The notes under the pieces: generated by a model | What the model was told of the DNA's origin: nothing | The model's input: only the letters and a program-made list of their open reading frames with translations | Databases searched by the model: none | Source: an uncultured Lachnospiraceae bacterium | Lineage (GTDB): Bacteria; Bacillota; Clostridia; Lachnospirales; Lachnospiraceae | Length of the DNA: 64,000 nt | Assembly: GCA_946534145.1 (NCBI GenBank) | Contig: CAMNCH010000001.1 | Location: 32,089 to 96,088 of the forward strand | Reading direction: 5' to 3' | Made by a program: the position numbers and the translations under genes | Shown: positions 1 through 64,000 of the stretch, in pieces | Position numbering within the stretch: position 1 is the stretch's first letter | Layout of the letters: the number at the start of each line of letters is the position of its first letter

Positions 1-89
1 CCGTTGCTTTTTGAAACTTTCCTAAAGTATGATTGAACCATAGCAAACATTGATTGAGATTGATTATGTTATGGAGGGTTAATACTATT

Positions 90-2324
90 ATGAAAGTTGC
101 AAAAAGAGCGGTCTGTTTTATTTTTTCTCTTATTTTTGCCATAGGTATCAGCGGATGCGGAAAAGAAGCCGCATCCGTAGATGCGGGGCCTGAAAAGTCC
201 GCTTCCACCGATACGGAAGTAGCTTTGGAGGACGACGGCGTTTACCTTGCGACCATTGAAAAGAAAGTGCGCAGTAACGACGGCAGCACTTACGTAAGGT
301 TTATGTGTCAAAAAGGCGATAAGTCGTACTATATTGTCAGCATATATAATGAGGCCGAGCAGAGTTCCAGAGATTATATCAGGGAAATTGATTCTGAAAC
401 AGGGGAACAGACGGCTGAGGATATAGAAGTTTCATTCGAAGCGGAGAACACCTTTATTAATTACGTGGCCGCAACAGAAGACGGTTACATAGTTGTTGCC
501 GGCTCTTACGCTGAAAACAATCAGGCATTCTATATTGCCAGAGTTTCGCGTGACGGAAGCGTTGAGGATGAAAAATGTCTCTCCGATATGGTTGATTTGC
601 CGGAGGATACATATTTGTACAACGGTATGGTAAGCGACGGCGTCTACACTTACATTCCTTTTACCGACAGGCTGATTGTACTTAATGAGCAATTGAATTA
701 CAAAAAAACTTTGTCCAACGGCGGCAATGCAAATATGTGTCTTGGCAGTGACGGAATTCTTTATTTTACGGAAGGCTACAACGGCGATGTATCGGCTTAC
801 GATCCGAAGGCGGATAAAGTGACGGAAAAAGTATTTTCTGCCTCCAACTCATCAAGAATCTATACCGGAGCCGAGAATGAATTGCTGATAGCTTCCAACT
901 CATCCCTTAAAAGCTATGACATAAAGACCGGCGCCGTTACCAAACTGTTTGACTTTCTTGATGTTAATATAAATACCCAGATGTTTGATACTATTTACAG
1001 AAGCAAAGACGGTGATATTCATATTCTTTTTAATGAATTCGAACAGTCCGTCGAAGAATATGAAGGTGAGACAATAACAGTAAGTGTTGCCACTCCATAT
1101 GAAGCGGTTGTAAAAAGATATGAACCCGGCTCCGTTCCCGAAATTGCGGAAATTAAGCTTGCATGCTTCTACGCCAACCCCGACATAAAATCTGCGGTTA
1201 ATGAGTTTAACATGGCTCATTCGGACATCAGGGCCAAGATTAAGTGCTATTCCGATGACTACCCGGATTATCAGGCCATGAACGAAGCCTTCAACAAAGA
1301 CCTGTTAAACGGCGAAAAATACGACGTAATAATGTTCAGCTATCAGAATACAGCCGCTTATGTGGAAAAAGGACTTCTTGAAAATCTTATGGACTACATT
1401 TCAAAGGATCCTTCTTTTGACACGAACGATTATTTTGAAAATATTCTTTTTGCTGAGAAGGACGGAGATAAGTTATACAGCATTACATCTACGGCCTCAA
1501 TTGACGGATTTATAGGCTCAACCGAAATCTTTGGGGACAAAGAAAAGCTTTCTTTTGATGACATAGTAAGGGCAAGGAAGGAGTTTCCCGACATTCCGTT
1601 CATATCAAACTATAATTACGATGTCATATTCTTTAACGCTTTGTTGGATGGCGATTACAGAGTTTTTCTCGGCGGCAAAGAAGGAGAGTATAACTTTGAC
1701 ACCGACGAATTCAGAAAGCTGTGCGAGATTTCCGCTACCTTCCAAAGAATGCCCGAGGATATCGTATACTTTCATGACGGATATGACGGTTTCTCAGACG
1801 GCAGTGTGGTAATCGGAAAAGAAAACTACTACAGCACCGATGCATACTTAAGGGCTCGGTCCGCAGGCAAAAATATTAGGTCCTACGGCGGTCCTTCACT
1901 GGACGGAAACGGATACATCCTGAATAACTCCGAAGGATTTTCCTTAAGTTCATTAAGCAATCACAAAGAAGAAGCCTGGGAGCTTATAAAGTGCCTCCTT
2001 AAAGCCATACCCGATTATTCCAACGGATTCAGAGCCAGTAAAGAAGCTTTCAAAGCCGACGTGGAACAAATGCGTGCAAGAGCGAAAAACGGTATGACGG
2101 TTTATATGGGTGACAGGAAGTATGTTCTTTATATGGAGGAGGGCGACGAGGAAATCCTGGAAGAAATGGTGAAAAATGCCACAGTCACAAAAAGTATTGA
2201 CGGTATGGTATGGAATATCATTTATGAGGAAATCCAACCTTATTTTGCAAAACAAAAATCTCTTGACGATGTTATAAAAGTAATGCAAAGCAGGGTTAAC
2301 CTGTACCTTGCAGAAAAAGAGTAG
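90..2324 (+). CDS. Large lipoprotein: N-terminal beta-rich (propeller-like) region plus C-terminal extracellular solute-binding domain
   Basis: GGAGG at 73-77 favours ATG 90 over ORF-track start 54. Signal peptide with lipobox (IGISGC). C-terminal SBP-like segments (YDVIMF, KGLLENL, HKEEAWELIK, KSLDDVIKVMQSRVNLY). Confidence 0.8.
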   Translation: MKVAKRAVCFIFSLIFAIGISGCGKEAASVDAGPEKSASTDTEVALEDDGVYLATIEKKVRSNDGSTYVRFMCQKGDKSYYIVSIYNEAEQSSRDYIREIDSETGEQTAEDIEVSFEAENTFINYVAATEDGYIVVAGSYAENNQAFYIARVSRDGSVEDEKCLSDMVDLPEDTYLYNGMVSDGVYTYIPFTDRLIVLNEQLNYKKTLSNGGNANMCLGSDGILYFTEGYNGDVSAYDPKADKVTEKVFSASNSSRIYTGAENELLIASNSSLKSYDIKTGAVTKLFDFLDVNINTQMFDTIYRSKDGDIHILFNEFEQSVEEYEGETITVSVATPYEAVVKRYEPGSVPEIAEIKLACFYANPDIKSAVNEFNMAHSDIRAKIKCYSDDYPDYQAMNEAFNKDLLNGEKYDVIMFSYQNTAAYVEKGLLENLMDYISKDPSFDTNDYFENILFAEKDGDKLYSITSTASIDGFIGSTEIFGDKEKLSFDDIVRARKEFPDIPFISNYNYDVIFFNALLDGDYRVFLGGKEGEYNFDTDEFRKLCEISATFQRMPEDIVYFHDGYDGFSDGSVVIGKENYYSTDAYLRARSAGKNIRSYGGPSLDGNGYILNNSEGFSLSSLSNHKEEAWELIKCLLKAIPDYSNGFRASKEAFKADVEQMRARAKNGMTVYMGDRKYVLYMEEGDEEILEEMVKNATVTKSIDGMVWNIIYEEIQPYFAKQKSLDDVIKVMQSRVNLYLAEKE

Positions 2325-2358
2325 TACGATAATACTGTTTATAAGAGGGGTATGAGTT

Positions 2359-4563
2359 GTGAAACACGTTAAAGCGTTACTCGCTTTTTTGACATTGCTT
2401 ATCATGGCGTCGGGAGTGTCGGGATGCTCGCATGACGGTGGTTCTGCCGATGATAAGGCTTCTGCCGACGCAGATAAAACAGGCTCCTTTGTCTTAGAGG
2501 ACGACGGAGTCTATTTGGCGACCATAAGCGGGATAAGTGTAAGTGACGAAGATGTTCAATATGCACGATTTGCTTTTGCAAGGGACGGCAAAGTTTATTT
2601 TATTGTTTCGGTGATGGATGAGGAAACCGGGGACAGTACGGACTGTCTGAGATGCTTTGATGAGGTTACCGGGGAGATTGTGGGAGAAGATGTTTATTTT
2701 ACCGATGAAGAGGAAGAATTGAACGTCTTTGACATTGCACCCTGCGGTGATGACGGATACGTTTTTTTCGCCATGAATTATCCCGATAAGTGGCTGGGGA
2801 AATGTTCTTTGGACGGCAAGGTGATACTGAAAAAGAAGTTAAGTGACATCCCCGAGATAGGCTCCGGAGAGGTTCCCCGCGGCGGAATTGTATGTGACGG
2901 AAAGAATACGTACATAAGGCTTGACAAAAAAGTCGTTGCTCTTAACGAGGAGTTTAAGTATATCGATACGGCTGCCAAATTCGACATAGGTGGAATATGC
3001 GCGGGAGACGACGGGCTTTTGTATAGCGTGGATTTTTTAAGCAACAATATGAGCACCTTCGACCCGAAGACCTGCAAATATGAGGAGGGAATCAAAAAGA
3101 TTCCGAGAGCCAATGAAGTCTTTAAAGGCGGCCCGGGAGAAATACTGATAACCAATAATTCAACCGTAAAAAGCTATGATATTGCAACGGGCTGTATTAC
3201 AAATCTTTTTAATCTGATAGATGTGGATATCAATTCGCAGATTTTCAAATCGGTGTACAGGGATGACGAAGGCGATTTACATATTCTTTATCAGGATTAC
3301 GGCTCTTTTGCCGACGGTTCGGAAGGTGTCTGCTGCGCGAAGGTTAAAAGGTACGATGCGGCGGATGCTCCGGAGCAAAAAGTAATAAGATTTGCCTGCT
3401 ATTATCTTAACAGTGATATTAAAAACGTAATAGTCAGATTTAATCAGTCCCATCCCGATGTCAGAATCAAAGTCAGGGCTTACATGGATGATTACGTGGA
3501 AAAAGAAGACATACTTGCGGCCTTTGACAAGGATATCCTCGATAATGAAAAATTCGATGTGGTGATGCTCCCTTACGAGAATGTTAAGAAGTATTCCTCC
3601 AAAGGCTTTTTCGAAGATCTGATGCCTGTAATGGAGAATGATTCTTCTTTTGACTTAAACAAATATTACGAAAACATCATTTTTGCCACAAAAGAAGGAG
3701 AGAAACTTTATACATTTACCCCCGGAGCGATAATAAGCTGTTACCTTGCGGATTCGGAAGTATTCGGGGACAAAGAAAAACTTACCATTTATGATATGGC
3801 GGAGGCCAGAAGCAAATATCCCGATATACCGTTTATCAATAACGGGGACAGGGATGAGGTCTTTGCGGCATTATTGAAGGATGATATACGTGCTTATGTG
3901 GGAGACAAAGAAGGCAAGTACAATTTTGATACCAAAGAATTCAGGGCACTTTGTGAGTTTGCGGCTTCTTTTCCCGACTGGACCGATGAATACTCCGAGA
4001 AATACTCGTGGGACAATGTTTCCAATGAAAATGTGAAAGATGGCAAAGAAATAATCAGAAAAGTAACGGCCTCCATGCCGTCGGATTATCTTTTAAACAT
4101 GAAAATCTGCGGAAAGAAGTTCCGGATTTACGGCGCGGATACCCGGAACGTAAAAGGTTATGTGCTTTTGCCGTCCGATTCTTTCGGCATTCATTTTAAA
4201 AGCGAGCACAAAGAAGAAGCATGGGAGTTTATCAAGGCTATAGCCGACAGAGAACCGATGCTGTCGTGGAGTATTTTTTCGGCAAACAAAGATACTTTTG
4301 AAAAGTGCCTTACAGAGCTGCGGGAAGAGGGCGTCAATATCATGGTGGACGAAGTCTTATACGAAATAAAAGCCACAGATGAGAATGCGGCTTTATTAAG
4401 GGACATGATAGAGAATGCCGAGGTTGCTAAGACTTTGGACGGGCCGGTTATGGATATAATCGCAGGAGAAATGCCGGCGTATTTTGCAGGTGAAAAATCT
4501 TTGGATGAGACCATAAAGATTATTCAAAAGAGGGTTAATCTTTACGTCGAAGAAAACAGATAA
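2359..4563 (+). CDS. Tandem paralog of the preceding large solute-binding lipoprotein
   Basis: GTG start after GAGGGG. Lipobox GVSGC. Same architecture; shared LEDDGVYLATI, HKEEAWE and KSLD..IK..Q.RVNLY motifs. Confidence 0.8.
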   Translation: MKHVKALLAFLTLLIMASGVSGCSHDGGSADDKASADADKTGSFVLEDDGVYLATISGISVSDEDVQYARFAFARDGKVYFIVSVMDEETGDSTDCLRCFDEVTGEIVGEDVYFTDEEEELNVFDIAPCGDDGYVFFAMNYPDKWLGKCSLDGKVILKKKLSDIPEIGSGEVPRGGIVCDGKNTYIRLDKKVVALNEEFKYIDTAAKFDIGGICAGDDGLLYSVDFLSNNMSTFDPKTCKYEEGIKKIPRANEVFKGGPGEILITNNSTVKSYDIATGCITNLFNLIDVDINSQIFKSVYRDDEGDLHILYQDYGSFADGSEGVCCAKVKRYDAADAPEQKVIRFACYYLNSDIKNVIVRFNQSHPDVRIKVRAYMDDYVEKEDILAAFDKDILDNEKFDVVMLPYENVKKYSSKGFFEDLMPVMENDSSFDLNKYYENIIFATKEGEKLYTFTPGAIISCYLADSEVFGDKEKLTIYDMAEARSKYPDIPFINNGDRDEVFAALLKDDIRAYVGDKEGKYNFDTKEFRALCEFAASFPDWTDEYSEKYSWDNVSNENVKDGKEIIRKVTASMPSDYLLNMKICGKKFRIYGADTRNVKGYVLLPSDSFGIHFKSEHKEEAWEFIKAIADREPMLSWSIFSANKDTFEKCLTELREEGVNIMVDEVLYEIKATDENAALLRDMIENAEVAKTLDGPVMDIIAGEMPAYFAGEKSLDETIKIIQKRVNLYVEENR

Positions 4564-4673
4564 TTACAAGATTTCGTATACTTTCGACTTTTATACCACA
4601 ACAGAATGTGGACTTTAACACGTTAAAGACACAACATGTGGTAAAAAAATATAAGGCTCTACGCAAGATATTG

Positions 4674-4702
4674 TTGTAATATTTTTTTGAAAATGTTATA
4701 AT
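4674..4702 (+). promoter_or_regulatory. SigA-type promoter of the BMP/nucleoside ABC operon
   Basis: TTGTAA (4674-79), 17 bp, TATAAT (4697-4702) with extended TGn. Confidence 0.7.
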
Positions 4703-4704
4703 CA

Positions 4705-4732
4705 TGACGCATGGACAAGTGTTCATGCGTCA
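4705..4732. promoter_or_regulatory. 12-bp-arm inverted repeat over the predicted transcription start; candidate repressor operator
   Basis: TGACGCATGGAC-AAGT-GTTCATGCGTCA immediately after the -10. Confidence 0.5.
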
Positions 4733-4758
4733 AACTTTTTAGTGGGAGGAACACTTAA

Positions 4759-5835
4759 ATGAAAAAAATTGTATCACTTATGCTTGCGTTAGTGATGGTT
4801 GCTTCTCTTTGCACCGGTTGCGGTGAGAAGAAAGCAGACGGCACCTATGAGATCGCACTTGTTACAGACGTTGGTAACATCGATGACAAGTCCTTTAACC
4901 AGGGTGCATGGGAAGGCGTTAAGAAGTACGCTGAAGACAACAAAAAGTCTTACAACTACTATCGTCCTTCAGAGGACTCTACCGAAGCTCGTGTAGAGAC
5001 CATCAAGCAGGCTATTGACAAGGGCGCTAAGGTTGTTGTTTGCCCCGGTTACTTATTCGAAGATGCTATCTACGAAGTACAGGACAAGTACGCTGACGTT
5101 CAGTTCTTACTTCTTGACGGCGAGCCTCACAATGCAGACTACTCCGATTACAAGACCGCAGCCAACACCCACAACATCCTTTACAAAGAAGAGCAGGCCG
5201 GCTATCTTGCAGGTTACGCAGCAGTTAAGGAAGGCTACAGAAAGCTTGGTTTCCTTGGCGGTATGGCAGTTCCCGCAGTTATTCGTTACGGCTACGGCTT
5301 CGTTCAGGGTGCTAATGATGCAGCTGTTGAACTTGGCGTAGAAGGCGATGTTTCCATGAAGTACTGGTACTGTGGCGGATTCGCTCCCAGCGATGACATC
5401 AAGACCAAGATGTCCGGTTGGTATACAGCAGGCACAGAAGTAGTATTCTCCTGTGGCGGCGGTATCTACCTTTCCTGTACCGCAGCAGCAGAAGCAGCAG
5501 GCGCTAAGGTTATCGGCGTTGACGTTGACCAGTCCGCAGAATCTGCTACCATTATTACTTCAGCTATGAAGGAACTTGCTAACTCAGTAGTTTTGGCACT
5601 TACCGATCTTTACAAGAACGGTGGCACATGGCCCGCAGACCTTGGCGGAAAGACTTCCGTACTCGGCGCAGTTGAAAACTGTGTAGGCCTTCCTACAGCT
5701 ACATGGAGCCTTAAGAACTTCTCCGTTGACGAATACAAGGCATTATTCGAAGACGTTAAGAGCGGAAAAGTTGCTATTTCCAATTCTACAGAAGCAGCTC
5801 CCGATGTTAAGATTTCTGTTGATTATCAGGAGTAA
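4759..5835 (+). CDS. BMP-family (PnrA/BmpA-like) purine/nucleoside-binding lipoprotein
   Basis: Lipobox LCTGC; ALVTDVGNIDDKSFNQGAWEG, YKEEQAGYLAG, VIGVDVDQ. Confidence 0.93.
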   Translation: MKKIVSLMLALVMVASLCTGCGEKKADGTYEIALVTDVGNIDDKSFNQGAWEGVKKYAEDNKKSYNYYRPSEDSTEARVETIKQAIDKGAKVVVCPGYLFEDAIYEVQDKYADVQFLLLDGEPHNADYSDYKTAANTHNILYKEEQAGYLAGYAAVKEGYRKLGFLGGMAVPAVIRYGYGFVQGANDAAVELGVEGDVSMKYWYCGGFAPSDDIKTKMSGWYTAGTEVVFSCGGGIYLSCTAAAEAAGAKVIGVDVDQSAESATIITSAMKELANSVVLALTDLYKNGGTWPADLGGKTSVLGAVENCVGLPTATWSLKNFSVDEYKALFEDVKSGKVAISNSTEAAPDVKISVDYQE

Positions 5836-5862
5836 TCCTTTCAGGGTTTAAGTAAAATACAC

Positions 5863-5903
5863 GGAGGATGTTGCAACATTGTTTGGCGGCATCCTCCTTT
5901 TTT
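5863..5903 (+). terminator. Intra-operon hairpin/terminator after the BMP gene
   Basis: GGAGGATGTTGC ... GCGGCATCCTCC followed by TTTTTT. Confidence 0.7.
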
Positions 5904-5918
5904 CCAGAAGAGGTATGT

Positions 5919-7469
5919 ATGAGCGATTATGTAATTGAGATGCTGAACATCACCAAAAGATTTCCCGGTATTGTAGCCAATGACAATATCACCCTGCAGC
6001 TTAAAAAAGGTGAGGTTCATGCTCTGCTGGGGGAGAACGGCGCAGGCAAGTCTACGCTTATGAGCGTTTTATTCGGACTTTACCAGCCGGAAGAAGGATG
6101 TATTAAGAAAAACGGTGAAGTGGTCAAGATTAACGACCCCAATGATGCCAATGCGCTTCATATCGGTATGGTTCACCAGCATTTTAAGTTAGTCGAGTGT
6201 TTTTCCGTTCTCGACAATATTATTCTGGGCGTTGAGCCCAACAAGATGGGCTTTCTTCAGAAAAAAGAAGCCCGTGCGAAAGTACTTGAATTAAGCGAAA
6301 AATACGGGCTTAAGGTAGATCCCGATGCCCTTATCGAAGATATATCGGTAGGTATGCAGCAGCGTGTAGAGATTTTAAAGATGCTTTACCGCGAGAATGA
6401 AATTCTTATTTTCGACGAACCTACCGCAGTTTTGACTCCTCAGGAAATCGACGAACTCATGGAAATCATGAGAGGCTTCAAGGCTGAGGGCAAATCCATT
6501 CTTTTTATCACACACAAATTAAACGAAATCATGGCAGTTGCAGACCGTTGTACCGTACTTCGTAAGGGTAAATACATCGGTACCGTTAACGTTGCCGATA
6601 CCACCAAAGAAGAACTTTCCAAGATGATGGTAGGCCGTAACGTTAACTTCAAGGTAGACAAATGCGACTGTAAGCCCGGCGAAGTTGTATTTAAGGCAGA
6701 ACACGTTACCGTACCTTCCAAGCTTCACAAGAAGAATGCGGTCAATGACGTTTCTTTGGAAGTTCGCGCAGGCGAGATAGTATGTCTTGCGGGTATCGAA
6801 GGCAACGGCCAGACCGAGTTTGTACAGGGTATCACCGGTCTTACCAAGATGTCTGCCGGCCGTATCGAGCTCCTGGGCAAGGACATTACCAATGCCAGCA
6901 TTCGTGAAAAATCCATTATGGGTATCAGCCACATTCCCGAAGACAGACACAAACATGGACTTGTGCTTGACTACTCCTTGGAACAGAACTTGGTGCTTCA
7001 GCAGTACTGGGAGCCCCAGTTCCAGCACCACGGCTTTATTAAACAGCAGGCTGTAAGAGAGTACGCTGAGAAGCTTATTGAACAGTTCGACGTTCGAAGC
7101 GGACAGGGCCCCATCACCACAGCCCGCAGCATGTCAGGCGGTAACCAGCAGAAAGCCATTATCGCCCGCGAAATCAGCAAAGATCCCAAGCTTTTGGTGG
7201 CTGTTCAGCCTACCAGAGGTCTGGATGTAGGTGCTATAGAATACATTCACAAACAGTTAGTCAAAGAAAGAGACGAAGGCAAAGCAGTCCTTCTTATTTC
7301 TCTTGAACTTGACGAAGTTATGAATGTCAGCGACAGAATACTTGTTATGTATGAAGGCGAAATAGTGGGAGAATTCGATCCCAAGACCGTTACGGTTCAG
7401 GAGCTTGGTCTTTACATGGCCGGCGCCAAGAGACAGGACGGCAAAACCGGCAGGAAGGAGGAAGCTTAA
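5919..7469 (+). CDS. Nucleoside/sugar ABC transporter ATP-binding protein (tandem NBD, NupA-like)
   Basis: GENGAGKST Walker A, FDEPT, second half MSGGNQQK and QPTRGLD. RBS GAGG supports ATG 5919. Confidence 0.93.
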   Translation: MSDYVIEMLNITKRFPGIVANDNITLQLKKGEVHALLGENGAGKSTLMSVLFGLYQPEEGCIKKNGEVVKINDPNDANALHIGMVHQHFKLVECFSVLDNIILGVEPNKMGFLQKKEARAKVLELSEKYGLKVDPDALIEDISVGMQQRVEILKMLYRENEILIFDEPTAVLTPQEIDELMEIMRGFKAEGKSILFITHKLNEIMAVADRCTVLRKGKYIGTVNVADTTKEELSKMMVGRNVNFKVDKCDCKPGEVVFKAEHVTVPSKLHKKNAVNDVSLEVRAGEIVCLAGIEGNGQTEFVQGITGLTKMSAGRIELLGKDITNASIREKSIMGISHIPEDRHKHGLVLDYSLEQNLVLQQYWEPQFQHHGFIKQQAVREYAEKLIEQFDVRSGQGPITTARSMSGGNQQKAIIAREISKDPKLLVAVQPTRGLDVGAIEYIHKQLVKERDEGKAVLLISLELDEVMNVSDRILVMYEGEIVGEFDPKTVTVQELGLYMAGAKRQDGKTGRKEEA

Positions 7470-7471
7470 TC

Positions 7472-8635
7472 ATGAAACAGTATTTCAAGAGTAAAGGCTT
7501 CATAACCGTTCTTGCTTCGGTTATATCCATTCTTGTGGGTCTTCTTATCGGCTTTATTTTGCTGATAGTATTCAATCCCGCATATGCGCTTGGCGGACTT
7601 GGCAGCATCATCACCAAAGGCCTTTCAAGTTCAGACAAATTTGCAAAAGTTTTGTATCAGGCGGCTCCCCTTATTATGACGGGTCTTTCCGTAGGCTTTG
7701 CTTTTAAGACCGGTCTTTTCAACATCGGCGCTACCGGACAGTATACCGTCGGTGCGTTCTGTGCACTTGTGGCAGGCGTACAGTTCCGGTTACCCTGGTG
7801 GGTATGCCTTATCGCAGCCATGATAGGCGGAGCGGTTTGGGGCTTCATCCCCGGCATCTGTAAGGCACTCTTTAACGTTAACGAAGTTATTACATCCATC
7901 ATGTTTAACTGGCTCGGCCTGTTCATGGTTAACTTACTTCTTAACAACATGCCCATGATGCTTGCCAATTACTGGGGCGCTTCCAACAAAGACCGTACCG
8001 CGGCTCTTGCCTCGGCCAATCCTTCGGCCATCATTCCGAAGCTGGGCCTTGACAAACTCTTTGATTCCAACTACATGAATATTTCAATATTCATTGCGGT
8101 TTTGATAGCTGTTTTAATCTTCATCATTCTTGAGAAGATGACCTTCGGTTACGAATTAAAGGCCTGCGGCTTCAACAAAGACGCCAGCATTTACGCAGGT
8201 ATCAATGCCAAAAGAAACATCGTTCTTTCAATGGTAATCTCCGGTGCCCTTGCAGGTATCGGCGGCGGCATCTACTACCTCAGCGGTACCGCCCAGTACA
8301 CCATTGTTAAGTCCCTTCTTTCCATGGGCTTTAACGGTATCCCCGTAGCACTTCTCGGTGCATCAAGCCCCATCGGTATCATCTTTGCGGCATTGTTTAT
8401 TTCCTATATTCAGGTAGGTGGAGAAGCCCTTCAGCCCGAATATGCGAAAGAAATCATCGACATTATCATTGCAGTTATTATTTACCTGAGCGCGTTCTCA
8501 CTTCTTGTTAAGAACATTCTCGGTAAGTTCATTAAGACCGACACCGGCAACGTTAATGCGGAGGGTCCTGCCAAAGAACCTCCCAAGCCAGAACCGGAGA
8601 AGGCCACTGAAGAGAAAGGAGGGAACGAGCAATGA
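7472..8635 (+). CDS. Nucleoside ABC transporter permease (NupB-like)
   Basis: GLFNIGATGQ, NEVITSIM, GFNGIPVALLG; multiple hydrophobic segments. Confidence 0.92.
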   Translation: MKQYFKSKGFITVLASVISILVGLLIGFILLIVFNPAYALGGLGSIITKGLSSSDKFAKVLYQAAPLIMTGLSVGFAFKTGLFNIGATGQYTVGAFCALVAGVQFRLPWWVCLIAAMIGGAVWGFIPGICKALFNVNEVITSIMFNWLGLFMVNLLLNNMPMMLANYWGASNKDRTAALASANPSAIIPKLGLDKLFDSNYMNISIFIAVLIAVLIFIILEKMTFGYELKACGFNKDASIYAGINAKRNIVLSMVISGALAGIGGGIYYLSGTAQYTIVKSLLSMGFNGIPVALLGASSPIGIIFAALFISYIQVGGEALQPEYAKEIIDIIIAVIIYLSAFSLLVKNILGKFIKTDTGNVNAEGPAKEPPKPEPEKATEEKGGNEQ

Positions 8636-9627
8636 GCTGGACATCAATATTAGCCGATCTTATCGGCGCCACAATCCTTTTTGCGGTACCCCTTCTTTTG
8701 GTAGCTCTCGGCGGTATGTTCTCAGAGCGAAGCGGTGTTATCAACATCGCACTTGAAGGTATCATGATAGTAGGTGCGCTGTGCAGCTGTCTTACCCTCG
8801 TGGGACTTGACAAGTCAGGCTTCGGCGCGGCTCATCCCCAGCTTGGTATGTTAATCGCTATCCTGGTGGCTGCGGCTTCCGGAGCGGTATTCTCACTGCT
8901 TCTTGCTTTTGCCTCCATCAACCTTCGTGCCGACCAGACCATCGGCGGTACAGCCCTTAACATGCTGGCACCCGCATTTGCAATCGTTCTTACCTGGGCG
9001 GTTCAGGGACAGGGTCAGACCACCATTTTAATCCCCACCTGGACACGTATCACTCAGGACAATTTCGGAATCGAGAAGGCAGATACTTTCTTCCAGAACT
9101 TAATCTTTAAGAGCTTTTACCTTACAACCGTTGTAGCGGTAATCCTCTTTATCTGTGCATACGTGCTTATGTACAAGACCCGTTTCGGATTAAGACTTCG
9201 TTCCTGCGGTGAGCATCCTCAGGCAGCGGATTCCGTAGGTATCAACGTATTCAAGATGAGATACGCAGGCGTTATTATTTCCGGATGCCTCGGCGGTATC
9301 GGCGGTCTTGCATTTACGGTTGCAGCCGGAAGCGGATTCCAGTCCTCCGTAGCAGGTTACGGTTTCCTTGCTTTGGCCGTTATGATTTTCGGTAACTGGA
9401 AGCCTTTCACCATCCTTGGTGCATCCTTGTTCTTTGCACTCTTTAAGATTATCGGTTCCTACAGTGACAGCATTCCGTTCCTGCCAAGCTTCAAGAACGT
9501 TAACTCAAGCGAGTATATTTACCTTATGCTCCCTTATGTTGTTACCATGATAGTGCTGATTCTTACATCCAAACATTCACGTGCACCCAAAGCCGAAGGT
9601 ATTCCTTACGACAAGGGCACAAGATAA
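8632..9627 (+). CDS. Nucleoside ABC transporter permease (NupC-like)
   Basis: SERSGVINIALEG, GLRLRSCGEHPQAADSVG, GYGFLALAVMIFGNWKP; ATGA overlap. Confidence 0.92.
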   Translation: MSWTSILADLIGATILFAVPLLLVALGGMFSERSGVINIALEGIMIVGALCSCLTLVGLDKSGFGAAHPQLGMLIAILVAAASGAVFSLLLAFASINLRADQTIGGTALNMLAPAFAIVLTWAVQGQGQTTILIPTWTRITQDNFGIEKADTFFQNLIFKSFYLTTVVAVILFICAYVLMYKTRFGLRLRSCGEHPQAADSVGINVFKMRYAGVIISGCLGGIGGLAFTVAAGSGFQSSVAGYGFLALAVMIFGNWKPFTILGASLFFALFKIIGSYSDSIPFLPSFKNVNSSEYIYLMLPYVVTMIVLILTSKHSRAPKAEGIPYDKGTR

Positions 9628-9640
9628 ATACTGTAATTAC

Positions 9641-9679
9641 GAGGCCGGGACGCGCAAGCACCCCGGTCTTGTTTTTTTT
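9641..9679 (+). terminator. Intrinsic terminator
   Basis: GAGGCCGGG...CCCGGTCTT stem followed by a T8 run. Confidence 0.8.
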
Positions 9680-9744
9680 ATGTTAATGATAACAACTTAT
9701 AATGATTATGTTTGGGGGATTTATTGTGTTTAAGGGAATTGTTG

Positions 9745-11574
9745 ATGAATCAGAGTGAATACTTCACAAAAGAAATCGGAAGAATTGACGAGGACTGTCA
9801 GACAAAGCTTCATGAAGAGATAGACAAGTCCAATCTTGAGAACTTCAAAAAAATCAGAAATCTCGGCATTACCCATGTTTTAGTAATACTTGCGGTTCTG
9901 GCACTTACTGCTTTTACCCTTTATGTTGTGGATAAAAGGGGCTTTTTCGCAGTGTGTTTTTTGGCTGCGCTTCTGGAAGTCCTTATAGTATGCAGTCTCT
10001 GCAAATCCCTTAAAAAAGCTATTTTAAGCCACAGGGACAAAGAAAACTCAATCTTTAAAAACGCCATAGGCGAAATAACGGAAGTAGCCAGAAACGAAAG
10101 AAAAAAGGACTATTTAAAAAACAGCTACATCGAGGAACTTTCTTACGATATCGACATACCCTTAAGTGCCATTATAGGCTTAAGCGATAAGATTTTCAGA
10201 GATTCCACGGAAATGAACATTATAGAGAGTGCGGCCAAACTCGGCGGAGTAATGGGCGCTCTGCATACCTACGTTAACGACCTTTGCATATCCTCAAGAC
10301 TGGGGCTTGATAAGCTTGAAATAAAAAATGCGCCTTACGACATAGGCATAATGCTCTGCGACATCGAAAATCTGGGCATTAAAGTGGCAGATGAAAAGGG
10401 CATTAAGCTAAACTTTGATATTAACAACGACATTCCCGCCATACTGATGGGTGATGAGAACCATATAGAGCTTATTGTTTTAAAGCTTATAGCCAATGCC
10501 TTAAAATACACCGACGAGGGAACGGTTACCCTGACGGTGGGCTTTGTGGAAGTATCGGACAAAGAAATTCTTTTAAACATTTCCGTCCAGGACACGGGCC
10601 GCGGCATAAAAGAGGAGGATCTCGAAAAGTTCTTTTCCAAGAACAAAACCGCCGAGGAAGCGCTGCTTGAAGGCGGCAGCCTTGCCATGTGCATGTCCAA
10701 AACCCTTCTTGAAAAGATGGATTCGGAATTAAGAGTAGAGAGTAAATTCACTCAGGGCTCGGAATTCCGCTTCATGGTCAAGCAGGAAGTCATAGACAAA
10801 ACACCCGTTGGAAAGCGCGAGGACGCCATTGCGAGACTTCGTAAAAAGGATATGCAGGAGAGAGGAATGACGGAAGAAACAGCCACACCTGCAACCGTCG
10901 CTCCGAAGGCAAAAGAAGAGCCCGCACCCTCACCGACACCCGTAAAAGAACCTGTCGCTCCGGCACCGGCCATAGAAGAACCTGCGGAAACGGACGACGT
11001 ATTCCTTAAGAAACTTGGCACCGTCAAGGATCTTTCCGTAACCGACGGCATTAAAAACGCAGGCTCAGAAGAAATATACAAAAAGGTCATCTCCGACTTT
11101 GCCGGCAGTGCCTTAAGCAAGGCTGACGATATAGAGATGCTTTTTGAAAAAGAAGACATCAGAAACTACACCATCGAAGTTCACGCGCTTAAATCCGCCG
11201 CCCGCATAATAGGTTACAAAAAACTGTCAAAACTGGCGGAAGCGCTGGAAGATGCCGGCAACGCAAACGACCTTGTGTGCATTAAAAATGCCACCGGCGA
11301 ACTTATTAAACTCTACAGAAATATTGCGGAAGAAATAGAAAAAGCCGAGGACGACGGCACGGAAAAAGAACCGATTGACGACGAAAGCCTTAAAGACGCC
11401 GTAAGAAGTCTTAAGGAATTTGCGGAAGTTTTTGATTTTGATTCCGTGGACTTTGTCATGAAAGAATTAAAGAAGTACCGAATACCCGAGGACTTTAAAG
11501 ATAAGTACTCAAAGCTTAAAACTCTTGTCGCACAGGTCGACAGGGATGCAATAATAGAATTGCTTAAAGAATAG
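9745..11574 (+). CDS. Membrane sensor histidine-kinase-like protein with degenerate H-box and C-terminal Hpt domain
   Basis: Two TM segments. H-box reads SYDIDIP rather than SHEIRTP. N box LIANALKYT, G1 DTGRGI, degenerate G2 GGSLA. Hpt VHALKSAARIIG. ATG 9745 preferred over TTG 9712. Confidence 0.8.
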   Translation: MNQSEYFTKEIGRIDEDCQTKLHEEIDKSNLENFKKIRNLGITHVLVILAVLALTAFTLYVVDKRGFFAVCFLAALLEVLIVCSLCKSLKKAILSHRDKENSIFKNAIGEITEVARNERKKDYLKNSYIEELSYDIDIPLSAIIGLSDKIFRDSTEMNIIESAAKLGGVMGALHTYVNDLCISSRLGLDKLEIKNAPYDIGIMLCDIENLGIKVADEKGIKLNFDINNDIPAILMGDENHIELIVLKLIANALKYTDEGTVTLTVGFVEVSDKEILLNISVQDTGRGIKEEDLEKFFSKNKTAEEALLEGGSLAMCMSKTLLEKMDSELRVESKFTQGSEFRFMVKQEVIDKTPVGKREDAIARLRKKDMQERGMTEETATPATVAPKAKEEPAPSPTPVKEPVAPAPAIEEPAETDDVFLKKLGTVKDLSVTDGIKNAGSEEIYKKVISDFAGSALSKADDIEMLFEKEDIRNYTIEVHALKSAARIIGYKKLSKLAEALEDAGNANDLVCIKNATGELIKLYRNIAEEIEKAEDDGTEKEPIDDESLKDAVRSLKEFAEVFDFDSVDFVMKELKKYRIPEDFKDKYSKLKTLVAQVDRDAIIELLKE

Positions 11575-11592
11575 GAAAAGAGGTTTTTTTCC

Positions 11593-12360
11593 ATGGAAAA
11601 ACGAGTTTTGTTTATTGGGGAAACGAATTCATTCATTGTAAATTCACTTAAGGACGGCTTAAAGGAACCGGGCTTTGAATGCCTTTTTTGCAAGCTTGAC
11701 GTAACCGACATAAGCAGACTTACGGACAAGCCGGACTTTTTCTTTATCTACGCGGACGAGCGTACCATTCAGGAAAAAGAAGCCCTTATATATGTGCGGG
11801 ACATATGCGTGGAAGAGGAAAAGAAAGTGTTCCTGGCAGGTTACGCGGAAGAACTTCAAGTCATTGAGGACATATTCCCTTCCGAATGCCTCGGCGGTCG
11901 TTTTGAGCGCCCCATAAACGTCAAAGAAATCGCCGAAACCCTTCTCTACGCAGTTGAGAACAAAGAATCTCTCGAAAGCAGAAAACACATCCTTCTTGTG
12001 GACGATTCGGGCACCATGCTTAGGACCATCAAAGGCTGGCTTGAGGGCAAATACCGCATATCCATGACCAATTCCGCAACCAGCGCAATAGCCTTTCTTG
12101 CGGTTAACGAGCCCGACCTTATTTTGCTCGACTACGAAATGCCCGTATGCTCCGGCCCCCAGATGCTTCAGATGATTCGCTCGGAGATTAAGACCGAAAA
12201 CATCCCCGTAATATTCCTTACAGCCAAAGGTGACAAAGAAAGCGTCGCCAAAGTTTTAAGCTTAAAACCCCAGGGTTACCTCTTAAAATCCATGAAGCCT
12301 TCACAAATTGTGGAAGCAATTGATAATTTCTTTGCAACACAGAAGGCAAAGGGTATATAA
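11593..12360 (+). CDS. Response regulator with two receiver-like domains and no output domain
   Basis: C-terminal REC: ILLVDDS, LILLDYEMP, FLTA, YLLK. N-terminal half is REC-like but lacks the acidic pocket (FIGET, FIYAD). Confidence 0.8.
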   Translation: MEKRVLFIGETNSFIVNSLKDGLKEPGFECLFCKLDVTDISRLTDKPDFFFIYADERTIQEKEALIYVRDICVEEEKKVFLAGYAEELQVIEDIFPSECLGGRFERPINVKEIAETLLYAVENKESLESRKHILLVDDSGTMLRTIKGWLEGKYRISMTNSATSAIAFLAVNEPDLILLDYEMPVCSGPQMLQMIRSEIKTENIPVIFLTAKGDKESVAKVLSLKPQGYLLKSMKPSQIVEAIDNFFATQKAKGI

Positions 12361-12452
12361 TAAAGCGTGAATGATTTATTCATTCATAGCGCCGCTTATT
12401 GACAAGCCATGCGGTCAATAAGATGCACGTAAATGATTATTAAGGGGTTTTT

Positions 12453-12734
12453 ATGAGCGACACAGAAACAAAGCTTTCCGCTTACCGCAAAGACATTAAC
12501 GAAATAGACGATAAGCTGGTTAAGCTCTTCATAAAAAGAATGGAAACAGCAGGTAAGATTGGCTCTTTAAAGAAAGAAGCCGGCTTACCTGTTTTGAATG
12601 TAAAAAGAGAAGAAGAAGTCAAAAAGCGTCTGACAGAGGATGTTCCGGAAGATTACAAAGAATCCGTGGATAAACTTTACGACGCTATTTTTTCGATTTC
12701 AAGAGAGCATCAGGAGAGCCTTAAGAGGCAATAA
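12453..12734 (+). CDS. Monofunctional chorismate mutase, AroQ class
   Basis: LSAYRKDINEIDDKLVKLFIKRM...K...LPVL...REEEV...I...SR pattern. Confidence 0.88.
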   Translation: MSDTETKLSAYRKDINEIDDKLVKLFIKRMETAGKIGSLKKEAGLPVLNVKREEEVKKRLTEDVPEDYKESVDKLYDAIFSISREHQESLKRQ

Positions 12735-12755
12735 AAATATTGAGAGGGTTATATT

Positions 12756-15023
12756 ATGAAATTTAAAGGACTTAAGAGAGAATGCGCCGCATCCTCATGG
12801 GACGAGGCGCTGCCCATAGGTAACGGCACCATCGGCGGACTTGTGTTCGGAGAGCCTCTTCACGAGACGATTATTACCAATCACGAAGAGCTTTTTTTGC
12901 CCATGCCCGAGAATGCGGAGAGCCATCCTTACAACGGTAAGCCTTATGTGGAAGGCATGCGCAAGCTTTTATTTGAGGGCAAATACCGTGAGGCTTTTGA
13001 ATATTATTCAAGGGGCCTTGAGAAAGACGGAGCTCCTTACGAGACCATAGTCTGGACCAATCCTTTCGAGACTGCCCAGAAGCTTCATTTTGACATGGAA
13101 GAGGGTACGGTGTCGGATTATGTTCAGAAGCTTGATTTCAGAACGGGCGAAGCTACGGTTTCTTTTTCCTATAACGGTGAAAATATTACCAGAAAGAGTT
13201 TCGTATCAAGAAGCCGCGACATCATGGCTACGGAGATTCGCAAAGAAGGCAATCCTTTAAGCCTTGAGGTTTCCATGGCACCCTTTAAAGACGCCCATCA
13301 CATCGAGAGCATTTCCATGGTGGCCGACGGCGAATATCTGGTATGCGAAGCATTCCATTCCGAGGAAGAATCGGGCTATGTGGCTGCGGCAAGAGTGATT
13401 ACCGACGGCGTATGCGAGGCTACTTCCGACAACACCTTTAAGGTTACCAAGGCCAATTACGTGCTTGTTTTTTATACCCTTGCGCCCTGGCGCCTTCGCA
13501 TGGAAGCGGAGAAGGTTAAGCTTTTAAAGATTTTAAGAGATATGACTCCCGACTATGAAGCCCTGTTCAAGGAACATGTGGTGATTCACAAGGATTTGTT
13601 TGAAAAGGTTACCGTGGACTTTAGCGATGCCACGGAAGAATACACCAACGAGCAGCTTCGCGACATGTGTACCGCAGATACACTTTCGCCTCTTTTTCTT
13701 GAGAGAATGTGCGACATGGGACGTTACATGGATATTGCAAGCTTCGGCAAGCTCCCTCCCAACCTTCAGGGAGTCTGGAACGGCCTTGTAAATCCCCCCT
13801 GGAGCTCGGATTACACCCTTGACGAGAACATCCAGATGATGATGTGGCCCGTGCTTCCCGGCGGCTTAAACGGCTTCTCGAGAGTTTATTTTGAATGGCT
13901 TGAGTCCTATACCGAGGACTTTAGATTAAACGCGGAGAAATACTACGGCTGCAGAGGAATATTCTCCGCACCGAGAGTTACCACCGACGGCTACCACAGA
14001 CATTACTGCCACCAGTGGCCCATGCTTACATGGACTGCGGGAGCGGGCTGGCTTTCAAGCGAATACATGAGATACTACGACTATACCGGTGATGAAAACG
14101 TTCTTTTAAGGGGCGTCAAGTACTGGAAAGAAGTGGTACTGTTTTACGAAGACTTTCTGGTGGAGGATGACAAGGGCCGCTACGTATTTGCACCTTCCTA
14201 TTCCCCCGAGAATACACCTCTCGGAAGCGATTCGCCCGTAGCGATTAACGCTACCATGGACGTGTCAGTAGCCAAAGAAGTCTATACAAATTTAATCAAG
14301 GCCTGCGAAATTCTTGATATTGAAAAAGAAAACCTTTCACAGTGGAAGAAGGAACTTTCCAAGCTTCCCGACTACGCAGTCAATGAAGACGGCGCCTTAA
14401 AAGAATGGATTCCCGCAGAACTTAAGGACGATTATCATCACAGACACTCATCCCACCTTTATATGGTATTCCCGGGATATGAGGCTTTGGAGTCCGGCGA
14501 CGATGCGCTTATGGATGCCTGCCACAAGGCCGCAAGATTCAGACTTATTGACGGTGTGGAGGCGATTTCCGGATGGGGACTTGCCCACCTTGCCAATATT
14601 TCCGCACGCTTAAAGGATGCAGACCTTTGGTACAAGGCCATCAACCGCCTTGTATCTGTATTTACCCTTGGCAATCTGTTTACCTCGCACAATGAACATT
14701 TTCTTTTCCAGATGGATGCCAACTGCGGACTTACCAATGCGGTTTATGAGATGATAGCCTACTCGGGAGAGGACAGAGTAAGCTTCTTCCCTGTATGGAG
14801 AGACGACTTTGACAACCTTACCGTTAAGGGCTTAAGACTTAAAGGTGTTGTGAGGATTTCGGAACTTAGTAAGACAAAGGATTCCTTTTATGTTAAAATG
14901 GACTCTCAGGGCAGAAGAGACATAAGGGTTGAACTTCCCGACGGATTCTCTCTTGATAACGGAGATACGGAGCTTATGCTTTATTCGGGAGAGACTTTGG
15001 AATTTAAAGCATACAGACGATGA
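12756..15023 (+). CDS. Glycoside hydrolase family 95 (alpha-L-fucosidase / alpha-L-galactosidase-like), cytoplasmic
   Basis: WDEALPIGNG, LPPNLQGVW, PSYSPEN, HRHSSHL, FQMDANCG; no signal peptide. Confidence 0.88.
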   Translation: MKFKGLKRECAASSWDEALPIGNGTIGGLVFGEPLHETIITNHEELFLPMPENAESHPYNGKPYVEGMRKLLFEGKYREAFEYYSRGLEKDGAPYETIVWTNPFETAQKLHFDMEEGTVSDYVQKLDFRTGEATVSFSYNGENITRKSFVSRSRDIMATEIRKEGNPLSLEVSMAPFKDAHHIESISMVADGEYLVCEAFHSEEESGYVAAARVITDGVCEATSDNTFKVTKANYVLVFYTLAPWRLRMEAEKVKLLKILRDMTPDYEALFKEHVVIHKDLFEKVTVDFSDATEEYTNEQLRDMCTADTLSPLFLERMCDMGRYMDIASFGKLPPNLQGVWNGLVNPPWSSDYTLDENIQMMMWPVLPGGLNGFSRVYFEWLESYTEDFRLNAEKYYGCRGIFSAPRVTTDGYHRHYCHQWPMLTWTAGAGWLSSEYMRYYDYTGDENVLLRGVKYWKEVVLFYEDFLVEDDKGRYVFAPSYSPENTPLGSDSPVAINATMDVSVAKEVYTNLIKACEILDIEKENLSQWKKELSKLPDYAVNEDGALKEWIPAELKDDYHHRHSSHLYMVFPGYEALESGDDALMDACHKAARFRLIDGVEAISGWGLAHLANISARLKDADLWYKAINRLVSVFTLGNLFTSHNEHFLFQMDANCGLTNAVYEMIAYSGEDRVSFFPVWRDDFDNLTVKGLRLKGVVRISELSKTKDSFYVKMDSQGRRDIRVELPDGFSLDNGDTELMLYSGETLEFKAYRR

Positions 15024-15108
15024 AAAATGTTTTAAAACTCATGCCTATGTGATACAATAATTCTGGTGTGTACTTTCGCACCTTCAAGAATCTATTCAAG
15101 GGGACAAT

Positions 15109-16098
15109 ATGGTGGAGAATACCAATCAGACCGCTAAATCCCCCAAAAGGCAGAAAAGAGTTAAACGTCTTAAGAAGATTATAGTCGGAACCTTTTTGAC
15201 GGTGACGATTCTTCCCACGGTTTTGAGCATTTTCTTTGGCATCTCAAGGGCGCATTACAAGGCGGCTCTTAAGGAGAAGACCGAGGAACTTAACTATTAT
15301 CTTGAGTTGGGCAGCGAGGCCGAATTTTTTGAAGAACAGATACCGGAAGCTTTAACCGACGATGCCGCTGTTTCGGAGGCCGCTCCGACGGTCAGGCGCG
15401 AGAATCTTACGGACGATGACATAAAGAATCTCTCTTTAAGTGATGAAGAGCTCTACGAAGGCTACAGGAAGATTTATCTGACTTTCGACGACGGTCCCAG
15501 TTCCAATACGGATGCCATACTCGATATTTTGAAGGAGTATGACGTGAAGGCCACTTTCTTTGTGGTTCAGCACGAGGGACGTAATTTCGAAAGGCTTTAC
15601 AGAAGAATCGTTGATGAGGGACATTCCCTCGGAATGCATTCCTGTACCCATGTTTATTCGGACCTGTACTCTGACAGGGATGCCTTTATGGAGGATACGA
15701 CAAGGCTTAGAAATTTCCTGTATCTTGTAACGGGTACGGAGTCGGACATATACAGATTCCCGGGTGGCAGCACCAACAGGGCTTCGGCAACGGACATGCA
15801 TGAATTTGCGGATGCACTCAGGGAAGACGGCATAGTTTTCTTTGACTGGAACGTTTCATCCAGAGACGCTACGGCCGGAGGCGTGTCAAGGGACGCCATC
15901 ATTAACAATGTTACGAGAGAGATAGGCAAGCACACGGAGTCCATAGTGTTGTTCCATGACCTTGGCTCCAAGACCACCACGGTGGAAGCACTTCCCGCAG
16001 TCATAGAGTATATTCAGGCTATGGATGACGCGGTTTTGCTTCCCATCACCAGAGAAACCGATCCGATACAGTTTTTATCGGTTAAAGAAGATAATTAA
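15109..16098 (+). CDS. Membrane-anchored NodB-family polysaccharide (peptidoglycan) deacetylase
   Basis: N-terminal TM; LTFDDGP, HSCTH, RFPGGS, DWNVSSRDA, VLFHD. Extended -10 TGATACAAT at 15050-58. Confidence 0.9.
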   Translation: MVENTNQTAKSPKRQKRVKRLKKIIVGTFLTVTILPTVLSIFFGISRAHYKAALKEKTEELNYYLELGSEAEFFEEQIPEALTDDAAVSEAAPTVRRENLTDDDIKNLSLSDEELYEGYRKIYLTFDDGPSSNTDAILDILKEYDVKATFFVVQHEGRNFERLYRRIVDEGHSLGMHSCTHVYSDLYSDRDAFMEDTTRLRNFLYLVTGTESDIYRFPGGSTNRASATDMHEFADALREDGIVFFDWNVSSRDATAGGVSRDAIINNVTREIGKHTESIVLFHDLGSKTTTVEALPAVIEYIQAMDDAVLLPITRETDPIQFLSVKEDN

Positions 16099-16120
16099 AG
16101 ATATACGGGAGGATAATAAA

Positions 16121-16783
16121 ATGGGATTTTTTTCAGATTTAAAGGAAGACCTTAATCAGGCGGTAACGGAGCTTACTCCCGAAGCCGGCGAAGCTTCCGA
16201 AGCAGTTAAGGAGGAAGAAACCAAGCTTGATATGGAGGCTCTTTTGGACAATATCGATGAAACGGTTTCAAAGGTTTCAGAGGAACCCGCTGCAGACAGA
16301 AAGCCTGCACCCAAGTTTTCCGATGAGACCGCTACCATCACGGCGGGAATGGACATTACGGGTGACATCACTTCCGCAGGTTCAGTAGATTTGCTTGGTT
16401 CCGTTAAGGGTAACATTACCATCAGCGGCAAGCTCAATATTTTGGGTTCCATCGAAGGCGATTCCAAGGCATCCGAGATTTACGCCGAGAACGCCAAGAT
16501 TATGGGCGAAGTTAATTCCACAGGCTCCGTTAAGGTAGGACAGAGCACGGTTATTATCGGTAACATCTTTGCCACCAGCGCAGTTATCGCAGGTGCGGTT
16601 AAGGGTGATATAGATGTTAAGGGCCCCGTTGTTCTTGATACATCAGCCATCGTAATGGGCAACATCAAGAGTAAATCCGTACAGATTAACAACGGTGCGG
16701 TTATTGAAGGTATCTGCTCACAGTGCTACGCAGATGTCAGTCCCACATCCTTCTTTGACGAATTCAAGAAGAATAAAAAGTAA
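16121..16783 (+). CDS. Bactofilin (polymer-forming cytoskeletal protein) with extended beta-helix
   Basis: GGAGG RBS before ATG 16121; repeated I/V-x-G-x-I/V windings (ITGDI, VKGNI, IEGDS, IMGEV, IIGNI, VKGDI, VMGNI, GAVIEG). Confidence 0.88.
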   Translation: MGFFSDLKEDLNQAVTELTPEAGEASEAVKEEETKLDMEALLDNIDETVSKVSEEPAADRKPAPKFSDETATITAGMDITGDITSAGSVDLLGSVKGNITISGKLNILGSIEGDSKASEIYAENAKIMGEVNSTGSVKVGQSTVIIGNIFATSAVIAGAVKGDIDVKGPVVLDTSAIVMGNIKSKSVQINNGAVIEGICSQCYADVSPTSFFDEFKKNKK

Positions 16784-16801
16784 TAGGAGAGAAGTCAGTA
16801 T

Positions 16802-17491
16802 ATGCGCATAATACTCAAATTAAGCGGTGAAGCTTTGGCCGGAGACAAAAAAACCGGTTTTGACGAGGAAACCGTAAGAGGCGTCGCAAGACAGGTTAAA
16901 GAAATCAGCGGTAAGAATGAAGTAGCCATCGTAATAGGCGGAGGCAATTTCTGGAGAGGACGTACCAGCGAAAGAATCGACAGAGTAAAGGCCGACCAGA
17001 TCGGTATGCTTGCAACCGTTATGAACTGTCTCTACGTTTCCGAAATCTTCAGAAGCGAAGGAATGGATACGGAGATTATGACTCCCTTTATCTGCTCCAC
17101 CTTTACAAGACAGTTCAATAAAGACGATGCTTTGAAGGCTCTTAAGGAGCATAAGGTTGTGTTCTTTGCCGGCGGCACCGGACATCCTTATTTCTCCACT
17201 GATATGGGTATCGTACTTAAGGCTGTTGAAATCGAAGCGGATGCGGTATTGCTTGCCAAATCCATCGACGGAGTTTATGATGACGATCCTGCGAAAAACC
17301 CTAATGCCCAAAAATTTGACGAGATTTCCCTTGAGGAACTTGTTAAGCGTGGCTTAAAGGTTGTGGACACCACCGCAAGCGCACTTGCACTTGAGAATAA
17401 AGTACCTTTCATGGTATTTGATTTGAACGAAGAAAACAGTATAGTAAATGCTTTGTCCGGCAAATTCAACGGCACAAAGGTTACCGCATAG
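16802..17491 (+). CDS. pyrH: UMP kinase
   Basis: LKLSGEALAG, IGGGNFWRG, DQIGMLATVMN, GTGHPYFSTD. Confidence 0.97.
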   Translation: MRIILKLSGEALAGDKKTGFDEETVRGVARQVKEISGKNEVAIVIGGGNFWRGRTSERIDRVKADQIGMLATVMNCLYVSEIFRSEGMDTEIMTPFICSTFTRQFNKDDALKALKEHKVVFFAGGTGHPYFSTDMGIVLKAVEIEADAVLLAKSIDGVYDDDPAKNPNAQKFDEISLEELVKRGLKVVDTTASALALENKVPFMVFDLNEENSIVNALSGKFNGTKVTA

Positions 17492-17501
17492 GAGGGTACA
17501 T

Positions 17502-18053
17502 ATGGACGAGAGAGTTAAATCTTACAACGAGAAAATGCAGAAGGCATTCGACTTTATGGAGTCTGAACTTGCCACTATCAGAGCGGGACGTGCCAATCCC
17601 CACGTTCTTGACAAGATTCGCGTGGATTACTACGGAACTCCTACCCCCATTCAGCAGGTAGGTAACATTACCGTTCCCGAACCCCGCATTATTCAGATTG
17701 CTCCCTGGGAAAAATCTCTTATTAAGAATATCGAGAAGGCTATCATGGCTTCCGATGTAGGTATTACTCCTTCCAACGACGGTTCCGTTATCCGTCTTGT
17801 TTTCCCCGAACTTACAGAGGAGAGACGTAAGGACCTTGTTAAAGAAGTTAAGAAGAAAGGCGAAGAAGCCAAGGTTGCCATCAGAAACATCAGACGTGAC
17901 GGTAACGACGCATTCAAGAAACTTCAAAAGACCGAGATTTCCGAAGACGAAATCAAGAAACTTGAAGACGAACTTCAGAAGGCTACCGACAAGTTCATTA
18001 AGGACGTTGACGCAGCTGTTGAAGAAAAGAGCAAGGACGTTTTGAAGGTTTGA
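17502..18053 (+). CDS. frr: Ribosome recycling factor
   Basis: IRAGRANP, YYGTPTP, PELTEERRK; GGAGG RBS before ATG 17502. Confidence 0.97.
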   Translation: MDERVKSYNEKMQKAFDFMESELATIRAGRANPHVLDKIRVDYYGTPTPIQQVGNITVPEPRIIQIAPWEKSLIKNIEKAIMASDVGITPSNDGSVIRLVFPELTEERRKDLVKEVKKKGEEAKVAIRNIRRDGNDAFKKLQKTEISEDEIKKLEDELQKATDKFIKDVDAAVEEKSKDVLKV

Positions 18054-18066
18054 TTATTAAAATACG

Positions 18067-18107
18067 AGGCAGGAGAGGAACGTGTCTCCTGCCTTAGTTA
18101 ATTTTTT
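18067..18107 (+). terminator. Hairpin after frr (terminator or stabiliser)
   Basis: AGGCAGGAGA-N8-TCTCCTGCCT; T-run is offset by several bases. Confidence 0.55.
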
Positions 18108-18128
18108 ATAAAAAATAGGTGAATCTTA

Positions 18129-18848
18129 ATGAATATACCCAAATCAGTAGCTATAATACTTGATGGAAACGGCAGATGGGCCAAGGCAAAGGGTATGCCC
18201 CGTACCTACGGACATATTCAGGGAGCCAAGGTTGTTGAGGATATCTGTGAAGACGCATGGAACCTTGGTATCGAGTACCTTACGGTTTATGCTTTTTCCA
18301 CAGAGAACTGGAACAGGCCGGACGATGAAGTGGAAGCTCTTATGAAACTTCTTCGCAACTACATGAAGAACAGTCTTAAGCGTGCTTCCAAGAACAACAT
18401 GAAGGTACAGGTAATCGGCGACAAATCCCGCCTCGCGGACGACATTCGCAAGAGTATCGAAGACCTTGAAAAGGGCACCGAGAATAACACCGGCCTTAAG
18501 TTCACCATCGCCATCAATTACGGCAGCCGTGACGAAATAAGACGTGCGGTTACCAAAATTGCCGAGGAAGTCAAGGCAGGTGAGATTGAGCCCTCCGACA
18601 TTACGGAAGAGATGATTGCGGCTCACCTTGATACCAGAGATATTAAGGACCCCGATTTGCTTATCAGGACCTGCGGAGAGTTAAGAATTTCCAATTTCCT
18701 TCTTTGGCAGATTTCCTATTCGGAGATTTACGTGACCGATGTTCCCTGGCCCGACTTTAATAAGGCAGAACTTATCAAAGCCTGCGAAAGCTATTCGGGA
18801 CGTACCAGAAAGTTCGGCAAAACAGAGGAACAGACCAAGAACCTTTAA
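18129..18848 (+). CDS. uppS: Undecaprenyl diphosphate synthase
   Basis: IILDGNGRWA, YAFSTENW, DPDLLIRTCGELRISNFLLWQ. Confidence 0.97.
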   Translation: MNIPKSVAIILDGNGRWAKAKGMPRTYGHIQGAKVVEDICEDAWNLGIEYLTVYAFSTENWNRPDDEVEALMKLLRNYMKNSLKRASKNNMKVQVIGDKSRLADDIRKSIEDLEKGTENNTGLKFTIAINYGSRDEIRRAVTKIAEEVKAGEIEPSDITEEMIAAHLDTRDIKDPDLLIRTCGELRISNFLLWQISYSEIYVTDVPWPDFNKAELIKACESYSGRTRKFGKTEEQTKNL

Positions 18849-18866
18849 TCGGAGAGATAGTCAGTT

Positions 18867-19688
18867 ATGTTTGTAAAAAGATTGTTAAGCGGTATTGTAT
18901 TACTGGGTATAGCGGTATTTGTGCTGGTATTCGGAGGATATTACCTTGCCGGAGTCCTTCTTTTGCTGTCACTTACTGCTTTTTATGAGCTTAGCAAAGC
19001 ACTGGGCATTAAAAAGGTGCATGAGAACAGCCACATTATGAACCTTGGGTTTGTGTGTATAGTTGCCTTTTATCTGCTTCTTGCATTCACTCAGGATCTG
19101 CTGCTTTTGTGCATGGCGGCGGCCTTTACGGTCATAGCTTTTTTGTGCCTGTATGTGTTTACGTTCCCAAAATACAGGGTTGAGGACATTATGGCTGCGG
19201 TATTTTCTTTTGCGTATGCCCCCGTAATGCTTTCTTTTGTATATCTTACCAGACACCTTGAGGACGGACATCTTATCGTATGGATGATTATTATTTCTTC
19301 ATGGGGATATGACACCTGCGCATACTGTGTGGGCATGCTTACGGGCAAGACTATAGGCAATCATAAGTTCCTTCCCAAGTTAAGCCCCAAGAAATCCATC
19401 GAAGGTGTTGTGGGCGGTGTTGTCGGAGCAGGCATTATTGCTTACGTTTTCGGTAACTTCTTTATGCCCGATGTTAAGTGGTTTCTTTGTGCAATGGCAG
19501 CTATCGGCGGTATTATTGCCCAGGTGGGAGACCTTGCGGCATCGGCCATCAAGCGTAACAAAGACATTAAGGACTACGGCAGATGCATACCCGGTCACGG
19601 CGGAGTTATGGACCGCTTTGACAGTATGATATTTACCGCACCCATTACATATTTCCTTGCGGTTTTATGGATAGTCGCAAGCAGATAA
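18867..19688 (+). CDS. cdsA: Phosphatidate cytidylyltransferase
   Basis: KLSPKKSIEG, GDLAASAIKR..DIKDYG..IPGHGGVMDRFDS. Confidence 0.96.
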   Translation: MFVKRLLSGIVLLGIAVFVLVFGGYYLAGVLLLLSLTAFYELSKALGIKKVHENSHIMNLGFVCIVAFYLLLAFTQDLLLLCMAAAFTVIAFLCLYVFTFPKYRVEDIMAAVFSFAYAPVMLSFVYLTRHLEDGHLIVWMIIISSWGYDTCAYCVGMLTGKTIGNHKFLPKLSPKKSIEGVVGGVVGAGIIAYVFGNFFMPDVKWFLCAMAAIGGIIAQVGDLAASAIKRNKDIKDYGRCIPGHGGVMDRFDSMIFTAPITYFLAVLWIVASR

Positions 19689-19697
19689 GGACAGTTT

Positions 19698-20843
19698 ATG
19701 AAAAATCTTGTAATACTCGGTTCAACCGGTTCCATCGGAACACAGACACTTGAAATAGTGAGGGCTCAGGAAGGCCTTAAGGTATTTGCTCTTGCAGCTT
19801 CTACCAACGTGACCCTTATGGAGGCTCAGATTCGTGAGTTTAAGCCTAAGTTTGCGGTTATGTATGATTCGAAGGCTTACCATGACTTAAAGGACAGAGT
19901 TAAGGACACGGACGTTACCGTACTTGAGGGTATGGACGGCCTTTTAAAGATTTGTTCCGAGCCCGAAGGCGATATAGTGGTAACTGCTCTTGTAGGTATG
20001 ATAGGCATTCAGCCCACCATCGCAGCCATTAAGGCTCACAAGACCATAGCCCTTGCCAACAAAGAAACGCTGGTTACCGCAGGTCACATCATAATGCCTC
20101 TTGCGGCTGAGAACAGTGTATCCATTCTTCCCGTGGATTCCGAGCACAGCGCAATTTTCCAGTCCTTAAACGGCGAAGACAGAAAGACTTTATCCAAAAT
20201 TTTGCTGACTGCTTCCGGCGGACCCTTCAGAGGCAAGACCTTTGATGAGATCAAGAATATGACGGTGGAAGATGCCCTCAAGCACCCCAACTGGAGCATG
20301 GGCAAAAAAGTTACCATTGACTCGGCTACACTTGTGAATAAGGGACTTGAGGTTATTGAGGCAAAATGGCTTTTTGATGTATCCGCAAGCGATATTCAGG
20401 TGGTAATTCACCCCCAGAGCATCGTTCATTCAATGGTGGAGTACACCGACGGCGCCGTTATAGCACAGCTGGGAGTTCCGGACATGAAGCTTCCCATTCA
20501 GTATGCCCTTTTCTACCCTCACAGAAAGCCCATGTACGACAACAGAGTGGATTTCTTTAAACTTAGGGAATTAACCTTCTTTGAGCCCGATACGGAGACC
20601 TTTAAGGGTCTTAAGTTTGCATATAAGGCCATCGGCGAGGGCGGCATCATGCCTACCGTATTCAATGCGGCCAATGAGCTTGCGGTCAAGGACTTCCTGT
20701 CCCGTAAGATAGGCTTTACCGGCATTTACGATTATATTGAGGCTGCCATGGCAGAGGTTAAGAACATTGAAAACCCCACAGTTGAGGAGATTCTTAACAC
20801 TGAGGCGCAGGTATACGAGATTTTAAAGAAACGTTTTAACTGA
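19698..20843 (+). CDS. dxr: 1-deoxy-D-xylulose 5-phosphate reductoisomerase
   Basis: LGSTGSIG, ALANKETL, PVDSEHSAI, HPNWSMG.KVTIDSAT. Confidence 0.97.
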   Translation: MKNLVILGSTGSIGTQTLEIVRAQEGLKVFALAASTNVTLMEAQIREFKPKFAVMYDSKAYHDLKDRVKDTDVTVLEGMDGLLKICSEPEGDIVVTALVGMIGIQPTIAAIKAHKTIALANKETLVTAGHIIMPLAAENSVSILPVDSEHSAIFQSLNGEDRKTLSKILLTASGGPFRGKTFDEIKNMTVEDALKHPNWSMGKKVTIDSATLVNKGLEVIEAKWLFDVSASDIQVVIHPQSIVHSMVEYTDGAVIAQLGVPDMKLPIQYALFYPHRKPMYDNRVDFFKLRELTFFEPDTETFKGLKFAYKAIGEGGIMPTVFNAANELAVKDFLSRKIGFTGIYDYIEAAMAEVKNIENPTVEEILNTEAQVYEILKKRFN

Positions 20844-20911
20844 TACACGGGTCTGACCCGGGACGCATTCGCAGCTTAAGCTAATACAAACGGATGCGGA
20901 CGAAAGAATTT

Positions 20912-22000
20912 ATGGCATCGATAATCTGGTTTATCATTATCCTTTCCGTTATCGTAATTTCCCACGAGTTCGGTCACTTCATTGTGGCCAGAATCAACGG
21001 AATCAGGGTACTTGAGTTTGACGTGGGATTCGGCCCCACATTATTTCACTTTACCAAGAAAGGCACCAAGTTTGCTCTTAAGCTTCTTCCCTTCGGAGGT
21101 GCCTGCATCTTTGATTCGGATGTATCCTTAGAGCAAAAGAAAGACGCGGAATTTGACAAAGACGAGGATGAAAAGCTTGAGACTCCCGCCGGCATTCCCT
21201 TCAGGGAGGCCAATGTCTGGGCCAGAATTTCCTCGGTTTTTGCGGGACCTTTCTTTAACTTTATAATTGCAATGATTTTCTCCATGATTATCGTAGCCAA
21301 TTGCGGAAGCGATCTTCCCACCATCGGCGGCCTTACAGAGGGTCGTCCCGCTGCGGAATCGGGACTTCAGGTAGGCGATACCATTACAGCCATTAACGGC
21401 GAGAAGATTCATATCTGGAGAGATATTACCCTTATTTCCATACTCAACAGAGGCGAAGAACTTACCATCGAGTATGAGAGAAACGGTGAGAAGGGTAAGG
21501 TTTCTTTTGCACCCTTATACAGCGAGGAAGACGGACGTTACTACATCGGTATCGAGGGTGGCAACAACATTGTGGAATGCAAAGGCTTAAACCTTTTTAA
21601 ATACAGCTGGTACGAGCTTGGCTTTAACTTTAAGAACACCTTAAAGAGCTTAAAACAGCTTCTGCTCGGTCGTCTCTCCAAGGACGATGTGGCGGGCCCC
21701 GTGGGTGTTGCCCAGATAGTGGGAGAGAGTTACGACTCGGTTAAGAACTACGGATTTTCAAGCGTGGTACTCACCATGATGAATATAGCAATGCTCTTAA
21801 GCGTTAACCTGGGCGTATTGAACCTGTTGCCTCTTCCGGCACTTGACGGCGGCAGACTGGTATTCTTATTCATCGAAGTGGTGCGCGGCAAGCCCGTTCC
21901 CGCGGACAAAGAAGGAATCGTTCACCTTATCGGCATCTTCCTTTTCTTTGCCCTTACCATCTTTATTCTTTTTAACGATATTATGAGGTTCTTCAGATAA
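20912..22000 (+). CDS. rseP: RIP metalloprotease RseP (M50, one PDZ domain)
   Basis: HEFGH, AGPFFN, PDZ segment, NLLPLPALDGG. Confidence 0.95.
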   Translation: MASIIWFIIILSVIVISHEFGHFIVARINGIRVLEFDVGFGPTLFHFTKKGTKFALKLLPFGGACIFDSDVSLEQKKDAEFDKDEDEKLETPAGIPFREANVWARISSVFAGPFFNFIIAMIFSMIIVANCGSDLPTIGGLTEGRPAAESGLQVGDTITAINGEKIHIWRDITLISILNRGEELTIEYERNGEKGKVSFAPLYSEEDGRYYIGIEGGNNIVECKGLNLFKYSWYELGFNFKNTLKSLKQLLLGRLSKDDVAGPVGVAQIVGESYDSVKNYGFSSVVLTMMNIAMLLSVNLGVLNLLPLPALDGGRLVFLFIEVVRGKPVPADKEGIVHLIGIFLFFALTIFILFNDIMRFFR

Positions 22001-22016
22001 GCGAAAGGACATACGT

Positions 22017-23075
22017 ATGGCATTCAGAGACGAGACCAAAGAAATTCATATAGGTAACAGAGTAATCGGTCACGGTAACCCTGTCCTTATTCAGTCCATG
22101 ACCAATACCAGAACCGAGGATGTAAAGGCTACTGTAGCCCAGATTCACAGACTTGAGGAAGCGGGCTGTGAGATTGTCCGTTCCACGGTTCCCACTCTTG
22201 AGGCGGCTCGTGCCATTAAAGAGATTAAAAAAGAAATATCCATTCCTCTGGTAGCGGATATTCACTTTGACTATAAAATGGCTGTTGCGGCCATTGAAAA
22301 CGGCGCTGACAAGGTTCGTATCAACCCCGGTAACATCGGTACCGACGATAAACTTTTGGAGGTCGTTAAAGCGGCCAGAGAGCGTAATATCCCTATCCGT
22401 GTGGGCGTTAACTCAGGTTCCATGGAGAAGGACCTTGTTGAAAAATATCACGGAGTTACAGCCAAAGGTCTTGTGGAGAGCGCTTTAAGAAACGTTCAGC
22501 GCATCGAAGACATGGGGTACGACAACCTTGTGGTAAGTCTTAAATCCACAAATGTTTTAATGTGTGCAGAGGCTCATGAGAATATAGCGGGCAAGATTCC
22601 TTACCCTATTCATGTGGGCATTACCGAGTCGGGAACTGCTTTTTCCGGCAACATTAAGTCGGGAATCGGCCTCGGACTCATTCTTTCGAAGGGTGTGGGT
22701 GATACCATTCGTGTATCCCTTACCGGCGATGTGGTGGATGAAGTTCGCTCCGCAAGAATAGTATTAAGAACCCTGGGACTCAGGAATGAAGGTATCGAAG
22801 TTATTTCCTGTCCCACCTGCGGACGTACCAAAATTGACCTTATCGGCCTTGCCACCAGGGTCGAGGAGATAGCGGAGAAATACCCGCTTAACATTAAACT
22901 TGCCGTTATGGGCTGTGCGGTTAACGGTCCCGGAGAAGCCAGAGAAGCGGATCTTGGAGTAGCCGGCGGCGACGGCGAAGGCCTTCTTTTTAAGAAAGGC
23001 GAGATTATCAGGAAAATGCCGGAGAGCGAACTCTTCTCGGCACTTGAAGAAGAACTTAGAAATTGGGGAAAATAA
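22017..23075 (+). CDS. ispG: (E)-4-hydroxy-3-methylbut-2-enyl-diphosphate synthase
   Basis: IQSMTNT, PLVADIHF, RINPGN, SCPTCGRT, MGCAVNGPGEA. Confidence 0.97.
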   Translation: MAFRDETKEIHIGNRVIGHGNPVLIQSMTNTRTEDVKATVAQIHRLEEAGCEIVRSTVPTLEAARAIKEIKKEISIPLVADIHFDYKMAVAAIENGADKVRINPGNIGTDDKLLEVVKAARERNIPIRVGVNSGSMEKDLVEKYHGVTAKGLVESALRNVQRIEDMGYDNLVVSLKSTNVLMCAEAHENIAGKIPYPIHVGITESGTAFSGNIKSGIGLGLILSKGVGDTIRVSLTGDVVDEVRSARIVLRTLGLRNEGIEVISCPTCGRTKIDLIGLATRVEEIAEKYPLNIKLAVMGCAVNGPGEAREADLGVAGGDGEGLLFKKGEIIRKMPESELFSALEEELRNWGK

Positions 23076-23078
23076 TAC

Positions 23079-26000
23079 ATGGAACCGAAAGCGTTTTTGG
23101 AAGTTTTTAAAGCTCTTGATTTAAAGCCCGGGTTACGGGAGATTTTTGATGAAGTACTTGTTACCAAGGTATCATCCAATAAACGCAGGGACATTTTAAG
23201 GATATACATTTCGAGCAATCATATTATTCCCAAGAAAGACGTATACGCAGTAATACGTGAAATCCGAAAGCAGATGTTTTCGGGTATTAATGTGGACGTT
23301 TATATCATCGAGGATTACCATCTATCCGAAGGCTACACAGTAAGAACTCTTCTTGACGAGTACAAGGACAGCTTGTTTGACGAGCTTTCGGAGGTGGACC
23401 CCATTCTTTTTAATACGCTCAAGAAGGCCGAGTTCACGGAACTTGACCGCAATCATCTTGAGATTTCTTTGCCGGATTCGGAGATTATCAAAAAGCGCGA
23501 AAGTTCAATACTTGATTACTTAAAAAAAGTGGTGTGCGAACGTTTTAACATGTCGGACATCTTAATTACCGTGTCCTACAGACATAAGGAAACCGGCGAC
23601 ATTACGGAACGCACCAAGTGGGACGAGTACAGAATTGCCAAACTCGTGGAGAGCCGTATCGGTAAGCCCGAAGAAGCCCCCAAGGCAGAAACCGAGTCCG
23701 AAAGCGCTCCCGCAGCACCCAAGGCCCAAAAAGAAAAGGCGCCCGCCAAAGAAAAATATTCCGGCAAGAAGTTTGAAAAGGGAGGCTTCAAGAAAGACTT
23801 CCAGAGGAGAACCAGAGAGCCTCAGGAGAAATCAGACAATCCCGACGTTATCTACGGAATGGAAATGAGTGATGAAGAGGAATTCACCAAGATTGAAGAA
23901 ATGGTGGAAGACTTCACCACAGTTGTGTTCAGAGGCAAAATAACGGCCAACGAACAAAGAGACATAAGAAACGAAAAGAGTATTATTTCTTTTAACGTAA
24001 CAGACTTTACGGACACCATTAAGGTTAAGTTCTTTGCGCCCACGGCAGAGGCGCCGGACTATATGAACAAGCTCTCTCCCGGCAAGTTTGTGCGGGTTAT
24101 GGGCGTGCCTCAGGAGGACAAATTCGACCACGAGTTAAGTGTTACCTCTCCCAAATCCATTATGGTGGGTAAAGACTTCAGAACCTCAAGAGTGGATACC
24201 GCTCCCGTTAAGAGAGTGGAGCTTCACTGTCATACCAAGATGAGCGATATGGACGGCATCAGCGAGGTGTCGGACATTGTTAAGCGCGCCTATTCCTGGG
24301 GCCACAAGGCTATAGCGGTAACGGACCACGGTGTAGTTCAGGCCTTCCCCGATGCCAATCACACCTGGGAAGACCTTTGGAAAAAAGAAAAAGCAAAAAG
24401 AATCGAAGCCGGAGACGAGAACCCTGACAAACAGGATTTCTTTAAGGTCATATACGGAGTGGAGGGCTACCTTGTGGATGACCTTATCGAAACCGTTCTT
24501 GATTCCAAGAATCAAAGCATAGACAGTGACTATGTGGTATTTGATATAGAGACCACCGGCTTTTCGGCCACCAAGAACCGTATTATCGAAATCGGTGCGG
24601 TTAAGGTTGAAAACGGAGAGATTACGGATACCTTTTCGGAGTTTGTCAATCCCGAAGTGCCCATTCCTTACCGTATTACGAAGCTTACCACCATCACCGA
24701 TGCACAGGTCAAGGATGCGGGCACGATTGAAGAGGTGCTTCCGAGATTCCTTGAGTTTTGTAAGGGATGCATACTGGTAGCTCACAACGCTACCTTTGAT
24801 ACTTCTTTTATCAAGGCCAACTGTGAGCGTTTGGGATATACCTATGACTTTACCTGCGTGGATACTCTGGGACTTTCCAGATGCTTTTTAAAGAAGCTTC
24901 ACAAGTTCACCCTTGATTCAATCTGCAAAGAGTTAAACGTAACCCTTATTACCCACCACAGAGCAGTAGACGATGCCACGGCCACCGGCGGAGCTTTTGT
25001 TAAGCTCTTAAAGATCTGCCGTGAAAAGGGCTTTAAGACCATGGATGACATCAACGAAGGCACCAAGGTTGCCGCCGATGTTATCAAGAAGCTCCCCACC
25101 CATCATGTAATTATTCTTGCCAAGAACAATACCGGGCGAGTTAATTTGTATACCCTTATTTCCAAGTCCCACCTTGATTATTTTGCAAGACATCCCCGCA
25201 TTCCCAAGAGCGAGGTAATGAAGCACAGAGAAGGCCTCATAATCGGCAGTGCCTGCGAAGCGGGAGAGTTATACAGAGCATTGGTGGACGAAAGAAGTGA
25301 GGACACCATTGCGCGTATAGTCAATTTCTACGACTACCTTGAGATTCAGCCCCGGGGCAACAACGCTTTCATGATAAGAGATGAGAAGATTGAAAGCGTC
25401 AATTCCGAGGAAGACATATTAAACTTAAACAGAGAGATAGTGCGTCTTGGAGAGGTCTATAACAAACCCGTTTGCGCCACCTGTGACGTGCATTTCTTAG
25501 ACCCTGAGGACGAGATCTACAGACGTATCATCATGAAGGGCCAGGGCTTTGACGATGCCGACGAACAGGCACCTTTGTACCTTCATACCACCGACGAGAT
25601 GCTTGAGGAGTTTGGCTATCTCGGACGTGACAAAGCCATGGAAGTGGTGGTTACCAATCCCAATATGATTGCGGACCGGATTGAATCCATGTCGCCCGTC
25701 CGCCCCGACAAGTGTCCTCCTGTCATCGAGAACTCGGATGAGATTCTTACAACAATTTGTTATAACAAGGCTCACGAAATGTACGGCCCCGATCTTCCGG
25801 AAATAGTAAAAGAACGCCTTGAGCGAGAGCTTCACTCCATCATCACCAACGGATTCGCCGTTATGTACATCATAGCCCAGAAGCTTGTGTGGAAGTCCGT
25901 TGAGGACGGTTACCTCGTAGGCTCCCGTGGTTCCGTAGGTTCCAGCTTCGTGGCCACCATGGCGGGTATTACCGAGGTTAACCCTCTGGTACCTCACTAT

Positions 26001-27629
26001 TATTGTTCCAAGTGCCATTTCTACGACTTTGACTCGGAAGAAGTTAAAAAGTTCAGAGGCATGGCCGGCGTCGACATGCCCGACAGAGTCTGCCCCGTAT
26101 GCGGCGAGAAGCTTAAAAAAGACGGATTTGACATTCCTTTTGAAACCTTCCTTGGATTCAAGGGCGACAAAGAGCCCGATATCGACTTAAACTTCTCGGG
26201 CGAATACCAGTCCAAGGCTCACAAATATACCGAAGTTATTTTCGGTGCGGGCCAGACCTTCAGAGCGGGTACCATTGCGACCCTTGCCGACAAGACCGCT
26301 TTCGGTTACGTTAAGAAATACTTTGAAGAGAAGGGCATCAGCAAAAGAAACTGTGAAATCGACCGTATAGTTCAGGGCTGCGTGGGAGTACGCAGAAGTA
26401 CCGGTCAGCATCCCGGCGGTATCATAGTGCTTCCCGTGGGAGAGGATATAAATTCTTTTACCCCCGTTCAGCATCCCGCCAACGATACGGAAACGGATAT
26501 TATTACCACACACTTTGACTATCACTCCATAGACCATAACTTACTTAAGCTTGATATACTGGGACACGATGATCCTACCATGATTCGTATGCTTCAGGAC
26601 TTAACGGGCATCGACCCTCTTACCATTCCTTTGGACGACCCCAAGGTTATGTCGCTGTTTGAATCCACGGAAGCCCTCGGAGTCAAGCCTTCGGACATCG
26701 GCGGCGTAGAGATAGGCTGCCTTGGTGTACCCGAGTTTGGTACAGACTTCTCCATGGGCATGGTTCAGGAAGCAAAACCCAAGTATTTTTCAGACTTAAT
26801 TCGTATTGCGGGACTTTCCCACGGTACCGACGTTTGGCTTAATAATGCTCAGGACTTAATCCGTGATGGTATAGCCACCATTTCAACCGCCATCTGTACC
26901 CGTGACGATATTATGACTTACCTTATCAACATGGGCGTTGAGTCCGAGGAATCCTTTAAGATTATGGAGATGGTTCGTAAAGGTAAGGTTGCGGCCGGCA
27001 AATGCGACAAATGGGAAGGCTGGAAGGCCGACATGCGCGCCTGCAATGTTCCCGAGTGGTATATCGAATCCTGCCAGAAGATTAAATACATGTTCCCGAG
27101 AGCCCATGCGGCGGCTTACGTTATGATGGCATGGCGTATAGCTTATTGTAAGGTTTATTATCCTTTGGCTTATTATGCCGCTTTCTTTTCCATAAGAGCG
27201 AAGGCCTTTAACTATGAGACCATGTGCTTCGGAAGAGACAGACTTGAGGAAGAACTTAAGCGCTTAAGGGCACTTGACAATCCTTCCCCCAAGGACGAAG
27301 ACTCCATAAGAGATATGCGTATCGTTCAGGAGATGTACGCCCGCGGCTTTGAGTTTGAACCTATAGATCTATTTAAGGCCAAATCCAGACTGTTCTCTAT
27401 TGTGGGCGACAAAATTATGCCTTCTTTTACCAGCATAGACGGTCTTGGTGAAAACGCGGCGGATTCTATAGTGGAGGCCTGCAAGGTAGGACCTTTCACC
27501 AGTAAGGATGACTTTAAGTCAAGAGCCCATGTTTCACAGACTATTGCTGACAAACTGGGTGAGTTAGGCATACTGGGAGCAATCCCCGAAACGGACCAGA
27601 TCAGTATTTTCGATATGATGAAAATGTGA
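23079..27629 (+). CDS. polC: DNA polymerase III alpha subunit, PolC type
   Basis: OB fold, PHP (ELHCHTKMS..DG) with inserted 3'-5' exonuclease (VVFDIETTG), GSRGSVGSS, Zn finger CSKC/CPVC, PDIDLNF. Confidence 0.97.
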   Translation: MEPKAFLEVFKALDLKPGLREIFDEVLVTKVSSNKRRDILRIYISSNHIIPKKDVYAVIREIRKQMFSGINVDVYIIEDYHLSEGYTVRTLLDEYKDSLFDELSEVDPILFNTLKKAEFTELDRNHLEISLPDSEIIKKRESSILDYLKKVVCERFNMSDILITVSYRHKETGDITERTKWDEYRIAKLVESRIGKPEEAPKAETESESAPAAPKAQKEKAPAKEKYSGKKFEKGGFKKDFQRRTREPQEKSDNPDVIYGMEMSDEEEFTKIEEMVEDFTTVVFRGKITANEQRDIRNEKSIISFNVTDFTDTIKVKFFAPTAEAPDYMNKLSPGKFVRVMGVPQEDKFDHELSVTSPKSIMVGKDFRTSRVDTAPVKRVELHCHTKMSDMDGISEVSDIVKRAYSWGHKAIAVTDHGVVQAFPDANHTWEDLWKKEKAKRIEAGDENPDKQDFFKVIYGVEGYLVDDLIETVLDSKNQSIDSDYVVFDIETTGFSATKNRIIEIGAVKVENGEITDTFSEFVNPEVPIPYRITKLTTITDAQVKDAGTIEEVLPRFLEFCKGCILVAHNATFDTSFIKANCERLGYTYDFTCVDTLGLSRCFLKKLHKFTLDSICKELNVTLITHHRAVDDATATGGAFVKLLKICREKGFKTMDDINEGTKVAADVIKKLPTHHVIILAKNNTGRVNLYTLISKSHLDYFARHPRIPKSEVMKHREGLIIGSACEAGELYRALVDERSEDTIARIVNFYDYLEIQPRGNNAFMIRDEKIESVNSEEDILNLNREIVRLGEVYNKPVCATCDVHFLDPEDEIYRRIIMKGQGFDDADEQAPLYLHTTDEMLEEFGYLGRDKAMEVVVTNPNMIADRIESMSPVRPDKCPPVIENSDEILTTICYNKAHEMYGPDLPEIVKERLERELHSIITNGFAVMYIIAQKLVWKSVEDGYLVGSRGSVGSSFVATMAGITEVNPLVPHYYCSKCHFYDFDSEEVKKFRGMAGVDMPDRVCPVCGEKLKKDGFDIPFETFLGFKGDKEPDIDLNFSGEYQSKAHKYTEVIFGAGQTFRAGTIATLADKTAFGYVKKYFEEKGISKRNCEIDRIVQGCVGVRRSTGQHPGGIIVLPVGEDINSFTPVQHPANDTETDIITTHFDYHSIDHNLLKLDILGHDDPTMIRMLQDLTGIDPLTIPLDDPKVMSLFESTEALGVKPSDIGGVEIGCLGVPEFGTDFSMGMVQEAKPKYFSDLIRIAGLSHGTDVWLNNAQDLIRDGIATISTAICTRDDIMTYLINMGVESEESFKIMEMVRKGKVAAGKCDKWEGWKADMRACNVPEWYIESCQKIKYMFPRAHAAAYVMMAWRIAYCKVYYPLAYYAAFFSIRAKAFNYETMCFGRDRLEEELKRLRALDNPSPKDEDSIRDMRIVQEMYARGFEFEPIDLFKAKSRLFSIVGDKIMPSFTSIDGLGENAADSIVEACKVGPFTSKDDFKSRAHVSQTIADKLGELGILGAIPETDQISIFDMMKM

Positions 27630-27684
27630 TATCATGTTTCATATTGGTGACGCACAGTCACATTTAAGTGAGGAGAGTTAATTT

Positions 27685-28359
27685 ATGCACAAGATTTTAT
27701 TGGTAGAAGATGATGAAGGAATAGCAGAGGGTATTGTTAAGGTTGCATCCCAGTGGAATCTTGAGGTAAGACCCGTTAAGGATTTCAGAAACGTAATGGG
27801 AGAGTTTGCCGAGTACAATCCTCAGCTGGTGCTCCTTGATATTTCTTTGCCCGCTTTCGACGGATATTACTGGTGTACTCAGATAAGAGCCCAGTCCAAG
27901 GTTCCGATTATCTTTATCAGTTCTACAGCTGAGAATATGAATATAGTTATGGCCATGAACATGGGAGCCGATGACTTTATTGCGAAGCCCTTTGACGGCA
28001 ACGTGCTTGTTGCCAAGATTCAGGCACTTTTACGCCGCACCTATGATTTCGGTGAGTCTGTGCCCGTAATGGAGCATAAGGGCGCTATTCTTAACCTCGG
28101 CGACAATTCCCTTACATACGAAGGACAGAAGATTGATCTAAGCGGCAATGAGTTTAAGATTCTTTTGACATTGCTGAAAAATAAAGGCGTCGTAGTGAGC
28201 AGAGAGAAGCTTATGGAGGCTCTTTGGGAGACCGACAGCTTTGTGGACGAAAATACCCTTACGGTTAATGTTAACCGCCTTCGCAAGAAGCTTGACGCTG
28301 CCGGCCTTGAAGGCTTTATTACCACAAAATTCGGTGTGGGCTATATAGTGGAGACTTAA
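27685..28359 (+). CDS. OmpR-family response regulator, BceR/GraR-like
   Basis: LLVEDD, LLDISLPAFDGYYWC, AMNMGADDFIAKPF, TLTVNVNRLRKKL. Confidence 0.92.
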   Translation: MHKILLVEDDEGIAEGIVKVASQWNLEVRPVKDFRNVMGEFAEYNPQLVLLDISLPAFDGYYWCTQIRAQSKVPIIFISSTAENMNIVMAMNMGADDFIAKPFDGNVLVAKIQALLRRTYDFGESVPVMEHKGAILNLGDNSLTYEGQKIDLSGNEFKILLTLLKNKGVVVSREKLMEALWETDSFVDENTLTVNVNRLRKKLDAAGLEGFITTKFGVGYIVET

Positions 28360-28361
28360 GG

Positions 28362-29357
28362 ATGAGCAGATTTTCACGTTGGATTTTGAATCACAGATTC
28401 GGCATTTTAACATATCTTGGGGTAATGATAATCTTCGGAGTCATTTTTTATCTCTACGGACTTCCGCTCAAGGCTGTTATCTATCCCGCTGTTTTCAGCC
28501 TGGCATATGTAATTGTTCTTTTGATAATAGAAAGTGCCCGCAAACGTGCCCGGCACAAAAAACTTGCGGATGTGGCCAAACTCCCGGCGGTAAGCGTAGC
28601 CGAGCAGCTTCCGGTGCCTGTATCCCGGATGGAAGAAGACTATACCATCATTATCAATAACGTAATCAATGAGCTTTCGGAAGTGATTACTTCCTACGAA
28701 AAAAAGATGCGTGACACCACGGACTATTATTCCACCTGGGTTCATCAGATTAAGACTCCCATTGCATCCATGCGATTAAACCTTCAGGCCATGGACTCAG
28801 ACGATTCACGTAATCTGCTCAGGAATCTTCAGGCCATTGAAGGCTATGTTGACATGGTAATGTCCTATCTGCGCCTTCAGTCCGAGCACACCGACTACGT
28901 AATTCGCAAAGAAAACATCAAAGAACTTGTGGCCGCTACGGTTAAAAAGTTCAGACTTGATTTTATTGAGAAGAAATTAAGCTTTAAGATGGAAGTGGAA
29001 GACGCCTATGTTCTTACGGACAAAAAATGGGCACTTATAGTCATAGAGCAGATTCTTTCAAACAGTCTTAAATACACTCAGGAAGGATATATCCGTGTGG
29101 CCTTCAAAGAAGACGACAGCCTTCTTGTGATAGAAGACACGGGTATCGGTATTGATGCCACCAACCTTCCCCGCATCTTTGAGCGCGGCTACACCGGCTT
29201 TAACGGCCGTGGCGAGGCTCATTCAAGCGGTATAGGCTTATACCTTGTCAAGAGCATCTGCGACAACTTAAAGATTAATATAAGAGTGGAATCTCAGGAA
29301 AACGTGGGTACCAAGATGTACTTAACCTTCCCGAGAAATCTTGCTTTTTACGAGTAA
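28362..29357 (+). CDS. Intramembrane-sensing histidine kinase, BceS/GraS-like
   Basis: Two close TM helices with almost no extracellular loop; WVHQIKTP, NSLKYT, DTGIGI, FERGYTG, SGIGLY. Confidence 0.92.
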   Translation: MSRFSRWILNHRFGILTYLGVMIIFGVIFYLYGLPLKAVIYPAVFSLAYVIVLLIIESARKRARHKKLADVAKLPAVSVAEQLPVPVSRMEEDYTIIINNVINELSEVITSYEKKMRDTTDYYSTWVHQIKTPIASMRLNLQAMDSDDSRNLLRNLQAIEGYVDMVMSYLRLQSEHTDYVIRKENIKELVAATVKKFRLDFIEKKLSFKMEVEDAYVLTDKKWALIVIEQILSNSLKYTQEGYIRVAFKEDDSLLVIEDTGIGIDATNLPRIFERGYTGFNGRGEAHSSGIGLYLVKSICDNLKINIRVESQENVGTKMYLTFPRNLAFYE

Positions 29358-29367
29358 AATGCTTGAT

Positions 29368-29454
29368 AAAGGTTCATTTCTTACGTTTGTGTAAGATTTG
29401 AACCTTTAATTGTAAGGAGAATCGATAGAACCGGATATGTGCCCTTGGTAGAAT
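29368..29454 (+). promoter_or_regulatory. BceR-type operator and extended -10 for the bceAB-like genes
   Basis: CTTAC-N6-GTAAG core (29380-95) inside a 15/17 inverted repeat; second TGTAAG 21 bp downstream (29411-16); TGGTAGAAT at 29446-54. Confidence 0.72.
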
Positions 29455-29482
29455 GGGTACATAAACAGGAGGTAAATTGAGA

Positions 29483-30241
29483 ATGAACATTTTAAAAGTA
29501 GATGATTTAAAGAAAACATACGTAAGCCGCCTCGGCACCAACAGAGTGGATGCGCTCAAGGGCGTTTTCTTTTCCGTTGAGGAAGGCGAATACGTGGCTA
29601 TAATGGGTGAGTCCGGTTCCGGTAAGACCACACTTCTTAATATTCTTGCCGCACTCGACAAGCCCACCGGCGGTTCCGTATTCTTAAGAGGTAAAAACGT
29701 TGTGGATATCAAAGAAAGCGACATGGCGGTATTCAGACGGGACAATCTGGGATACGTGTTCCAGGACTTTAACCTTATAGATTCTTTTTCCATAAGAGAT
29801 AACATTTTCCTGCCCCTGGTACTGCGAGGTGAGAAGCACAAGGAAATGGAAGCGAAGCTTGCACCCATAGCCAAACAGCTCGGTATTTCGGAACTTCTTG
29901 ACAAATACCCTTACGAAGTATCCGGCGGGCAGAAGCAGAGAGCGGCAGTGGCAAGAGCACTTATTACCGACCCTCAGCTTCTTCTTGCGGATGAGCCTAC
30001 CGGTGCCCTTGATTCCAAGTCAACAGACGAACTTCTGGATGTATTTGAGACCATTAACAAGACTGGTCAGACCATTCTTATGGTTACTCACTCCACCAAG
30101 GCAGCAAGCCATGCGAAACGCGTTCTTTTTATTAAGGACGGTGTTGTGTTCCATGAACTTTACAGGGGAGAAAAGAACTTTGAGGAGATGTACAAGGCCA
30201 TTTCCGACACTCTGACCCTTCTTTCCCAGGGAGGTAAGTAA
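29483..30241 (+). CDS. ABC transporter ATP-binding protein, BceA-like
   Basis: GESGSGKTT, VSGGQKQR, LADEPTGALD, VTH; AGGAGG RBS. Confidence 0.94.
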   Translation: MNILKVDDLKKTYVSRLGTNRVDALKGVFFSVEEGEYVAIMGESGSGKTTLLNILAALDKPTGGSVFLRGKNVVDIKESDMAVFRRDNLGYVFQDFNLIDSFSIRDNIFLPLVLRGEKHKEMEAKLAPIAKQLGISELLDKYPYEVSGGQKQRAAVARALITDPQLLLADEPTGALDSKSTDELLDVFETINKTGQTILMVTHSTKAASHAKRVLFIKDGVVFHELYRGEKNFEEMYKAISDTLTLLSQGGK

Positions 30242-30242
30242 T

Positions 30243-32210
30243 ATGAGCGCAGGATTATTCACAAGACTTGCGGCAGACGGCATTAAGAAAAATAAGAAGC
30301 TCTACATACCCTACATTATTTCCCTTGCCGGAATGGTAGCCATTTCCTACGTGCTTTATTATCTTACGGAAGCTCCTGCCATTACGAGGATGAGAGGCGC
30401 TTCGGCCCTTTGGATGGTAATGTCCCTCGGTAAGGTGGTTATGGTGGTATTCAGCTGTCTGTTCCTTCTTTATACAAACTCGTTTCTTGCCAAAAGAAGA
30501 AACTTTGAGTTCGCCCTTTACAATATCTTAGGCATGAACAAAAGAAACGTTGTAAGAATCCTTCTCGGAGAAACCGTTATGGTGGGTTCCATGGGACTTA
30601 TCATCGGTTTTGCGGCAGGCATTCTTTTGTCAAAGCTTTTTGAACTGATTCTTGTAAAAATGTGCAATTATCCGGCAGATTACAGCTTTTATCTTTCGGT
30701 TAAGTCCATAATAATGCTTGTTGTCTTTTACGTTGCCATTATGCTGATTCTTTTTATATTCTCGGCAGGCAAGATTATCATCAATAAGCCTATCGAACTT
30801 TTAAGAAGCACGAACGCGGGAGAGAAGGAGCCAAAGACCAACATTTTGTTTGCCCTCGGTGGCATCGGACTTTTGGGAGGGGCTTATTATATGGCGGTTA
30901 CCATTGAAGACCCCCTTTCATCTTTAAACATTTTCTTTACCGCTGTACTCATGGTTATTGTCGGTACGTATTTGCTTTTCCAGGCAGGCAGTGTTTTCAT
31001 CTGTAAGCTCCTTAAGAAAAATAAAAAGTACTACTACGATCCCAGACATTTCGTGCCCGTATCAGGTATGATTTACCGTATGAAGAGAAACGGTGCGGGA
31101 CTTGCCACCATATGTATTCTCGCTACCATGGTTATGGTAATGCTTGGCTCCACGGGTTCTTTGTTCTTTGGCCTGAATTCGTCCATTGATAAGATGTATC
31201 CCTACGATATCAATATAAACTCCGTCGGAATCAGTAACTACGAAGAGTGGAAGAGTTTAAGCCCCGATATGCTTAATAAGGACATTCTTGAAGTGTTTGA
31301 TTATATAAAACCTGAGGATGTGCACTTCGAGCGTTATGAGAATTTTGTTGCTCTTAAAAACGAAAACGGTGCCGACTTTATGAAAGAAGACCAGAACATC
31401 CTGCCCGGGGACGTGGCCAACTATATGATGGTTGAAGTACAGTCTCTTGCCGATTACAATAAAAACACCGGCAGTAATCTTTCTTTGGAAGATGACGAAG
31501 TGTTTTTTCTGTCCGCCACTTCGAATTTTAAAAAGGATGTGCTGATATTAAGCGGTCTTGAGTATAAGGTTAAGGGCAAAGAAGAAGGATTTAACTTCGG
31601 TACGGACGTTGTAAACAGCTACAGAATCGTGGTTAAGGATATTGATAAGCTGGACAGGTATGCGGCAAGTGAAAACGCTCAGAAACATTTATACGCCACA
31701 TGGGGCTTTGATACCCGCAAGGACCAGGATGATGACATATCCAGAGCACATGCGTTGGAAGAGCGTATTCATGATGTATACATCAGATCCAAGGCAGAAG
31801 AAAGACTTGAAACCACCGATATGTATGCAAGCCTCTTACTTTTGGGAATATTCTTAAGCATAGTATTTATGGGTGCGTGCGCATTCATCATATACTTTAA
31901 GCAGCTTACCGAAGGCTATGAAGATGCCGGAGCCTACAAGACCATGAGAAGCGTGGGCATGACCAAAAAAGAAATCAAGAAGGGCATCAATTCCCAGACC
32001 CTTATCACTTTCTTTTCACCCTTGTTCATGGCGGCGGTTCACCTTGCTTTCTCGGCACCTTTGGTACACAAGCTTTTGATTATCTTAGGCTTATCCGATA
32101 TTCTGGTATTTACTTTGTCGTACATTATATGCTTTGCAGCCTTTGCTGTTTTTTACCTTTTTGTGTACAAAAAGACCGTAAAAGCATATGTTGAAATTGT
32201 TTCTGCTTAA
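30243..32210 (+). CDS. FtsX-like permease, BceB-like (peptide antibiotic resistance)
   Basis: LLYTNSFLAKRRNFEFALYNILGM, large extracellular domain, YFKQLTEG, QTLITFFSP. Confidence 0.92.
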   Translation: MSAGLFTRLAADGIKKNKKLYIPYIISLAGMVAISYVLYYLTEAPAITRMRGASALWMVMSLGKVVMVVFSCLFLLYTNSFLAKRRNFEFALYNILGMNKRNVVRILLGETVMVGSMGLIIGFAAGILLSKLFELILVKMCNYPADYSFYLSVKSIIMLVVFYVAIMLILFIFSAGKIIINKPIELLRSTNAGEKEPKTNILFALGGIGLLGGAYYMAVTIEDPLSSLNIFFTAVLMVIVGTYLLFQAGSVFICKLLKKNKKYYYDPRHFVPVSGMIYRMKRNGAGLATICILATMVMVMLGSTGSLFFGLNSSIDKMYPYDININSVGISNYEEWKSLSPDMLNKDILEVFDYIKPEDVHFERYENFVALKNENGADFMKEDQNILPGDVANYMMVEVQSLADYNKNTGSNLSLEDDEVFFLSATSNFKKDVLILSGLEYKVKGKEEGFNFGTDVVNSYRIVVKDIDKLDRYAASENAQKHLYATWGFDTRKDQDDDISRAHALEERIHDVYIRSKAEERLETTDMYASLLLLGIFLSIVFMGACAFIIYFKQLTEGYEDAGAYKTMRSVGMTKKEIKKGINSQTLITFFSPLFMAAVHLAFSAPLVHKLLIILGLSDILVFTLSYIICFAAFAVFYLFVYKKTVKAYVEIVSA

Positions 32211-32225
32211 ACTTTAAAAAAGTAC

Positions 32226-32254
32226 TTGCAATTTCTCTTAACATACGATAATAT
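32226..32254 (+). promoter_or_regulatory. Promoter of tRNA-Glu
   Basis: TTGCAA (32226-31), 17 bp, TAATAT (32249-54). Confidence 0.6.
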
Positions 32255-32285
32255 ATACAAGTGCTCGCGAGAGCACTTGTAACAT

Positions 32286-32357
32286 GGCTGATTGGTCAAG
32301 CGGTTAAGACGCCGCCCTCTCACGGCGGAAACAGGGGTTCGATTCCCCTATCAGCTG
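32286..32357 (+). tRNA. tRNA-Glu (anticodon CTC), CCA not encoded
   Basis: Acceptor GGCTGAT/ATCAGCT, D arm GTCAAGCGGTTAAGAC, anticodon arm CCGCC-CT-CTC-AC-GGCGG, T arm AGGGG-TTCGATT-CCCCT. Confidence 0.96.
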
Positions 32358-32360
32358 CGG

Positions 32361-32389
32361 ACTCCCGAAGTTTTTTCGGGAGTTTTTTT
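32361..32389 (+). terminator. Intrinsic terminator after the tRNA
   Basis: ACTCCCGAA-GTTTT-TTCGGGAGT then a T-run. Confidence 0.85.
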
Positions 32390-32479
32390 ATTTGTATTTT
32401 TTTTGATTTAATAGTGTGATAAAATATATTTGTGTGTGGAATTTGTATACACATATACAGATTTTCAAAGGAGAATATT

Positions 32480-33031
32480 ATGAAACGGTTTTCTGTTAAG
32501 ACTGTCGTTGCCATCGGCATCGGCGCAGCATTGTTCTTTGTACTGGGACGTTTTGTATCCATTCCCAGCGGTATTCCGGATACGAACATTTCAATACAGT
32601 ACGGCGTACTTGCTTTTATTGCCGCTGTGTTTGGTCCCATTGCCGGATTCCTTGCGGGAATCATCGGACACTTCTTTATCGACTTTAGCTTTGGCTGGGG
32701 TGTCTGGTGGAGCTGGGTTATCGCATCCTCAATTTTTGGATGCATCATGGGCCTTGCCACTATGAAGATTGATATAGACAACGGCGAGTTTGCGTTAAAA
32801 GAAATCATTATTTTCAATGTTTCCCAGATTGTCGCACATCTTATTTCATGGGTAGGCGTTGCACCCGCACTTGATATTCTTTTCTACAAAGAGCCTGCCA
32901 ATAAGGTATTTATTCAGGGTCTTACAAGCGCCGGCATCAATATCCTTGCCACCGCCGTTGTGGGAACCTTACTGTGTGTTGCATACGCAGCCGCAAGACC
33001 CAAGAAAGACAGCTTAAAAGAAGAGCAGTAA
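32480..33031 (+). CDS. ECF transporter S component, UPF0397 family
   Basis: KTVVAIGIGAALF, IPSGIPDTNI, FGPIAG...GH...D, WWSW. AAGGAG RBS before ATG 32480; extended -10 TGATAAAAT at 32417-25. Confidence 0.88.
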   Translation: MKRFSVKTVVAIGIGAALFFVLGRFVSIPSGIPDTNISIQYGVLAFIAAVFGPIAGFLAGIIGHFFIDFSFGWGVWWSWVIASSIFGCIMGLATMKIDIDNGEFALKEIIIFNVSQIVAHLISWVGVAPALDILFYKEPANKVFIQGLTSAGINILATAVVGTLLCVAYAAARPKKDSLKEEQ

Positions 33032-33038
33032 TACATCC

Positions 33039-33067
33039 TGCGGCGGGTTTACCCCCGCCGCATTTTT
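33039..33067 (+). terminator. Intra-operon terminator-like hairpin after the S component
   Basis: TGCGGCGGG-N6-CCCGCCGCA followed by TTTTT. Confidence 0.72.
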
Positions 33068-33084
33068 AAAGGAGATCCTTTCTT

Positions 33085-34791
33085 TTGGACACCATACTGA
33101 AATTTGAAAATTTCGGCTTTAAATATGATGCGCAGACCTCACCCACTCTTTACGATATTAACTTTTCGGTTAAAAAAGGTGAGAAGGTGCTTATAGCAGG
33201 ACCTTCCGGATGCGGTAAATCCACACTTGTACACTGTATAAACGGGCTTGTTCCTTTCTCCTACAAGGGAAAGATAACAGGGTCGCTTTCTTTGTTTGGA
33301 CGTGAGACCAGAGATATGAGCCTTTTTGAAATCTCCAAACATGTGGGCACCGTTTTGCAGGATTCCGATGCTCAGTTCGTGGGACTTACCGTTGCGGAAG
33401 ATATTGCTTTTGCCCTTGAAAACGACTGCGTGGGTGAGCCCGAGCTTCATGACAGGGTCATGGACGTGGCCAAACTTGTGAATATAGATGAGTTTATGGG
33501 GCACGCTCCCACGGAACTTTCCGGAGGTCAGAAACAGAGGGTTTCCCTCGGCGGCGTATTGGTGGATGATGTGGAGCTTCTAATCTTTGACGAGCCCCTT
33601 GCCAATCTCGACCCCGCCACAGGCAAACAGGCCATTGAGCTTATTGACGAACTGCAAAAGAAAACCGGCGTTGCAGTCATAATCGTTGAACACAGAGTCG
33701 AGGACGTTCTTCACAGAAGTGTGGACAGAATGATACTCATGGACAAAGGCCGTATCGTGGCCGATGCTACGCCCGACGAACTCTTAAGCACCAATGCTCT
33801 TATAGAGAAGGGTGTACGTGAGCCCTTGTATCTTTCCGCCATGAAATATGCAGGCATCGAGGTAACCCCGTCGCTGAGACCCGGCAGTATCGATACAGTG
33901 GTAATCGGTGAAGCCGAAGCCGGCAAACTTCGTGATTGGTACGAGCATGCGCCTGCAGACAGAAAGCCTGCGGAGGCGGAAGATATACTGGATGTGAGGC
34001 ATCTTTCTTTTTCCTATGACGGCACGAGAAAAGCTCTTAACGATATTTCTATAAAGATTAAATCGGGAGAGATGCTTGCCATAGTGGGCACCAACGGCGC
34101 CGGCAAGTCCACATTCTCCAAGGTTTTGTGCGGATTTGAGCATGAAGATGACGGGGAGATTTTCTTTGAAGGCGGAGACTTTAAAGGCTTCTCCATTAAG
34201 GAGCGCGCCGACCGAATCGGCTATGTGATGCAGAACCCCAATCAGATGATTTCCAAGATAATGATTTTTGATGAGGTGGCCCTGGGACTTCGCTCAAGAG
34301 GCGTGTCCGAGGAAGACATTAAGACCCGTGTGGAAGATACTCTTAAAATCTGCGGCCTCTGGCCCTTCAGAAACTGGCCGGTATCGGCCCTCAGTTACGG
34401 TCAGAAAAAGCGTGTGACCATAGCAGCCATTATGGTGCTGGAACCCAAGGTTATTATTCTTGACGAGCCTACAGCCGGTCAGGACTACCGCCATTATACG
34501 GAGATTATGGAGTTTCTCACGGAACTTAACAAGCGGGGCATAACCGTCATCATGATTACCCATGATATGCATCTGATGCTTGAATATGCGGACAGGGCGG
34601 TTGCTTTTTCCGAGGGCAGAATCATTAAGGATGCAGACTCCGCGGCCATTCTTACGGACTCCGGTATTATTGAACGGGCAAGCCTCAAGGAAACCTCTCT
34701 TTATGAACTGTGCAAAAAGGCGGGCATTCCCGACGGCACAGACTTCGTGAGAAGATTTATTGCCTATGAAAGAGAGGTGGTAAGACAGTGA
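33085..34791 (+). CDS. ECF transporter fused double ATPase (A-A')
   Basis: GPSGCGKST and GTNGAGKST, LSGGQKQR and LSYGQKKR, FDEPLANLD. TTG start after AAGGAG. Confidence 0.92.
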   Translation: MDTILKFENFGFKYDAQTSPTLYDINFSVKKGEKVLIAGPSGCGKSTLVHCINGLVPFSYKGKITGSLSLFGRETRDMSLFEISKHVGTVLQDSDAQFVGLTVAEDIAFALENDCVGEPELHDRVMDVAKLVNIDEFMGHAPTELSGGQKQRVSLGGVLVDDVELLIFDEPLANLDPATGKQAIELIDELQKKTGVAVIIVEHRVEDVLHRSVDRMILMDKGRIVADATPDELLSTNALIEKGVREPLYLSAMKYAGIEVTPSLRPGSIDTVVIGEAEAGKLRDWYEHAPADRKPAEAEDILDVRHLSFSYDGTRKALNDISIKIKSGEMLAIVGTNGAGKSTFSKVLCGFEHEDDGEIFFEGGDFKGFSIKERADRIGYVMQNPNQMISKIMIFDEVALGLRSRGVSEEDIKTRVEDTLKICGLWPFRNWPVSALSYGQKKRVTIAAIMVLEPKVIILDEPTAGQDYRHYTEIMEFLTELNKRGITVIMITHDMHLMLEYADRAVAFSEGRIIKDADSAAILTDSGIIERASLKETSLYELCKKAGIPDGTDFVRRFIAYEREVVRQ

Positions 34792-35615
34792 ACAACCTCT
34801 TTAACTATATAGACAAGGAATCTCCGGTTCACAGACTGACGGGAGCCACCAAATTTGTGTGCCTGCTTCTGTGGAACTTTGCGGCAATGTATACCTACGA
34901 CACCAGATATCTGTGTGTCATGGCGGTGTTAAGCTTTGTGCTGTTTGCGGTATCGAAGATTAAGTTAAAAGAAGTATCCTTTATGCTTGGATTTACCGCC
35001 GTATTCGTGCTCATCAACAATGTTTTGGTGTATGTTTTTTCGCCCCAACACGGCACCGAAATATACGGAACCTGTACCTATCTGTTCGGGCTTTCCGGCA
35101 AGTACGCGCCCACGGCGGAGCAGCTTTTTTATCACTTGAATTATTTCCTTAAGTATCTGGCATCCATACCGTCGGTTATTTTGTTTGTCAGCACCACCAA
35201 TCCCAGCGAATTTGCGGCTTCCCTCAATAAACTGGGTGTGAAATATACTGTGGCTTATTCCGTGGCTCTTGCCTTAAGATACATTCCGGATGTGCAAAAA
35301 GAATACGACGAAATATCCAAGGCTCAGCAGGCCCGCGGCATCGAAATGAGCAAAAAAGCACCTCTTATGAAAAGAATAAAGAGTGCTGCATCTATTTTGA
35401 TTCCGCTGATTCTCTCCAGTATGGACAGGGTAGAGATAGTCTCAAATGCCATGGAACTGCGTTCTTTTGGCAAAAACAAAAAGCGTACCTGGTACATGGG
35501 CAGACCCTTTAAGTGGACTGATATTGCGGCTATGATTTTTTGTGCTTTCCTTGTAATAGTTGCGGTCTTTTTAAATTTTAAAAATAATGGCAGATTTTTT
35601 AACCCATTTATTTAG
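34788..35615 (+). CDS. ECF transporter T component
   Basis: LALRYIPDV...I..AQQARG, LIPL, MELRSF. GTGA overlap. Confidence 0.92.
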   Translation: MNNLFNYIDKESPVHRLTGATKFVCLLLWNFAAMYTYDTRYLCVMAVLSFVLFAVSKIKLKEVSFMLGFTAVFVLINNVLVYVFSPQHGTEIYGTCTYLFGLSGKYAPTAEQLFYHLNYFLKYLASIPSVILFVSTTNPSEFAASLNKLGVKYTVAYSVALALRYIPDVQKEYDEISKAQQARGIEMSKKAPLMKRIKSAASILIPLILSSMDRVEIVSNAMELRSFGKNKKRTWYMGRPFKWTDIAAMIFCAFLVIVAVFLNFKNNGRFFNPFI

Positions 35616-35698
35616 TGGCTGTGCTATACTGAAGATACAAGTTGTAGTATTTCTTTTGGGGAAAAGGGATAACTTAATATTCGGAGGGGCGATTCATA

Positions 35699-35848
35699 AT
35701 GAAAGAACAGGACGTCAGAGCGGTTGAGTCACTTTGCAGATGCGGTATGGATTTGGAAGCTATACTTAAATGCTTTCCGAAGTTCCCCCGCACAGAGATT
35801 GAGAAGATTTATCTTAAGATCAGAAGACTTACATCTGCGTCAGCCTAA
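35699..35848 (+). CDS. Small 49-aa ORF missing from the ORF track (MKEQDVRAVESLCRCGMDLEAILKCFPKFPRTEIEKIYLKIRRLTSASA)
   Basis: GGAGGGG RBS, upstream TGCTATACT extended -10 (35622-30), stop 8 bp before the next gene. Confidence 0.7.
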   Translation: MKEQDVRAVESLCRCGMDLEAILKCFPKFPRTEIEKIYLKIRRLTSASA

Positions 35849-35856
35849 CAGTATTT

Positions 35857-36327
35857 ATGTTTAAAAGTATTGACGAAATCCATAAGTTCTCCTATGAAGA
35901 CTGTGTCCTTACGGGCATGGAATGGGCAGAAGACGGCCTTTTATTTGAGGTTGAAGCCCTCATAGTAAAAGAGAACAATTCACAGAATTCCAACTTTACA
36001 GAAAGCTACGCCGGACCTGCCGTCATCAAGCTTGTCGACGGTCGCATAACAGATGTTATCAAAACCGGCTTTAAGTATTACGACGCCGACGGACAGCTGT
36101 TAAAGACCGTTCCGGACGAAGCCGAAAGCCCCCTTGTGTGGGAATCCCTCTTTAAGACATTCCCCGGCAATTACCTTCCTTCTTTGGAGGCTGTTGACGG
36201 CGGCTACATCATAGAAATAGAAATGTCCGAAGAAGACGGCACCCAGGGCAACAGCTACCTCTTAAAACTTGAAGCCTCAAGCGTCATCGTCACCTGGGAC
36301 AAATATTTAAACCGCGTAGGAAGATAA
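35857..36327 (+). CDS. Acidic hypothetical protein, 156 aa
   Basis: Clean ORF with protein-like composition, followed by a terminator; no motif I can assign. Confidence 0.8.
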   Translation: MFKSIDEIHKFSYEDCVLTGMEWAEDGLLFEVEALIVKENNSQNSNFTESYAGPAVIKLVDGRITDVIKTGFKYYDADGQLLKTVPDEAESPLVWESLFKTFPGNYLPSLEAVDGGYIIEIEMSEEDGTQGNSYLLKLEASSVIVTWDKYLNRVGR

Positions 36328-36345
36328 CTTAATACAGTTTATATG

Positions 36346-36370
36346 AGGATGCAGAAATGCATCCTTTTTT
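36346..36370 (+). terminator. Intrinsic terminator
   Basis: AGGATGCA-GAAA-TGCATCCT followed by TTTTT. Confidence 0.85.
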
Positions 36371-36398
36371 GTTGGTTATCATTGTATTTAGTCAGGGA

Positions 36399-36538
36399 GA
36401 CAAAGGGCTTAAAACATACTTTGCGGACCTTTTCGACTCGTCGGCACTTAGCGGGTGTCCCTCAAGCCGCTTACGTGTCCGTTACGACAAAGAACAGAGT
36501 GCGAACGTGTCCGGGAAGTATGTTTTAAGCCCTTTGTC
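36399..36538. repeat. 140-bp palindromic element with perfect 23-bp terminal inverted repeats (MITE/REPIN-like)
   Basis: GACAAAGGGCTTAAAACATACTT (36399-421) and its exact reverse complement (36516-538); the interior also pairs into one long bulged rod. Confidence 0.8.
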
Positions 36539-36560
36539 GGTTTTGGGGAACTAGGCAAAC

Positions 36561-36614
36561 TTCACATTTTTTACTTTTCCCGTACACAATTTGAACACAT
36601 TTACCCTGTAATCT
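36561..36614 (+). promoter_or_regulatory. 11-bp-phased direct repeats (OmpR/PhoB-type site) and -10 upstream of the VTC operon
   Basis: TTCACA 36561, TACACA 36583, AACACA 36594; TAATCT at 36609-14; no good -35. Confidence 0.6.
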
Positions 36615-36638
36615 AAAGCCATACAAAGGAGAAACCAC

Positions 36639-37409
36639 ATGGCAGGAAACATTTTTGAACGGGTGGAAATCAAATACTTACTGACTAAAGAACAGTATGA
36701 TGCTTTGAACATTAAACTTGAGCCTTACATGCAGGTTGATGAATACGGGCTTAACACTATATCAAGCATCTATTACGACACCAAACATTACGATGTAATA
36801 AGAACTTCCATGGAGAAGCCGGCGTACAAAGAAAAACTGAGGTTAAGAGCCTACGGAAGCATTAAGGACACTTCCACGGTGTATCTGGAATTAAAGAAAA
36901 AATACGACGGAATCGTATACAAAAGAAGAGTGGCGCTGCCCATAAAAGTTGCGGCGGACTATCTTGAGAAGGGAATTTACCCCAAGGATTACGATTCACA
37001 GATACTAAGGGAAATCGACTACTTTATAAAACTTAACCGTCCGTCCACTGGCACACTGATAGCCTGTGAAAGAGTGGCGATGTTCGGAAAAGAAGACAAG
37101 GAATTGAGGATTACTTTTGACAGTAACATAAGAACTTCTTTTGACAAGACCAATCTGCAGACGGAAAAAGAAGAGAAGCCGGTGATTGACAAAAACCGGT
37201 ACCTGATGGAGATAAAGGTACCGGGAACCATGCCGCTCTGGCTTACGGCAGCGTTAAATGAACTTAAGATATATCCCCATTCTTTCTCAAAATACGGGGA
37301 AGCGATGACGATTTATTCGAAACAGGGTATGCGGGGAGTTTCTGAGATTAAGGAGGAAAAAACACATGCTCACAAGTATACTGGAAAATTCAACTACAAC
37401 TACTCTTAG
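36639..37409 (+). CDS. VTC (polyphosphate polymerase, CYTH-like tunnel) domain protein
   Basis: FERVEIKYLL, ISSIYYDT, KEKLRLRAYG, YLELKKK...VYKRR, RITFD, LMEIK, FSKY. Confidence 0.9.
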   Translation: MAGNIFERVEIKYLLTKEQYDALNIKLEPYMQVDEYGLNTISSIYYDTKHYDVIRTSMEKPAYKEKLRLRAYGSIKDTSTVYLELKKKYDGIVYKRRVALPIKVAADYLEKGIYPKDYDSQILREIDYFIKLNRPSTGTLIACERVAMFGKEDKELRITFDSNIRTSFDKTNLQTEKEEKPVIDKNRYLMEIKVPGTMPLWLTAALNELKIYPHSFSKYGEAMTIYSKQGMRGVSEIKEEKTHAHKYTGKFNYNYS

Positions 37410-38046
37410 TTACGGACAAATGGCGGCCTGCACCGCGGTTTCTTTGGTGATAGGGCTTGTAATAGCACTTTGCTATATTTATTGCAGCGAGAAGCATTCA
37501 AAAAGCTTTGTAATTACCCTTGCGGCTCTGCCGGTTTTAGTACAGGCGGTTATCATGATGGTAAACGGAAACCTGGGAACGGGAGTAGCCATTATGGGAG
37601 CCTTCAGCCTTATCAGGTTCAGAAGCGTGGCGGGAAGCGCAAGAGAAATCGGAGCCGTTTTCTTTGCCATGACTGTGGGGCTGGCAACAGGCATGGGCTA
37701 TATTGGATTTGCGGTTATTGTTACGGCCGTTGTGGCGATTTTGTTTATTATTCTTTCCAAGATCGGCTTCGGAGAGAGCAAAGCGGCGGACAAGCACTTA
37801 AAGATAACCATTCCCGAAAATTTAAATTACAGCGGTCTTTTTGACGACCTTTTCTCGGAGTATTTAAGCGAAGTAATTTTGGAGAAGGTTAAGACCACCA
37901 ACCTGGGTTCCATGTTTGAGGTGTCTTACCTTGTGAAATTTAAAAATGATAATACCGAGAAAGACTTTATCGACGCGGTAAGAGTCAGAAACGGAAATCT
38001 TCCCATAGTATGTGCAAAAGTATCGGCGGGAGCCGAAGAGTTATAG
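37366..38046 (+). CDS. DUF4956-family membrane protein
   Basis: VIMMVNGNLGTGVAIMGAFSLIRFRSVAGSAREI, AVGLATGMG, C-terminal VKTTNLGS...Y; AAGGAGG RBS. Confidence 0.9.
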   Translation: MLTSILENSTTTTLSYGQMAACTAVSLVIGLVIALCYIYCSEKHSKSFVITLAALPVLVQAVIMMVNGNLGTGVAIMGAFSLIRFRSVAGSAREIGAVFFAMTVGLATGMGYIGFAVIVTAVVAILFIILSKIGFGESKAADKHLKITIPENLNYSGLFDDLFSEYLSEVILEKVKTTNLGSMFEVSYLVKFKNDNTEKDFIDAVRVRNGNLPIVCAKVSAGAEEL

Positions 38047-38055
38047 GAGGTGCCT

Positions 38056-39501
38056 ATGATGAAAAAGAAAACCTTAAGTCTCATGCTGGCGGCAGCATTG
38101 GTGCTGGCATCGGGATGCTCATATAAGAATGATGCGGAATCGGTTTCAATTTCAATAACCGACGACAATTCAAACGGAACGGTTACCGTAACCGGCAACT
38201 CCGACAAAACGGTTACCGTTACAAAAACAGTTACGGCAGACATGGCAGAGAAAGCCACCAAGGTTAACGACGGCGAAACCATCACCAAGGCCGGTACATA
38301 TATTCTGGAGGGAGAATATACCCATACGGTTACCATAGACGCGGACAAAGAAGCCGACGTGATACTCATACTTAACGGAGCAACCGTGACTTCCGAGGAC
38401 GGACCTGCCATCAGTGCGGTAAAGTGTAACAGCCTCATAATAAGTGTCGCAGCCGGTACAACCAATACCCTCACGGATGCAAAAGAATATGCCGACACAT
38501 CCGACAGCGCACCCACAGGGGCACTTTACTCCAAGAACGACCTCACCATAGAAGGCGAAGGAACCCTCACAGTAAACGGAAATGCCAAACACGGCATAGT
38601 TTCAAAAGACAACCTTTACATAAACGGCGCCATTATCGAGGTTACAGCCGTTAAGGACGGTCTCCACGCGGGAGATTCACTTGAGATAAACGGCGGCACC
38701 ATCAACATTAAGGATTCCAACGAAGGAATGGAAGCCGAGAGTATTACGGTTAACAACGGTATCGTTGTTGTTAATGCCAAAGATGACGGAATCAATGCAA
38801 CATCGGATGAGATAACACCTGTTATTACGTTTAACGGCGGAACCGTAACCGTTAATTCCGCAGGCGACGGTGTTGATTCAAACGGCAATATCGTGCTTAA
38901 CGGAGGCTTCGTATACGTAAGCGGCGCCACCAACGACGGAAACGCGGCTATGGACTATGACGGTACATTTACAGCTGACGGCGGAACATTGATTTCCTCG
39001 GGAATGTCGGGAATGTACCAGTCAATTTCAAAAGAATCGGGAAATAAAGTTATAGACTACATCGTCACCGAGACAGTTAAGGCCGGCACGACGGTTTCTT
39101 TGTACGACGGAGATACACTTATCTGCAGTACCGAGATAATTAAGGATGCCAATTCAATACTGATTACAAGCGATGCCCTTGAAAACGGCAAAGAATATAC
39201 ACTGAAACTCGGAGACAAGTCCGTATCCGTTACCGCGGGAGAGAGCACTAATCAGGGCTTTGGCGGCTTCGGAGGAAAGGGCGGTTTCGGCCCCGGCGGT
39301 AATAAAGGCGGATTTAACGGCGAACGCCCCTCCGAAGATTTTGACAAAAGGGAAGCCCCCGAGGGTTCTCAGGGAGAACCACCCGAAGGCTTTAGCAGGG
39401 AAACACCCGAAGGATTTGGCGGGAATTTCCCGGGAGACGACAATGGTAATTTCGGAGGAGAACCCCCGATGGATTTCGAAGGAGAAACCCTCAGCAATTA
39501 A
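38056..39501 (+). CDS. Cthe_2159-family (DUF4353) beta-helix lipoprotein with Gly/Phe/Pro-rich tail
   Basis: Lipobox LASGC; ITKAGTYILEG, LILNG, GALYSKNDLTI.G.GTLTV, KDGLHA, DDGINA, GDGVDSNG, GNAAMDYDG. Confidence 0.88.
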   Translation: MMKKKTLSLMLAAALVLASGCSYKNDAESVSISITDDNSNGTVTVTGNSDKTVTVTKTVTADMAEKATKVNDGETITKAGTYILEGEYTHTVTIDADKEADVILILNGATVTSEDGPAISAVKCNSLIISVAAGTTNTLTDAKEYADTSDSAPTGALYSKNDLTIEGEGTLTVNGNAKHGIVSKDNLYINGAIIEVTAVKDGLHAGDSLEINGGTINIKDSNEGMEAESITVNNGIVVVNAKDDGINATSDEITPVITFNGGTVTVNSAGDGVDSNGNIVLNGGFVYVSGATNDGNAAMDYDGTFTADGGTLISSGMSGMYQSISKESGNKVIDYIVTETVKAGTTVSLYDGDTLICSTEIIKDANSILITSDALENGKEYTLKLGDKSVSVTAGESTNQGFGGFGGKGGFGPGGNKGGFNGERPSEDFDKREAPEGSQGEPPEGFSRETPEGFGGNFPGDDNGNFGGEPPMDFEGETLSN

Positions 39502-40577
39502 GCTGCTTTTTCAGAATCCGCTTTAGTAACGGAACTTTCTTCAATTCTCCTATAGTTTTTCGATGCTCTTCCCGTAACAATGATGAAGAGACCCGAGAGT
39601 ACAAGGGGCAATGCAAAACTTACAAGTCTGCACAGTACGATGGCACTTCCGATCATTCCTTCCGAGAATACCTTCTTAAAGAGCAGACCGAAGCCACCCT
39701 CCATTGCCCCGGAGCTTCCGGGAAGAGGAATGCAGGAGACGGATGTAAACAACAGTCCCTGAAGGGTCATCATTTCAAAAAGGTTTCTTTCGCTTAAGCC
39801 AAAGGAACGGTAGCAAAAGTAAGTGATGGAATGGTAAGCCGCAAACTGTACAAGGGAAATAAGAATTATCTTAACCAGTACACCCTTGTTTGCTTTTAAA
39901 CGGTTTGCGCTTACTCTGTATTCAGCAAAAGTTTTTAAAAGCTTGGCCTTGGTGCCGGGCTTTTTTGAAAATATAGAAACAATCTTAATAATCACTCCGG
40001 CGATTACCTTAACGGCTTTTTTGGAAAACATAATAAGCAAAAGGCCGGTAAGGAGCAAAAAGTTAATCAAAAATCCCACCACAAGCACCCAGCCGATGCT
40101 GATACCCTCAAAAAGATTCAGGGGGGATACCAAAGAGACTATAAGTCCCATAAATGCGATGGTGATGGATGCCACTTCATAGCCGATTAACTCAAGCAAA
40201 AGGGAGAAAGAAGCATGAGAGACCTTAATGTTGTCTCTGTGCATCGCATAAATCTGAGCGGGCTGTCCGCCGGAAGCGGAAGGGGTTATTGAACTGAAAA
40301 AGAAGCCTGTATAAGCGTATTTAAGGGAATTAAAAAGGCTTGTTTTATAACCCGTGAGATTTAAGCCGATTCTTATGTTTAAGGCTTCGCCCAAAGAAAA
40401 CATAAGCATACAAATAACCGCAGGAACTAAGAACCAGGGGTTGATGCTTGTAAGAATCGACATGACGGAATCAAGACCGAATTCTTTGGATATTATATAA
40501 ATTGTCAGGGCGGCGAGAGACACCATAAGGGCCACGCCTATGTAGACAGATTTCTTGTTACAGGGTTTCAAATACAT
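39498..40577 (-). CDS. LPG-synthase-TM/MprF-flippase-like membrane protein (HexF-like)
   Basis: FFSSITPSASGGQPAQIYAM, IPLPGSSGAMEGGF, CRLVSF; many TM segments. Confidence 0.88.
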   Translation of the reverse strand: MYLKPCNKKSVYIGVALMVSLAALTIYIISKEFGLDSVMSILTSINPWFLVPAVICMLMFSLGEALNIRIGLNLTGYKTSLFNSLKYAYTGFFFSSITPSASGGQPAQIYAMHRDNIKVSHASFSLLLELIGYEVASITIAFMGLIVSLVSPLNLFEGISIGWVLVVGFLINFLLLTGLLLIMFSKKAVKVIAGVIIKIVSIFSKKPGTKAKLLKTFAEYRVSANRLKANKGVLVKIILISLVQFAAYHSITYFCYRSFGLSERNLFEMMTLQGLLFTSVSCIPLPGSSGAMEGGFGLLFKKVFSEGMIGSAIVLCRLVSFALPLVLSGLFIIVTGRASKNYRRIEESSVTKADSEKAA

Positions 40578-41121
40578 ATCCTCTTTCTTTTAATATGGGG
40601 AGAGCGCTCTTTAAAGCCTCAATTGTGCGGGAAGGAGCGCAGTTTCTGCCGCGGCCGTCGTGAAGACATATTACGGCGCCGGGGAAAACACGGTCCAGAA
40701 TCTTCTTGCAGATAGTTGAGGAAGTGGTGCTGGCGCGCCAGTCCTCGGCCATAACGTCCCATTTGATGAGATGCATCCTTCTTTTGCCTGCCTCATAGCG
40801 GGAGAAGCGTCTGGTCATGCCCCACGGGGGACGATAGTAGTGGGGCTTCACTCCGAGAGCCTCAAGGGTCTTCAAAGCCTCGTCCATATCCTCGGTAAAG
40901 GTTTTGCGGGTCATAAGCCAGGAACTGATGTGGCGGTTGGCATGAAGGCATACCTCGTGGCCGCGTCTGATTTCTTCCCTGATGATATCGGGATTTTCTT
41001 TGGCAAATTCACCTACCACAAAGAAGGTGGCCTTGATGTTAAGTTCGTCCAAAAGATTTAAGAGTGTTTCGGTATATTCGGCGCTGGGGCCGTCGTCAAA
41101 GGTTAAAAATAGTTTCTTCAT
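40558..41121 (-). CDS. Small cytoplasmic polysaccharide deacetylase (HexD-like)
   Basis: LTFDDGP, LHANRH, YYRPPWG, WDVMAEDW, CLHDG; no signal peptide. Confidence 0.9.
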   Translation of the reverse strand: MKKLFLTFDDGPSAEYTETLLNLLDELNIKATFFVVGEFAKENPDIIREEIRRGHEVCLHANRHISSWLMTRKTFTEDMDEALKTLEALGVKPHYYRPPWGMTRRFSRYEAGKRRMHLIKWDVMAEDWRASTTSSTICKKILDRVFPGAVICLHDGRGRNCAPSRTIEALKSALPILKERGYVFETL

Positions 41122-41123
41122 AA

Positions 41124-42179
41124 TTATGCTGCCTCAATATAATCTATGGGGTTGGAACTTTCGAAACCTTCGGAAAGCACCCGCATGTTTTCTTTGATTT
41201 TGTTGATTCTTTCTGTGTTATGTATAAATTCGATAAGGTCTGCCGCAGAGAAATCGTCTCTGTTTGAAATCACTACGCCGAGGCCCTTTCTTTTGATGAA
41301 ACGTGAGTTACCGAGCTCCTGCTCGAGGGTGGGCTCGATGACGTAGAGAGGAGTGCGGGCCTTAATGGCTTCAAAAGTGGTGATTCCGCCGGGCTTGGTG
41401 ATGATTACGTCGGATTCTTTGAGATAATCGCTGACTCTGTCGGTGAAGCCGATAGCGTTGATGTTTTTGTATTTTGCGATGATTTCGTTTCTTAATTCTT
41501 CGTTCTTGCCGCAGATGATGGTGGCGTTTACTCCGGGCTCATTGTTTAATGCGGTAAGTATCTTTTCCTGACAGGGAATAAGACCGAGACCGCCACCCAT
41601 AATGAGAACGTATGCTTCTTTTTTCACGGGTTCCGTGTGATTGTTAAAAGAAGCCGATACGGGAATGCCGCATACATGAATGTTCTCGGGTCTGATACCG
41701 TTGTCTATAAGCTCTCGCTTGCAGATTCTGTCGCCTACGAAATATTTGTCCACGTGTTTGGATATCCAGTCCTTGTGGATGGTGATATCGGTAATATATA
41801 CATAGAAAGGAATCTTCACGTGATGCTTCTTTTTAAAAGAAGAGAAGTACTGTACGCACATGGGAAGATCCGCCACCACCAAATCGGGACTGTAAGTGCA
41901 CATAAGTTTTTCCATGTGGTTGTAGATCACACGCTTAAAAGGCACACAGTTTAAGTGGTTGGAAAACTTGGCAAGCTTGTTGTATGCGTCGTAGAATTTG
42001 AAAACGCATAATTCAAAGCCCTTATATATTAACTTGGAAGCTCTGGGAAAACAGTAGTCGCAGAAATCGATTACCGTTACGTTTGCGTCCTGATATTTTG
42101 TTTTGATTTCTTCTTTGATTGCTTCGGCACATTTTACATGCCCCATTCCGAAGCGTCCCGTAAGTATTAATACGTTCAT
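41124..42179 (-). CDS. MGDG-synthase-like GT28 glycosyltransferase (HexS/UgtP-like)
   Basis: FGMGHVKCA, ITDITIHKDW, CGIPV, IMGGGLG, GFTDRV, TKPGGITTFEA, QELGNS. Confidence 0.9.
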   Translation of the reverse strand: MNVLILTGRFGMGHVKCAEAIKEEIKTKYQDANVTVIDFCDYCFPRASKLIYKGFELCVFKFYDAYNKLAKFSNHLNCVPFKRVIYNHMEKLMCTYSPDLVVADLPMCVQYFSSFKKKHHVKIPFYVYITDITIHKDWISKHVDKYFVGDRICKRELIDNGIRPENIHVCGIPVSASFNNHTEPVKKEAYVLIMGGGLGLIPCQEKILTALNNEPGVNATIICGKNEELRNEIIAKYKNINAIGFTDRVSDYLKESDVIITKPGGITTFEAIKARTPLYVIEPTLEQELGNSRFIKRKGLGVVISNRDDFSAADLIEFIHNTERINKIKENMRVLSEGFESSNPIDYIEAA

Positions 42180-42260
42180 TTTTTACCCTCACTGGCATCA
42201 TTCTCGATTGGTACATTTGCATGTTACTTCCATAAGTTAAAGAGGCAATGCAAATATTGA

Positions 42261-42297
42261 TAAAGAATCTATTAAAGATTCTAAAGAAATACTAAAG
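42261..42297 (-). promoter_or_regulatory. Four TAAAG (minus strand CTTTA) direct repeats upstream of the hexS-like gene; candidate response-regulator site
   Basis: TAAAG at 42261, 42273, 42282, 42293. Confidence 0.55.
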
Positions 42298-42382
42298 CAT
42301 GACAGGAGTGCCATTCCATGGCTTTTTATAACAATTAAGGGGTCTTAACTTACATTTTTGTCACAATTAAAGCAAAAAACTC

Positions 42383-42411
42383 TTGAAAAATGGTTTTAAG
42401 AGTGTTATTCT
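42383..42411 (+). promoter_or_regulatory. SigA-type promoter of the rimP-nusA-infB operon
   Basis: TTGAAA, 17 bp, TATTCT with extended TGn. Confidence 0.7.
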
Positions 42412-42435
42412 TTATCCGTAATAAGTAGTGTGAGA

Positions 42436-42462
42436 GTGAGCTTTGAGGAGCTCACCTTTTTT
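42436..42462 (+). terminator. rimP 5' leader attenuator hairpin
   Basis: GTGAGCTT-TGAG-GAGCTCAC then C and T6, between the promoter and the rimP RBS. Confidence 0.7.
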
Positions 42463-42479
42463 ATGCCCGGAGGTAAGAT

Positions 42480-42944
42480 ATGTCTAAAAAAGAGACCTAT
42501 GAAGCCAAGGCCACCGCAATGTTAGAGCCCATATGTGCCGCTAACGGAGTGGAGATTTACGACGTGGAATACGTAAGCGAAGCGGGCGAATGGTACTTAC
42601 GCGCCTATATTGACAAAGAAGGCGGGGTGACCATCAACGACTGCGAGGCGGTAAGCCGTGCGTTTTCGGATGCACTGGATGCCGACGATTTTATTGAGGA
42701 TGCTTATTATCTGGAAGTTTCAAGTCCCGGACTGGGAAGAGCTCTTAAAAAGGACTCACATCTTGAGAAGAGCATCGGCATGGAGGTTGAACTTAAGACC
42801 TACAAGCCCATAGACAAAGTTAAGGAATTTAGCGGTATACTCAAAGGCTTTAACGATAAAGAGATTACCGTTGAAATCGACGGAGAGGACCGTTCCTTTA
42901 ACCGTCAGGATATAGCATTAATTAAACTGGCTCTTGATTTATAA
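42480..42944 (+). CDS. rimP: Ribosome maturation factor
   Basis: LRAYIDKEGGVTINDCEAVSR, YYLEVSSPG. Confidence 0.96.
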   Translation: MSKKETYEAKATAMLEPICAANGVEIYDVEYVSEAGEWYLRAYIDKEGGVTINDCEAVSRAFSDALDADDFIEDAYYLEVSSPGLGRALKKDSHLEKSIGMEVELKTYKPIDKVKEFSGILKGFNDKEITVEIDGEDRSFNRQDIALIKLALDL

Positions 42945-42961
42945 TGAAAGGATAAAAGAAA

Positions 42962-44110
42962 ATGAACAAGGAATTAATGTTAGCGCTGGATTTACTTGAA
43001 AAGGAGAAGCAGATCAGCCGTGACGTATTATTCGAGGCTATTGAGAATTCTCTTATCACAGCCTGCAAGAATCACTTTGGCAAGTCCGACAACGTAAAGG
43101 TTGAGATTAACAAAGAGACCTGCGATTTTGAAGTATACGCAGAAAAAGAAGTAGTTGAGGAAGTAGAGGATCCCGTACTTCAGATTTCTCTTGAGGACGC
43201 CAGAAAGATTAAAGCCAAATATAAGCTTGGCGACATCGTTAAGGTTGACATCAAGTCCAAGGAATTCGGCCGTATCGCCGCTCAGAACGCCCGTAACGTA
43301 ATCACCCAGAAGATTCGTGAAGAGGAAAGAAGCGTCGTATACAACATTTATTATGAGAAAGAACACGATATCGTAACCGGTATCGTTCAGAGATACATCG
43401 GCAACAACATCAGCATCGACCTTGGTAAGGCAGATGCCATTCTTGCCGAAAGCGAGCAGGTTAAGGGCGAGAACCTTCGTCCCACCGAGCGTGTTAAGGT
43501 ATACATTGTAGAAGTTAAGAATACCAACAAAGGACCCCGTATCCTTGTAAGCCGTACCCATCCCGAACTCGTTAAGAGACTCTTTGAATCGGAAGTAGCC
43601 GAGATTCAGGACGGTACCGTAGAGATTAAGAGCATTGCCCGTGAAGCAGGTTCCCGTACCAAGATTGCGGTTTGGTCCAATAACCCCAACGTTGACGCCG
43701 TAGGCGCCTGCGTAGGTATGAACGGTGCAAGAGTTAACGCCATCGTTGAAGAGTTAAGAGGCGAAAAGATTGACGTTATCAACTGGGACGAGAACCCCGG
43801 TAACCTTATTCAGAACGCTCTTTCTCCCGCCAAGATCGTTAACGTATTTGCAGATCCCGACGAAAGAACAGCCAAGGTCGTAGTTCCCGACTATCAGCTT
43901 TCTCTTGCAATCGGTAAGGAAGGTCAGAACGCCCGCCTTGCAGCAAGACTTACAGGCTACAAGATCGACATCAAGTCAGAGACTCAGGCCAAGGATGCAT
44001 ACGGCTTCCGTCTTGAGGACTACCTTGACGATGAAGAATACGACGAATACGACGAGTATGAAGAGGGCGAATACGAAGACGCTCCCGCTGAAGAAGAAGA
44101 GGACATTTAA
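42962..44110 (+). CDS. nusA: Transcription termination factor NusA
   Basis: FGRIAAQNA, S1 domain, SRTHPEL, AREAGSRTK, AIGKEGQNARLA; acidic tail. Confidence 0.97.
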   Translation: MNKELMLALDLLEKEKQISRDVLFEAIENSLITACKNHFGKSDNVKVEINKETCDFEVYAEKEVVEEVEDPVLQISLEDARKIKAKYKLGDIVKVDIKSKEFGRIAAQNARNVITQKIREEERSVVYNIYYEKEHDIVTGIVQRYIGNNISIDLGKADAILAESEQVKGENLRPTERVKVYIVEVKNTNKGPRILVSRTHPELVKRLFESEVAEIQDGTVEIKSIAREAGSRTKIAVWSNNPNVDAVGACVGMNGARVNAIVEELRGEKIDVINWDENPGNLIQNALSPAKIVNVFADPDERTAKVVVPDYQLSLAIGKEGQNARLAARLTGYKIDIKSETQAKDAYGFRLEDYLDDEEYDEYDEYEEGEYEDAPAEEEEDI

Positions 44111-44113
44111 TCT

Positions 44114-44374
44114 ATGGATAAAAAGGTTGCATTACGGCAGTGCGTAGGATGTGGTGAAAAAGGCGACAAGCGCGATATGATGCGCGTGGTACGCACTCCC
44201 GAAGGCGACATTACCCTTGATTTTAAAGGAAAGATGAACGGAAGAGGTGCTTACCTTTGCAAAAATCCCGAATGTCTTTTGAAGGCATTTAAGAACAAAG
44301 GGCTTGAACGCGCCTTCAAGACGAGTATTTCCGAAGAAGTCATAAATCGTCTCAAAGAAGAAATATGTGACTGA
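44114..44374 (+). CDS. ylxR: YlxR/RnpM RNA-binding protein
   Basis: RQCVGC, GKMNGRGAYLC...CL; position after nusA. Confidence 0.93.
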   Translation: MDKKVALRQCVGCGEKGDKRDMMRVVRTPEGDITLDFKGKMNGRGAYLCKNPECLLKAFKNKGLERAFKTSISEEVINRLKEEICD

Positions 44375-44397
44375 TTACCTGAGGTGAAAGGAATTTA

Positions 44398-44721
44398 GTG
44401 ATTAAAGACAAAGTTTTATCCCTTTTGTCAATCGCACAAAAGGCAGGCAGAATTAAAAGCGGCTCTTTCCAGACCGACGAAGCCGTAAAGGGCGGTAAAG
44501 CCCGGCTGGTACTGGTTGCGGGTGACGCTTCCGACAACAGTAAAAAAGACGTTTTCAACATGTGTTCTTTTTACAAAGTACCATGTTACGAGTACTCCGA
44601 TAAGGACAATCTTGGGCGTGCGATAGGCAAAGAAGAACGAACCTCTGTAACGGTTTGTGACGAAGGATTTGCACAATCTTTGGAAAAACTTCTAAATGAG
44701 TGCAGCAAGCAGGAAAGGTGA
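44398..44721 (+). CDS. ylxQ: L7Ae/L30e-family protein YlxQ
   Basis: LLSIAQKAG, LVLVAGDAS, LGRAIGK; synteny. Confidence 0.92.
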   Translation: MIKDKVLSLLSIAQKAGRIKSGSFQTDEAVKGGKARLVLVAGDASDNSKKDVFNMCSFYKVPCYEYSDKDNLGRAIGKEERTSVTVCDEGFAQSLEKLLNECSKQER

Positions 44722-44732
44722 GTGGTTAAAGA

Positions 44733-47618
44733 ATGAAAGTACATGAATTAGCAAAGGAGTTAGATGTTCAGAGCAAGGACGTCATAGCTTTTTTACATGA
44801 AAAGGGAATAGAGGTTAAGGCGGCTCAAAGCACCATCGATGATGATGCGGTTGCATCCGTCAGAAACAAGTTTTCTAAGAAGGCGGCACAAAAGGCCGAG
44901 CCCGCAAAAGAGGCTCCCGCCAAGGCTGAACCTGCCAAAGCGGCTCCCGCGGCAGAAGCCAAGCCCGCAGCAGCTCCTGCAGGTGATGCTCAGGCACCCG
45001 TCAAGAAAAAGAAAATTATCTTTGTAAATAACCCTCACAATTCCAAAATGCCCGGCCAGTCCCAGAGCGGCAACCGTCCCCAGCAGGGTAACGGCGGAAG
45101 ACCACAGGGCCAGGGCGGCAATCGCCCTCAGCAGGGTAACGGTCAGAGACCTACAGGTGAAAGACGCGGCACCATTTCAGGTAACGCATACAGCAATCAC
45201 CTTATTAAGCCCCGTCCCGAAGCTATCGCAAGAAAGATTCCGGACAAGGTAGAGGAGCCCGTAGAAGAGGTAGTTAAGGAGACTGCACCCGCAGTTAAGC
45301 CCGAACCTCAGAAGAACGTATCCATAGTAGTGGAAGAGGCTCCCAAGAAAGAATACTTAAGAAGAGACAATACTCAGCCCCGTCAGGACAGACCCCAGAG
45401 AGACGGACAGCGTCCCGGATTTAACAGAGACGGTAACCGTCCCCAGGGCGACAGACGTGAGAGAGGCGACCGTTCCGCTCCCCAGGGAAGAGACGGCCAG
45501 AGACCTCCCCGTCAGGGCGACAGACCCGGATTTAACAAGGACGGACAGCGTCCCGCATTTAACAGAGACGGCAATCGTCCTCAGGGCGACCGTACTTCAC
45601 GTCCCGGCGCAGGTTCTTCTTTTGCTGCGGCACCCGCTATGCCCGGCAAGCCTTCAGGCGACAGAAGAGACAATAAGAGTAAGAACAACAAGAACTTCGA
45701 CCCTACCAGAGACGGCGGCAAACAGCAGAATCGCCGCAATCAGAAGGACGATACCAGAGGCAAGCAGAAATACATTACCGTTGAGGATGAAGAGAGCTTA
45801 GAAGTAAAGAGAAAGAAGGGTAAATTCATTAAGCCCGAAGCTAAGCCCGTAGTTGAGGAAGAAGTAATCAAGGTTATTACCCTTCCCGACACCATCACCA
45901 TCAAGGACCTTGCCGACAAGATGAAGATTCAGCCCGCAGCCATCGTTAAGAAGCTTTTCCTTGAAGGTAAGATTGTTACCGTCAACCAGGAGATTTCTTT
46001 TGAAGAAGCGGAGAACATCGCCATCGATTACGAAATCATCTGTGAAAAAGAAGTCAAGGTTGATGTTATCGAAGAACTTCTTAAAGAGGATGCGGAAGAT
46101 GAGAAGGATCTTGTGGAAAGACCTCCGGTTGTCTGCGTAATGGGTCACGTTGACCATGGTAAGACATCCCTTCTTGATGCCATCAGAAAGACAAGAGTAA
46201 CCGACAAAGAAGCCGGCGGTATTACCCAGGCCATCGGTGCTTATACAGTACACGTTAAGGACAGAGACATTACCTTCCTTGACACACCCGGTCACGAAGC
46301 ATTTACCGCTATGCGTATGCGTGGTGCCAATTCTACAGATATCGCAGTATTGGTAGTAGCCGCAGACGACGGTGTAATGCCTCAGACGGTTGAAGCTATC
46401 AACCATGCCAAAGCCGCAGGCGTAGAAATAATCGTAGCGGTTAATAAGATTGATAAGCCCGCAGCCAATCCCGACAAGGTTAAGCAGGAACTCACCGAGT
46501 ACGAGCTTATTCCCACCGATTGGGGCGGAACCACTGAATTTGTTAACATTTCGGCCAAGCGCGGAGACGGTATCGACGATCTCCTTGAGACCATCCTTCT
46601 CACCGCAGATGTGCTTGAATTAAAGGCCAATCCCAAGCGTAAAGCAAGAGGTCTTGTTATCGAGGCCGAGCTTGATAAGGGACGTGGACCCGTTGCCACC
46701 GTACTCGTGCAGAAGGGTACCCTTAAGGTTGGCGACTTTGTATCCGCAGGTGCATGCCACGGTAAAGTACGTGCCATGATTAACGACAAGGGTAAGAACG
46801 TTAAGACAGCAGGTCCTTCCATTCCCGTTGAGATTCTGGGACTTAACGACGTGCCCAATGCAGGCGAAGTATTTATCGCCCACGATTCCGACAAGACAGC
46901 CAAGTCCTACGCTGAGACCTTCATCGCTCAGAACAAGGAAAAGAAACTTGAAGAGATTAAGTCCAGAATGTCTCTTGACGACCTCTTTACCAAGATTTCC
47001 GAAGGCAATCTCAAGGAACTTAACATCATCGTTAAGGCTGACGTACAGGGTTCTGTTGAAGCCGTTAAGCAGTCGCTTATGAAGCTTAGTAACGACGAAG
47101 TTGTGGTTAAATGTATCCACGGCGGCGTAGGTGCTATCAATGAATCCGACGTTTCTTTGGCAGGTGCATCCGACGCTATCATCATCGGCTTCAATGTAAA
47201 GGCCGATCCCATGGCCAAGGCTACAGCCGACAGAGAAGGCGTAGACATAAGACTTTACAAGGTAATCTACCAGGCTATCGAGGATGTGGAGAATGCCATG
47301 AAGGGTATGCTCGACCCTGTATTTGAGGAGAAAATCATCGGTCATGCCGAGATTCGTCAGATATTCAAGGCTTCCGCAATCGGTAACATCGCAGGTTCCT
47401 ACGTACTTGACGGTATGTTCCAGAAGAACTGCAAGGTTCGTGTCAAGAGAGGCGACGACATTATCTTCGAAGGCGCTCTTGCATCCCTTAAGAGATTCAA
47501 GGACGACGTCAAGGAAGTTAAGGCAGGCTTCGAGTGCGGTCTTGTATTTGAAGGCTTTGACAAATTCGAAGAGCTTGATACCGTAGAAGCTTACGTTATG
47601 GTTGAAGTTCCCAGATAG
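44733..47618 (+). CDS. infB: Translation initiation factor IF-2
   Basis: [30 protein letters not shown]; long low-complexity N-terminus. Confidence 0.98.
45402..45590 (+). repeat. 51-bp in-frame direct repeat inside infB
   Basis: 45402-452 and 45540-590 both encode DGQRP(G/A)[11 protein letters not shown]. Confidence 0.8.
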
Positions 47619-47632
47619 AAAAGTGTGACATT

Positions 47633-48001
47633 ATGAGAAAGAACAGTATAAAGAACATCCGCATCAATGAGGAAGTTTACAGAGAACTTGCCAACATTGT
47701 TCGCGGCGAAATAAAGGACCCCCGCATCAGCCCCCTCACCAGTGTGGTGGCTGTGGAGGTGGCTCCGGACTTAAAGACCTGTAAGGCGTACATAAGCGTT
47801 CTCGGCGACGAGGAAGCCAGAAAATCAACCTACCAGGGCTTAAAGAGCGCGGAAGGATTCATAAGAAGCCAGCTTGCCAAGCGCATCAACCTTCGCAATA
47901 CTCCCGCAATAACCTTTATTATGGATAATTCCATAGAGTATGGCGTTAACATGTCTAAACTTATAGAGGATGTAAATAAAACAAATGGTGAATCTGAGTA
48001 A
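47633..48001 (+). CDS. rbfA: Ribosome-binding factor A
   Basis: EIKDPRI, DLKTCKAYISV, GFIRSQLAKRINLRNTP. Confidence 0.96.
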   Translation: MRKNSIKNIRINEEVYRELANIVRGEIKDPRISPLTSVVAVEVAPDLKTCKAYISVLGDEEARKSTYQGLKSAEGFIRSQLAKRINLRNTPAITFIMDNSIEYGVNMSKLIEDVNKTNGESE

Positions 48002-48929
48002 GGAACTTGAAAACGCAAAGACCATCGGCATAAGTGGTCATATCAGACCCGACGGAGACTGTATAGGCTCCGTTATGGGTCTGTTTTTGTACATCAAAAA
48101 AACAAAACCCGACGCATCGGTTCATGTTTTTTTGGAAGAGCCCGCAGACATTTTTTCCTGCATTAAGGACATTGATGAGATAGAAGATGCAAAAGACTGC
48201 CACGAGGATTTCGACATTTTCTTTTGCCTTGACTGTGACAAGACAAGGCTTGGGGAAGCGGAGAGATTGTTTGACAGCGCCCGCACTACCATTAACATCG
48301 ACCATCATGTATCCAATCCCGGCTGCGGCGATTACAACTACATAGTACCCAAAGCATCCAGCGCCAGCGAGCTGGTCTACGACCTTCTTGACAAAGAATA
48401 CGTGGACCGTGACATTGCCATGGCTTTATACATCGGCATTATTCATGATACCGGTGTGATGCAGTATTCCAATACTTCACCCAAGACCGTACGAATCGTT
48501 GCGGACCTTTTGGAGTTTGGATTTGACTTTCCGAGACTTATTGACGAAACCTTCTACGAGAAGACTTATATGCAGACTCAGATTGCAGCTCAGGTTTTGT
48601 CGGAGTGCAAGCTTTTCTGTGATGGCAAGGTTGCCTTTGGTAACGTGACCAAAGAAACCATGGAGGCCTTCGGCGCCAAGTCTCACGACCTTGACGGTAT
48701 CGTCAACCAGCTTCGCCTTATTAAGGGCGTTGAAGTGGGCATGTTTATGTACGAACTGCCCACCGGCGAGCAGAAGGTAAGCCTTCGCTCCAGAAGCTAC
48801 GTCAATGTAGCCAAGGTCTGCGAAACCTTCAAAGGCGGCGGCCACGTAAGAGCTGCAGGCTGCACGGTTTCCATGGATGTGGATACGGCTCTTTCATCAA
48901 TCCTTAAATGCATTGAGGAACAAATTTAA
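47985..48929 (+). CDS. nrnA: DHH/DHHA1 phosphoesterase (nanoRNase/pAp phosphatase)
   Basis: HIRPDGDCIGS, IDHH, DTG, GGGHVRAAG; synteny. Confidence 0.9.
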   Translation: MVNLSKELENAKTIGISGHIRPDGDCIGSVMGLFLYIKKTKPDASVHVFLEEPADIFSCIKDIDEIEDAKDCHEDFDIFFCLDCDKTRLGEAERLFDSARTTINIDHHVSNPGCGDYNYIVPKASSASELVYDLLDKEYVDRDIAMALYIGIIHDTGVMQYSNTSPKTVRIVADLLEFGFDFPRLIDETFYEKTYMQTQIAAQVLSECKLFCDGKVAFGNVTKETMEAFGAKSHDLDGIVNQLRLIKGVEVGMFMYELPTGEQKVSLRSRSYVNVAKVCETFKGGGHVRAAGCTVSMDVDTALSSILKCIEEQI

Positions 48930-48932
48930 TAT

Positions 48933-49835
48933 ATGCTTAACGGAATTATTAATGTTTACAAAGAACGGGGCTTTACTTCTTTTGACGTGTGCGCACTCAT
49001 GAGAGGCATAGCCGGACAGAAAAAAGTTGGACACACAGGCACCCTTGACCCTCAGGCCGAGGGTGTTCTTCCGATTTGCCTCGGAAACGCCACCAGGCTC
49101 TGCGATATGCTGACCGACAAGACCAAGGAGTATGTGGCTGAATTTGTGTTGGGCAAAAAAACGGATACTCTCGATATCTGGGGAACGGTTCTTGAGGAGA
49201 GAGAGCCCGTTGTGTCGGAAGATAAGCTTAGAGAGGCGATTCTTTCTTTTGTGGGAGGATACGAGCAGTTACCGCCCATGTACTCTGCCAAAAAGGTGGA
49301 CGGAAAACGTTTATACGACCTTGCCCGCACCGGCAAAGAAGTGACCAGAAAGCCTGTATTCGTAGACATTCATGAAATAGAAATTTTAAATATCGATTAT
49401 CCCAAAGTTACCATTCGGGTAAGATGCGGTAAAGGCACCTACATCAGAAGCCTGTGCGAAGATATAGCCGCCAAAGCAGGGGAACCGGCATGCATGACTT
49501 CTCTTAAGAGAACAAGGGTGGCAGCGTTTACTGCCGACAAGGCTCTGACTTTAAAAGACCTGCAGGATTTAAAGGACAAAGGCCTTCTTTCTACGGCAGT
49601 ACTTCCTACGGATTCGGCTTTCCCCGACTATGAGGCGCTGACGGTAAAAAAAGATTTCAGAAAGCTTATAGATAACGGCAACAAACTGTCTTTAAGTATG
49701 ATTGACGGAAAACAGAATTTAAACGAAGGGGAAATCGTCAGAATATATAATGACGAAAAGGTCTTTACAGGCTTATATTTATTTGTGAAGGCTGAAAATT
49801 GCCTTAAGCCCTTTAAAATGTTCATGGGTGAGTAA
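48933..49835 (+). CDS. truB: tRNA pseudouridine-55 synthase
   Basis: KVGHTGTLDP, QLPPMYSAKK..GKRLY.LAR, KGTYIRSL. Confidence 0.97.
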   Translation: MLNGIINVYKERGFTSFDVCALMRGIAGQKKVGHTGTLDPQAEGVLPICLGNATRLCDMLTDKTKEYVAEFVLGKKTDTLDIWGTVLEEREPVVSEDKLREAILSFVGGYEQLPPMYSAKKVDGKRLYDLARTGKEVTRKPVFVDIHEIEILNIDYPKVTIRVRCGKGTYIRSLCEDIAAKAGEPACMTSLKRTRVAAFTADKALTLKDLQDLKDKGLLSTAVLPTDSAFPDYEALTVKKDFRKLIDNGNKLSLSMIDGKQNLNEGEIVRIYNDEKVFTGLYLFVKAENCLKPFKMFMGE

Positions 49836-50378
49836 ATGACGATATTAGACGGACTCAGTGAAATAGAATATTCGGGGAAGACCAGAGTGGTAATCGGCAA
49901 GTTTGACGGTATTCATGCCGGTCATCAGAAGCTTATCCGCACCGCCACTTCTCATAAGGATTCCCTTAAATCCGTGGTCTTTACTTTTACCTTTGCGTCG
50001 GAAGTTTACCTTAACAATGTTTCGAGGATTCTTACCGAAGAGGAACGCAGGTCCAAATTTGAAAGTCTCGGCATCGACTACCTTGTGGAATATGAGTTAA
50101 ACGATACCACTGCCAGGATGGAGCCTGAAGAGTTTATAAGGGTTGTGTTACAGCAAAGACTTCATGCTGCGGAGATTATCTGCGGGCCTGATATTACCTT
50201 CGGTTACAAAGGACGCGGTAATCTCGATCTTTTAAAGAGCATGGAATCTGAAACCGGTATTAAAGTATCTGTTATAGATAAAGTCAAGTACATGGGGCAG
50301 GATATTTCCTCCACACGTATCAGAGAAGCCATTAAAAACGGTAACCTGCGTGATGCAGAAAATATGTTGAGAGGTTAA
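49836..50378 (+). CDS. ribF: RibF N-terminal FMN adenylyltransferase (FAD synthetase) domain only; riboflavin kinase domain absent
   Basis: GKFDGIHAGHQ, G.D..FG..G.G, ISSTRIRE...G......MLRG then stop; no GFPTAN kinase motif follows. Confidence 0.85.
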   Translation: MTILDGLSEIEYSGKTRVVIGKFDGIHAGHQKLIRTATSHKDSLKSVVFTFTFASEVYLNNVSRILTEEERRSKFESLGIDYLVEYELNDTTARMEPEEFIRVVLQQRLHAAEIICGPDITFGYKGRGNLDLLKSMESETGIKVSVIDKVKYMGQDISSTRIREAIKNGNLRDAENMLRG

Positions 50379-50380
50379 CT

Positions 50381-52018
50381 ATGGAGATTACCATAATTCT
50401 TACTTTACTCGGCGGACTGGGGCTATTCCTCTACGGAATGAGAGTCATGAGCGACAGCATTGAGGCTTTTGCCGGCGCCAGACTTCGTGGCATACTGGAA
50501 AAACTTACCACCAACCGCTTCATGGGCATTCTGGTGGGCCTTATATTTACAGCTACCATTCAGTCGTCATCTGCATGTACGGTTATGGTAGTCAGCTTTG
50601 TTAACTCCGGACTTATGAATCTTACTCAGGCGGCCGGAGTCATCTTTGGTTCAAATATCGGTACTACGGTTACCGCTCTTTTAGTTTCCTTTAAGTTAGA
50701 AAAAATCGCTCCCCTTATTTTATTTGCAGGCGTTGCAATCGTAATGTTCTGTAAAAAAGCGAAAGTTAATAAATTTGCGGAAATTATCATCGGTTTCGGT
50801 GTTTTGTTCATGGGCCTTAGCTCCATGTCGGCTTCCATGGGCACCATGAGAGAATCCGAGGCTGTTTTAAACATGTTTTCAAGCTTAAGAAGCCCCATTC
50901 TTGCAGTTCTTCTGGGTCTTGTTATCACCGCTGTGGTGCAGAGTTCTTCGGTAGTGGTATCCATCATGGTACTTTTGGCCAATCAAGGACTTATGGGACT
51001 TGATATTTGCATGTATATAACCCTTGGTTCCAACATCGGTGCTTGTACTTCCGCGGTTCTTGCTTCTTTAAACGGTAAAAAAGATGCAAAACGTGCGGCT
51101 GCCATTCACGTATTATTCAACATTATCGGTACGGTTCTTATGTTCTTTGCCTTTGCTCTGGATGTTGAGGGCTTCGTAAAGGTTATGAGCAAGATAGCCG
51201 GCAATGATGCGGGTCGAGTTGTAGCGTTCTCGCATCTGGCTATTAAGGTGATTCAGGTTATAGTAATGACGCCCTTCATCGGCGGTATTGTTAAGCTTAC
51301 GAAGATAATTGTTCCCGGCGAAGAGCAGAAGGTCGGTTACAGAGAGAACTTCAAGCTTAAATACATCGGTGACAACGTTGTCCTCAACCCCGCTACCGCA
51401 GTGGTAGAAGTTATCAACGAGGTTGACCGTATGGCCAGTCTTGCGGGGGAGAACTTAAACCGCGCCATGAATGCTTTGATTACCCTCGATCAGGAGGATA
51501 TAGACGAGGTATACAAGGTGGAAGAGAACATCAACTTCTTGAACCACGCCATTACCAATTACCTTGTTAAGATTAACCAGACCACCCTTCCCATCGAAGA
51601 CTTAAAGTCCATAGGTAATCTGTTCCACGTAGTTAACGATATCGAGCGTATCGGCGACCATGCGGAGAATGTGGCCGATGCCGCCAAACAGCGCATAGAG
51701 ACAGGCGTAACCATTTCCAAAGAAGCTCAGAAAGAACTTGGTCAGATGCTTGACATGGTCAACGAAATTTATCGTCTGGCCACCGAAACCTTTAAGACCG
51801 GCAGAGACACCAATATTGACAAGGTTACGGAACTTGAGGACAAAATCGACGATATGGAGAGACAGCTTCAGGCCAATCACGTTGCCCGTCTTACCCGCAA
51901 CGAATGTACTCCCGAAGCCGGCATGATCTTCTCGGATGTAGTATCGGGACTTGAGCGTGTGGCGGACCACTCCACCAATATTGCCTACTCAATTTTAAAG
52001 GACAATGAAGTAGCATAA
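50381..52018 (+). CDS. Na+/Pi cotransporter (NptA-like) with C-terminal PhoU-like repeats
   Basis: GGLGLFLYGM, two QSSS repeats, G.NIG motifs, DIERIGDHAEN and LERVADHSTN. Confidence 0.93.
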   Translation: MEITIILTLLGGLGLFLYGMRVMSDSIEAFAGARLRGILEKLTTNRFMGILVGLIFTATIQSSSACTVMVVSFVNSGLMNLTQAAGVIFGSNIGTTVTALLVSFKLEKIAPLILFAGVAIVMFCKKAKVNKFAEIIIGFGVLFMGLSSMSASMGTMRESEAVLNMFSSLRSPILAVLLGLVITAVVQSSSVVVSIMVLLANQGLMGLDICMYITLGSNIGACTSAVLASLNGKKDAKRAAAIHVLFNIIGTVLMFFAFALDVEGFVKVMSKIAGNDAGRVVAFSHLAIKVIQVIVMTPFIGGIVKLTKIIVPGEEQKVGYRENFKLKYIGDNVVLNPATAVVEVINEVDRMASLAGENLNRAMNALITLDQEDIDEVYKVEENINFLNHAITNYLVKINQTTLPIEDLKSIGNLFHVVNDIERIGDHAENVADAAKQRIETGVTISKEAQKELGQMLDMVNEIYRLATETFKTGRDTNIDKVTELEDKIDDMERQLQANHVARLTRNECTPEAGMIFSDVVSGLERVADHSTNIAYSILKDNEVA

Positions 52019-52031
52019 TTATCAGCATGAT

Positions 52032-52061
52032 AAAAGCCCATGGCGACTGCCATGGGCTTTT
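52032..52061. terminator. Bidirectional terminator between convergent genes
   Basis: AAAAGCCCATGGC-GACT-GCCATGGGCTTTT perfect palindrome. Confidence 0.9.
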
Positions 52062-52075
52062 GTGATTTCTGTTAT

Positions 52076-53983
52076 TTACCAGATGCTGATACGCTTCTCC
52101 GGTGCAATGTACATTTGATCCTTATCCGTTACGTCAAAGGCTTCGTACCATTCACTGAAGTTTCTGGGAGACATATTGGCACGAAGAACAGCGGGAGAGT
52201 GGACGTCGTTGGCAAGAAGCAGCTGAATGTATTCTTCTTTGGCCTTAACGCACCATACTCTTGCCCAGTTCATGAAGTATTCTTTGAAGTTCGCATTGTC
52301 GAGGGTGTGCATAATCTCAAGGGTTACGCCCATGCCACCGTTATCGGCAATATTCTCGCTTACGGTAAGTTCACCGTTAACCTTGCCGCCGTGGAACTCA
52401 ATTCCGTCGAACTGTTCAATCATATCTTTCGTAAGTTCTTTGAAGGCCTTAAAGTCTTCTTCAAGCCACCAGTTTTTAAGATTACCGTTTTCATCGAAAT
52501 TGGCACCGTTATTGTCAAAAGCATGAGAAATCTCATGGCCGATTACCGCACCGATACCGCCGAGGTTCTCGCTTACGCTCTGAGACAGAGAGTAGAAGGG
52601 CTTCTGTAAGATGGCTGCAGGGAATGTAATATCATTGCTGGAAGGATTGTAGCAGGCATTTACCATGTGACCGGGCATTACCCATTCGGTACGGTCTACG
52701 GGTTTATTAAGCCTGTCCAGCATATCCTTCTTTTTGACTGCTCTGATTTTATTTACCGACTCATATAAAGAATCATCCTCATCAAACACAAGTCTTGACC
52801 AGATTTCTCTGATTTCGTCGGGATAACCCATTTTTACCACGATGGTGGAAAGCTTTTTGATGGCCTGTTCCTTGGTGGATTCCTGAAGGAAGGTGTTCTT
52901 TTTCATCCTTAACTTGTAGGTATCGATAATCTTGTGAACAAGGCTTACAACGTCTTTTTTGGCTTCTTCGCCGAAGTAGGTTCTGCCGTAGTATACTCCA
53001 ACGGGTTCAGAGTAGAAAGAAGAAGCAATCTGATAGGCTTCTTTTTCAAGAATAGGGTCGGATACCACGCCGGTAAGGGCTCTTCTGTAGGTGGAGCCCA
53101 GGGTTTTAAGCTCAAGGGAAAGGCATGCGGTAGCCTTTACAAGGGTCTTTACATAGAGCCAGTGAACGTAAAGCTTAAAGTTCTCGGAAGAGAAGTAGCC
53201 ATTCATTTCCTTGATGGCCTTGGGGTCGTATGCAATCAATACCTTGGGAGCATTGTCGCCGTACAAATCCGTAAGAAGCTTCTTAATGTCAAAAGGAGCT
53301 ACGCAGGCTGCCACTTCATCCACATCCATGGGGTTGTGGTTTTTGTAGTATTCGGACCACTCAAGCTGACTCTTAACCTTCCCCGCTATAAGAGCATCAT
53401 AGGCTAGGGTATCTTCGAGGAAAGTTTTCTGCTCGTCCTCGGATAAGGGGGAAAACTTAAGAATCTTTTCAGCCATGTCTTTGTAGACACCCAATAGCTT
53501 TTTGCCGGACTCATTGCCTTCTTCGTAGAAGGGAGTATCGGGCAGGATAATTGCGGGACCGGTGAGAAGGAAGGAGTGCTTGGTAGCATCCGCCATATCC
53601 ACGTCTACGTCCATATCAATGGGAAGAGAGAGTCCCTGTAAAAAGAACTCTGCAGAGACTTTGTTAAGGTCTTCGGGAGTTTCAAGGAACTTTATTTTTT
53701 CAAGAAGGGGAAGGACAGGGGCAATGCCTTCGCGATTTCTTCTTTCTGCGTCAAGCACCTTTTTGTAAAGGGAGATAGCGTAACGCATTTCGGGTATGTC
53801 GGTAGACTTGGTGCCTTCGGAAAAGGCTTTAAAGTCTGCCATCATGGTCTTTTCCACTTCCTGTGCAAGGGTGGAAAATCCGCCTGTGGTGGGTCTGTCA
53901 TCGGGAATTACGGCTGTTTTGAGCCATTCCCCATTTACGGCCTCGTAGAGGTCGTCCTGAATTCTGACTGTTGTTTCACTCAT
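52076..53983 (-). CDS. pepO: M13-family oligoendopeptidase
   Basis: DLYEAVNGEW, VNACY, FPAAILQ, HEISH, ENIAD; no signal peptide. Confidence 0.93.
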   Translation of the reverse strand: MSETTVRIQDDLYEAVNGEWLKTAVIPDDRPTTGGFSTLAQEVEKTMMADFKAFSEGTKSTDIPEMRYAISLYKKVLDAERRNREGIAPVLPLLEKIKFLETPEDLNKVSAEFFLQGLSLPIDMDVDVDMADATKHSFLLTGPAIILPDTPFYEEGNESGKKLLGVYKDMAEKILKFSPLSEDEQKTFLEDTLAYDALIAGKVKSQLEWSEYYKNHNPMDVDEVAACVAPFDIKKLLTDLYGDNAPKVLIAYDPKAIKEMNGYFSSENFKLYVHWLYVKTLVKATACLSLELKTLGSTYRRALTGVVSDPILEKEAYQIASSFYSEPVGVYYGRTYFGEEAKKDVVSLVHKIIDTYKLRMKKNTFLQESTKEQAIKKLSTIVVKMGYPDEIREIWSRLVFDEDDSLYESVNKIRAVKKKDMLDRLNKPVDRTEWVMPGHMVNACYNPSSNDITFPAAILQKPFYSLSQSVSENLGGIGAVIGHEISHAFDNNGANFDENGNLKNWWLEEDFKAFKELTKDMIEQFDGIEFHGGKVNGELTVSENIADNGGMGVTLEIMHTLDNANFKEYFMNWARVWCVKAKEEYIQLLLANDVHSPAVLRANMSPRNFSEWYEAFDVTDKDQMYIAPEKRISIW

Positions 53984-54010
53984 AAAATGTATCCTTTCTC
54001 AATATTTATA

Positions 54011-55738
54011 TTATTTTGAATTAAGCATGCTGTAGTAGAAGCCCTGTGCACGAACCAGTTCTTCGTGAGTGCCCTGCTCAATAATGTTACCGTCCTTCAT
54101 AACAAGGATTAAGTCTGCATTGCGGATGGTAGATAGGCGATGAGCTACTATAAAGCTGGTGCGGCCTTCCATAAGGGTCTGGAATGCCTTGGTGATACGG
54201 ATCTCCGTACGGGTATCGATGGAGGACGTAGCCTCGTCCAGTATCAGTATGGGCGGTATAGAGAGCATCAGTCTTGCTATACAAAGAAGCTGCTTCTGAC
54301 CTGCTGAGAGATTGCCGCCGTCGGGAGCTATCATGGTATCGTAGCCGTTTTCAAGCCTTGAAATAAAGCTGTGAGCGTGGGCTTTTTTCGCCGCCTCCAC
54401 AATTTCATCACGGGTGGCATCGGGCTTACCGTAAGCTATGTTTTCGGCGATGGTAGCGGACTTAAGCCAGGTTTCCTGAAGCACCATACCGATGTTTTTG
54501 CGAAGTACAGCCTTTTTGATGGAATCGGAGCGGTGACCATCGTAAAGTATCTCTCCGGCATCAGGTTCAAAGAAACGCATCAAAAGGTTAATAAACGTAG
54601 TCTTGCCGCATCCGGTAGGTCCCACAATGGCTATGTGACTGCCGGGCTCTACATGGAAGTTAATATCGTATAAAAGCTTTTTTGACTTATCGTAACTGAA
54701 GCACAGATCTTTAATATCGATTTCGCCTTTAAACTCGGTAACGTGAGACTCGCTTGTTATTACATCCACGGTATTGTCCGCATCCAGAAACTCAAAGATT
54801 CTGCCTGCGCAGGCAACCGCGTTCTGGAACTCCGTGGCAACGCCGGATATTTCATTGAAAGGTTTGGTGTACTGACTCGCATAGCTTAAAAAGCAGGAGA
54901 GAGTACCGATGGTAATACGCCCCGCAATACCTAAGAATCCGCCCAGAATCGCAACGCCGGTATATACAAGGCCGTTTACGAATCGTGTGGAGGGATTCGT
55001 GATGGAACTGTAGAAGAGGGACTTAAGGTTAACGCGGGCATATTCGTCAGTAAGTTTGGAAAATTTGCCCGCTTCTCTTTCTTTGGCATCAAAGGCGGTA
55101 ATGAGTCTTACGGCGCCCACGGTTTCGTTTATGAAAGCGGTGAGGCTGCCCTGAAGCGCCGCCTGCTTTTTGAAGTGTTTGTAGGTCTTCCTTGAGATAA
55201 AAGAAGCCGTAAACAAGGAAAGAGGCGTAAGCAGTATTACCACAAGAGCCATCCAGCCGTTAATGGTAAGCATAAACACAAGGGTGGCTATGATGGTCAA
55301 AACCCCCGTAAACAACTGGGAAAATCCGAGAAGCAGACCATCCGATAAACGCTCCACATCTGAAATAAGGCGGCTCAAAATGTCTCCGTGGCCCTTGGTA
55401 TCAAGGTAGAAGACCGCAACGCCGTGAAGCTTGTTAAACAGCCTGTTTCTTAAGTCGTGAACTATCTTAAAGGTAACTCTGTTGTTGATAAGAGTCATAA
55501 TCCAGGTGGCAAATCCGTTGATAAGGAGCATAACCAGGAACAGCGTAAGAATATGCCTTACGGCTTCAAAAGAAACCTGTCCGGCACCTATCATCTCATC
55601 GATTGCCCGTCCCGTAAGCACCGGAATGTAAAGGGACGAAAAAACGCTTGCCGCAGCCAGAAGAAGGGACAGCACAATAAAGAACATATGAGGCTTTACA
55701 AGACGCAGGATTCTTAAATAAATGTTTTTGTTTTTCAC
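54011..55738 (-). CDS. ABC exporter subunit (TMD+NBD), consensus Walker B half of a heterodimer
   Basis: GPTGCGKTT, LSAGQKQL, ILDEATSSID, VAHR. Confidence 0.93.
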   Translation of the reverse strand: MKNKNIYLRILRLVKPHMFFIVLSLLLAAASVFSSLYIPVLTGRAIDEMIGAGQVSFEAVRHILTLFLVMLLINGFATWIMTLINNRVTFKIVHDLRNRLFNKLHGVAVFYLDTKGHGDILSRLISDVERLSDGLLLGFSQLFTGVLTIIATLVFMLTINGWMALVVILLTPLSLFTASFISRKTYKHFKKQAALQGSLTAFINETVGAVRLITAFDAKEREAGKFSKLTDEYARVNLKSLFYSSITNPSTRFVNGLVYTGVAILGGFLGIAGRITIGTLSCFLSYASQYTKPFNEISGVATEFQNAVACAGRIFEFLDADNTVDVITSESHVTEFKGEIDIKDLCFSYDKSKKLLYDINFHVEPGSHIAIVGPTGCGKTTFINLLMRFFEPDAGEILYDGHRSDSIKKAVLRKNIGMVLQETWLKSATIAENIAYGKPDATRDEIVEAAKKAHAHSFISRLENGYDTMIAPDGGNLSAGQKQLLCIARLMLSIPPILILDEATSSIDTRTEIRITKAFQTLMEGRTSFIVAHRLSTIRNADLILVMKDGNIIEQGTHEELVRAQGFYYSMLNSK

Positions 55739-57465
55739 AGCGTTTCCTCCTCATTTGATTTTTGTGACTCGCAGATTTCACGGTACACCGCAGACTTTTC
55801 ATAAAGTTCCGCGTGAGTACCGATGCTGTCAAGGTTGCCGTCGTCGAGGACGATTATTTTGTCCGCATCTTTGATGGATACGATTCGCTGGGATATTATA
55901 AATACCGTATTGCCGAGGCTCTTTAAATTCTTCCTGAGGGTTGAATCGGTGGCGTAGTCAAGGGCGCTGGAGGAATCGTCAAGCACGATTACTTCGGCAC
56001 CTTTAACAAGGGCTCTGGCAATTGTGAGTCTTTGTTTCTGACCTCCCGACAGGTTGGAACCGCCTTCGGTTATGGCAAAATCAAGACCCTGACCTTTGGC
56101 CATAACCACGTTGTCGGCCACCGCCATATTAACTGCCTTAAGCATAGCCTCCTCGGTAGCCTGCGGATTGGCAAAAAGAAGATTGTCTCTTAAAGTGCCA
56201 CTGAATAACTGGGCACGCTGCGGTACCAGCGAGAAAACCGAGCGAAGAGAAGAAAGAGCAATATCTTTAACGTTAACACCGTTATAAAGAATCTCGCCGT
56301 TTGAAACATCATAAAAGCGCATCAGAAGGTTGATTACGGTTGATTTACCGGAACCTGTACCGCCTATGATACCCACGGTTTCGCCTTTCCTGACACTGAA
56401 ATTAACGTTATTTAACGAATTGTCACCGGCACCCGGATAGGCAAAAGAAACATTCTTAAACTCAAGTATGTTTTCTTTGGAAGGAATATCCTTAAGTGTA
56501 AGTGTGCCTTCATCCTTAAGAGCGTTTGAAAGCTCAAACGTTGCGGAAATACGGGAAGCGGAAGCCAGAGACTTGTTGATGGTAATAAAAAGATTGGCAA
56601 GCTTAACAAGCTCAACGAGTATCTGGGACATGTAATTGACAAGGGCGTATACTTCACCGCTTGTAAGGATGCCCGAATCCACCAGCTGAGCACCGTTTGC
56701 TATAAGAATGAGCATGGCAACGTTCACTATTATAAGTGTCAGAGGGTTGAGGAGAGTGGATATTCTGGAAGTCACCACCGAGAGGCGAAAGAACTTATCG
56801 TTTTCGTCGGTGAATTCTTTTTTCTCGCTGTCGCCTCTGGAAAAAGCACGGATAACTCTGGCACCCGTAAGGTTTTCCCTGATGTGACCGGTAAGTCTGT
56901 CAAGAGACCCCTGAATGCGCTTGTACATGGGAATGGTAATAAGGGTGATGCAGAATACCGCAACAAACAAAACAGGTATTACCACCACAAAAATAAGCGC
57001 CGCTTTAACGTTAATGGTAAAGGCCATTATCATGGCACCGAACACTACGAAGGGAGAGCGAAGGAACAGACGCAAGAACATGTTGACACCGTTCTGGGCG
57101 GTGTTAATGTCATTGGTCATGCGGGTAATTAAAGAAGAGGTCCCTACGGAATCCACATTTTCATAAGAAAATCCCAGAATTTTGTCATAGAGGGAATTTC
57201 TGACTCCGGTGGCAAAACCGATGGCGGCTTTGGCGGAAAAATACTGGGCAATCAGGGCGCATACAAGGCCGATGATTCCGAGAGACACGAGTATAACTGC
57301 ACTTTGCCAGATAACATCTTTGTTACCTTTCTTAATGCCTTCGTCGATTATTCTTTTGATTACAAGGGGAACGAAAAGTTCAAAGAGCGCTTCAAGCATT
57401 TTAAATGCGGGAGCGATGACACATTCTTTCCTGTAGGGTTTCAGATATTTTAAAAGTTTTTTCAT
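55735..57465 (-). CDS. ABC exporter subunit (TMD+NBD), degenerate half of a heterodimer
   Basis: GGTGSGKST, LSGGQKQR, VLDDSSSALD, ISQR (Glu and His replaced). Confidence 0.93.
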   Translation of the reverse strand: MKKLLKYLKPYRKECVIAPAFKMLEALFELFVPLVIKRIIDEGIKKGNKDVIWQSAVILVSLGIIGLVCALIAQYFSAKAAIGFATGVRNSLYDKILGFSYENVDSVGTSSLITRMTNDINTAQNGVNMFLRLFLRSPFVVFGAMIMAFTINVKAALIFVVVIPVLFVAVFCITLITIPMYKRIQGSLDRLTGHIRENLTGARVIRAFSRGDSEKKEFTDENDKFFRLSVVTSRISTLLNPLTLIIVNVAMLILIANGAQLVDSGILTSGEVYALVNYMSQILVELVKLANLFITINKSLASASRISATFELSNALKDEGTLTLKDIPSKENILEFKNVSFAYPGAGDNSLNNVNFSVRKGETVGIIGGTGSGKSTVINLLMRFYDVSNGEILYNGVNVKDIALSSLRSVFSLVPQRAQLFSGTLRDNLLFANPQATEEAMLKAVNMAVADNVVMAKGQGLDFAITEGGSNLSGGQKQRLTIARALVKGAEVIVLDDSSSALDYATDSTLRKNLKSLGNTVFIISQRIVSIKDADKIIVLDDGNLDSIGTHAELYEKSAVYREICESQKSNEEETL

Positions 57466-57605
57466 GGAAGAAACTCCGCTTAATTATTTCAATTCAGTAT
57501 ACACTATGGACAAAAATAATTAAACCATTTATAATCCTCAATGCTGTGTTTTTTGCGGAGAATGGTTTCCGCAAGGTACAGAGGTTAAGGAATAGGAGAA
57601 TTTAT

Positions 57606-58211
57606 ATGAACGAAGATTTTCAGAGAAGTTTTACTGCTCCCGCTTTGGAAGTTAAGGGAGAGAATGTAGTGCTCGGAACAGTGGGAGCATTGCTTGGAGC
57701 GCTTGTGGGCGCTGCACTTATTGCAATTTTGGCAAAAATCGGATATGTGGCATCCATCAGCGGTGTTGTTATGGCATATCTTTCACTTTTTCTTTATACC
57801 AAGTTTGCAGGTAAGCTTTCCGTCAAAGGTATTATTATCAGCATCGTAATTATGGTTATCACTGTATTTGTTACAGAGTGGCTGGTTTATTCTTTTGCAT
57901 TTTACAAAGAATTAAAGGAATATGGCTATACTTTGGGTGACATTGTCAAGGGCTTGCCCGACCTTCTGGATCTTGCTGATGCAAAGGGCGGCTTTGTAAA
58001 AGATGTTTTAATGGTTTACGCATTTACCGCTCTCGGTGCTGTCCCTCAGATTAAGAACTTTTCAGGTGGTAAGACAGCGGAAGCTATGAAGCCCGTTGAA
58101 CAGACTCTTGCTAACGGCAACACTATTCAGAACTCCACCGAGGAGATTGCTTCCGACCTTACAGATAAAGAAGCAGAACCCAAGAAGTTTGATTCCAATT
58201 TCTTTGGTTAA
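57606..58211 (+). CDS. Hypothetical membrane protein
   Basis: AGGAG RBS before ATG 57606; about four Gly/Ala-rich hydrophobic segments and an acidic C-tail. Confidence 0.75.
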   Translation: MNEDFQRSFTAPALEVKGENVVLGTVGALLGALVGAALIAILAKIGYVASISGVVMAYLSLFLYTKFAGKLSVKGIIISIVIMVITVFVTEWLVYSFAFYKELKEYGYTLGDIVKGLPDLLDLADAKGGFVKDVLMVYAFTALGAVPQIKNFSGGKTAEAMKPVEQTLANGNTIQNSTEEIASDLTDKEAEPKKFDSNFFG

Positions 58212-58235
58212 AATTTTGGTCGGTTCCGGGGCCGC

Positions 58236-58263
58236 TTGCATTTTTCTTTTGAAAGATTACAAT
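58236..58263 (+). promoter_or_regulatory. Candidate promoter of the TetR gene
   Basis: TTGCAT (58236-41), 16 bp, TACAAT (58258-63). Confidence 0.5.
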
Positions 58264-58283
58264 AAGGTCGAAGGGAAGTTGTT

Positions 58284-58841
58284 ATGGCCAATTTTACAAA
58301 AAAAGCGATTAAAGAATCCTTTGTCAAATTACTGAATGAGAAGCCTTTATCCAAGATAAGCGTTAAGGATATAGTGGAAGAGTGCGGCATAAACCGTAAT
58401 TCTTTTTACTATCACTTTCAGGATATTCCGGCGCTTTTGGAAGAGATTATTACGGAACAGGCTGAAGAACTTATCAACAGCTATCCGGAGATTGATTCTT
58501 TGGAAAAGGGCATGGAGGTTGCCACGGATTTTGCCATTAAGAACAAGATGGCGGTGTATCACATATACAATTCCGTAAACAGGGACATGTACGAGCAATA
58601 TACCATGCGCCTGTGCAGACATGTGGTGACGAGATACCTTGAGGTGGCCTTTAAGGACGCGGATGTGTCGCAGGATGACAAAGATGTAGCCATACGTCTT
58701 ATCTCCAGCAGTCTTTTCGGGCTGATTTACGACTGGCTTAATTCGGGCATGAACGAAGAGCGCCCGGCGGACATTAAGAGGGTTTGCGAGCTTTGTAAAG
58801 GTATTCCCGAGCTTATTATCGAAAGAAGTCATAACAATTAG
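58284..58841 (+). CDS. TetR/AcrR-family transcriptional regulator
   Basis: TKKAIKESFVKLL..KPLSKISVKDIVEECGINRNSFYYHFQDI. Confidence 0.93.
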   Translation: MANFTKKAIKESFVKLLNEKPLSKISVKDIVEECGINRNSFYYHFQDIPALLEEIITEQAEELINSYPEIDSLEKGMEVATDFAIKNKMAVYHIYNSVNRDMYEQYTMRLCRHVVTRYLEVAFKDADVSQDDKDVAIRLISSSLFGLIYDWLNSGMNEERPADIKRVCELCKGIPELIIERSHNN

Positions 58842-58879
58842 ACACTCAAGGGGTGTTTGCCTAAATTTCAGATACTTAT

Positions 58880-58917
58880 GAGCCTATGCTTAAATTTTAA
58901 GCATGGGCTCTTTTTTT
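58880..58917 (+). terminator. Intrinsic terminator after TetR
   Basis: GAGCCTATGCTTAA-ATT-TTAAGCATGGGCTC followed by T7. Confidence 0.85.
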
Positions 58918-58991
58918 GTCCATTTTGTGTAAAGGCTTTCGGTAGTATCTTGTCACTGTAAGAGATAGTTAAAGCTATTAAGGAGGCAGTT

Positions 58992-59597
58992 ATGGAAGCT
59001 TTAGAATCCGTAAGAAACATAGCACCCATGAAAACGGCCAAGACCGGATACATAGTTTTGTCCGCGGTTTTGTTTTTGCTTGGTTTGTTTCTTTTGATAT
59101 TTCCCAAAACTGGGGGTGAGGTTTTTGCCAATATCCTCGGCGCGGCAATGATTCTTTTCGGAATCATAAAAATAATAGGTTACTTTTCAAAGGACTTGTT
59201 CAGACTTGCGTTTCAATACGATCTGGCCTTCGGAATTCTAATTACGCTTTTGGGTATAGCAACCATAATAAGGCCGGATGACATAATCGAGTTTATGTGC
59301 ATCGTGGTGGGAATCCTGATTCTTGCCGACGGACTTTTCAAGGTTCAGATGTCCATGGACGCAAGGCAGTTCGGAATAGGAAAGTGGTGGCTGATCCTTT
59401 CTTTTGCCGTAATAGCCGGGGCAATCGGACTGCTTCTTATATTCAAGCCTGCGGAAGGAAGTCTCGTACTGATGAGACTTATCGGCGCGGCGCTTATGGC
59501 TGAGGGAGTTATGAATCTGGTGACGGTACTCACCGCTGTGAAAATTATTAAACATCAAAAGAAAGATGTTTTGGAAGGAGAGTTTAGAGAGCTATGA
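58992..59597 (+). CDS. HdeD/DUF308-family membrane protein
   Basis: About six TM segments in two repeats (LGLFLLIFP; GAIGLLLIFKP); AAGGAGG RBS. Confidence 0.85.
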   Translation: MEALESVRNIAPMKTAKTGYIVLSAVLFLLGLFLLIFPKTGGEVFANILGAAMILFGIIKIIGYFSKDLFRLAFQYDLAFGILITLLGIATIIRPDDIIEFMCIVVGILILADGLFKVQMSMDARQFGIGKWWLILSFAVIAGAIGLLLIFKPAEGSLVLMRLIGAALMAEGVMNLVTVLTAVKIIKHQKKDVLEGEFREL

Positions 59598-61669
59598 AAT
59601 TTGCAAAAGGTGTAGTCAAATCCCGTGTGATTATTCTGATTGCGGCAATTCTTTTGATGATACCGAGCTTGTACGGGATGCTTCACACAAGAATCAATTA
59701 CGACATGTTAACTTACCTGCCGAAGGACATGGATACGGTAAAAGGGCAGGATATTCTGATGGAGGATTTCGGTAAAGGCGCCTTTTCCTTTGTAGTGGTA
59801 GAAGGGATGGACAATAAATCGGTCAGCGCTCTTGCAGACAAAATAAGAGCCGTTGACCACGTGGAAACGGTGCTTTGGTACGATTCCTTCATGGATGTGG
59901 ATGTGCCCATGGAGATGCTTCCCGATAAGGTGTATGACCTGTTTAACAAGGGAGATTGCACAATGCTGGCGGTTTTCTTTGACAGTTCAACATCAGCGGA
60001 TGTGACCATGGAGGCTATCAAAGAAATCAGAAGCGTCTGCAACAAAGACTGCTTCGTATCCGGTATGTCGGCTCTGGTAACGGACCTTAAGGCTCTTTGT
60101 GAAAAAGAAGAGCCGGTTTACGTAGGAATCGCCGTGGTACTTGCGGCGTTGTCCATGATGATATTCTTAGACGGCTGGCTGGTTCCCTTTGTTTTCCTTG
60201 CAAGTATCGGTGTTGCGATTTTGTTTAACCTCGGTTCCAATTTCTTTCTCGGGGAGATGTCCTACATAACAAAGGCACTGTCCGCAGTATTGCAGCTGGC
60301 GGTTACCATGGACTACTCAATATTCCTGTGGGACTGCTACAACGAAAAGCTTGAGACCATTGAAGATCACAAAGAAGCCATGGCCCATGCCATCAAGGAT
60401 ACCCTTACATCCGTTGTGGGAAGCTCCGTTACCACAATCGCCGGCTTTATAGCCCTTTGCTTCATGAGCTTTACTCTGGGCGCCGACCTCGGCATCGTAA
60501 TGGCCAAAGGCGTGCTCCTCGGAGTTATCGGATGCGTAACCATTTTACCTTCCATGATTCTGGTACTCGACAAGCCTTTGCTTAAGACAAGGCACAAAGC
60601 AATTTTGCCTAAGCCCGTTAAACTGTCGGGTGCAATAGTAAAGATTTTCCCGGCGTTGCTGGTTGTATTTGTGGCTGTGGCAATTCCCGCATATTACGGT
60701 TATTCAAACACTCAAAAAGAAGTTTATTACGATATGGGCGCCTGCCTTCCTCAGGATATTGAGGTAGTTAAGGCCAATAAAAAACTTTCGGAAACCTTTA
60801 ACGTGGCTTCCACCCACATGCTTTTGACCGACGCAAGCCTTCCCGAAAAAGAAACCAGGGAAATGCTTGAAAAGATGGAAGAGGTGGACGGAATTCAAAA
60901 GGTAATCGGCATGGAGACCGTTGTGGGTTCCCTGGTTCCGGAGTCCGTGATTCCCGAAAAAGTAAGAGACATGCTTCAAAGCGAAAACTGGAAGCTGGTA
61001 CTTATTAACTCCGAATATGCTGTGGCAAGCGATGCGGTAAATGCCCAGATAGATGAAATAAACACAATTTTAAAGCAGTACGACAAAAAAGGCATGCTGA
61101 TAGGCGAAGCTCCCTGCATGAAGGACATGATAGAAACCACCGGTCACGATTTTGAAGTGGTCAACATCGTTTCCATTGCAGCCATCTTTGTCATCATCAT
61201 GATAGTTGAGAAGAGCATTTCCCTTCCCTTCATACTGATCAGTGTCATTGAACTTGCAATATTTATTAACCTGGGTCTTCCCCATTATCTGGGCCAGACA
61301 CTTCCGTTCATCGCACCTATCTGCATCAGTACCATTCAGCTTGGTGCAACCGTGGACTACGCAATACTTATGACCACGAGATACAAGAACGAAAGAAAGA
61401 ACGGCTGCGACAAAAAAGAAGCCGTACGCACGGCACTTTTAACATCAATAGGCTCCATCATCGTAAGCGGTATGGGACTGTTTGCGGCAACCTTCGGTGT
61501 AGCGATTTATTCAAACATCGACATCATCAGCTCCATGTGCATGCTGATGGCCAGGGGTGCCATAGTAAGTATGGTATGCGTAATCTTTATTTTGCCCGCA
61601 GTGTTACTGTTATTTGACGGACTTATAACCCATACCACACTCGGAATGAAAAAGAAGGAGGAAGCATAA
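59594..61669 (+). CDS. MMPL/RND-family transporter
   Basis: INYDMLTYLP, two halves, LQLAVTMDYSIFL and IQLGATVDYAIL; ATGA overlap. Confidence 0.92.
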   Translation: MKFAKGVVKSRVIILIAAILLMIPSLYGMLHTRINYDMLTYLPKDMDTVKGQDILMEDFGKGAFSFVVVEGMDNKSVSALADKIRAVDHVETVLWYDSFMDVDVPMEMLPDKVYDLFNKGDCTMLAVFFDSSTSADVTMEAIKEIRSVCNKDCFVSGMSALVTDLKALCEKEEPVYVGIAVVLAALSMMIFLDGWLVPFVFLASIGVAILFNLGSNFFLGEMSYITKALSAVLQLAVTMDYSIFLWDCYNEKLETIEDHKEAMAHAIKDTLTSVVGSSVTTIAGFIALCFMSFTLGADLGIVMAKGVLLGVIGCVTILPSMILVLDKPLLKTRHKAILPKPVKLSGAIVKIFPALLVVFVAVAIPAYYGYSNTQKEVYYDMGACLPQDIEVVKANKKLSETFNVASTHMLLTDASLPEKETREMLEKMEEVDGIQKVIGMETVVGSLVPESVIPEKVRDMLQSENWKLVLINSEYAVASDAVNAQIDEINTILKQYDKKGMLIGEAPCMKDMIETTGHDFEVVNIVSIAAIFVIIMIVEKSISLPFILISVIELAIFINLGLPHYLGQTLPFIAPICISTIQLGATVDYAILMTTRYKNERKNGCDKKEAVRTALLTSIGSIIVSGMGLFAATFGVAIYSNIDIISSMCMLMARGAIVSMVCVIFILPAVLLLFDGLITHTTLGMKKKEEA

Positions 61670-61671
61670 TC

Positions 61672-63702
61672 ATGAAAAAAACAGGAAAAAGACTGACTGC
61701 AGTAATGATCAGCCTTGCAGTTATACTCGGAAGCACAATCGGATGCTTCGCAGCACAGAAGGTGGGCGGGACCGAAGCAAAAGAAGCGGAGGGTTCCGTT
61801 GAAATCTTAAACGATACAGAAGCAGCGATTACGGCTGCGACAGAAGAAACCCAAAAAGAAGAAGCAACTGAAGAAGAAACCACCGACGATGAAGTGGTAT
61901 ATGTATTCACGGATTCAAAGGGCAATGTCAACAAAGTCATGGACAGCATCTGGATTTCCAAGGACGAAGACAAGACTCAGACCGGCAAAGATGCAGATCT
62001 TCCCATCGGCGTAAACCTTAAGTACTACCTTGACGGAAAGACGGTCGCTCCCGAAAACCTTCACGGCAAGAGCGGACACCTTAAGGTGGAAGTTCTTTTT
62101 ACCAACAACCGTTATGAGATGAAAACCATAAACGGCAAAGAAGAAAAGATTTATGTGCCTTTCCTGGCAAGCACGGTAACAGCTCTTGACGGCGAAAAGT
62201 ATTCAAACGTAACCGTATCAAACGGCCGTGTAATCAACGACGGCGCAAGATATGCGGTTGTGGGTATTTCCCTTCCGGGACTCAAAGAAGACCTTGATAT
62301 AAGCGGTAACGAAGTGGATATTCCCGAATCAATCACCATTGAAGCTGATGTTAAGGATTTTGATGAGTTTGGCATGTACCTTCTGGTTTCAAACAGCGTA
62401 TTCAGCAACCTCGACATCGATACCACCGAAAAGATGGATACTCTCAGAGAAGATTTAAATAAGATTGACGATGCCATGGAAGCTCTTATAAACGGTTCCG
62501 ACGAGCTCTACAGCGGTCTGGTAAAGCTTTCCGAGGGCACAGACAAGCTCAGTGCGGGCGTAAGCGAACTTTCAAGCGGCCTTCAGACTCTTGATGCCAA
62601 CTCTGCAGCTTTGGTAAACGGCAGCAAGCAGGTATTCGACACACTTCTTGCCACAGCATCACAGCAGCTTGCGGCATCGGGAATCAACGCAGGCACACTT
62701 ACCGTCGACAATTACGGCAAAGTTCTTTCAAGCGTTGTATCCGACGGATATGCAAAAAAGCTTGCTTACGGCAAGGTTGAGGCATCCGTAAAAGAAAACG
62801 AAGGCGTCATCCGCGACGCCGTTACCGACGCGGTTAAAGCAGAAGTTACAAATAAAGTCACTGAAACCGTTAAGGCCGGTGTGGAAGCAAAGGTTACGGA
62901 AGCAGTCAAAGCAGGAGTTACCGAGAAAGTCACAGCCGGTGTAAGAGAGTCCGTTGAGGCTAAGGTAACAGCAGGCGTGGCAGCGCAGTATGGTGTCAGC
63001 GCTGAAGACGCAAAAGCAAATCCTCAGATGTCAGCAGCCATCTCTCAGATGACAGACGCAGAAATGGCTTCCGATGAGGTTAAAGCTGTTATTGATGCAA
63101 AAGTTTCCGAGCAGATGGAATCCGATGAGGTTAAATCGATGATTTCCGCAAAAGTAGAAGAGCAGATGAACTCCGACGAAGTAAAAGCCTTAATAGCCCA
63201 GAACATCGCAGCACAGCTTGGCTCCGATCAGGTAAAGGGCATCATCGACGCAAAGACTGCAGAAACCGTTAACGCTAAGATTTCCGAGTACGAAGCCTCA
63301 AGCGATGTGCAGGCTCAGATTTCCGCAGCGGACAAAAAAATCCTTGATTTAAAGGCATCTCTCGATAACTACAACAAATACTATCAGGGCGTAATCGCCT
63401 ACACCGGCGGCGTAGGCAAGGCATCCGCAGGCGCCAAAAAGTTAAACGAATCCATGCCCGAACTTGTCAAAGGCATCGATGCTTTAAAGAACGGCGAAAA
63501 GAAACTTTCGGACGGCTTAAATCAGTTTAACGATGAAGGCGTCAGCAAACTAAACGACCTTGTTAACATCACCCTTGAAGGCATGGTAGAAAGATTCAAC
63601 ATCGTAAAAGAAGTTTCCTCCGACTACGCATCCTACGCGGGCGAGGAAGGCAACACCAATGACAGCGTAAGATTTATCTACAAAATAGCAACAGTAAAAT
63701 AA
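61672..63702 (+). CDS. Secreted or anchored long helical protein (YhgE/Pip N-terminal-like, xxxLxxG heptads) without C-terminal TM domain
   Basis: Signal-like N-terminus, EVVYVFTD, YYLDG.....L.GKSG, GSDELYSGLVKLSEG..KLSAG heptads, internal repeats, ends VRFIYKIATVK. Confidence 0.82.
   Translation: MKKTGKRLTAVMISLAVILGSTIGCFAAQKVGGTEAKEAEGSVEILNDTEAAITAATEETQKEEATEEETTDDEVVYVFTDSKGNVNKVMDSIWISKDEDKTQTGKDADLPIGVNLKYYLDGKTVAPENLHGKSGHLKVEVLFTNNRYEMKTINGKEEKIYVPFLASTVTALDGEKYSNVTVSNGRVINDGARYAVVGISLPGLKEDLDISGNEVDIPESITIEADVKDFDEFGMYLLVSNSVFSNLDIDTTEKMDTLREDLNKIDDAMEALINGSDELYSGLVKLSEGTDKLSAGVSELSSGLQTLDANSAALVNGSKQVFDTLLATASQQLAASGINAGTLTVDNYGKVLSSVVSDGYAKKLAYGKVEASVKENEGVIRDAVTDAVKAEVTNKVTETVKAGVEAKVTEAVKAGVTEKVTAGVRESVEAKVTAGVAAQYGVSAEDAKANPQMSAAISQMTDAEMASDEVKAVIDAKVSEQMESDEVKSMISAKVEEQMNSDEVKALIAQNIAAQLGSDQVKGIIDAKTAETVNAKISEYEASSDVQAQISAADKKILDLKASLDNYNKYYQGVIAYTGGVGKASAGAKKLNESMPELVKGIDALKNGEKKLSDGLNQFNDEGVSKLNDLVNITLEGMVERFNIVKEVSSDYASYAGEEGNTNDSVRFIYKIATVK
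62821..63261 (+). repeat. Protein repeat arrays: 4 x 12 aa (62821-62964) and 4 x 17 aa (63058-63261)
   Basis: VTDAVKAEVTNK / VTETVKAGVEAK / VTEAVKAGVTEK / VTAGVRESVEAK; AEMASDEVKAVIDAKVS / EQMESDEVKSMISAKVE / EQMNSDEVKALIAQNIA / AQLGSDQVKGIIDAKTA. Confidence 0.85.
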
Positions 63703-63727
63703 CTTATTCCTCTCTCTATTAAGTAAA

Positions 63728-63755
63728 GGGGCCGCGGGAAACCGCGGCTTCTTTT
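63728..63755 (+). terminator. Intrinsic terminator
   Basis: GGGGCCGCGG-GAAA-CCGCGGCTTC followed by TTTT. Confidence 0.85.
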
Positions 63756-63869
63756 GCGTTTTCGGCGGTTGTCATCAGATGCCGGTATTTGCTATACTGT
63801 CATTTAAGATATTGTCTGATGTACATGTATAAAAAATGGGAAAGGTTAATTGGGTAAAATATGGGTATT

Positions 63870-64000
63870 ATGAAAAAAGCAGGCATTATGCTTGCGGCGC
63901 TTATTGTGGCGCTTTCTTTGGGCTGCGGCGGTGTCAGAACTGTAAGCGAGCCGGCCGGAAAAGAAAGCGATGTGCCCGGCACGGTCTCAGTTTTTTCGGA
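63870..64000 (+). CDS. 5' part of a lipoprotein running off the window
   Basis: MKKAGIMLAALIVALSLGCGGVRTVSEPAGKESDVPGTVSVFS, lipobox SLGC, open to the window end; alternative in-frame ATG at 63861. Confidence 0.7.
   Translation, partial: MKKAGIMLAALIVALSLGCGGVRTVSEPAGKESDVPGTVSVFS

Follow-up and report, generated by a model that had tools for sequence, protein, structure and literature searches.

A pseudo-histidine kinase with an intact Hpt domain, probably derived from a hybrid kinase, in one Lachnospiraceae genus

What does a gene encode that resembles a membrane sensor kinase, has no histidine at the site where such a kinase would phosphorylate itself, has no receiver domain either, and nevertheless ends in an intact Hpt domain? 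This question is raised by a reading frame in the window, by which we mean the whole 64,000-nucleotide stretch of Lachnospiraceae DNA that was analysed. An earlier note on this DNA had read the frame as a kinase-dead sensor, either a membrane-tethered Hpt hub or a dimerisation partner that relays phosphate from other hybrid kinases. The features needed for the argument are as follows:

4759 to 9627, + strand: Bmp/PnrA-type ABC transporter upstream (Pfam)
4759 to 5835, + strand: ABC transporter binding protein (Pfam)
5868 to 7469, + strand: ABC transporter ATPase (Pfam)
7472 to 8635 and 8632 to 9627, + strand: ABC transporter permeases (Pfam)
9639 to 9679, + strand: predicted intrinsic terminator of the ABC operon, an 11-pair hairpin followed by U8
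9745 to 11574, + strand: pseudo-histidine-kinase/Hpt gene, 609 residues, an unbroken ORF with Pfam matches to HATPase_c and Hpt only
9862 to 10002, + strand: membrane hairpin (Kyte-Doolittle scan, hydrophobic segments at residues ~40-62 and 66-86)
10021 to 10314, + strand: DHp-like helical hairpin with a dead H-box (from alignments; no HisKA match)
10435 to 10800, + strand: CA-like (HATPase_c) domain (Pfam, E 1.4e-15; pLDDT above 90)
10858 to 10998, + strand: Pro/Ala/Glu-rich disordered linker, residues 372-418 (alignment, composition, pLDDT)
11020 to 11349, + strand: Hpt domain (Pfam PF01627, E 2e-7, 31.6 bits against a cut-off of 24.6)
11350 to 11571, + strand: C-terminal helical extension with an FDFDSVD...KYxxP motif (alignment)
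11593 to 12360, + strand: tandem pseudo-receiver and receiver, 255 residues (Pfam REC at 133-243, 76.7 bits)

Gene context and domain architecture

The most probable start of the pseudokinase gene is the ATG at 9745, which gives a 609-residue protein beginning MNQSEY..., as is common to the orthologs; an alternative TTG start at 9712 would give 620 residues. The frame is unbroken and, as had been proposed, has an expression context of its own, the hairpin at 9639-9679 closing the ABC operon upstream and in all likelihood forming the boundary between that operon and the pseudokinase gene. This hairpin was missed by a consensus promoter and terminator scan on account of its long loop and was found by folding (-23 kcal/mol, z -4.38, with 0 of 200 shuffled sequences as stable). 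No convincing -35 element for the pseudokinase gene was seen in the consensus promoter scan; a TATAAT at ~9698-9703 is a possible -10 element. The stop codon lies 19 nt from the start of the next gene at 11593. Annotation pipelines call the product merely an 'Hpt domain-containing protein'.

The predicted membrane hairpin has a loop of four residues (DKRG) and an extracellular sensor domain is absent. The AlphaFold2 model places helices 3-61 and 64-153 over this region, and by both Kyte-Doolittle and AlphaFold2 the second membrane segment runs straight into the DHp-like helix. There the H-box reads ELSYDIDIP (10135-10161), with Tyr134 encoded by TAC at 10144-10146, where the syntenic full hybrid kinases have (M/I)SH(E/D)IR(T/S)P, which bears out the earlier reading of this box; nor does the hairpin still have the H-E/D-x-x-T/N phosphatase motif. 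Pfam gave no HisKA match (PF00512) in the pseudokinase even at E ≤ 1, and a genome-wide HisKA scan (E ≤ 0.01) did not pick up the gene.

The CA-like domain is better preserved. Its HATPase_c match spans residues 239-350, as numbered on a translation begun three codons early; the N box Asn251 (10495-10497, in LIANALKYT) and the G1 box DTGRGI (DTGRG at 10591-10605) are kept, and N251, D283, G285 and G287 are invariant across 91 aligned homologs. With these two boxes intact, some nucleotide binding may be possible. Over 10630-10689 the F box, ATP lid and G2 box have degenerated: FFSKNK stands in place of xxPFER in the F box, the lid is three residues shorter, and the G2 box, rightly singled out in the earlier note, is EGGSLAM as against EG(T/S)GLGM in the syntenic full hybrids. 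These changes are present in 19 of 19 members of the clade, with Ser at the second G2 glycine throughout. AlphaFold2 modelled the DHp, CA and Hpt folds with confidence and the linker as disordered, and the top Foldseek matches of the kinase core were GacS (7z8n) and RetS (6dk7, 6dk8, 7n0e), DivL (4q20) being matched as well.

One could suppose from this that the protein is still an active, non-canonical kinase which autophosphorylates on another residue, or is phosphorylated in trans within a heterodimer, and passes the phosphoryl group directly to the Hpt domain or the regulator. The invariant N-box Asn and G1 DxGxG would fit such an activity, as would one ortholog (L008/P0008, 89% identical) that has His (CAC) at the acceptor site, albeit inside the same degenerate box. 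Yet we consider it very unlikely: the second G2 glycine is replaced in all 19 members, the F box is lost, the lid is shortened and the region is not recognised by HisKA models, and H96 and H174, the other candidate acceptors of the DHp region, were rejected as both vary among orthologs. To our knowledge, moreover, no His-to-His transfer without a receiver is known for HisKA-type kinases.

The alignment puts a linker of ~45 residues where the positional orthologs have REC, so that the proposed replacement of the receiver by a Pro/Ala/Glu linker held up. Of the linker's 47 residues, 10 are Pro, 9 are Ala and 9 are Glu; it has pLDDT below 50 at residues 378-413 and evolves fast (amino acid identity 0.5-0.7 among close orthologs). 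No Response_reg (PF00072) match was obtained by Pfam in the pseudokinase even at E ≤ 1. A REC remnant hidden in the linker, in any frame, was also considered and rejected (best tblastn E-value 1.2).

The Hpt domain, said in the earlier note to be intact, is indeed so: the phospho-acceptor His480 (CAC, 11182-11184) in VHALKSAARIIG is invariant in all 18 aligned relatives, and the predicted helices (442-468, 472-489, 492-506 and 510-535) form a helical bundle with pLDDT above 90. The C-terminal extension that follows is common to the Hpt-bearing hybrid kinases of the subfamily, including paralogs in the same genome (on C56 and C1).

The downstream gene encodes a regulator with a pseudo-receiver at residues 1-128 and a canonical receiver at 131-250, whose active-site residues D137, D138, D180, T210 and K232 show no variation among 68 homologs (Asp180 is encoded at 12130-12132). 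The N-terminal half has no Pfam REC match; AlphaFold2 nevertheless models two (beta-alpha)5 halves, the N-terminal one over residues 4-128, and by Foldseek both halves align on PleD REC-REC' and ShkA. As read from the model, the pseudo-receiver half has GE in place of DD and R106 in place of Lys. This protein is likely the phospho-acceptor of the Hpt domain and, having no output domain, it must act through protein contacts. Proteins of this pseudoREC-REC type (~255 residues) form an uncharacterised and very common family of Lachnospiraceae regulators. HD-GYP proteins are neighbours of the two paralogous cassettes and so offer a clue to possible partners of the regulator.

Three states of one genomic slot

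Fifteen ortholog clusters, 51-99% identical and belonging to one Lachnospiraceae genus, have the same architecture as ORF 9745-11574, and every loss is common to all of them. Values of dN/dS are 0.08-0.13 for the whole pseudokinase gene and, by part, 0.05-0.06 (DHp-like), 0.00-0.05 (CA-like), 0.06-0.14 (Hpt) and 0.07-0.13 (C-terminal extension), with 0.00-0.04 for the 255-residue regulator; across the pseudokinase clade the regulator is 88-100% identical, the pseudokinase 52-94%. The earlier note had asked whether the His-to-Tyr change is conserved among orthologs with dN/dS below 1. Selection is as anticipated, dN/dS being far below 1, but the tyrosine is not conserved: the residue at the acceptor position is mostly Y, with H, F, D and S among the others.

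These data bear on whether the gene is simply an ordinary hybrid kinase in recent decay, or one disfigured by a sequencing or assembly error. The Tyr codon TAC is one transition from the His codon CAC and the genome is a 195-contig MAG, which might encourage such a view; however, the same state is found in independent NCBI, ENA, JGI and Logan assemblies and down to 51% identity, the frame is unbroken with a whole-gene dN/dS as low as that given above, and the losses are multiple and coordinated. This explanation is scarcely credible and is refuted by these data. Nor does the refutation that the earlier note had envisaged, close orthologs with His and REC, come about: the orthologs at 51-99% carry neither the His-box consensus nor REC, the two being found only in more distant positional orthologs of sister species that are ~40% identical over the whole alignment.

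A survey of the genus, in which one representative of each state was confirmed by Pfam, found the slot in three states: a full hybrid of HisKA-HATPase-REC-Hpt type in seven species (725-781 residues), the pseudokinase in four, and an Hpt-only protein in two (196 residues). Synteny is identical between pseudokinase loci (L002, L003, L007, L009) and a full hybrid locus (L005); whichever of the three states is present, the ABC transporter adjoins the kinase slot, and the gene order does not differ between these five loci. Two further 'Hpt-only' proteins of 296 residues (P0241, P0242) lie on short contigs and have their first residues within the CA domain (MLLEKMGSELRVESK), and we read them as incomplete calls of a P0013-like pseudokinase.

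In a tree built on the Hpt domain and the regulator, with full hybrids as outgroups, the pseudokinases form one clade (93/87) and the Hpt-only proteins another (100/100), and two changes suffice, which shows two independent reductions of the kinase gene within the genus. Among the best 120 matches, by single-sequence or profile search, there was no second lineage with HATPase_c and Hpt only. A family-level survey with the regulator (201 genomes) returned paralog-level matches only, of 51% identity or less, true orthologs of the regulator being confined to the genus. A contig search for related loci gave as its sole match an unrelated Treponema hybrid kinase.

These comparisons show that the ancestral protein of the slot had the composition TM-(HAMP)-HisKA-HATPase-REC-Hpt and was followed by the 255-residue pseudoREC-REC regulator. 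One clade has evidently lost HAMP, the acceptor His, the phosphatase motif, the F and G2 boxes, which belong to the ATP lid, and REC in its entirety; the remaining folded parts (TM hairpin, DHp-like region, CA, Hpt and C-terminal helices) and the regulator are evidently under strong purifying selection. A second lineage has, by the same evidence, independently cut the gene down to a bare Hpt protein. The picture of a pseudokinase with a functional-looking Hpt domain, placed upstream of its likely receiver partner, thus gains strong comparative support.

Possible sources and destinations of the phosphoryl group

The protein probably cannot autophosphorylate and, as it has no receiver of its own either, His480 would have to be charged in trans. 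We think it probable that the gene encodes a membrane-anchored phosphotransfer protein, derived from a self-contained hybrid histidine kinase and RcsD-like but convergent. The likely donors to His480 would be receiver domains of other, Hpt-less hybrid kinases, and the Hpt domain would then hand the phosphoryl group to Asp180 of the putatively co-transcribed regulator. The dead DHp/CA core would most likely be a docking or regulatory scaffold that keeps the Hpt domain at the membrane, and it may bind either the donor kinase (compare RcsD-RcsC and RetS-GacS) or a receiver (compare DivL).

The genome itself offers several potential donors. It has 28 HisKA matches above the cut-off and eight Hpt-bearing ORFs, four of the latter being hybrids and two being stand-alone Hpt proteins (C37, C49); the hybrid kinases number ~17, of which ~13 are without Hpt. 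The receivers of the Hpt-less hybrids are 35-48% identical to the lost receiver. The kinase and REC closest to the ancestral type are those of one Hpt-less hybrid, C11, which is 50-52% identical to P0017/P0019. We rejected C11 as a clean fission partner, since its orthologs in the pseudokinase species (74-75%) are joined by one in a full-hybrid species (G219, 63%); none was found in the Hpt-only species G213, and this one candidate examined gave no complementary phyletic pattern. The stand-alone Hpt proteins could instead be the servers of the Hpt-less hybrids. In other bacteria the relay of many Hpt-less hybrid kinases goes no further than the kinase's own receiver, and the presence of such kinases alone is no proof that they feed the Hpt domain of the pseudokinase. 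As it was put in the earlier note, the hub or dimerisation-partner role does not find support: there are ~13 possible donors, but the C11 pattern gave no clean signal, and the role is one that we infer.

A stronger version of the phosphotransfer reading is conceivable, though we are doubtful of it. Here the dead core would be an integrating platform that docks several of the ~13 Hpt-less kinases, or senses a phosphorylated receiver in a DivL-like way, so that many inputs would converge on one tethered Hpt domain and from there on one tandem-receiver regulator of extreme conservation; the genus would then preserve the whole path from hybrid kinase to shared relay node to free Hpt.

The flow might also run in the opposite direction. 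The steps of a phosphorelay between His and Asp are reversible, and the regulator could be phosphorylated by other means (a kinase, another Hpt protein or acetyl phosphate) while the Hpt domain drains or buffers that phosphate, or simply sequesters the regulator at the membrane, instead of feeding it. Such a sink would be in keeping with the absence of a dedicated donor from the C11 phyletic pattern, with the presence in the genome of two stand-alone Hpt proteins and of four hybrids that bear Hpt, and with a regulator far more conserved than the pseudokinase. We regard it as unlikely, as a sink needs an outlet for phosphate and the pseudokinase has neither a receiver nor the phosphatase motif; the Hpt gene and the regulator gene, moreover, stay closely linked in one operon in all three states, the Hpt-only one included, a pattern that fits a cognate donor-acceptor pair.

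Equally, the dead DHp/CA core could be the functional heart of the protein, binding a phosphorylated receiver (that of the 255-residue protein or of another, single-domain regulator) or heterodimerising so as to switch an active hybrid kinase on or off, with the Hpt domain secondary. Constraint on its DHp-like and CA-like parts (dN/dS 0.00-0.06) equals that on the Hpt domain, Tyr occupies the His site as it does in DivL (PMC4211667), and the fold is nearest to the cores of GacS, RetS and DivL, RetS being known to bind the GacS DHp (7n0e). Against this, the acceptor position varies (Y, H, F, D, S), the F and G2 boxes have degenerated, unlike those of DivL, and a sister lineage drops the whole core and keeps Hpt and regulator, so that the core must be dispensable for the basic function of the module; as the principal role we find this improbable. 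It is compatible, as an added layer, with the RcsD-like phosphotransfer protein that we prefer.

Comparison with known systems

The earlier note had called the design unusual; it does, however, have precedents. RcsD (YojN) of the enterobacterial Rcs phosphorelay is likewise a membrane pseudo-kinase with a C-terminal Hpt domain (PMC7418988), and in DivL the acceptor His is replaced by Tyr (PMC4211667). DivL of Caulobacter crescentus has no kinase or phosphatase activity, and its fold binds a phosphorylated receiver and controls a hybrid kinase (PMC4211667). The window protein resembles it in the Tyr at the acceptor site and in the retained DHp/CA fold. DivL, however, keeps the H, N, G1, F and G2 motifs, a conserved Tyr and PAS domains and has no Hpt domain, whereas the pseudokinase has a variable residue at this position, has lost the F and G2 boxes, has no PAS and does have Hpt.

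The likeness to the RetS/GacS pair of Pseudomonas lies in the non-canonical core of RetS, which contacts the DHp of another kinase, and these were the top structural matches; RetS, however, keeps receivers and has no Hpt domain, and the likeness is one of general DHp-CA fold at 19-24% identity. By NCBIfam models the nearest relatives are unorthodox kinases of the ArcB, BarA, TorS and EvgS type (TorS 130 bits, BarA 112, ArcB 107). The window protein differs from them in having neither the H1 His nor the D1 receiver, and in an ATP lid that is no longer intact, while its positional orthologs have HisKA-HATPase-REC-Hpt.

The closest parallel in design is RcsD, the sole other pseudo-kinase/Hpt phosphotransfer protein found in the literature searched. 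RcsD is an inner-membrane protein with a kinase-like region that has no acceptor His, an inactive HATPase, no receiver and a C-terminal Hpt domain, through which phosphate enters from the RcsC receiver and leaves to RcsB (PMC7418988, PMC12189002, PMC3762810). The window protein shares the anchor, the kinase-like region without acceptor His, the lack of a receiver and the C-terminal Hpt domain, but this is a resemblance of design and not family membership: the match to the NCBIfam RcsD model (NF007907) covers just the kinase-like core and reaches 56.9 bits, where the cut-off is 634, which is less than for TorS, BarA and ArcB. The pseudokinase also differs in having no periplasmic domain or PAS (no PAS match; those of RcsD bind IgaA) and no sign of an ABL domain. 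No IgaA- or RcsF-type partners are evident, and the host is a Gram-positive-type member of the Lachnospiraceae. Furthermore, the regulator is here a tandem pseudoREC-REC protein that has no DNA-binding domain, no partner kinase lies beside the pseudokinase gene, and an intact, ancestor-like form survives in sister species.

In Yersinia pestis a free RcsD-Hpt, a naturally truncated form, rewires signalling (PMC10191623), and the Hpt-only species of the present genus parallel this case. The rise of an RcsD-like protein from a kinase had not been observable before; in one genus of gut or rumen-type Lachnospiraceae the hybrid kinase, the pseudokinase-Hpt and the bare Hpt occur in one slot, with one downstream regulator shared by all three, and sister species allow the stages in the origin of such a relay protein to be followed. 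These natural alleles make it possible to test the order of the losses, why the dead DHp/CA core stays under selection and how a formerly self-contained relay comes to take phosphate from other kinases.

Motifs and selection in the pseudokinase-Hpt gene

The earlier note described this gene as encoding a sensor with a Tyr in the H-box, a degenerate G2 box, a linker in place of the receiver and an intact Hpt domain, in an unbroken frame with its own expression context, and our searches confirmed this observation as a whole; the ORF is unbroken and real. The features concerned are as follows.

54-2324 and 2359-4563: adjacent genes for unusually large proteins (756 and 734 aa)
4759-9627: Bmp-type ABC operon
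9639-9679: terminator ending that operon (-23 kcal/mol, z -4.4, U8)
9745-11574: pseudokinase-Hpt gene, 609 aa from ATG 9745 (MNQSEYFTKEIG...), the start common to orthologs
9862-10002: two-TM hairpin with a 4-residue outer loop
10144-46: TAC, Tyr134 in the H-box ELSYDIDIP of a long DHp-like hairpin
11182-84: CAC, His480 of the intact Hpt domain (VHALKSAARIIG)
11593-12360: 255-aa regulator, beginning 19 nt past the pseudokinase stop codon

A Pfam search matched HATPase_c at E 1.4e-15 and Hpt at E 2e-7 (31.6 bits; cut-off 24.6), with no HisKA or Response_reg at E<=1. When the entire 2.6-Mb genome was scanned for HisKA, 28 hits exceeded the cut-off, the window protein not among them. In NCBIfam the kinase-like core was nearest to the unorthodox kinases of the TorS, BarA and ArcB type, with scores well short of the cut-offs. 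The N-terminus consists of a cytoplasmic helix followed by hydrophobic segments at residues ~40-62 and ~66-86; as only four residues join these, the protein has no external sensor. A 47-residue Pro/Ala/Glu linker (372-418) separates the CA domain from the Hpt domain, which is followed by a helical C-terminal extension. The AlphaFold2 model (91-sequence alignment) had a mean pLDDT of 83, with >90 for CA and Hpt and <50 for residues 378-413, and its best solved Foldseek matches were the kinase cores of GacS, RetS, ETR1, ZraS, DivL and HK853.

We collected a pseudokinase clade of 19 sequences from NCBI, ENA, JGI and Logan (15 clusters formed at 90% identity, together with loci; 51-99% identical; the genomes compared were MAGs). 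In the alignment all 19 have the H-box [Y/H/F/D/S]-[D/E]-x-x-x-P rather than SH(E/D)IR(T/S)P, losing the acceptor His together with the E/DxxT/N phosphatase motif. They share F-S/V-K for the F box P-F-E-R, an ATP lid shortened by a deletion of 3 residues and G-x-S-[L/I]-[A/G/S] for the G2 box G-x-G-L-G. All 19 also lack a HAMP-like segment and carry a variable Pro/Ala/Glu linker where a receiver of ~120 residues stood; a search of every frame of this linker's DNA revealed no receiver remnant, and no other His is conserved in the DHp region of the aligned relatives. The acceptor codon is mostly TAC or TAT, with TCG (Ser) in the orthologous locus L009 and Phe and Asp in two metagenomic proteins. 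In L008 (a Logan SRR28204444 contig; 89% identical) residue 134 is His (CAC) in an otherwise identical box, ELSHDIDIP, an apparent Tyr-to-His reversal in a protein that still has degenerate F and G2 boxes and no receiver. This range of residues indicates that the position is no longer constrained to one amino acid. The N-box Asn and G1 DTGxG are invariant, and residual non-canonical kinase activity is one, unlikely, rival reading; with no acceptor His, phosphatase motif or receiver, and a crippled ATP lid, this protein is predicted to be incapable of the H1-D1 steps (kinase acceptor His to hybrid kinase receiver).

Decay or artefact as the origin of the pseudokinase is refuted. dN/dS lies well below 1, at 0.00-0.15 in every region tabulated, and the pseudokinase is maintained, not decaying. 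The linker alone is fast-evolving, at an amino-acid identity of 0.5-0.7.

Nei-Gojobori dN/dS by region in four ortholog pairs with unsaturated dS (window/L007, window/L008, L007/L008, L002/L009)
Region; dN/dS
N-terminus and TM; 0.07-0.15
DHp-like part; 0.05-0.06 (three of four pairs; dS saturated in L002/L009)
CA-like part; 0.00-0.05
Hpt; 0.06-0.14
C-terminal helices; 0.07-0.13

States of the kinase slot within one genus

The window and its 53-93% orthologs L002, L003, L007 and L009 share one gene order: Bmp-ABC transporter, kinase slot, 255-aa regulator, (chorismate mutase), GH95, deacetylase, bactofilin, pyrH, frr, uppS and cdsA. At locus L005, where the order is identical, the slot holds P0019, a 779-aa hybrid kinase with the complete set HisKA+HATPase_c+REC+Hpt. 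Probing 30 further species of this GTDB genus with the regulator, we identified 16 orthologous loci and read the slot state from their upstream DNA.

Slot states in the genus
State; length; species
Full hybrid kinase; 725-781 aa; seven species, four with a HAMP-like segment and three without
Pseudokinase-Hpt; 609-622 aa; G000, G223, G202, G206
Hpt only; 196 aa; G213, and G201 (partial, contig end)

The three full hybrids without a HAMP-like segment have ISHDIR(S/T)P, in which the residue following the His is Asp, as it is in the pseudokinases. The Hpt-only protein lies directly 3' of rhamnose genes and 5' of the regulator, both at L063 (G213:C2:53000-59500, minus strand; ORF ~3915-4505 of the reverse complement; Pfam Hpt only) and at L067, the G201 locus and second such slot.

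In a maximum-likelihood tree of Hpt plus regulator, with two same-genus full-hybrid loci as outgroup (regulators 51-53% identical to the window's), the pseudokinases are monophyletic (93/87), as are the Hpt-only proteins (100/100), and two state changes suffice. The slot thus began with a self-contained hybrid kinase and underwent two reductions of differing extent; the Hpt-only state is an independent, more extreme reduction of the same kinase. The Hpt-regulator pair was kept through both. Among the best 120 matches to the clade profile, no further lineage had this architecture; two 296-aa 'Hpt-only' matches were rejected as apparent truncated calls, since both start within the CA domain and lie on short contigs.

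An ABC transporter lies upstream of the slot in every species examined, directly in the window, L002, L003, L007 and L009, and with a rhamnose-utilisation block between in the full-hybrid (L005 4408-7911; FGGY kinase, RhaA, class II aldolase) and Hpt-only (L063; kinase and RhaA only) lineages; the pseudokinase lineage lacks this block. The two-TM hairpin resembles those of intramembrane-sensing kinases such as BceS, and BceAB-S (8g3a) was among the fold matches; transporter-coupled input is conceivable, but the operons are set apart by the strong terminator. Further upstream, and also at L002, the 756- and 734-aa proteins match SBP_bac_1/8 (solute-binding-protein families) by their C-terminal halves only, with no Pfam match to the ~350-aa N-terminal halves.

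The regulator and candidate phosphate donors

The C-terminal half of the regulator is a canonical receiver (D137, D138, D180, T210 and K232 invariant in 68 homologs). Its N-terminal half has no Pfam match and was modelled by AlphaFold2 as a second (beta-alpha)5 domain; both halves align by Foldseek on the PleD REC-REC' stem and on ShkA. On our reading of the model, the N-terminal half has no acidic pair and no Lys (R106-P107 instead), which makes it a predicted pseudo-receiver. The regulator has no output domain, and its large Lachnospiraceae family is annotated solely as 'response regulator'. It is far more conserved than the pseudokinase (88-100% against 52-94% identity), with dN/dS of 0.00-0.04 across the clade and 0.00-0.02 in the four pairs.

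Two paralogous cassettes in the same genome (C1:20639-28086, ~4-11.5 kb upstream of the window start, and C56:1695-7662) encode a hybrid kinase with Hpt and a ~256-aa pseudoREC-REC regulator, followed by an HD_5/HD-GYP-type protein (one a 791-aa membrane protein, the other REC+HD-GYP), a neighbour that the window cassette lacks. The arrangement of these two cassettes hints that this regulator family feeds c-di-GMP turnover.

H2 (His480) and D2 (regulator Asp180) are perfectly conserved and under strong selection. On the simplest reading His480 would be charged in trans, with donors probably among the genome's plentiful hybrid kinases; phosphate-sink or reverse flow through the Hpt is a rival. 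Intersecting HisKA, REC and Hpt scans, plus ORF extraction, gave ~17 hybrid kinases, only four with their own Hpt. The ~13 others, of the MSHEIRTP subfamily, end right past the receiver (C11, C6, C84, C88, C3, C64, C19, C2 (x3), C4, C60, C97), and these receivers are 35-48% identical to the one lost from the slot. Against charging of the pseudokinase, two free Hpt proteins (C37:2843-3199, 118 aa; C49, 140 aa) compete for this role; D1 receivers are in large excess over H2 domains, the Hpt-less hybrids facing only these two and the pseudokinase-Hpt. No donor could be singled out, because the C11 kinase showed no complementary phyletic pattern. The retained and constrained DHp/CA core may best be explained as a scaffold for docking or regulation: since the Hpt-only lineage does without it, the basic relay does not require it, and what it adds must be regulation or specificity. 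A DivL-like receiver sensor or kinase modulator is a rival that is compatible as an added layer.

Comparison with RcsD and DivL

The earlier interpretation stood in part: a pseudokinase with a live-looking Hpt is supported, a hub role is unproven, and RcsD is a precedent for the design. RcsD sits in the membrane and combines an inactive HATPase domain with a C-terminal Hpt, without acceptor His or receiver; it carries phosphate from RcsC to RcsB (PMC7418988, PMC12189002) and has been named a 'pseudo-histidine kinase' (PMC3762810). The His-to-Tyr change recalls DivL (PMC4211667), which, unlike the window protein, keeps all kinase boxes, has a fixed Tyr and lacks an Hpt. In the literature searched we found no report of such a pseudokinase-Hpt outside Enterobacterales and no study of this Lachnospiraceae pseudokinase-Hpt/regulator module, although absence there is no proof. 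By analogy the window protein appears to match RcsD in functional design, but it is not a member of that family (56.9 bits against a cut-off of 634), lacks a periplasmic or PAS-like domain, and belongs to another phylum with another regulator type; it is a convergent variant of the RcsD kind. The unusual bonus is a living evolutionary series of slot states within one genus, the Hpt-only species of which are paralleled by the free RcsD-Hpt that Y. pestis expresses, with altered signalling (PMC10191623).

Follow-up and report, generated by a model that had tools for sequence, protein, structure and literature searches.

PPK1 and PPK2 are regarded as the sources of polyphosphate in bacteria, and a Vtc4-type polymerase is, to our knowledge, considered eukaryotic. 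We know of no case in which MgtC is a partner of a VTC enzyme. As a reference for the eukaryotic VTC complex we used the yeast assembly of Vtc4/Vtc3 or Vtc2/Vtc1 (PDB 3G3Q, 3G3R, 7YTJ, 8I6V). The bacterial locus described here resembles yeast VTC in that its tunnel domain belongs to the same Pfam family, with the triphosphate residues and the Mn2+ ligand E426 kept, and in that the enzyme is tied to a membrane component. Unlike the yeast complex, the bacterial protein lacks SPX and the fused DUF202 helices, a Vtc1 subunit is absent, and the membrane partner is an unrelated DUF4956 protein, encoded by a separate gene and built of five helices and an ACT-like domain.

Two other described systems are similar in gene content or in single components. 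In Gram-positive pel loci, genes for CotH, a polyphosphate-polymerase-domain protein and DUF4956 occur as accessory genes (Whitfield et al. 2020, PMC7112168), and SIR_1592-1594 of S. intermedius are genes of the cotH/VTC/DUF4956 type (PMC12345266). In that organism, deletion of DUF4956 or CotH altered Pel level and aggregation, while no change was reported for deletion of VTC. The authors described the DUF4956 protein in MgtC-like terms, and the combination of an MgtC-like with an ACT-like domain is known from regulators, not channels (PMC12345266). Our locus shares with the pel-locus CotH form a VTC and DUF4956 core plus an exported third partner, but its third gene encodes a Cthe_2159 beta-helix lipoprotein, no pel genes lie nearby, and its VTC protein belongs to a separate deep clade. 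The namesake of that third family, Cthe_2159 of C. thermocellum, has been crystallised and binds cellulose and polygalacturonate; Ca2+ sites and binding of cellulose or acidic polysaccharides are known only for this protein (PMC6712302). Both it and the protein studied here have a beta-helix domain and a GC lipobox-like motif near the N-terminus, whereas the latter is longer (481 aa, compared with a 313-residue chain), with an additional region at the C-terminus and a tail of low complexity. The CotH form is already in print, and in the literature that we searched there was nothing on the beta-helix form, in agreement with the statement of an earlier note on this DNA that the three-gene set has no demonstrated function.

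The operon, its promoter and its conservation

In the window, by which we mean the whole 64-kb stretch of DNA that was analysed, three coupled same-strand ORFs at 36639-39501 encode a VTC-domain protein, a DUF4956 protein and a Cthe_2159-family protein; the earlier note had described three overlapping or abutting genes, and the ORFs lie exactly where it placed them, which confirms that observation. The host is a rumen Lachnospiraceae bacterium. The upstream boundary of the operon is a terminator-like hairpin (36345..36366, + strand; a 9-bp stem, then a T-run) directly 3' of a 156-aa ORF (35857-36327) for which a Pfam search gave no match. On the other side lie convergent glycolipid-type genes (39498-42179; LPG_synthase_TM, polysaccharide deacetylase and GT28/MGDG synthase), which we rejected as part of the module, as they are syntenic in the three closest relatives only.

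The promoter region (36561..36614, + strand) consists of the hexamers TTCACA, TACTTT, TACACA and AACACA at exact 11-bp spacing (36561-36599), with a -10-like TAATCT 3' of them (36609-36614). Judged from its sequence, the hexamer repeat is a candidate for binding by a response regulator of the OmpR/PhoB type. The block hardly varies across three related loci (L004-L006), though their proteins are only 73-75% identical, and 8 of 102 related loci have WWCACA-N5-WWCACA upstream of VTC, compared with 0.0016 expected per 200 nt. A Pho-box reading of these repeats found no support: the other two WWCACA-N5-WWCACA sites of the genome are both inside genes, and there is no PstS-type promoter to compare, since a PstS-type gene was not found in the genome. 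Promoters of the CiaRH regulon in streptococci carry TTTAAG-N5-TTTAAG. Related VTC operons likewise have an exact TTTARG-N5-TTTARG at a fixed distance of ~74 nt upstream of VTC (22 of 102 loci, versus 0.0027 expected per 200 nt), and an OmpR-family regulator adjoins 19 of these 22, followed by a histidine kinase in the two loci checked. Unlike the CiaRH promoters, the window operon has the WWCACA-type repeat instead, with no TTTARG-type box and no adjacent two-component system. The CiaR-type repeat, together with an own two-component system in many related operons, is new here. A search of the operon's 5' region against Rfam gave no riboswitch or other known RNA.

DUF4956 follows VTC in 76 of 80 related loci, each from a different species, and in 20/20 and 21/22 further sampled loci, and the gap from VTC stop to DUF4956 start has a median of -6 nt over 116 gene pairs. 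A Cthe_2159 gene adjoins the pair in 54 of the 80 loci; when loci were sampled from the Cthe_2159 side, 22 of 39 had an adjoining VTC-DUF4956 pair. This linkage is found in three phyla (Bacillota, Chloroflexota and Bacteroidota), in three gene orders (Cthe_2159 downstream, upstream or divergent) and outside fibrolytic settings, for example in Faecalibacterium, Syntrophomonas and Chloroflexota from groundwater; in the divergent arrangements, a single intergenic region lies between the lipoprotein gene and the VTC gene and contains repeats in both orientations. The linkage of VTC, DUF4956 and Cthe_2159 is far beyond chance, and the adjacency counts bear out the earlier view of the three genes as a conserved module. 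A Cthe_2159 neighbour is absent from 26 of the 80 loci, and among ten genes sampled downstream of such loci, those matched by Pfam were mostly housekeeping genes. Natural VTC-DUF4956 or CotH-Cthe_2159 fusions were not found among ~140 loci.

The same genome holds a deep VTC-DUF4956 paralogue on contig C34, paired with CotH inside a glycan gene cluster. The window VTC protein is 20% identical to this CotH-linked paralogue, and the split between the two clades has 100/100 support. Close relatives of the C34 paralogue did not appear in the related-locus search and came from a genome search instead; in its clade, CotH, an exported kinase-like protein, adjoins VTC-DUF4956 in at least 15 of 20 loci, while CotH was found beside VTC-DUF4956 in none of the 80 related loci and not in the window operon. 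Two different extracytoplasmic partners for one cytoplasmic enzyme and membrane protein argue that something crosses the membrane in VTC-DUF4956 systems. The reading that we prefer, as a good possibility held tentatively, is that of a membrane-spanning three-gene envelope module with the enzyme inside, DUF4956 in the membrane and the lipoprotein outside.

The membrane protein and what may cross the membrane

The gene for the DUF4956 membrane protein (226 aa; 37366..38046, + strand; Pfam PF16316, E 1e-18, 68 bits vs a cut-off of 30.6) overlaps the VTC gene by 44 nt, and its ribosome-binding site, AAGGAGG, sits within the VTC coding sequence. An AF2 model (pLDDT 81) has five predicted membrane helices (16-40, 46-65, 70-87, 92-109 and 113-133) and a C-terminal ferredoxin-like (ACT/PII-like) beta-alpha domain (143-218), and we infer a topology with the N-terminus out and the C-terminus in. 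A cytoplasmic ACT-like domain after about five membrane helices is also the layout of MgtC/SapB (PF02308). The window protein itself has no match to PF02308; weak matches occur in 26 of 52 family members, the best of them at E 0.047, far below the Pfam cut-off. In Foldseek searches, the C-terminal domain alone found matches, to ACT, PII and CutA folds, and the membrane part had none in the PDB, yeast VTC chains included. No relation of DUF4956 to the yeast Vtc1/DUF202 channel was detectable. Four residues, R84, R86, R206 and G210, are invariant, even in a 21%-identical paralogue. R84 and R86, at the predicted cytoplasmic end of helix 3, are the only conserved basic residues of the membrane domain, and residue conservation gives no sign of a basic pore. 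Because it is MgtC-like and ACT-like, the modelled architecture would fit a regulator or anchor as well as a channel, and the channel role proposed in the earlier note gained no support.

These features also bear on a different account, in which polyphosphate stays inside, nothing is exported and the module either acts from the outside inward or has a regulatory role only. The MgtC-like DUF4956 protein would then be a membrane anchor or regulator whose ACT-like domain senses a small ligand, and the lipoprotein would bind external Ca2+ or an acidic or cell-wall polymer and so modulate the complex. We judge this account to be a real alternative but rather unlikely. The ACT/PII-like fold is typical of ligand sensing, which speaks for it, as do the weak MgtC matches and the lack of a basic-pore sign. 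It is further favoured by the fact that Cthe_2159 is known only as a binding protein (PMC6712302) and that yeast VTC, too, is regulated via a ligand-sensing domain, SPX (PMC9911596). Against it, the alternative partner CotH, with its kinase fold, would need a phosphoryl donor outside the cell, and in many loci sensing already has a histidine kinase of its own.

A third objection comes from the distribution of PPK1, which already supplies cytoplasmic polyphosphate in 131 of 152 VTC-positive relatives. Among 201 Lachnospiraceae genera, VTC is present in 152: 131 have both VTC and PPK1, 21 VTC only, 40 PPK1 only and 9 neither, so that the presence of one is independent of the other (odds ratio 1.4, p = 0.49). 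The idea that VTC generally replaces PPK1 was accordingly dropped, and the free co-occurrence fits a separate role for VTC. The genome studied here gave no match to PPK1 (PF02503), PPK2 (PF03976) or PPX (PF02541) in the 92%-complete assembly, the missing 8% of which could hide them. The earlier note had asked whether the genome lacks ppk1, and had proposed PPK-independent polyphosphate made for the cell surface. In this assembly ppk1 is indeed not found, nor are ppk2 and ppx, but PPK independence does not hold as a general rule; of the interpretation as a whole, which is thus supported in part, the Vtc4-like enzyme, the module and the lack of a detectable ppk in this genome stand.

The enzyme and the lipoprotein

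The VTC-domain protein (256 aa; 36639..37409, + strand) matches Pfam PF09359 over residues 8-224 (E 3e-39; 135.4 bits vs a cut-off of 23) and is, from its sequence, a candidate polyphosphate polymerase, predicted to be a cytoplasmic triphosphate-tunnel enzyme of the Vtc4 type. With an AF2 model (pLDDT 89.6) as query, Foldseek ranks 1-13 in the PDB are all Vtc4, Vtc3 or Vtc2 (best match 3G3R, E 6e-13, TM 0.70), and CYTH enzymes come next, with E 1e-7 or weaker and TM ~0.5, among them YgiF, class IV adenylate cyclases and thiamine triphosphatase (E 1e-7 to 1e-4). In a profile alignment to the Vtc4 structures 3G3Q/5IIQ, K12 corresponds to K200, R68/R70 to R264/R266, K86 to K281, Y143 to Y359, R145 to R361, E191 to E426 and S217/K218 to S457/K458, and each of these residues is either invariant among 43 bacterial VTC homologues or conserved in at least 90% of them. 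The roles of the Vtc4 residues have been studied in yeast, where mutating any of eight lowers polyphosphate (bioRxiv 10.1101/2023.01.27.525886) and where an R264A/R266A/E426N triple mutant served as a catalytically impaired form. All eight, as well as the metal ligand E426, are present in the window protein, and the lysine equivalent to K458 is kept, which is lost from the inactive yeast paralogues Vtc2 and Vtc3. The residue motifs listed in the earlier note (KY, KLRLR, KKK, KRR, R.TFD, EIK and SKY) were all found, and its proposal of a Vtc4-like enzyme is strengthened by the catalytic residues and by the nearest structures of the model. We found no literature on an assay of a bacterial VTC protein.

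The position of T198 in Vtc4 is occupied by Glu (E10) in the window protein, as in bacterial VTC generally. This residue is a remnant of the CYTH ExExK metal motif, and since part of that motif is kept, the chemistry may differ from that of Vtc4. One could suppose an activity other than polymerisation, with the VTC protein serving as a phosphohydrolase of the tunnel type (tripolyphosphatase, NTPase or polyphosphatase), as a cyclase or as a transferase for a different triphosphate, and with a role together with DUF4956 in envelope or cation homeostasis. The tunnel fold is common to CYTH hydrolases and cyclases, the Glu is absent from Vtc4, and deletion of the VTC gene in S. intermedius was without reported phenotype. 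We nevertheless regard a non-polymerase as improbable, given that Vtc4 and its paralogues are by far the nearest structures to the model, that the Vtc4 polymerase residues including K458 are all invariant, and that an Arg (R8) stands in place of the first Glu of ExExK, just as R196 does in Vtc4.

The Cthe_2159-family lipoprotein (38056..39501, + strand; Pfam PF14262, E 1e-49; PDB 4PEU/4PHB) lies in an ORF that spans 38050-39501 when counted from a GTG at 38050; translation probably begins at the ATG at 38056, with an AGGAGG 5 nt before it that overlaps the stop codon of DUF4956. Its PF14262 score is 169 bits vs a cut-off of 25.8, and 4PEU matches residues 22-280 (E 5e-22). The layout is that of a lipobox Cys, a beta-helix (~77-300), a further beta-rich region and a Gly/Pro/Glu/Phe-rich tail (~401-483, numbered from the GTG at 38050). 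The signal MMKKKTLSLMLAAALVLASG-C fits the PROSITE-type lipobox [LIVMFWSTAG]2-[LIVMFYSTAGCQ]-[AGS]-C, so the protein is predicted to be anchored on the outer side of the membrane; a lipobox is present in 79 of 94 homologues, whose median ratio of acidic to basic residues is 3.1. The mature protein is very acidic (71 D+E vs 28 K+R, pI ~4.1). Since the protein is so strongly acidic, polyphosphate binding would need bridging cations; direct binding of a polyanion would be impossible at a pI of ~4.

The idea that the crystallised namesake itself lies in such an operon found no support: the A. straminisolvens protein, the closest relative of crystallised Cthe_2159 that we found (86% identical), has no VTC or DUF4956 within 6 kb, and A. 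thermocellus itself was not among the returned loci. Literature on Cthe_2157, Cthe_2158 and Cthe_2160 was not found. With that protein, the 26 of 80 VTC loci lacking a lipoprotein gene and the known cellulose and polygalacturonate binding (PMC6712302) on its side, the notion that the lipoprotein is merely a frequent neighbour, a surface binder of plant fibre (cellulose or pectin) in rumen Clostridia that is functionally unconnected with VTC-DUF4956, is very improbable against a linkage that holds over three phyla, three gene orders and non-fibrolytic settings, the shared intergenic region of the divergent loci, and the fact that the operon's lipoprotein is the sole Cthe_2159 member in the genome.

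The proposed module and its significance

In the membrane-spanning envelope module that we prefer, the soluble VTC enzyme would most likely take the gamma-phosphate from ATP or another NTP and link it into polyphosphate, or a short phosphate chain, on the inner side of the membrane. The translationally coupled DUF4956 protein would hold the enzyme there and, probably as an oligomer, pass the product or its phosphoryl energy outward, where the acidic, probably Ca2+-loaded lipoprotein would receive or organise it. Because the operon has its own promoter repeat, and many relatives their own two-component system, the module would likely be an inducible envelope response and not bulk phosphate storage. 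We infer polymerase activity, transport, polyphosphate binding by the lipoprotein and regulator binding from the features set out above. A more specific version, unlikely in its full form, is a two-component-system-controlled, inducible, PPK-independent polyphosphate synthase-exporter of gut and rumen Firmicutes and some Chloroflexota and Bacteroidota. Here the Vtc4-like polymerase would dock on an MgtC-like DUF4956 oligomer and thread polyphosphate to the membrane's outer face, and the Ca2+-loaded Cthe_2159 lipoprotein would be one of two interchangeable receivers, holding the polymer as a layer of cations and polyphosphate; in the paralogous system, polyphosphate would be the phosphoryl donor that the CotH kinase uses where ATP is absent.

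The analysis makes the question directly testable, with defined catalytic residues, a near-constant membrane partner with four invariant residues, two clade-specific outside partners and a two-component system that is likely to belong to the module, with a defined DNA box. The data also suggest that "carbohydrate-binding", the label given to many members of the Cthe_2159 family, may overlook the context in which they really belong. If it is true that polyphosphate is made at the membrane by this widespread module, bacteria would have a third route to the polymer, and the module would be the first candidate for deliberate delivery of polyphosphate or phosphoryl energy to the Gram-positive surface, which would matter for the handling of cations, for envelope stress and for interaction with the host in gut bacteria.

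Organization of the operon and its surroundings

At 36639-39501 lie three ORFs, all on one strand, whose Pfam matches agree with the three coupled genes that an earlier note had claimed, and the observation of the operon is solid. A VTC-domain gene (36639-37409, plus strand; 256 aa; Pfam VTC domain, E 3e-39) overlaps by 44 nt the start of a DUF4956 gene (37366-38046, plus strand; 226 aa; Pfam DUF4956, E 1e-18), which is preceded by an AAGGAGG site. The third gene, of the Cthe_2159 family, occupies a plus-strand ORF from 38050 (483 aa; Pfam Cthe_2159, E 1e-49; match to 4PEU/4PHB, E 5e-22); the start of this lipoprotein is most likely the ATG at 38056, with AGGAGG 5 nt before it, overlapping the DUF4956 stop codon. 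A terminator-like hairpin on the plus strand at 36345-36366 closes the gene upstream of the operon, no plus-strand terminator was seen within the three genes, and the operon boundaries are reasonably clear. The source organism is a rumen Lachnospiraceae, and the closest loci, from MAGs and strain YSD2013, are 73-75% identical.

Several features surround the operon. A 140-nt palindrome (36399-36538; 37-nt arms, 86% complementary) sits between the terminator of the upstream gene and the promoter of VTC. Its inner ~95 nt turn up again on at least eight further contigs of this genome, 86-99% identical, which gives it the look of a small dispersed repeat or non-autonomous mobile element; it had no Rfam match. 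An ECF-type transporter set (32432-35615; riboflavin-type S component, fused double ATPase and CbiQ-type T component) stands immediately 5' of the gene before the operon, which encodes 156 aa and is unannotated. Convergent with the operon, the minus strand at 39498-42179 encodes an LPG_synthase_TM flippase-like protein, a polysaccharide deacetylase and a GT28/MGDG-synthase-like glycosyltransferase, the stop codon of the first of these genes overlapping that of the lipoprotein gene by 4 nt. This trio suggests synthesis of a deacetylated aminosugar glycolipid, and its synteny with the operon is confined to the three nearest species.

Membrane partner, enzyme and lipoprotein

DUF4956 proteins show strong conservation as a family (mean column identity 54%), with R84 and R86 (FSLxRFRS), R206 and G210 invariant down to the distant paralogue. 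An AF2 model (pLDDT 81) has five helices (16-40, 46-65, 70-87, 92-109 and 113-133) and a beta-alpha domain (143-218). By the positive-inside rule the predicted topology is N-out, C-in, which would put R84 and R86 where helix 3 ends on the cytoplasmic side. Their position is compatible with a phosphate-binding entrance; a pore is at most a candidate reading, and any channel role for the protein is an inference. The inside-to-outside polyphosphate model, which joins a synthase, a membrane channel and a surface polymer-binding protein, we put forward tentatively, at somewhat less than even chances. Foldseek matched the C-terminal domain alone, weakly (E ~1e-2), to ACT, PII and CutA-type folds, and found no match for the membrane part in a library that held the yeast VTC complexes. 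Weak MgtC matches occurred in half of 52 DUF4956 homologues, a likeness with which the published description of the Streptococcus intermedius protein agrees (PMC12345266). A rival model, in which the triad acts only inside the cell or as a regulator, appears unlikely, if worth keeping in view.

The residue motifs previously quoted for the VTC protein were all found in its sequence. A profile built from 43 bacterial homologues, when aligned to yeast Vtc4, equated K12 with K200, R68 and R70 with R264 and R266, K86 with K281, Y143 with Y359, R145 with R361, R157 with R373, E191 with E426, and S217 and K218 with S457 and K458. In the bacterial set these residues are invariant or at least 90% conserved, a 20%-identical paralogue included. 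Mutation of eight of the equivalent Vtc4 residues reduces cellular polyphosphate, E426 is the Mn2+ ligand, and K458 is the sole position lost in the inactive paralogues Vtc2 and Vtc3 (bioRxiv 10.1101/2023.01.27.525886); a Vtc4 mutant, R264A/R266A/E426N, has also been described (PMC9911596). The 13 best PDB matches of the AF2 model (pLDDT 89.6) were all Vtc4, Vtc3 or Vtc2 (E 6e-13, TM 0.70), with CYTH cyclases and hydrolases ranking behind (E 1e-7). Unlike the yeast proteins, the window protein lacks an SPX domain and a membrane helix. A conspicuous difference is that the bacterial proteins carry a Glu (E10) in place of Vtc4 T198; their first strand is thus R-x-E-x-K, which corresponds to half of the ExExK metal motif of CYTH enzymes. 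Non-polymerase chemistry is improbable for this enzyme; the case for its being polymerase-like, as fold and residues suggest, is as strong as sequence and model allow. No paper assaying any bacterial VTC protein was found in the literature.

The lipoprotein carries a PROSITE-type lipobox, as do 79 of 94 homologues, and its mature form is strongly acidic (D+E 71 vs K+R 28, pI 4.1; median acidic-to-basic ratio across the 94 homologues, 3.1). Such acidity makes direct binding of a polyanion implausible, and a polyphosphate-binding role, itself an inference, would depend on cation bridges. The family's only biochemistry is that of the Clostridium thermocellum protein, which binds cellulose and polygalacturonate (PMC6712302).

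Linkage was surveyed in 80 loci from different species, retrieved through their 44-75% identity to the VTC protein. DUF4956 lies immediately 3' of VTC in 76 of them, two of the four exceptions being contig ends. A Cthe_2159 gene adjoins in 54 (46 immediately downstream and co-oriented, one downstream on the opposite strand and seven upstream), and CotH, an exported kinase-like protein, in none of the 80. Among ten downstream genes checked at the 22 loci with DUF4956 and no Cthe_2159 gene, those with Pfam matches were mostly housekeeping. In the reverse search, with the 4PEU sequence as query, VTC-DUF4956 stood beside 22 of 39 loci (Bacillota, Chloroflexota and one Bacteroidota MAG), in three gene orders; the pair is absent beside an A. 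straminisolvens protein that, at 86% identity, was the nearest relative found of the crystallised Cthe_2159. Linkage gains further support from two observations: the genome's single Cthe_2159 gene is the operon copy, and the median distance from VTC stop to DUF4956 start is -6 nt (116 pairs). That the lipoprotein gene is a mere neighbour of VTC-DUF4956 is very improbable.

Upstream repeats and regulators

A promoter-like site lies on the plus strand at 36561-36590. The promoter region holds four hexamers at exact 11-bp spacing (36561-36599), followed by TAATCT, and this block is near-invariant in the three nearest species. Strict WWCACA-N5-WWCACA precedes VTC in 8 of 102 related loci, where 0.0016 would be expected per 200 nt. 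Many other loci have a different repeat: exact TTTARG-N5-TTTARG lies ~74 nt before the start codon in 22 of the 102 (38 with one position relaxed); of its 34 sites across 2.55 Mb of locus sequence, both strands counted, 23 fall in those VTC-upstream stretches. Published work gives this TTTARG repeat as the consensus for the CiaR box in streptococci (PMC3091779, PMC8317062). An OmpR-family response regulator gene stands beside the operon in 19 of the 22 TTTARG loci, usually right after DUF4956; the one at L117 spans 3555-4241. A histidine kinase gene comes next in both loci that Pfam checks covered, L117 and L111. These two (2324-7704 and 2278-7302, respectively) and 17 other related loci, from Oscillospiraceae, Faecalibacterium and other relatives, have a five-gene module in which VTC, DUF4956, regulator and kinase are divergent from the Cthe_2159 gene, and the spacer between the two transcription units contains the repeat in both orientations. 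The upstream repeats and the likely dedicated regulators are new here.

No two-component system adjoins the window operon, the nearest lying at 27685-29357. Its OmpR-family regulator and short histidine kinase, the two genes covered by the Pfam check, stand immediately 5' of a two-gene ABC transporter that looks Bce-like, made up of an ATPase and a 655-aa membrane permease. The whole set (27685-32210) is reminiscent of Bce-like modules that sense and detoxify peptide antibiotics. The permease looks FtsX-type.

Relation to PPK1 and to the CotH-linked system

Genome G000, the source of the window, gave no match to PPK1, PPK2, PPX/GppA or PstS-type binding proteins in an assembly that is 92% complete; barring an assembly gap, its phosphate toolkit is unusually reduced. 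The proposed independence from PPK would hold for this genome at most and does not generalise: 131 of 152 VTC-positive genera also have PPK1. Across 201 Lachnospiraceae genera, VTC occurs in 152 and PPK1 in 171; 21 have VTC without PPK1, 40 PPK1 without VTC, and nine neither. With no association between the two (Fisher test, odds ratio 1.4, p = 0.49), VTC as a general PPK1 substitute is ruled out, which argues for a role distinct from that of PPK1.

The genome's second, deeply diverged VTC gene is on another contig, C34, in the order CotH-DUF4956-VTC (L003 9143-11975, minus strand), within a surface-glycan cluster encoding GDP-mannose dehydratase, GDP-fucose synthase, GT2, acyltransferase and sugar transferase; both module types therefore coexist in one genome. 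Relatives of this paralogue occur in 67 of the 201 genera, and in 20 such loci CotH adjoins in at least 15 and a Cthe_2159 gene in one. A tree of 120 VTC proteins groups the CotH-linked sequences in a single 21-member clade, set on a very long branch with 100/100 support. Because the two sets were collected for their likeness to one paralogue or the other, this split is partly built in; the association with a given partner inside either clade is no product of that sampling, and partner type switches only twice on the tree. At L166 (5664-6533), the sole partner swap seen inside the CotH clade, a short Cthe_2159-family gene replaces CotH directly upstream of the VTC-DUF4956 pair. Anaerobic rumen fungi have uniquely gained both Cthe_2159 and CotH domains (PMC6712302), the two alternative outside partners of bacterial VTC-DUF4956, which may be coincidence.

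A cotH, polyphosphate-polymerase and DUF4956 gene set is a published accessory to Gram-positive pel loci (PMC7112168). In S. intermedius, deletion of the DUF4956 or CotH gene altered Pel level and aggregation, and deleting the VTC gene had no reported effect (PMC12345266). An older C. perfringens paper lists the same neighbour genes without interpretation (PMC2879425), and no paper was found on the Cthe_2159 form. The window operon is a new form of this published module, and a widespread one.
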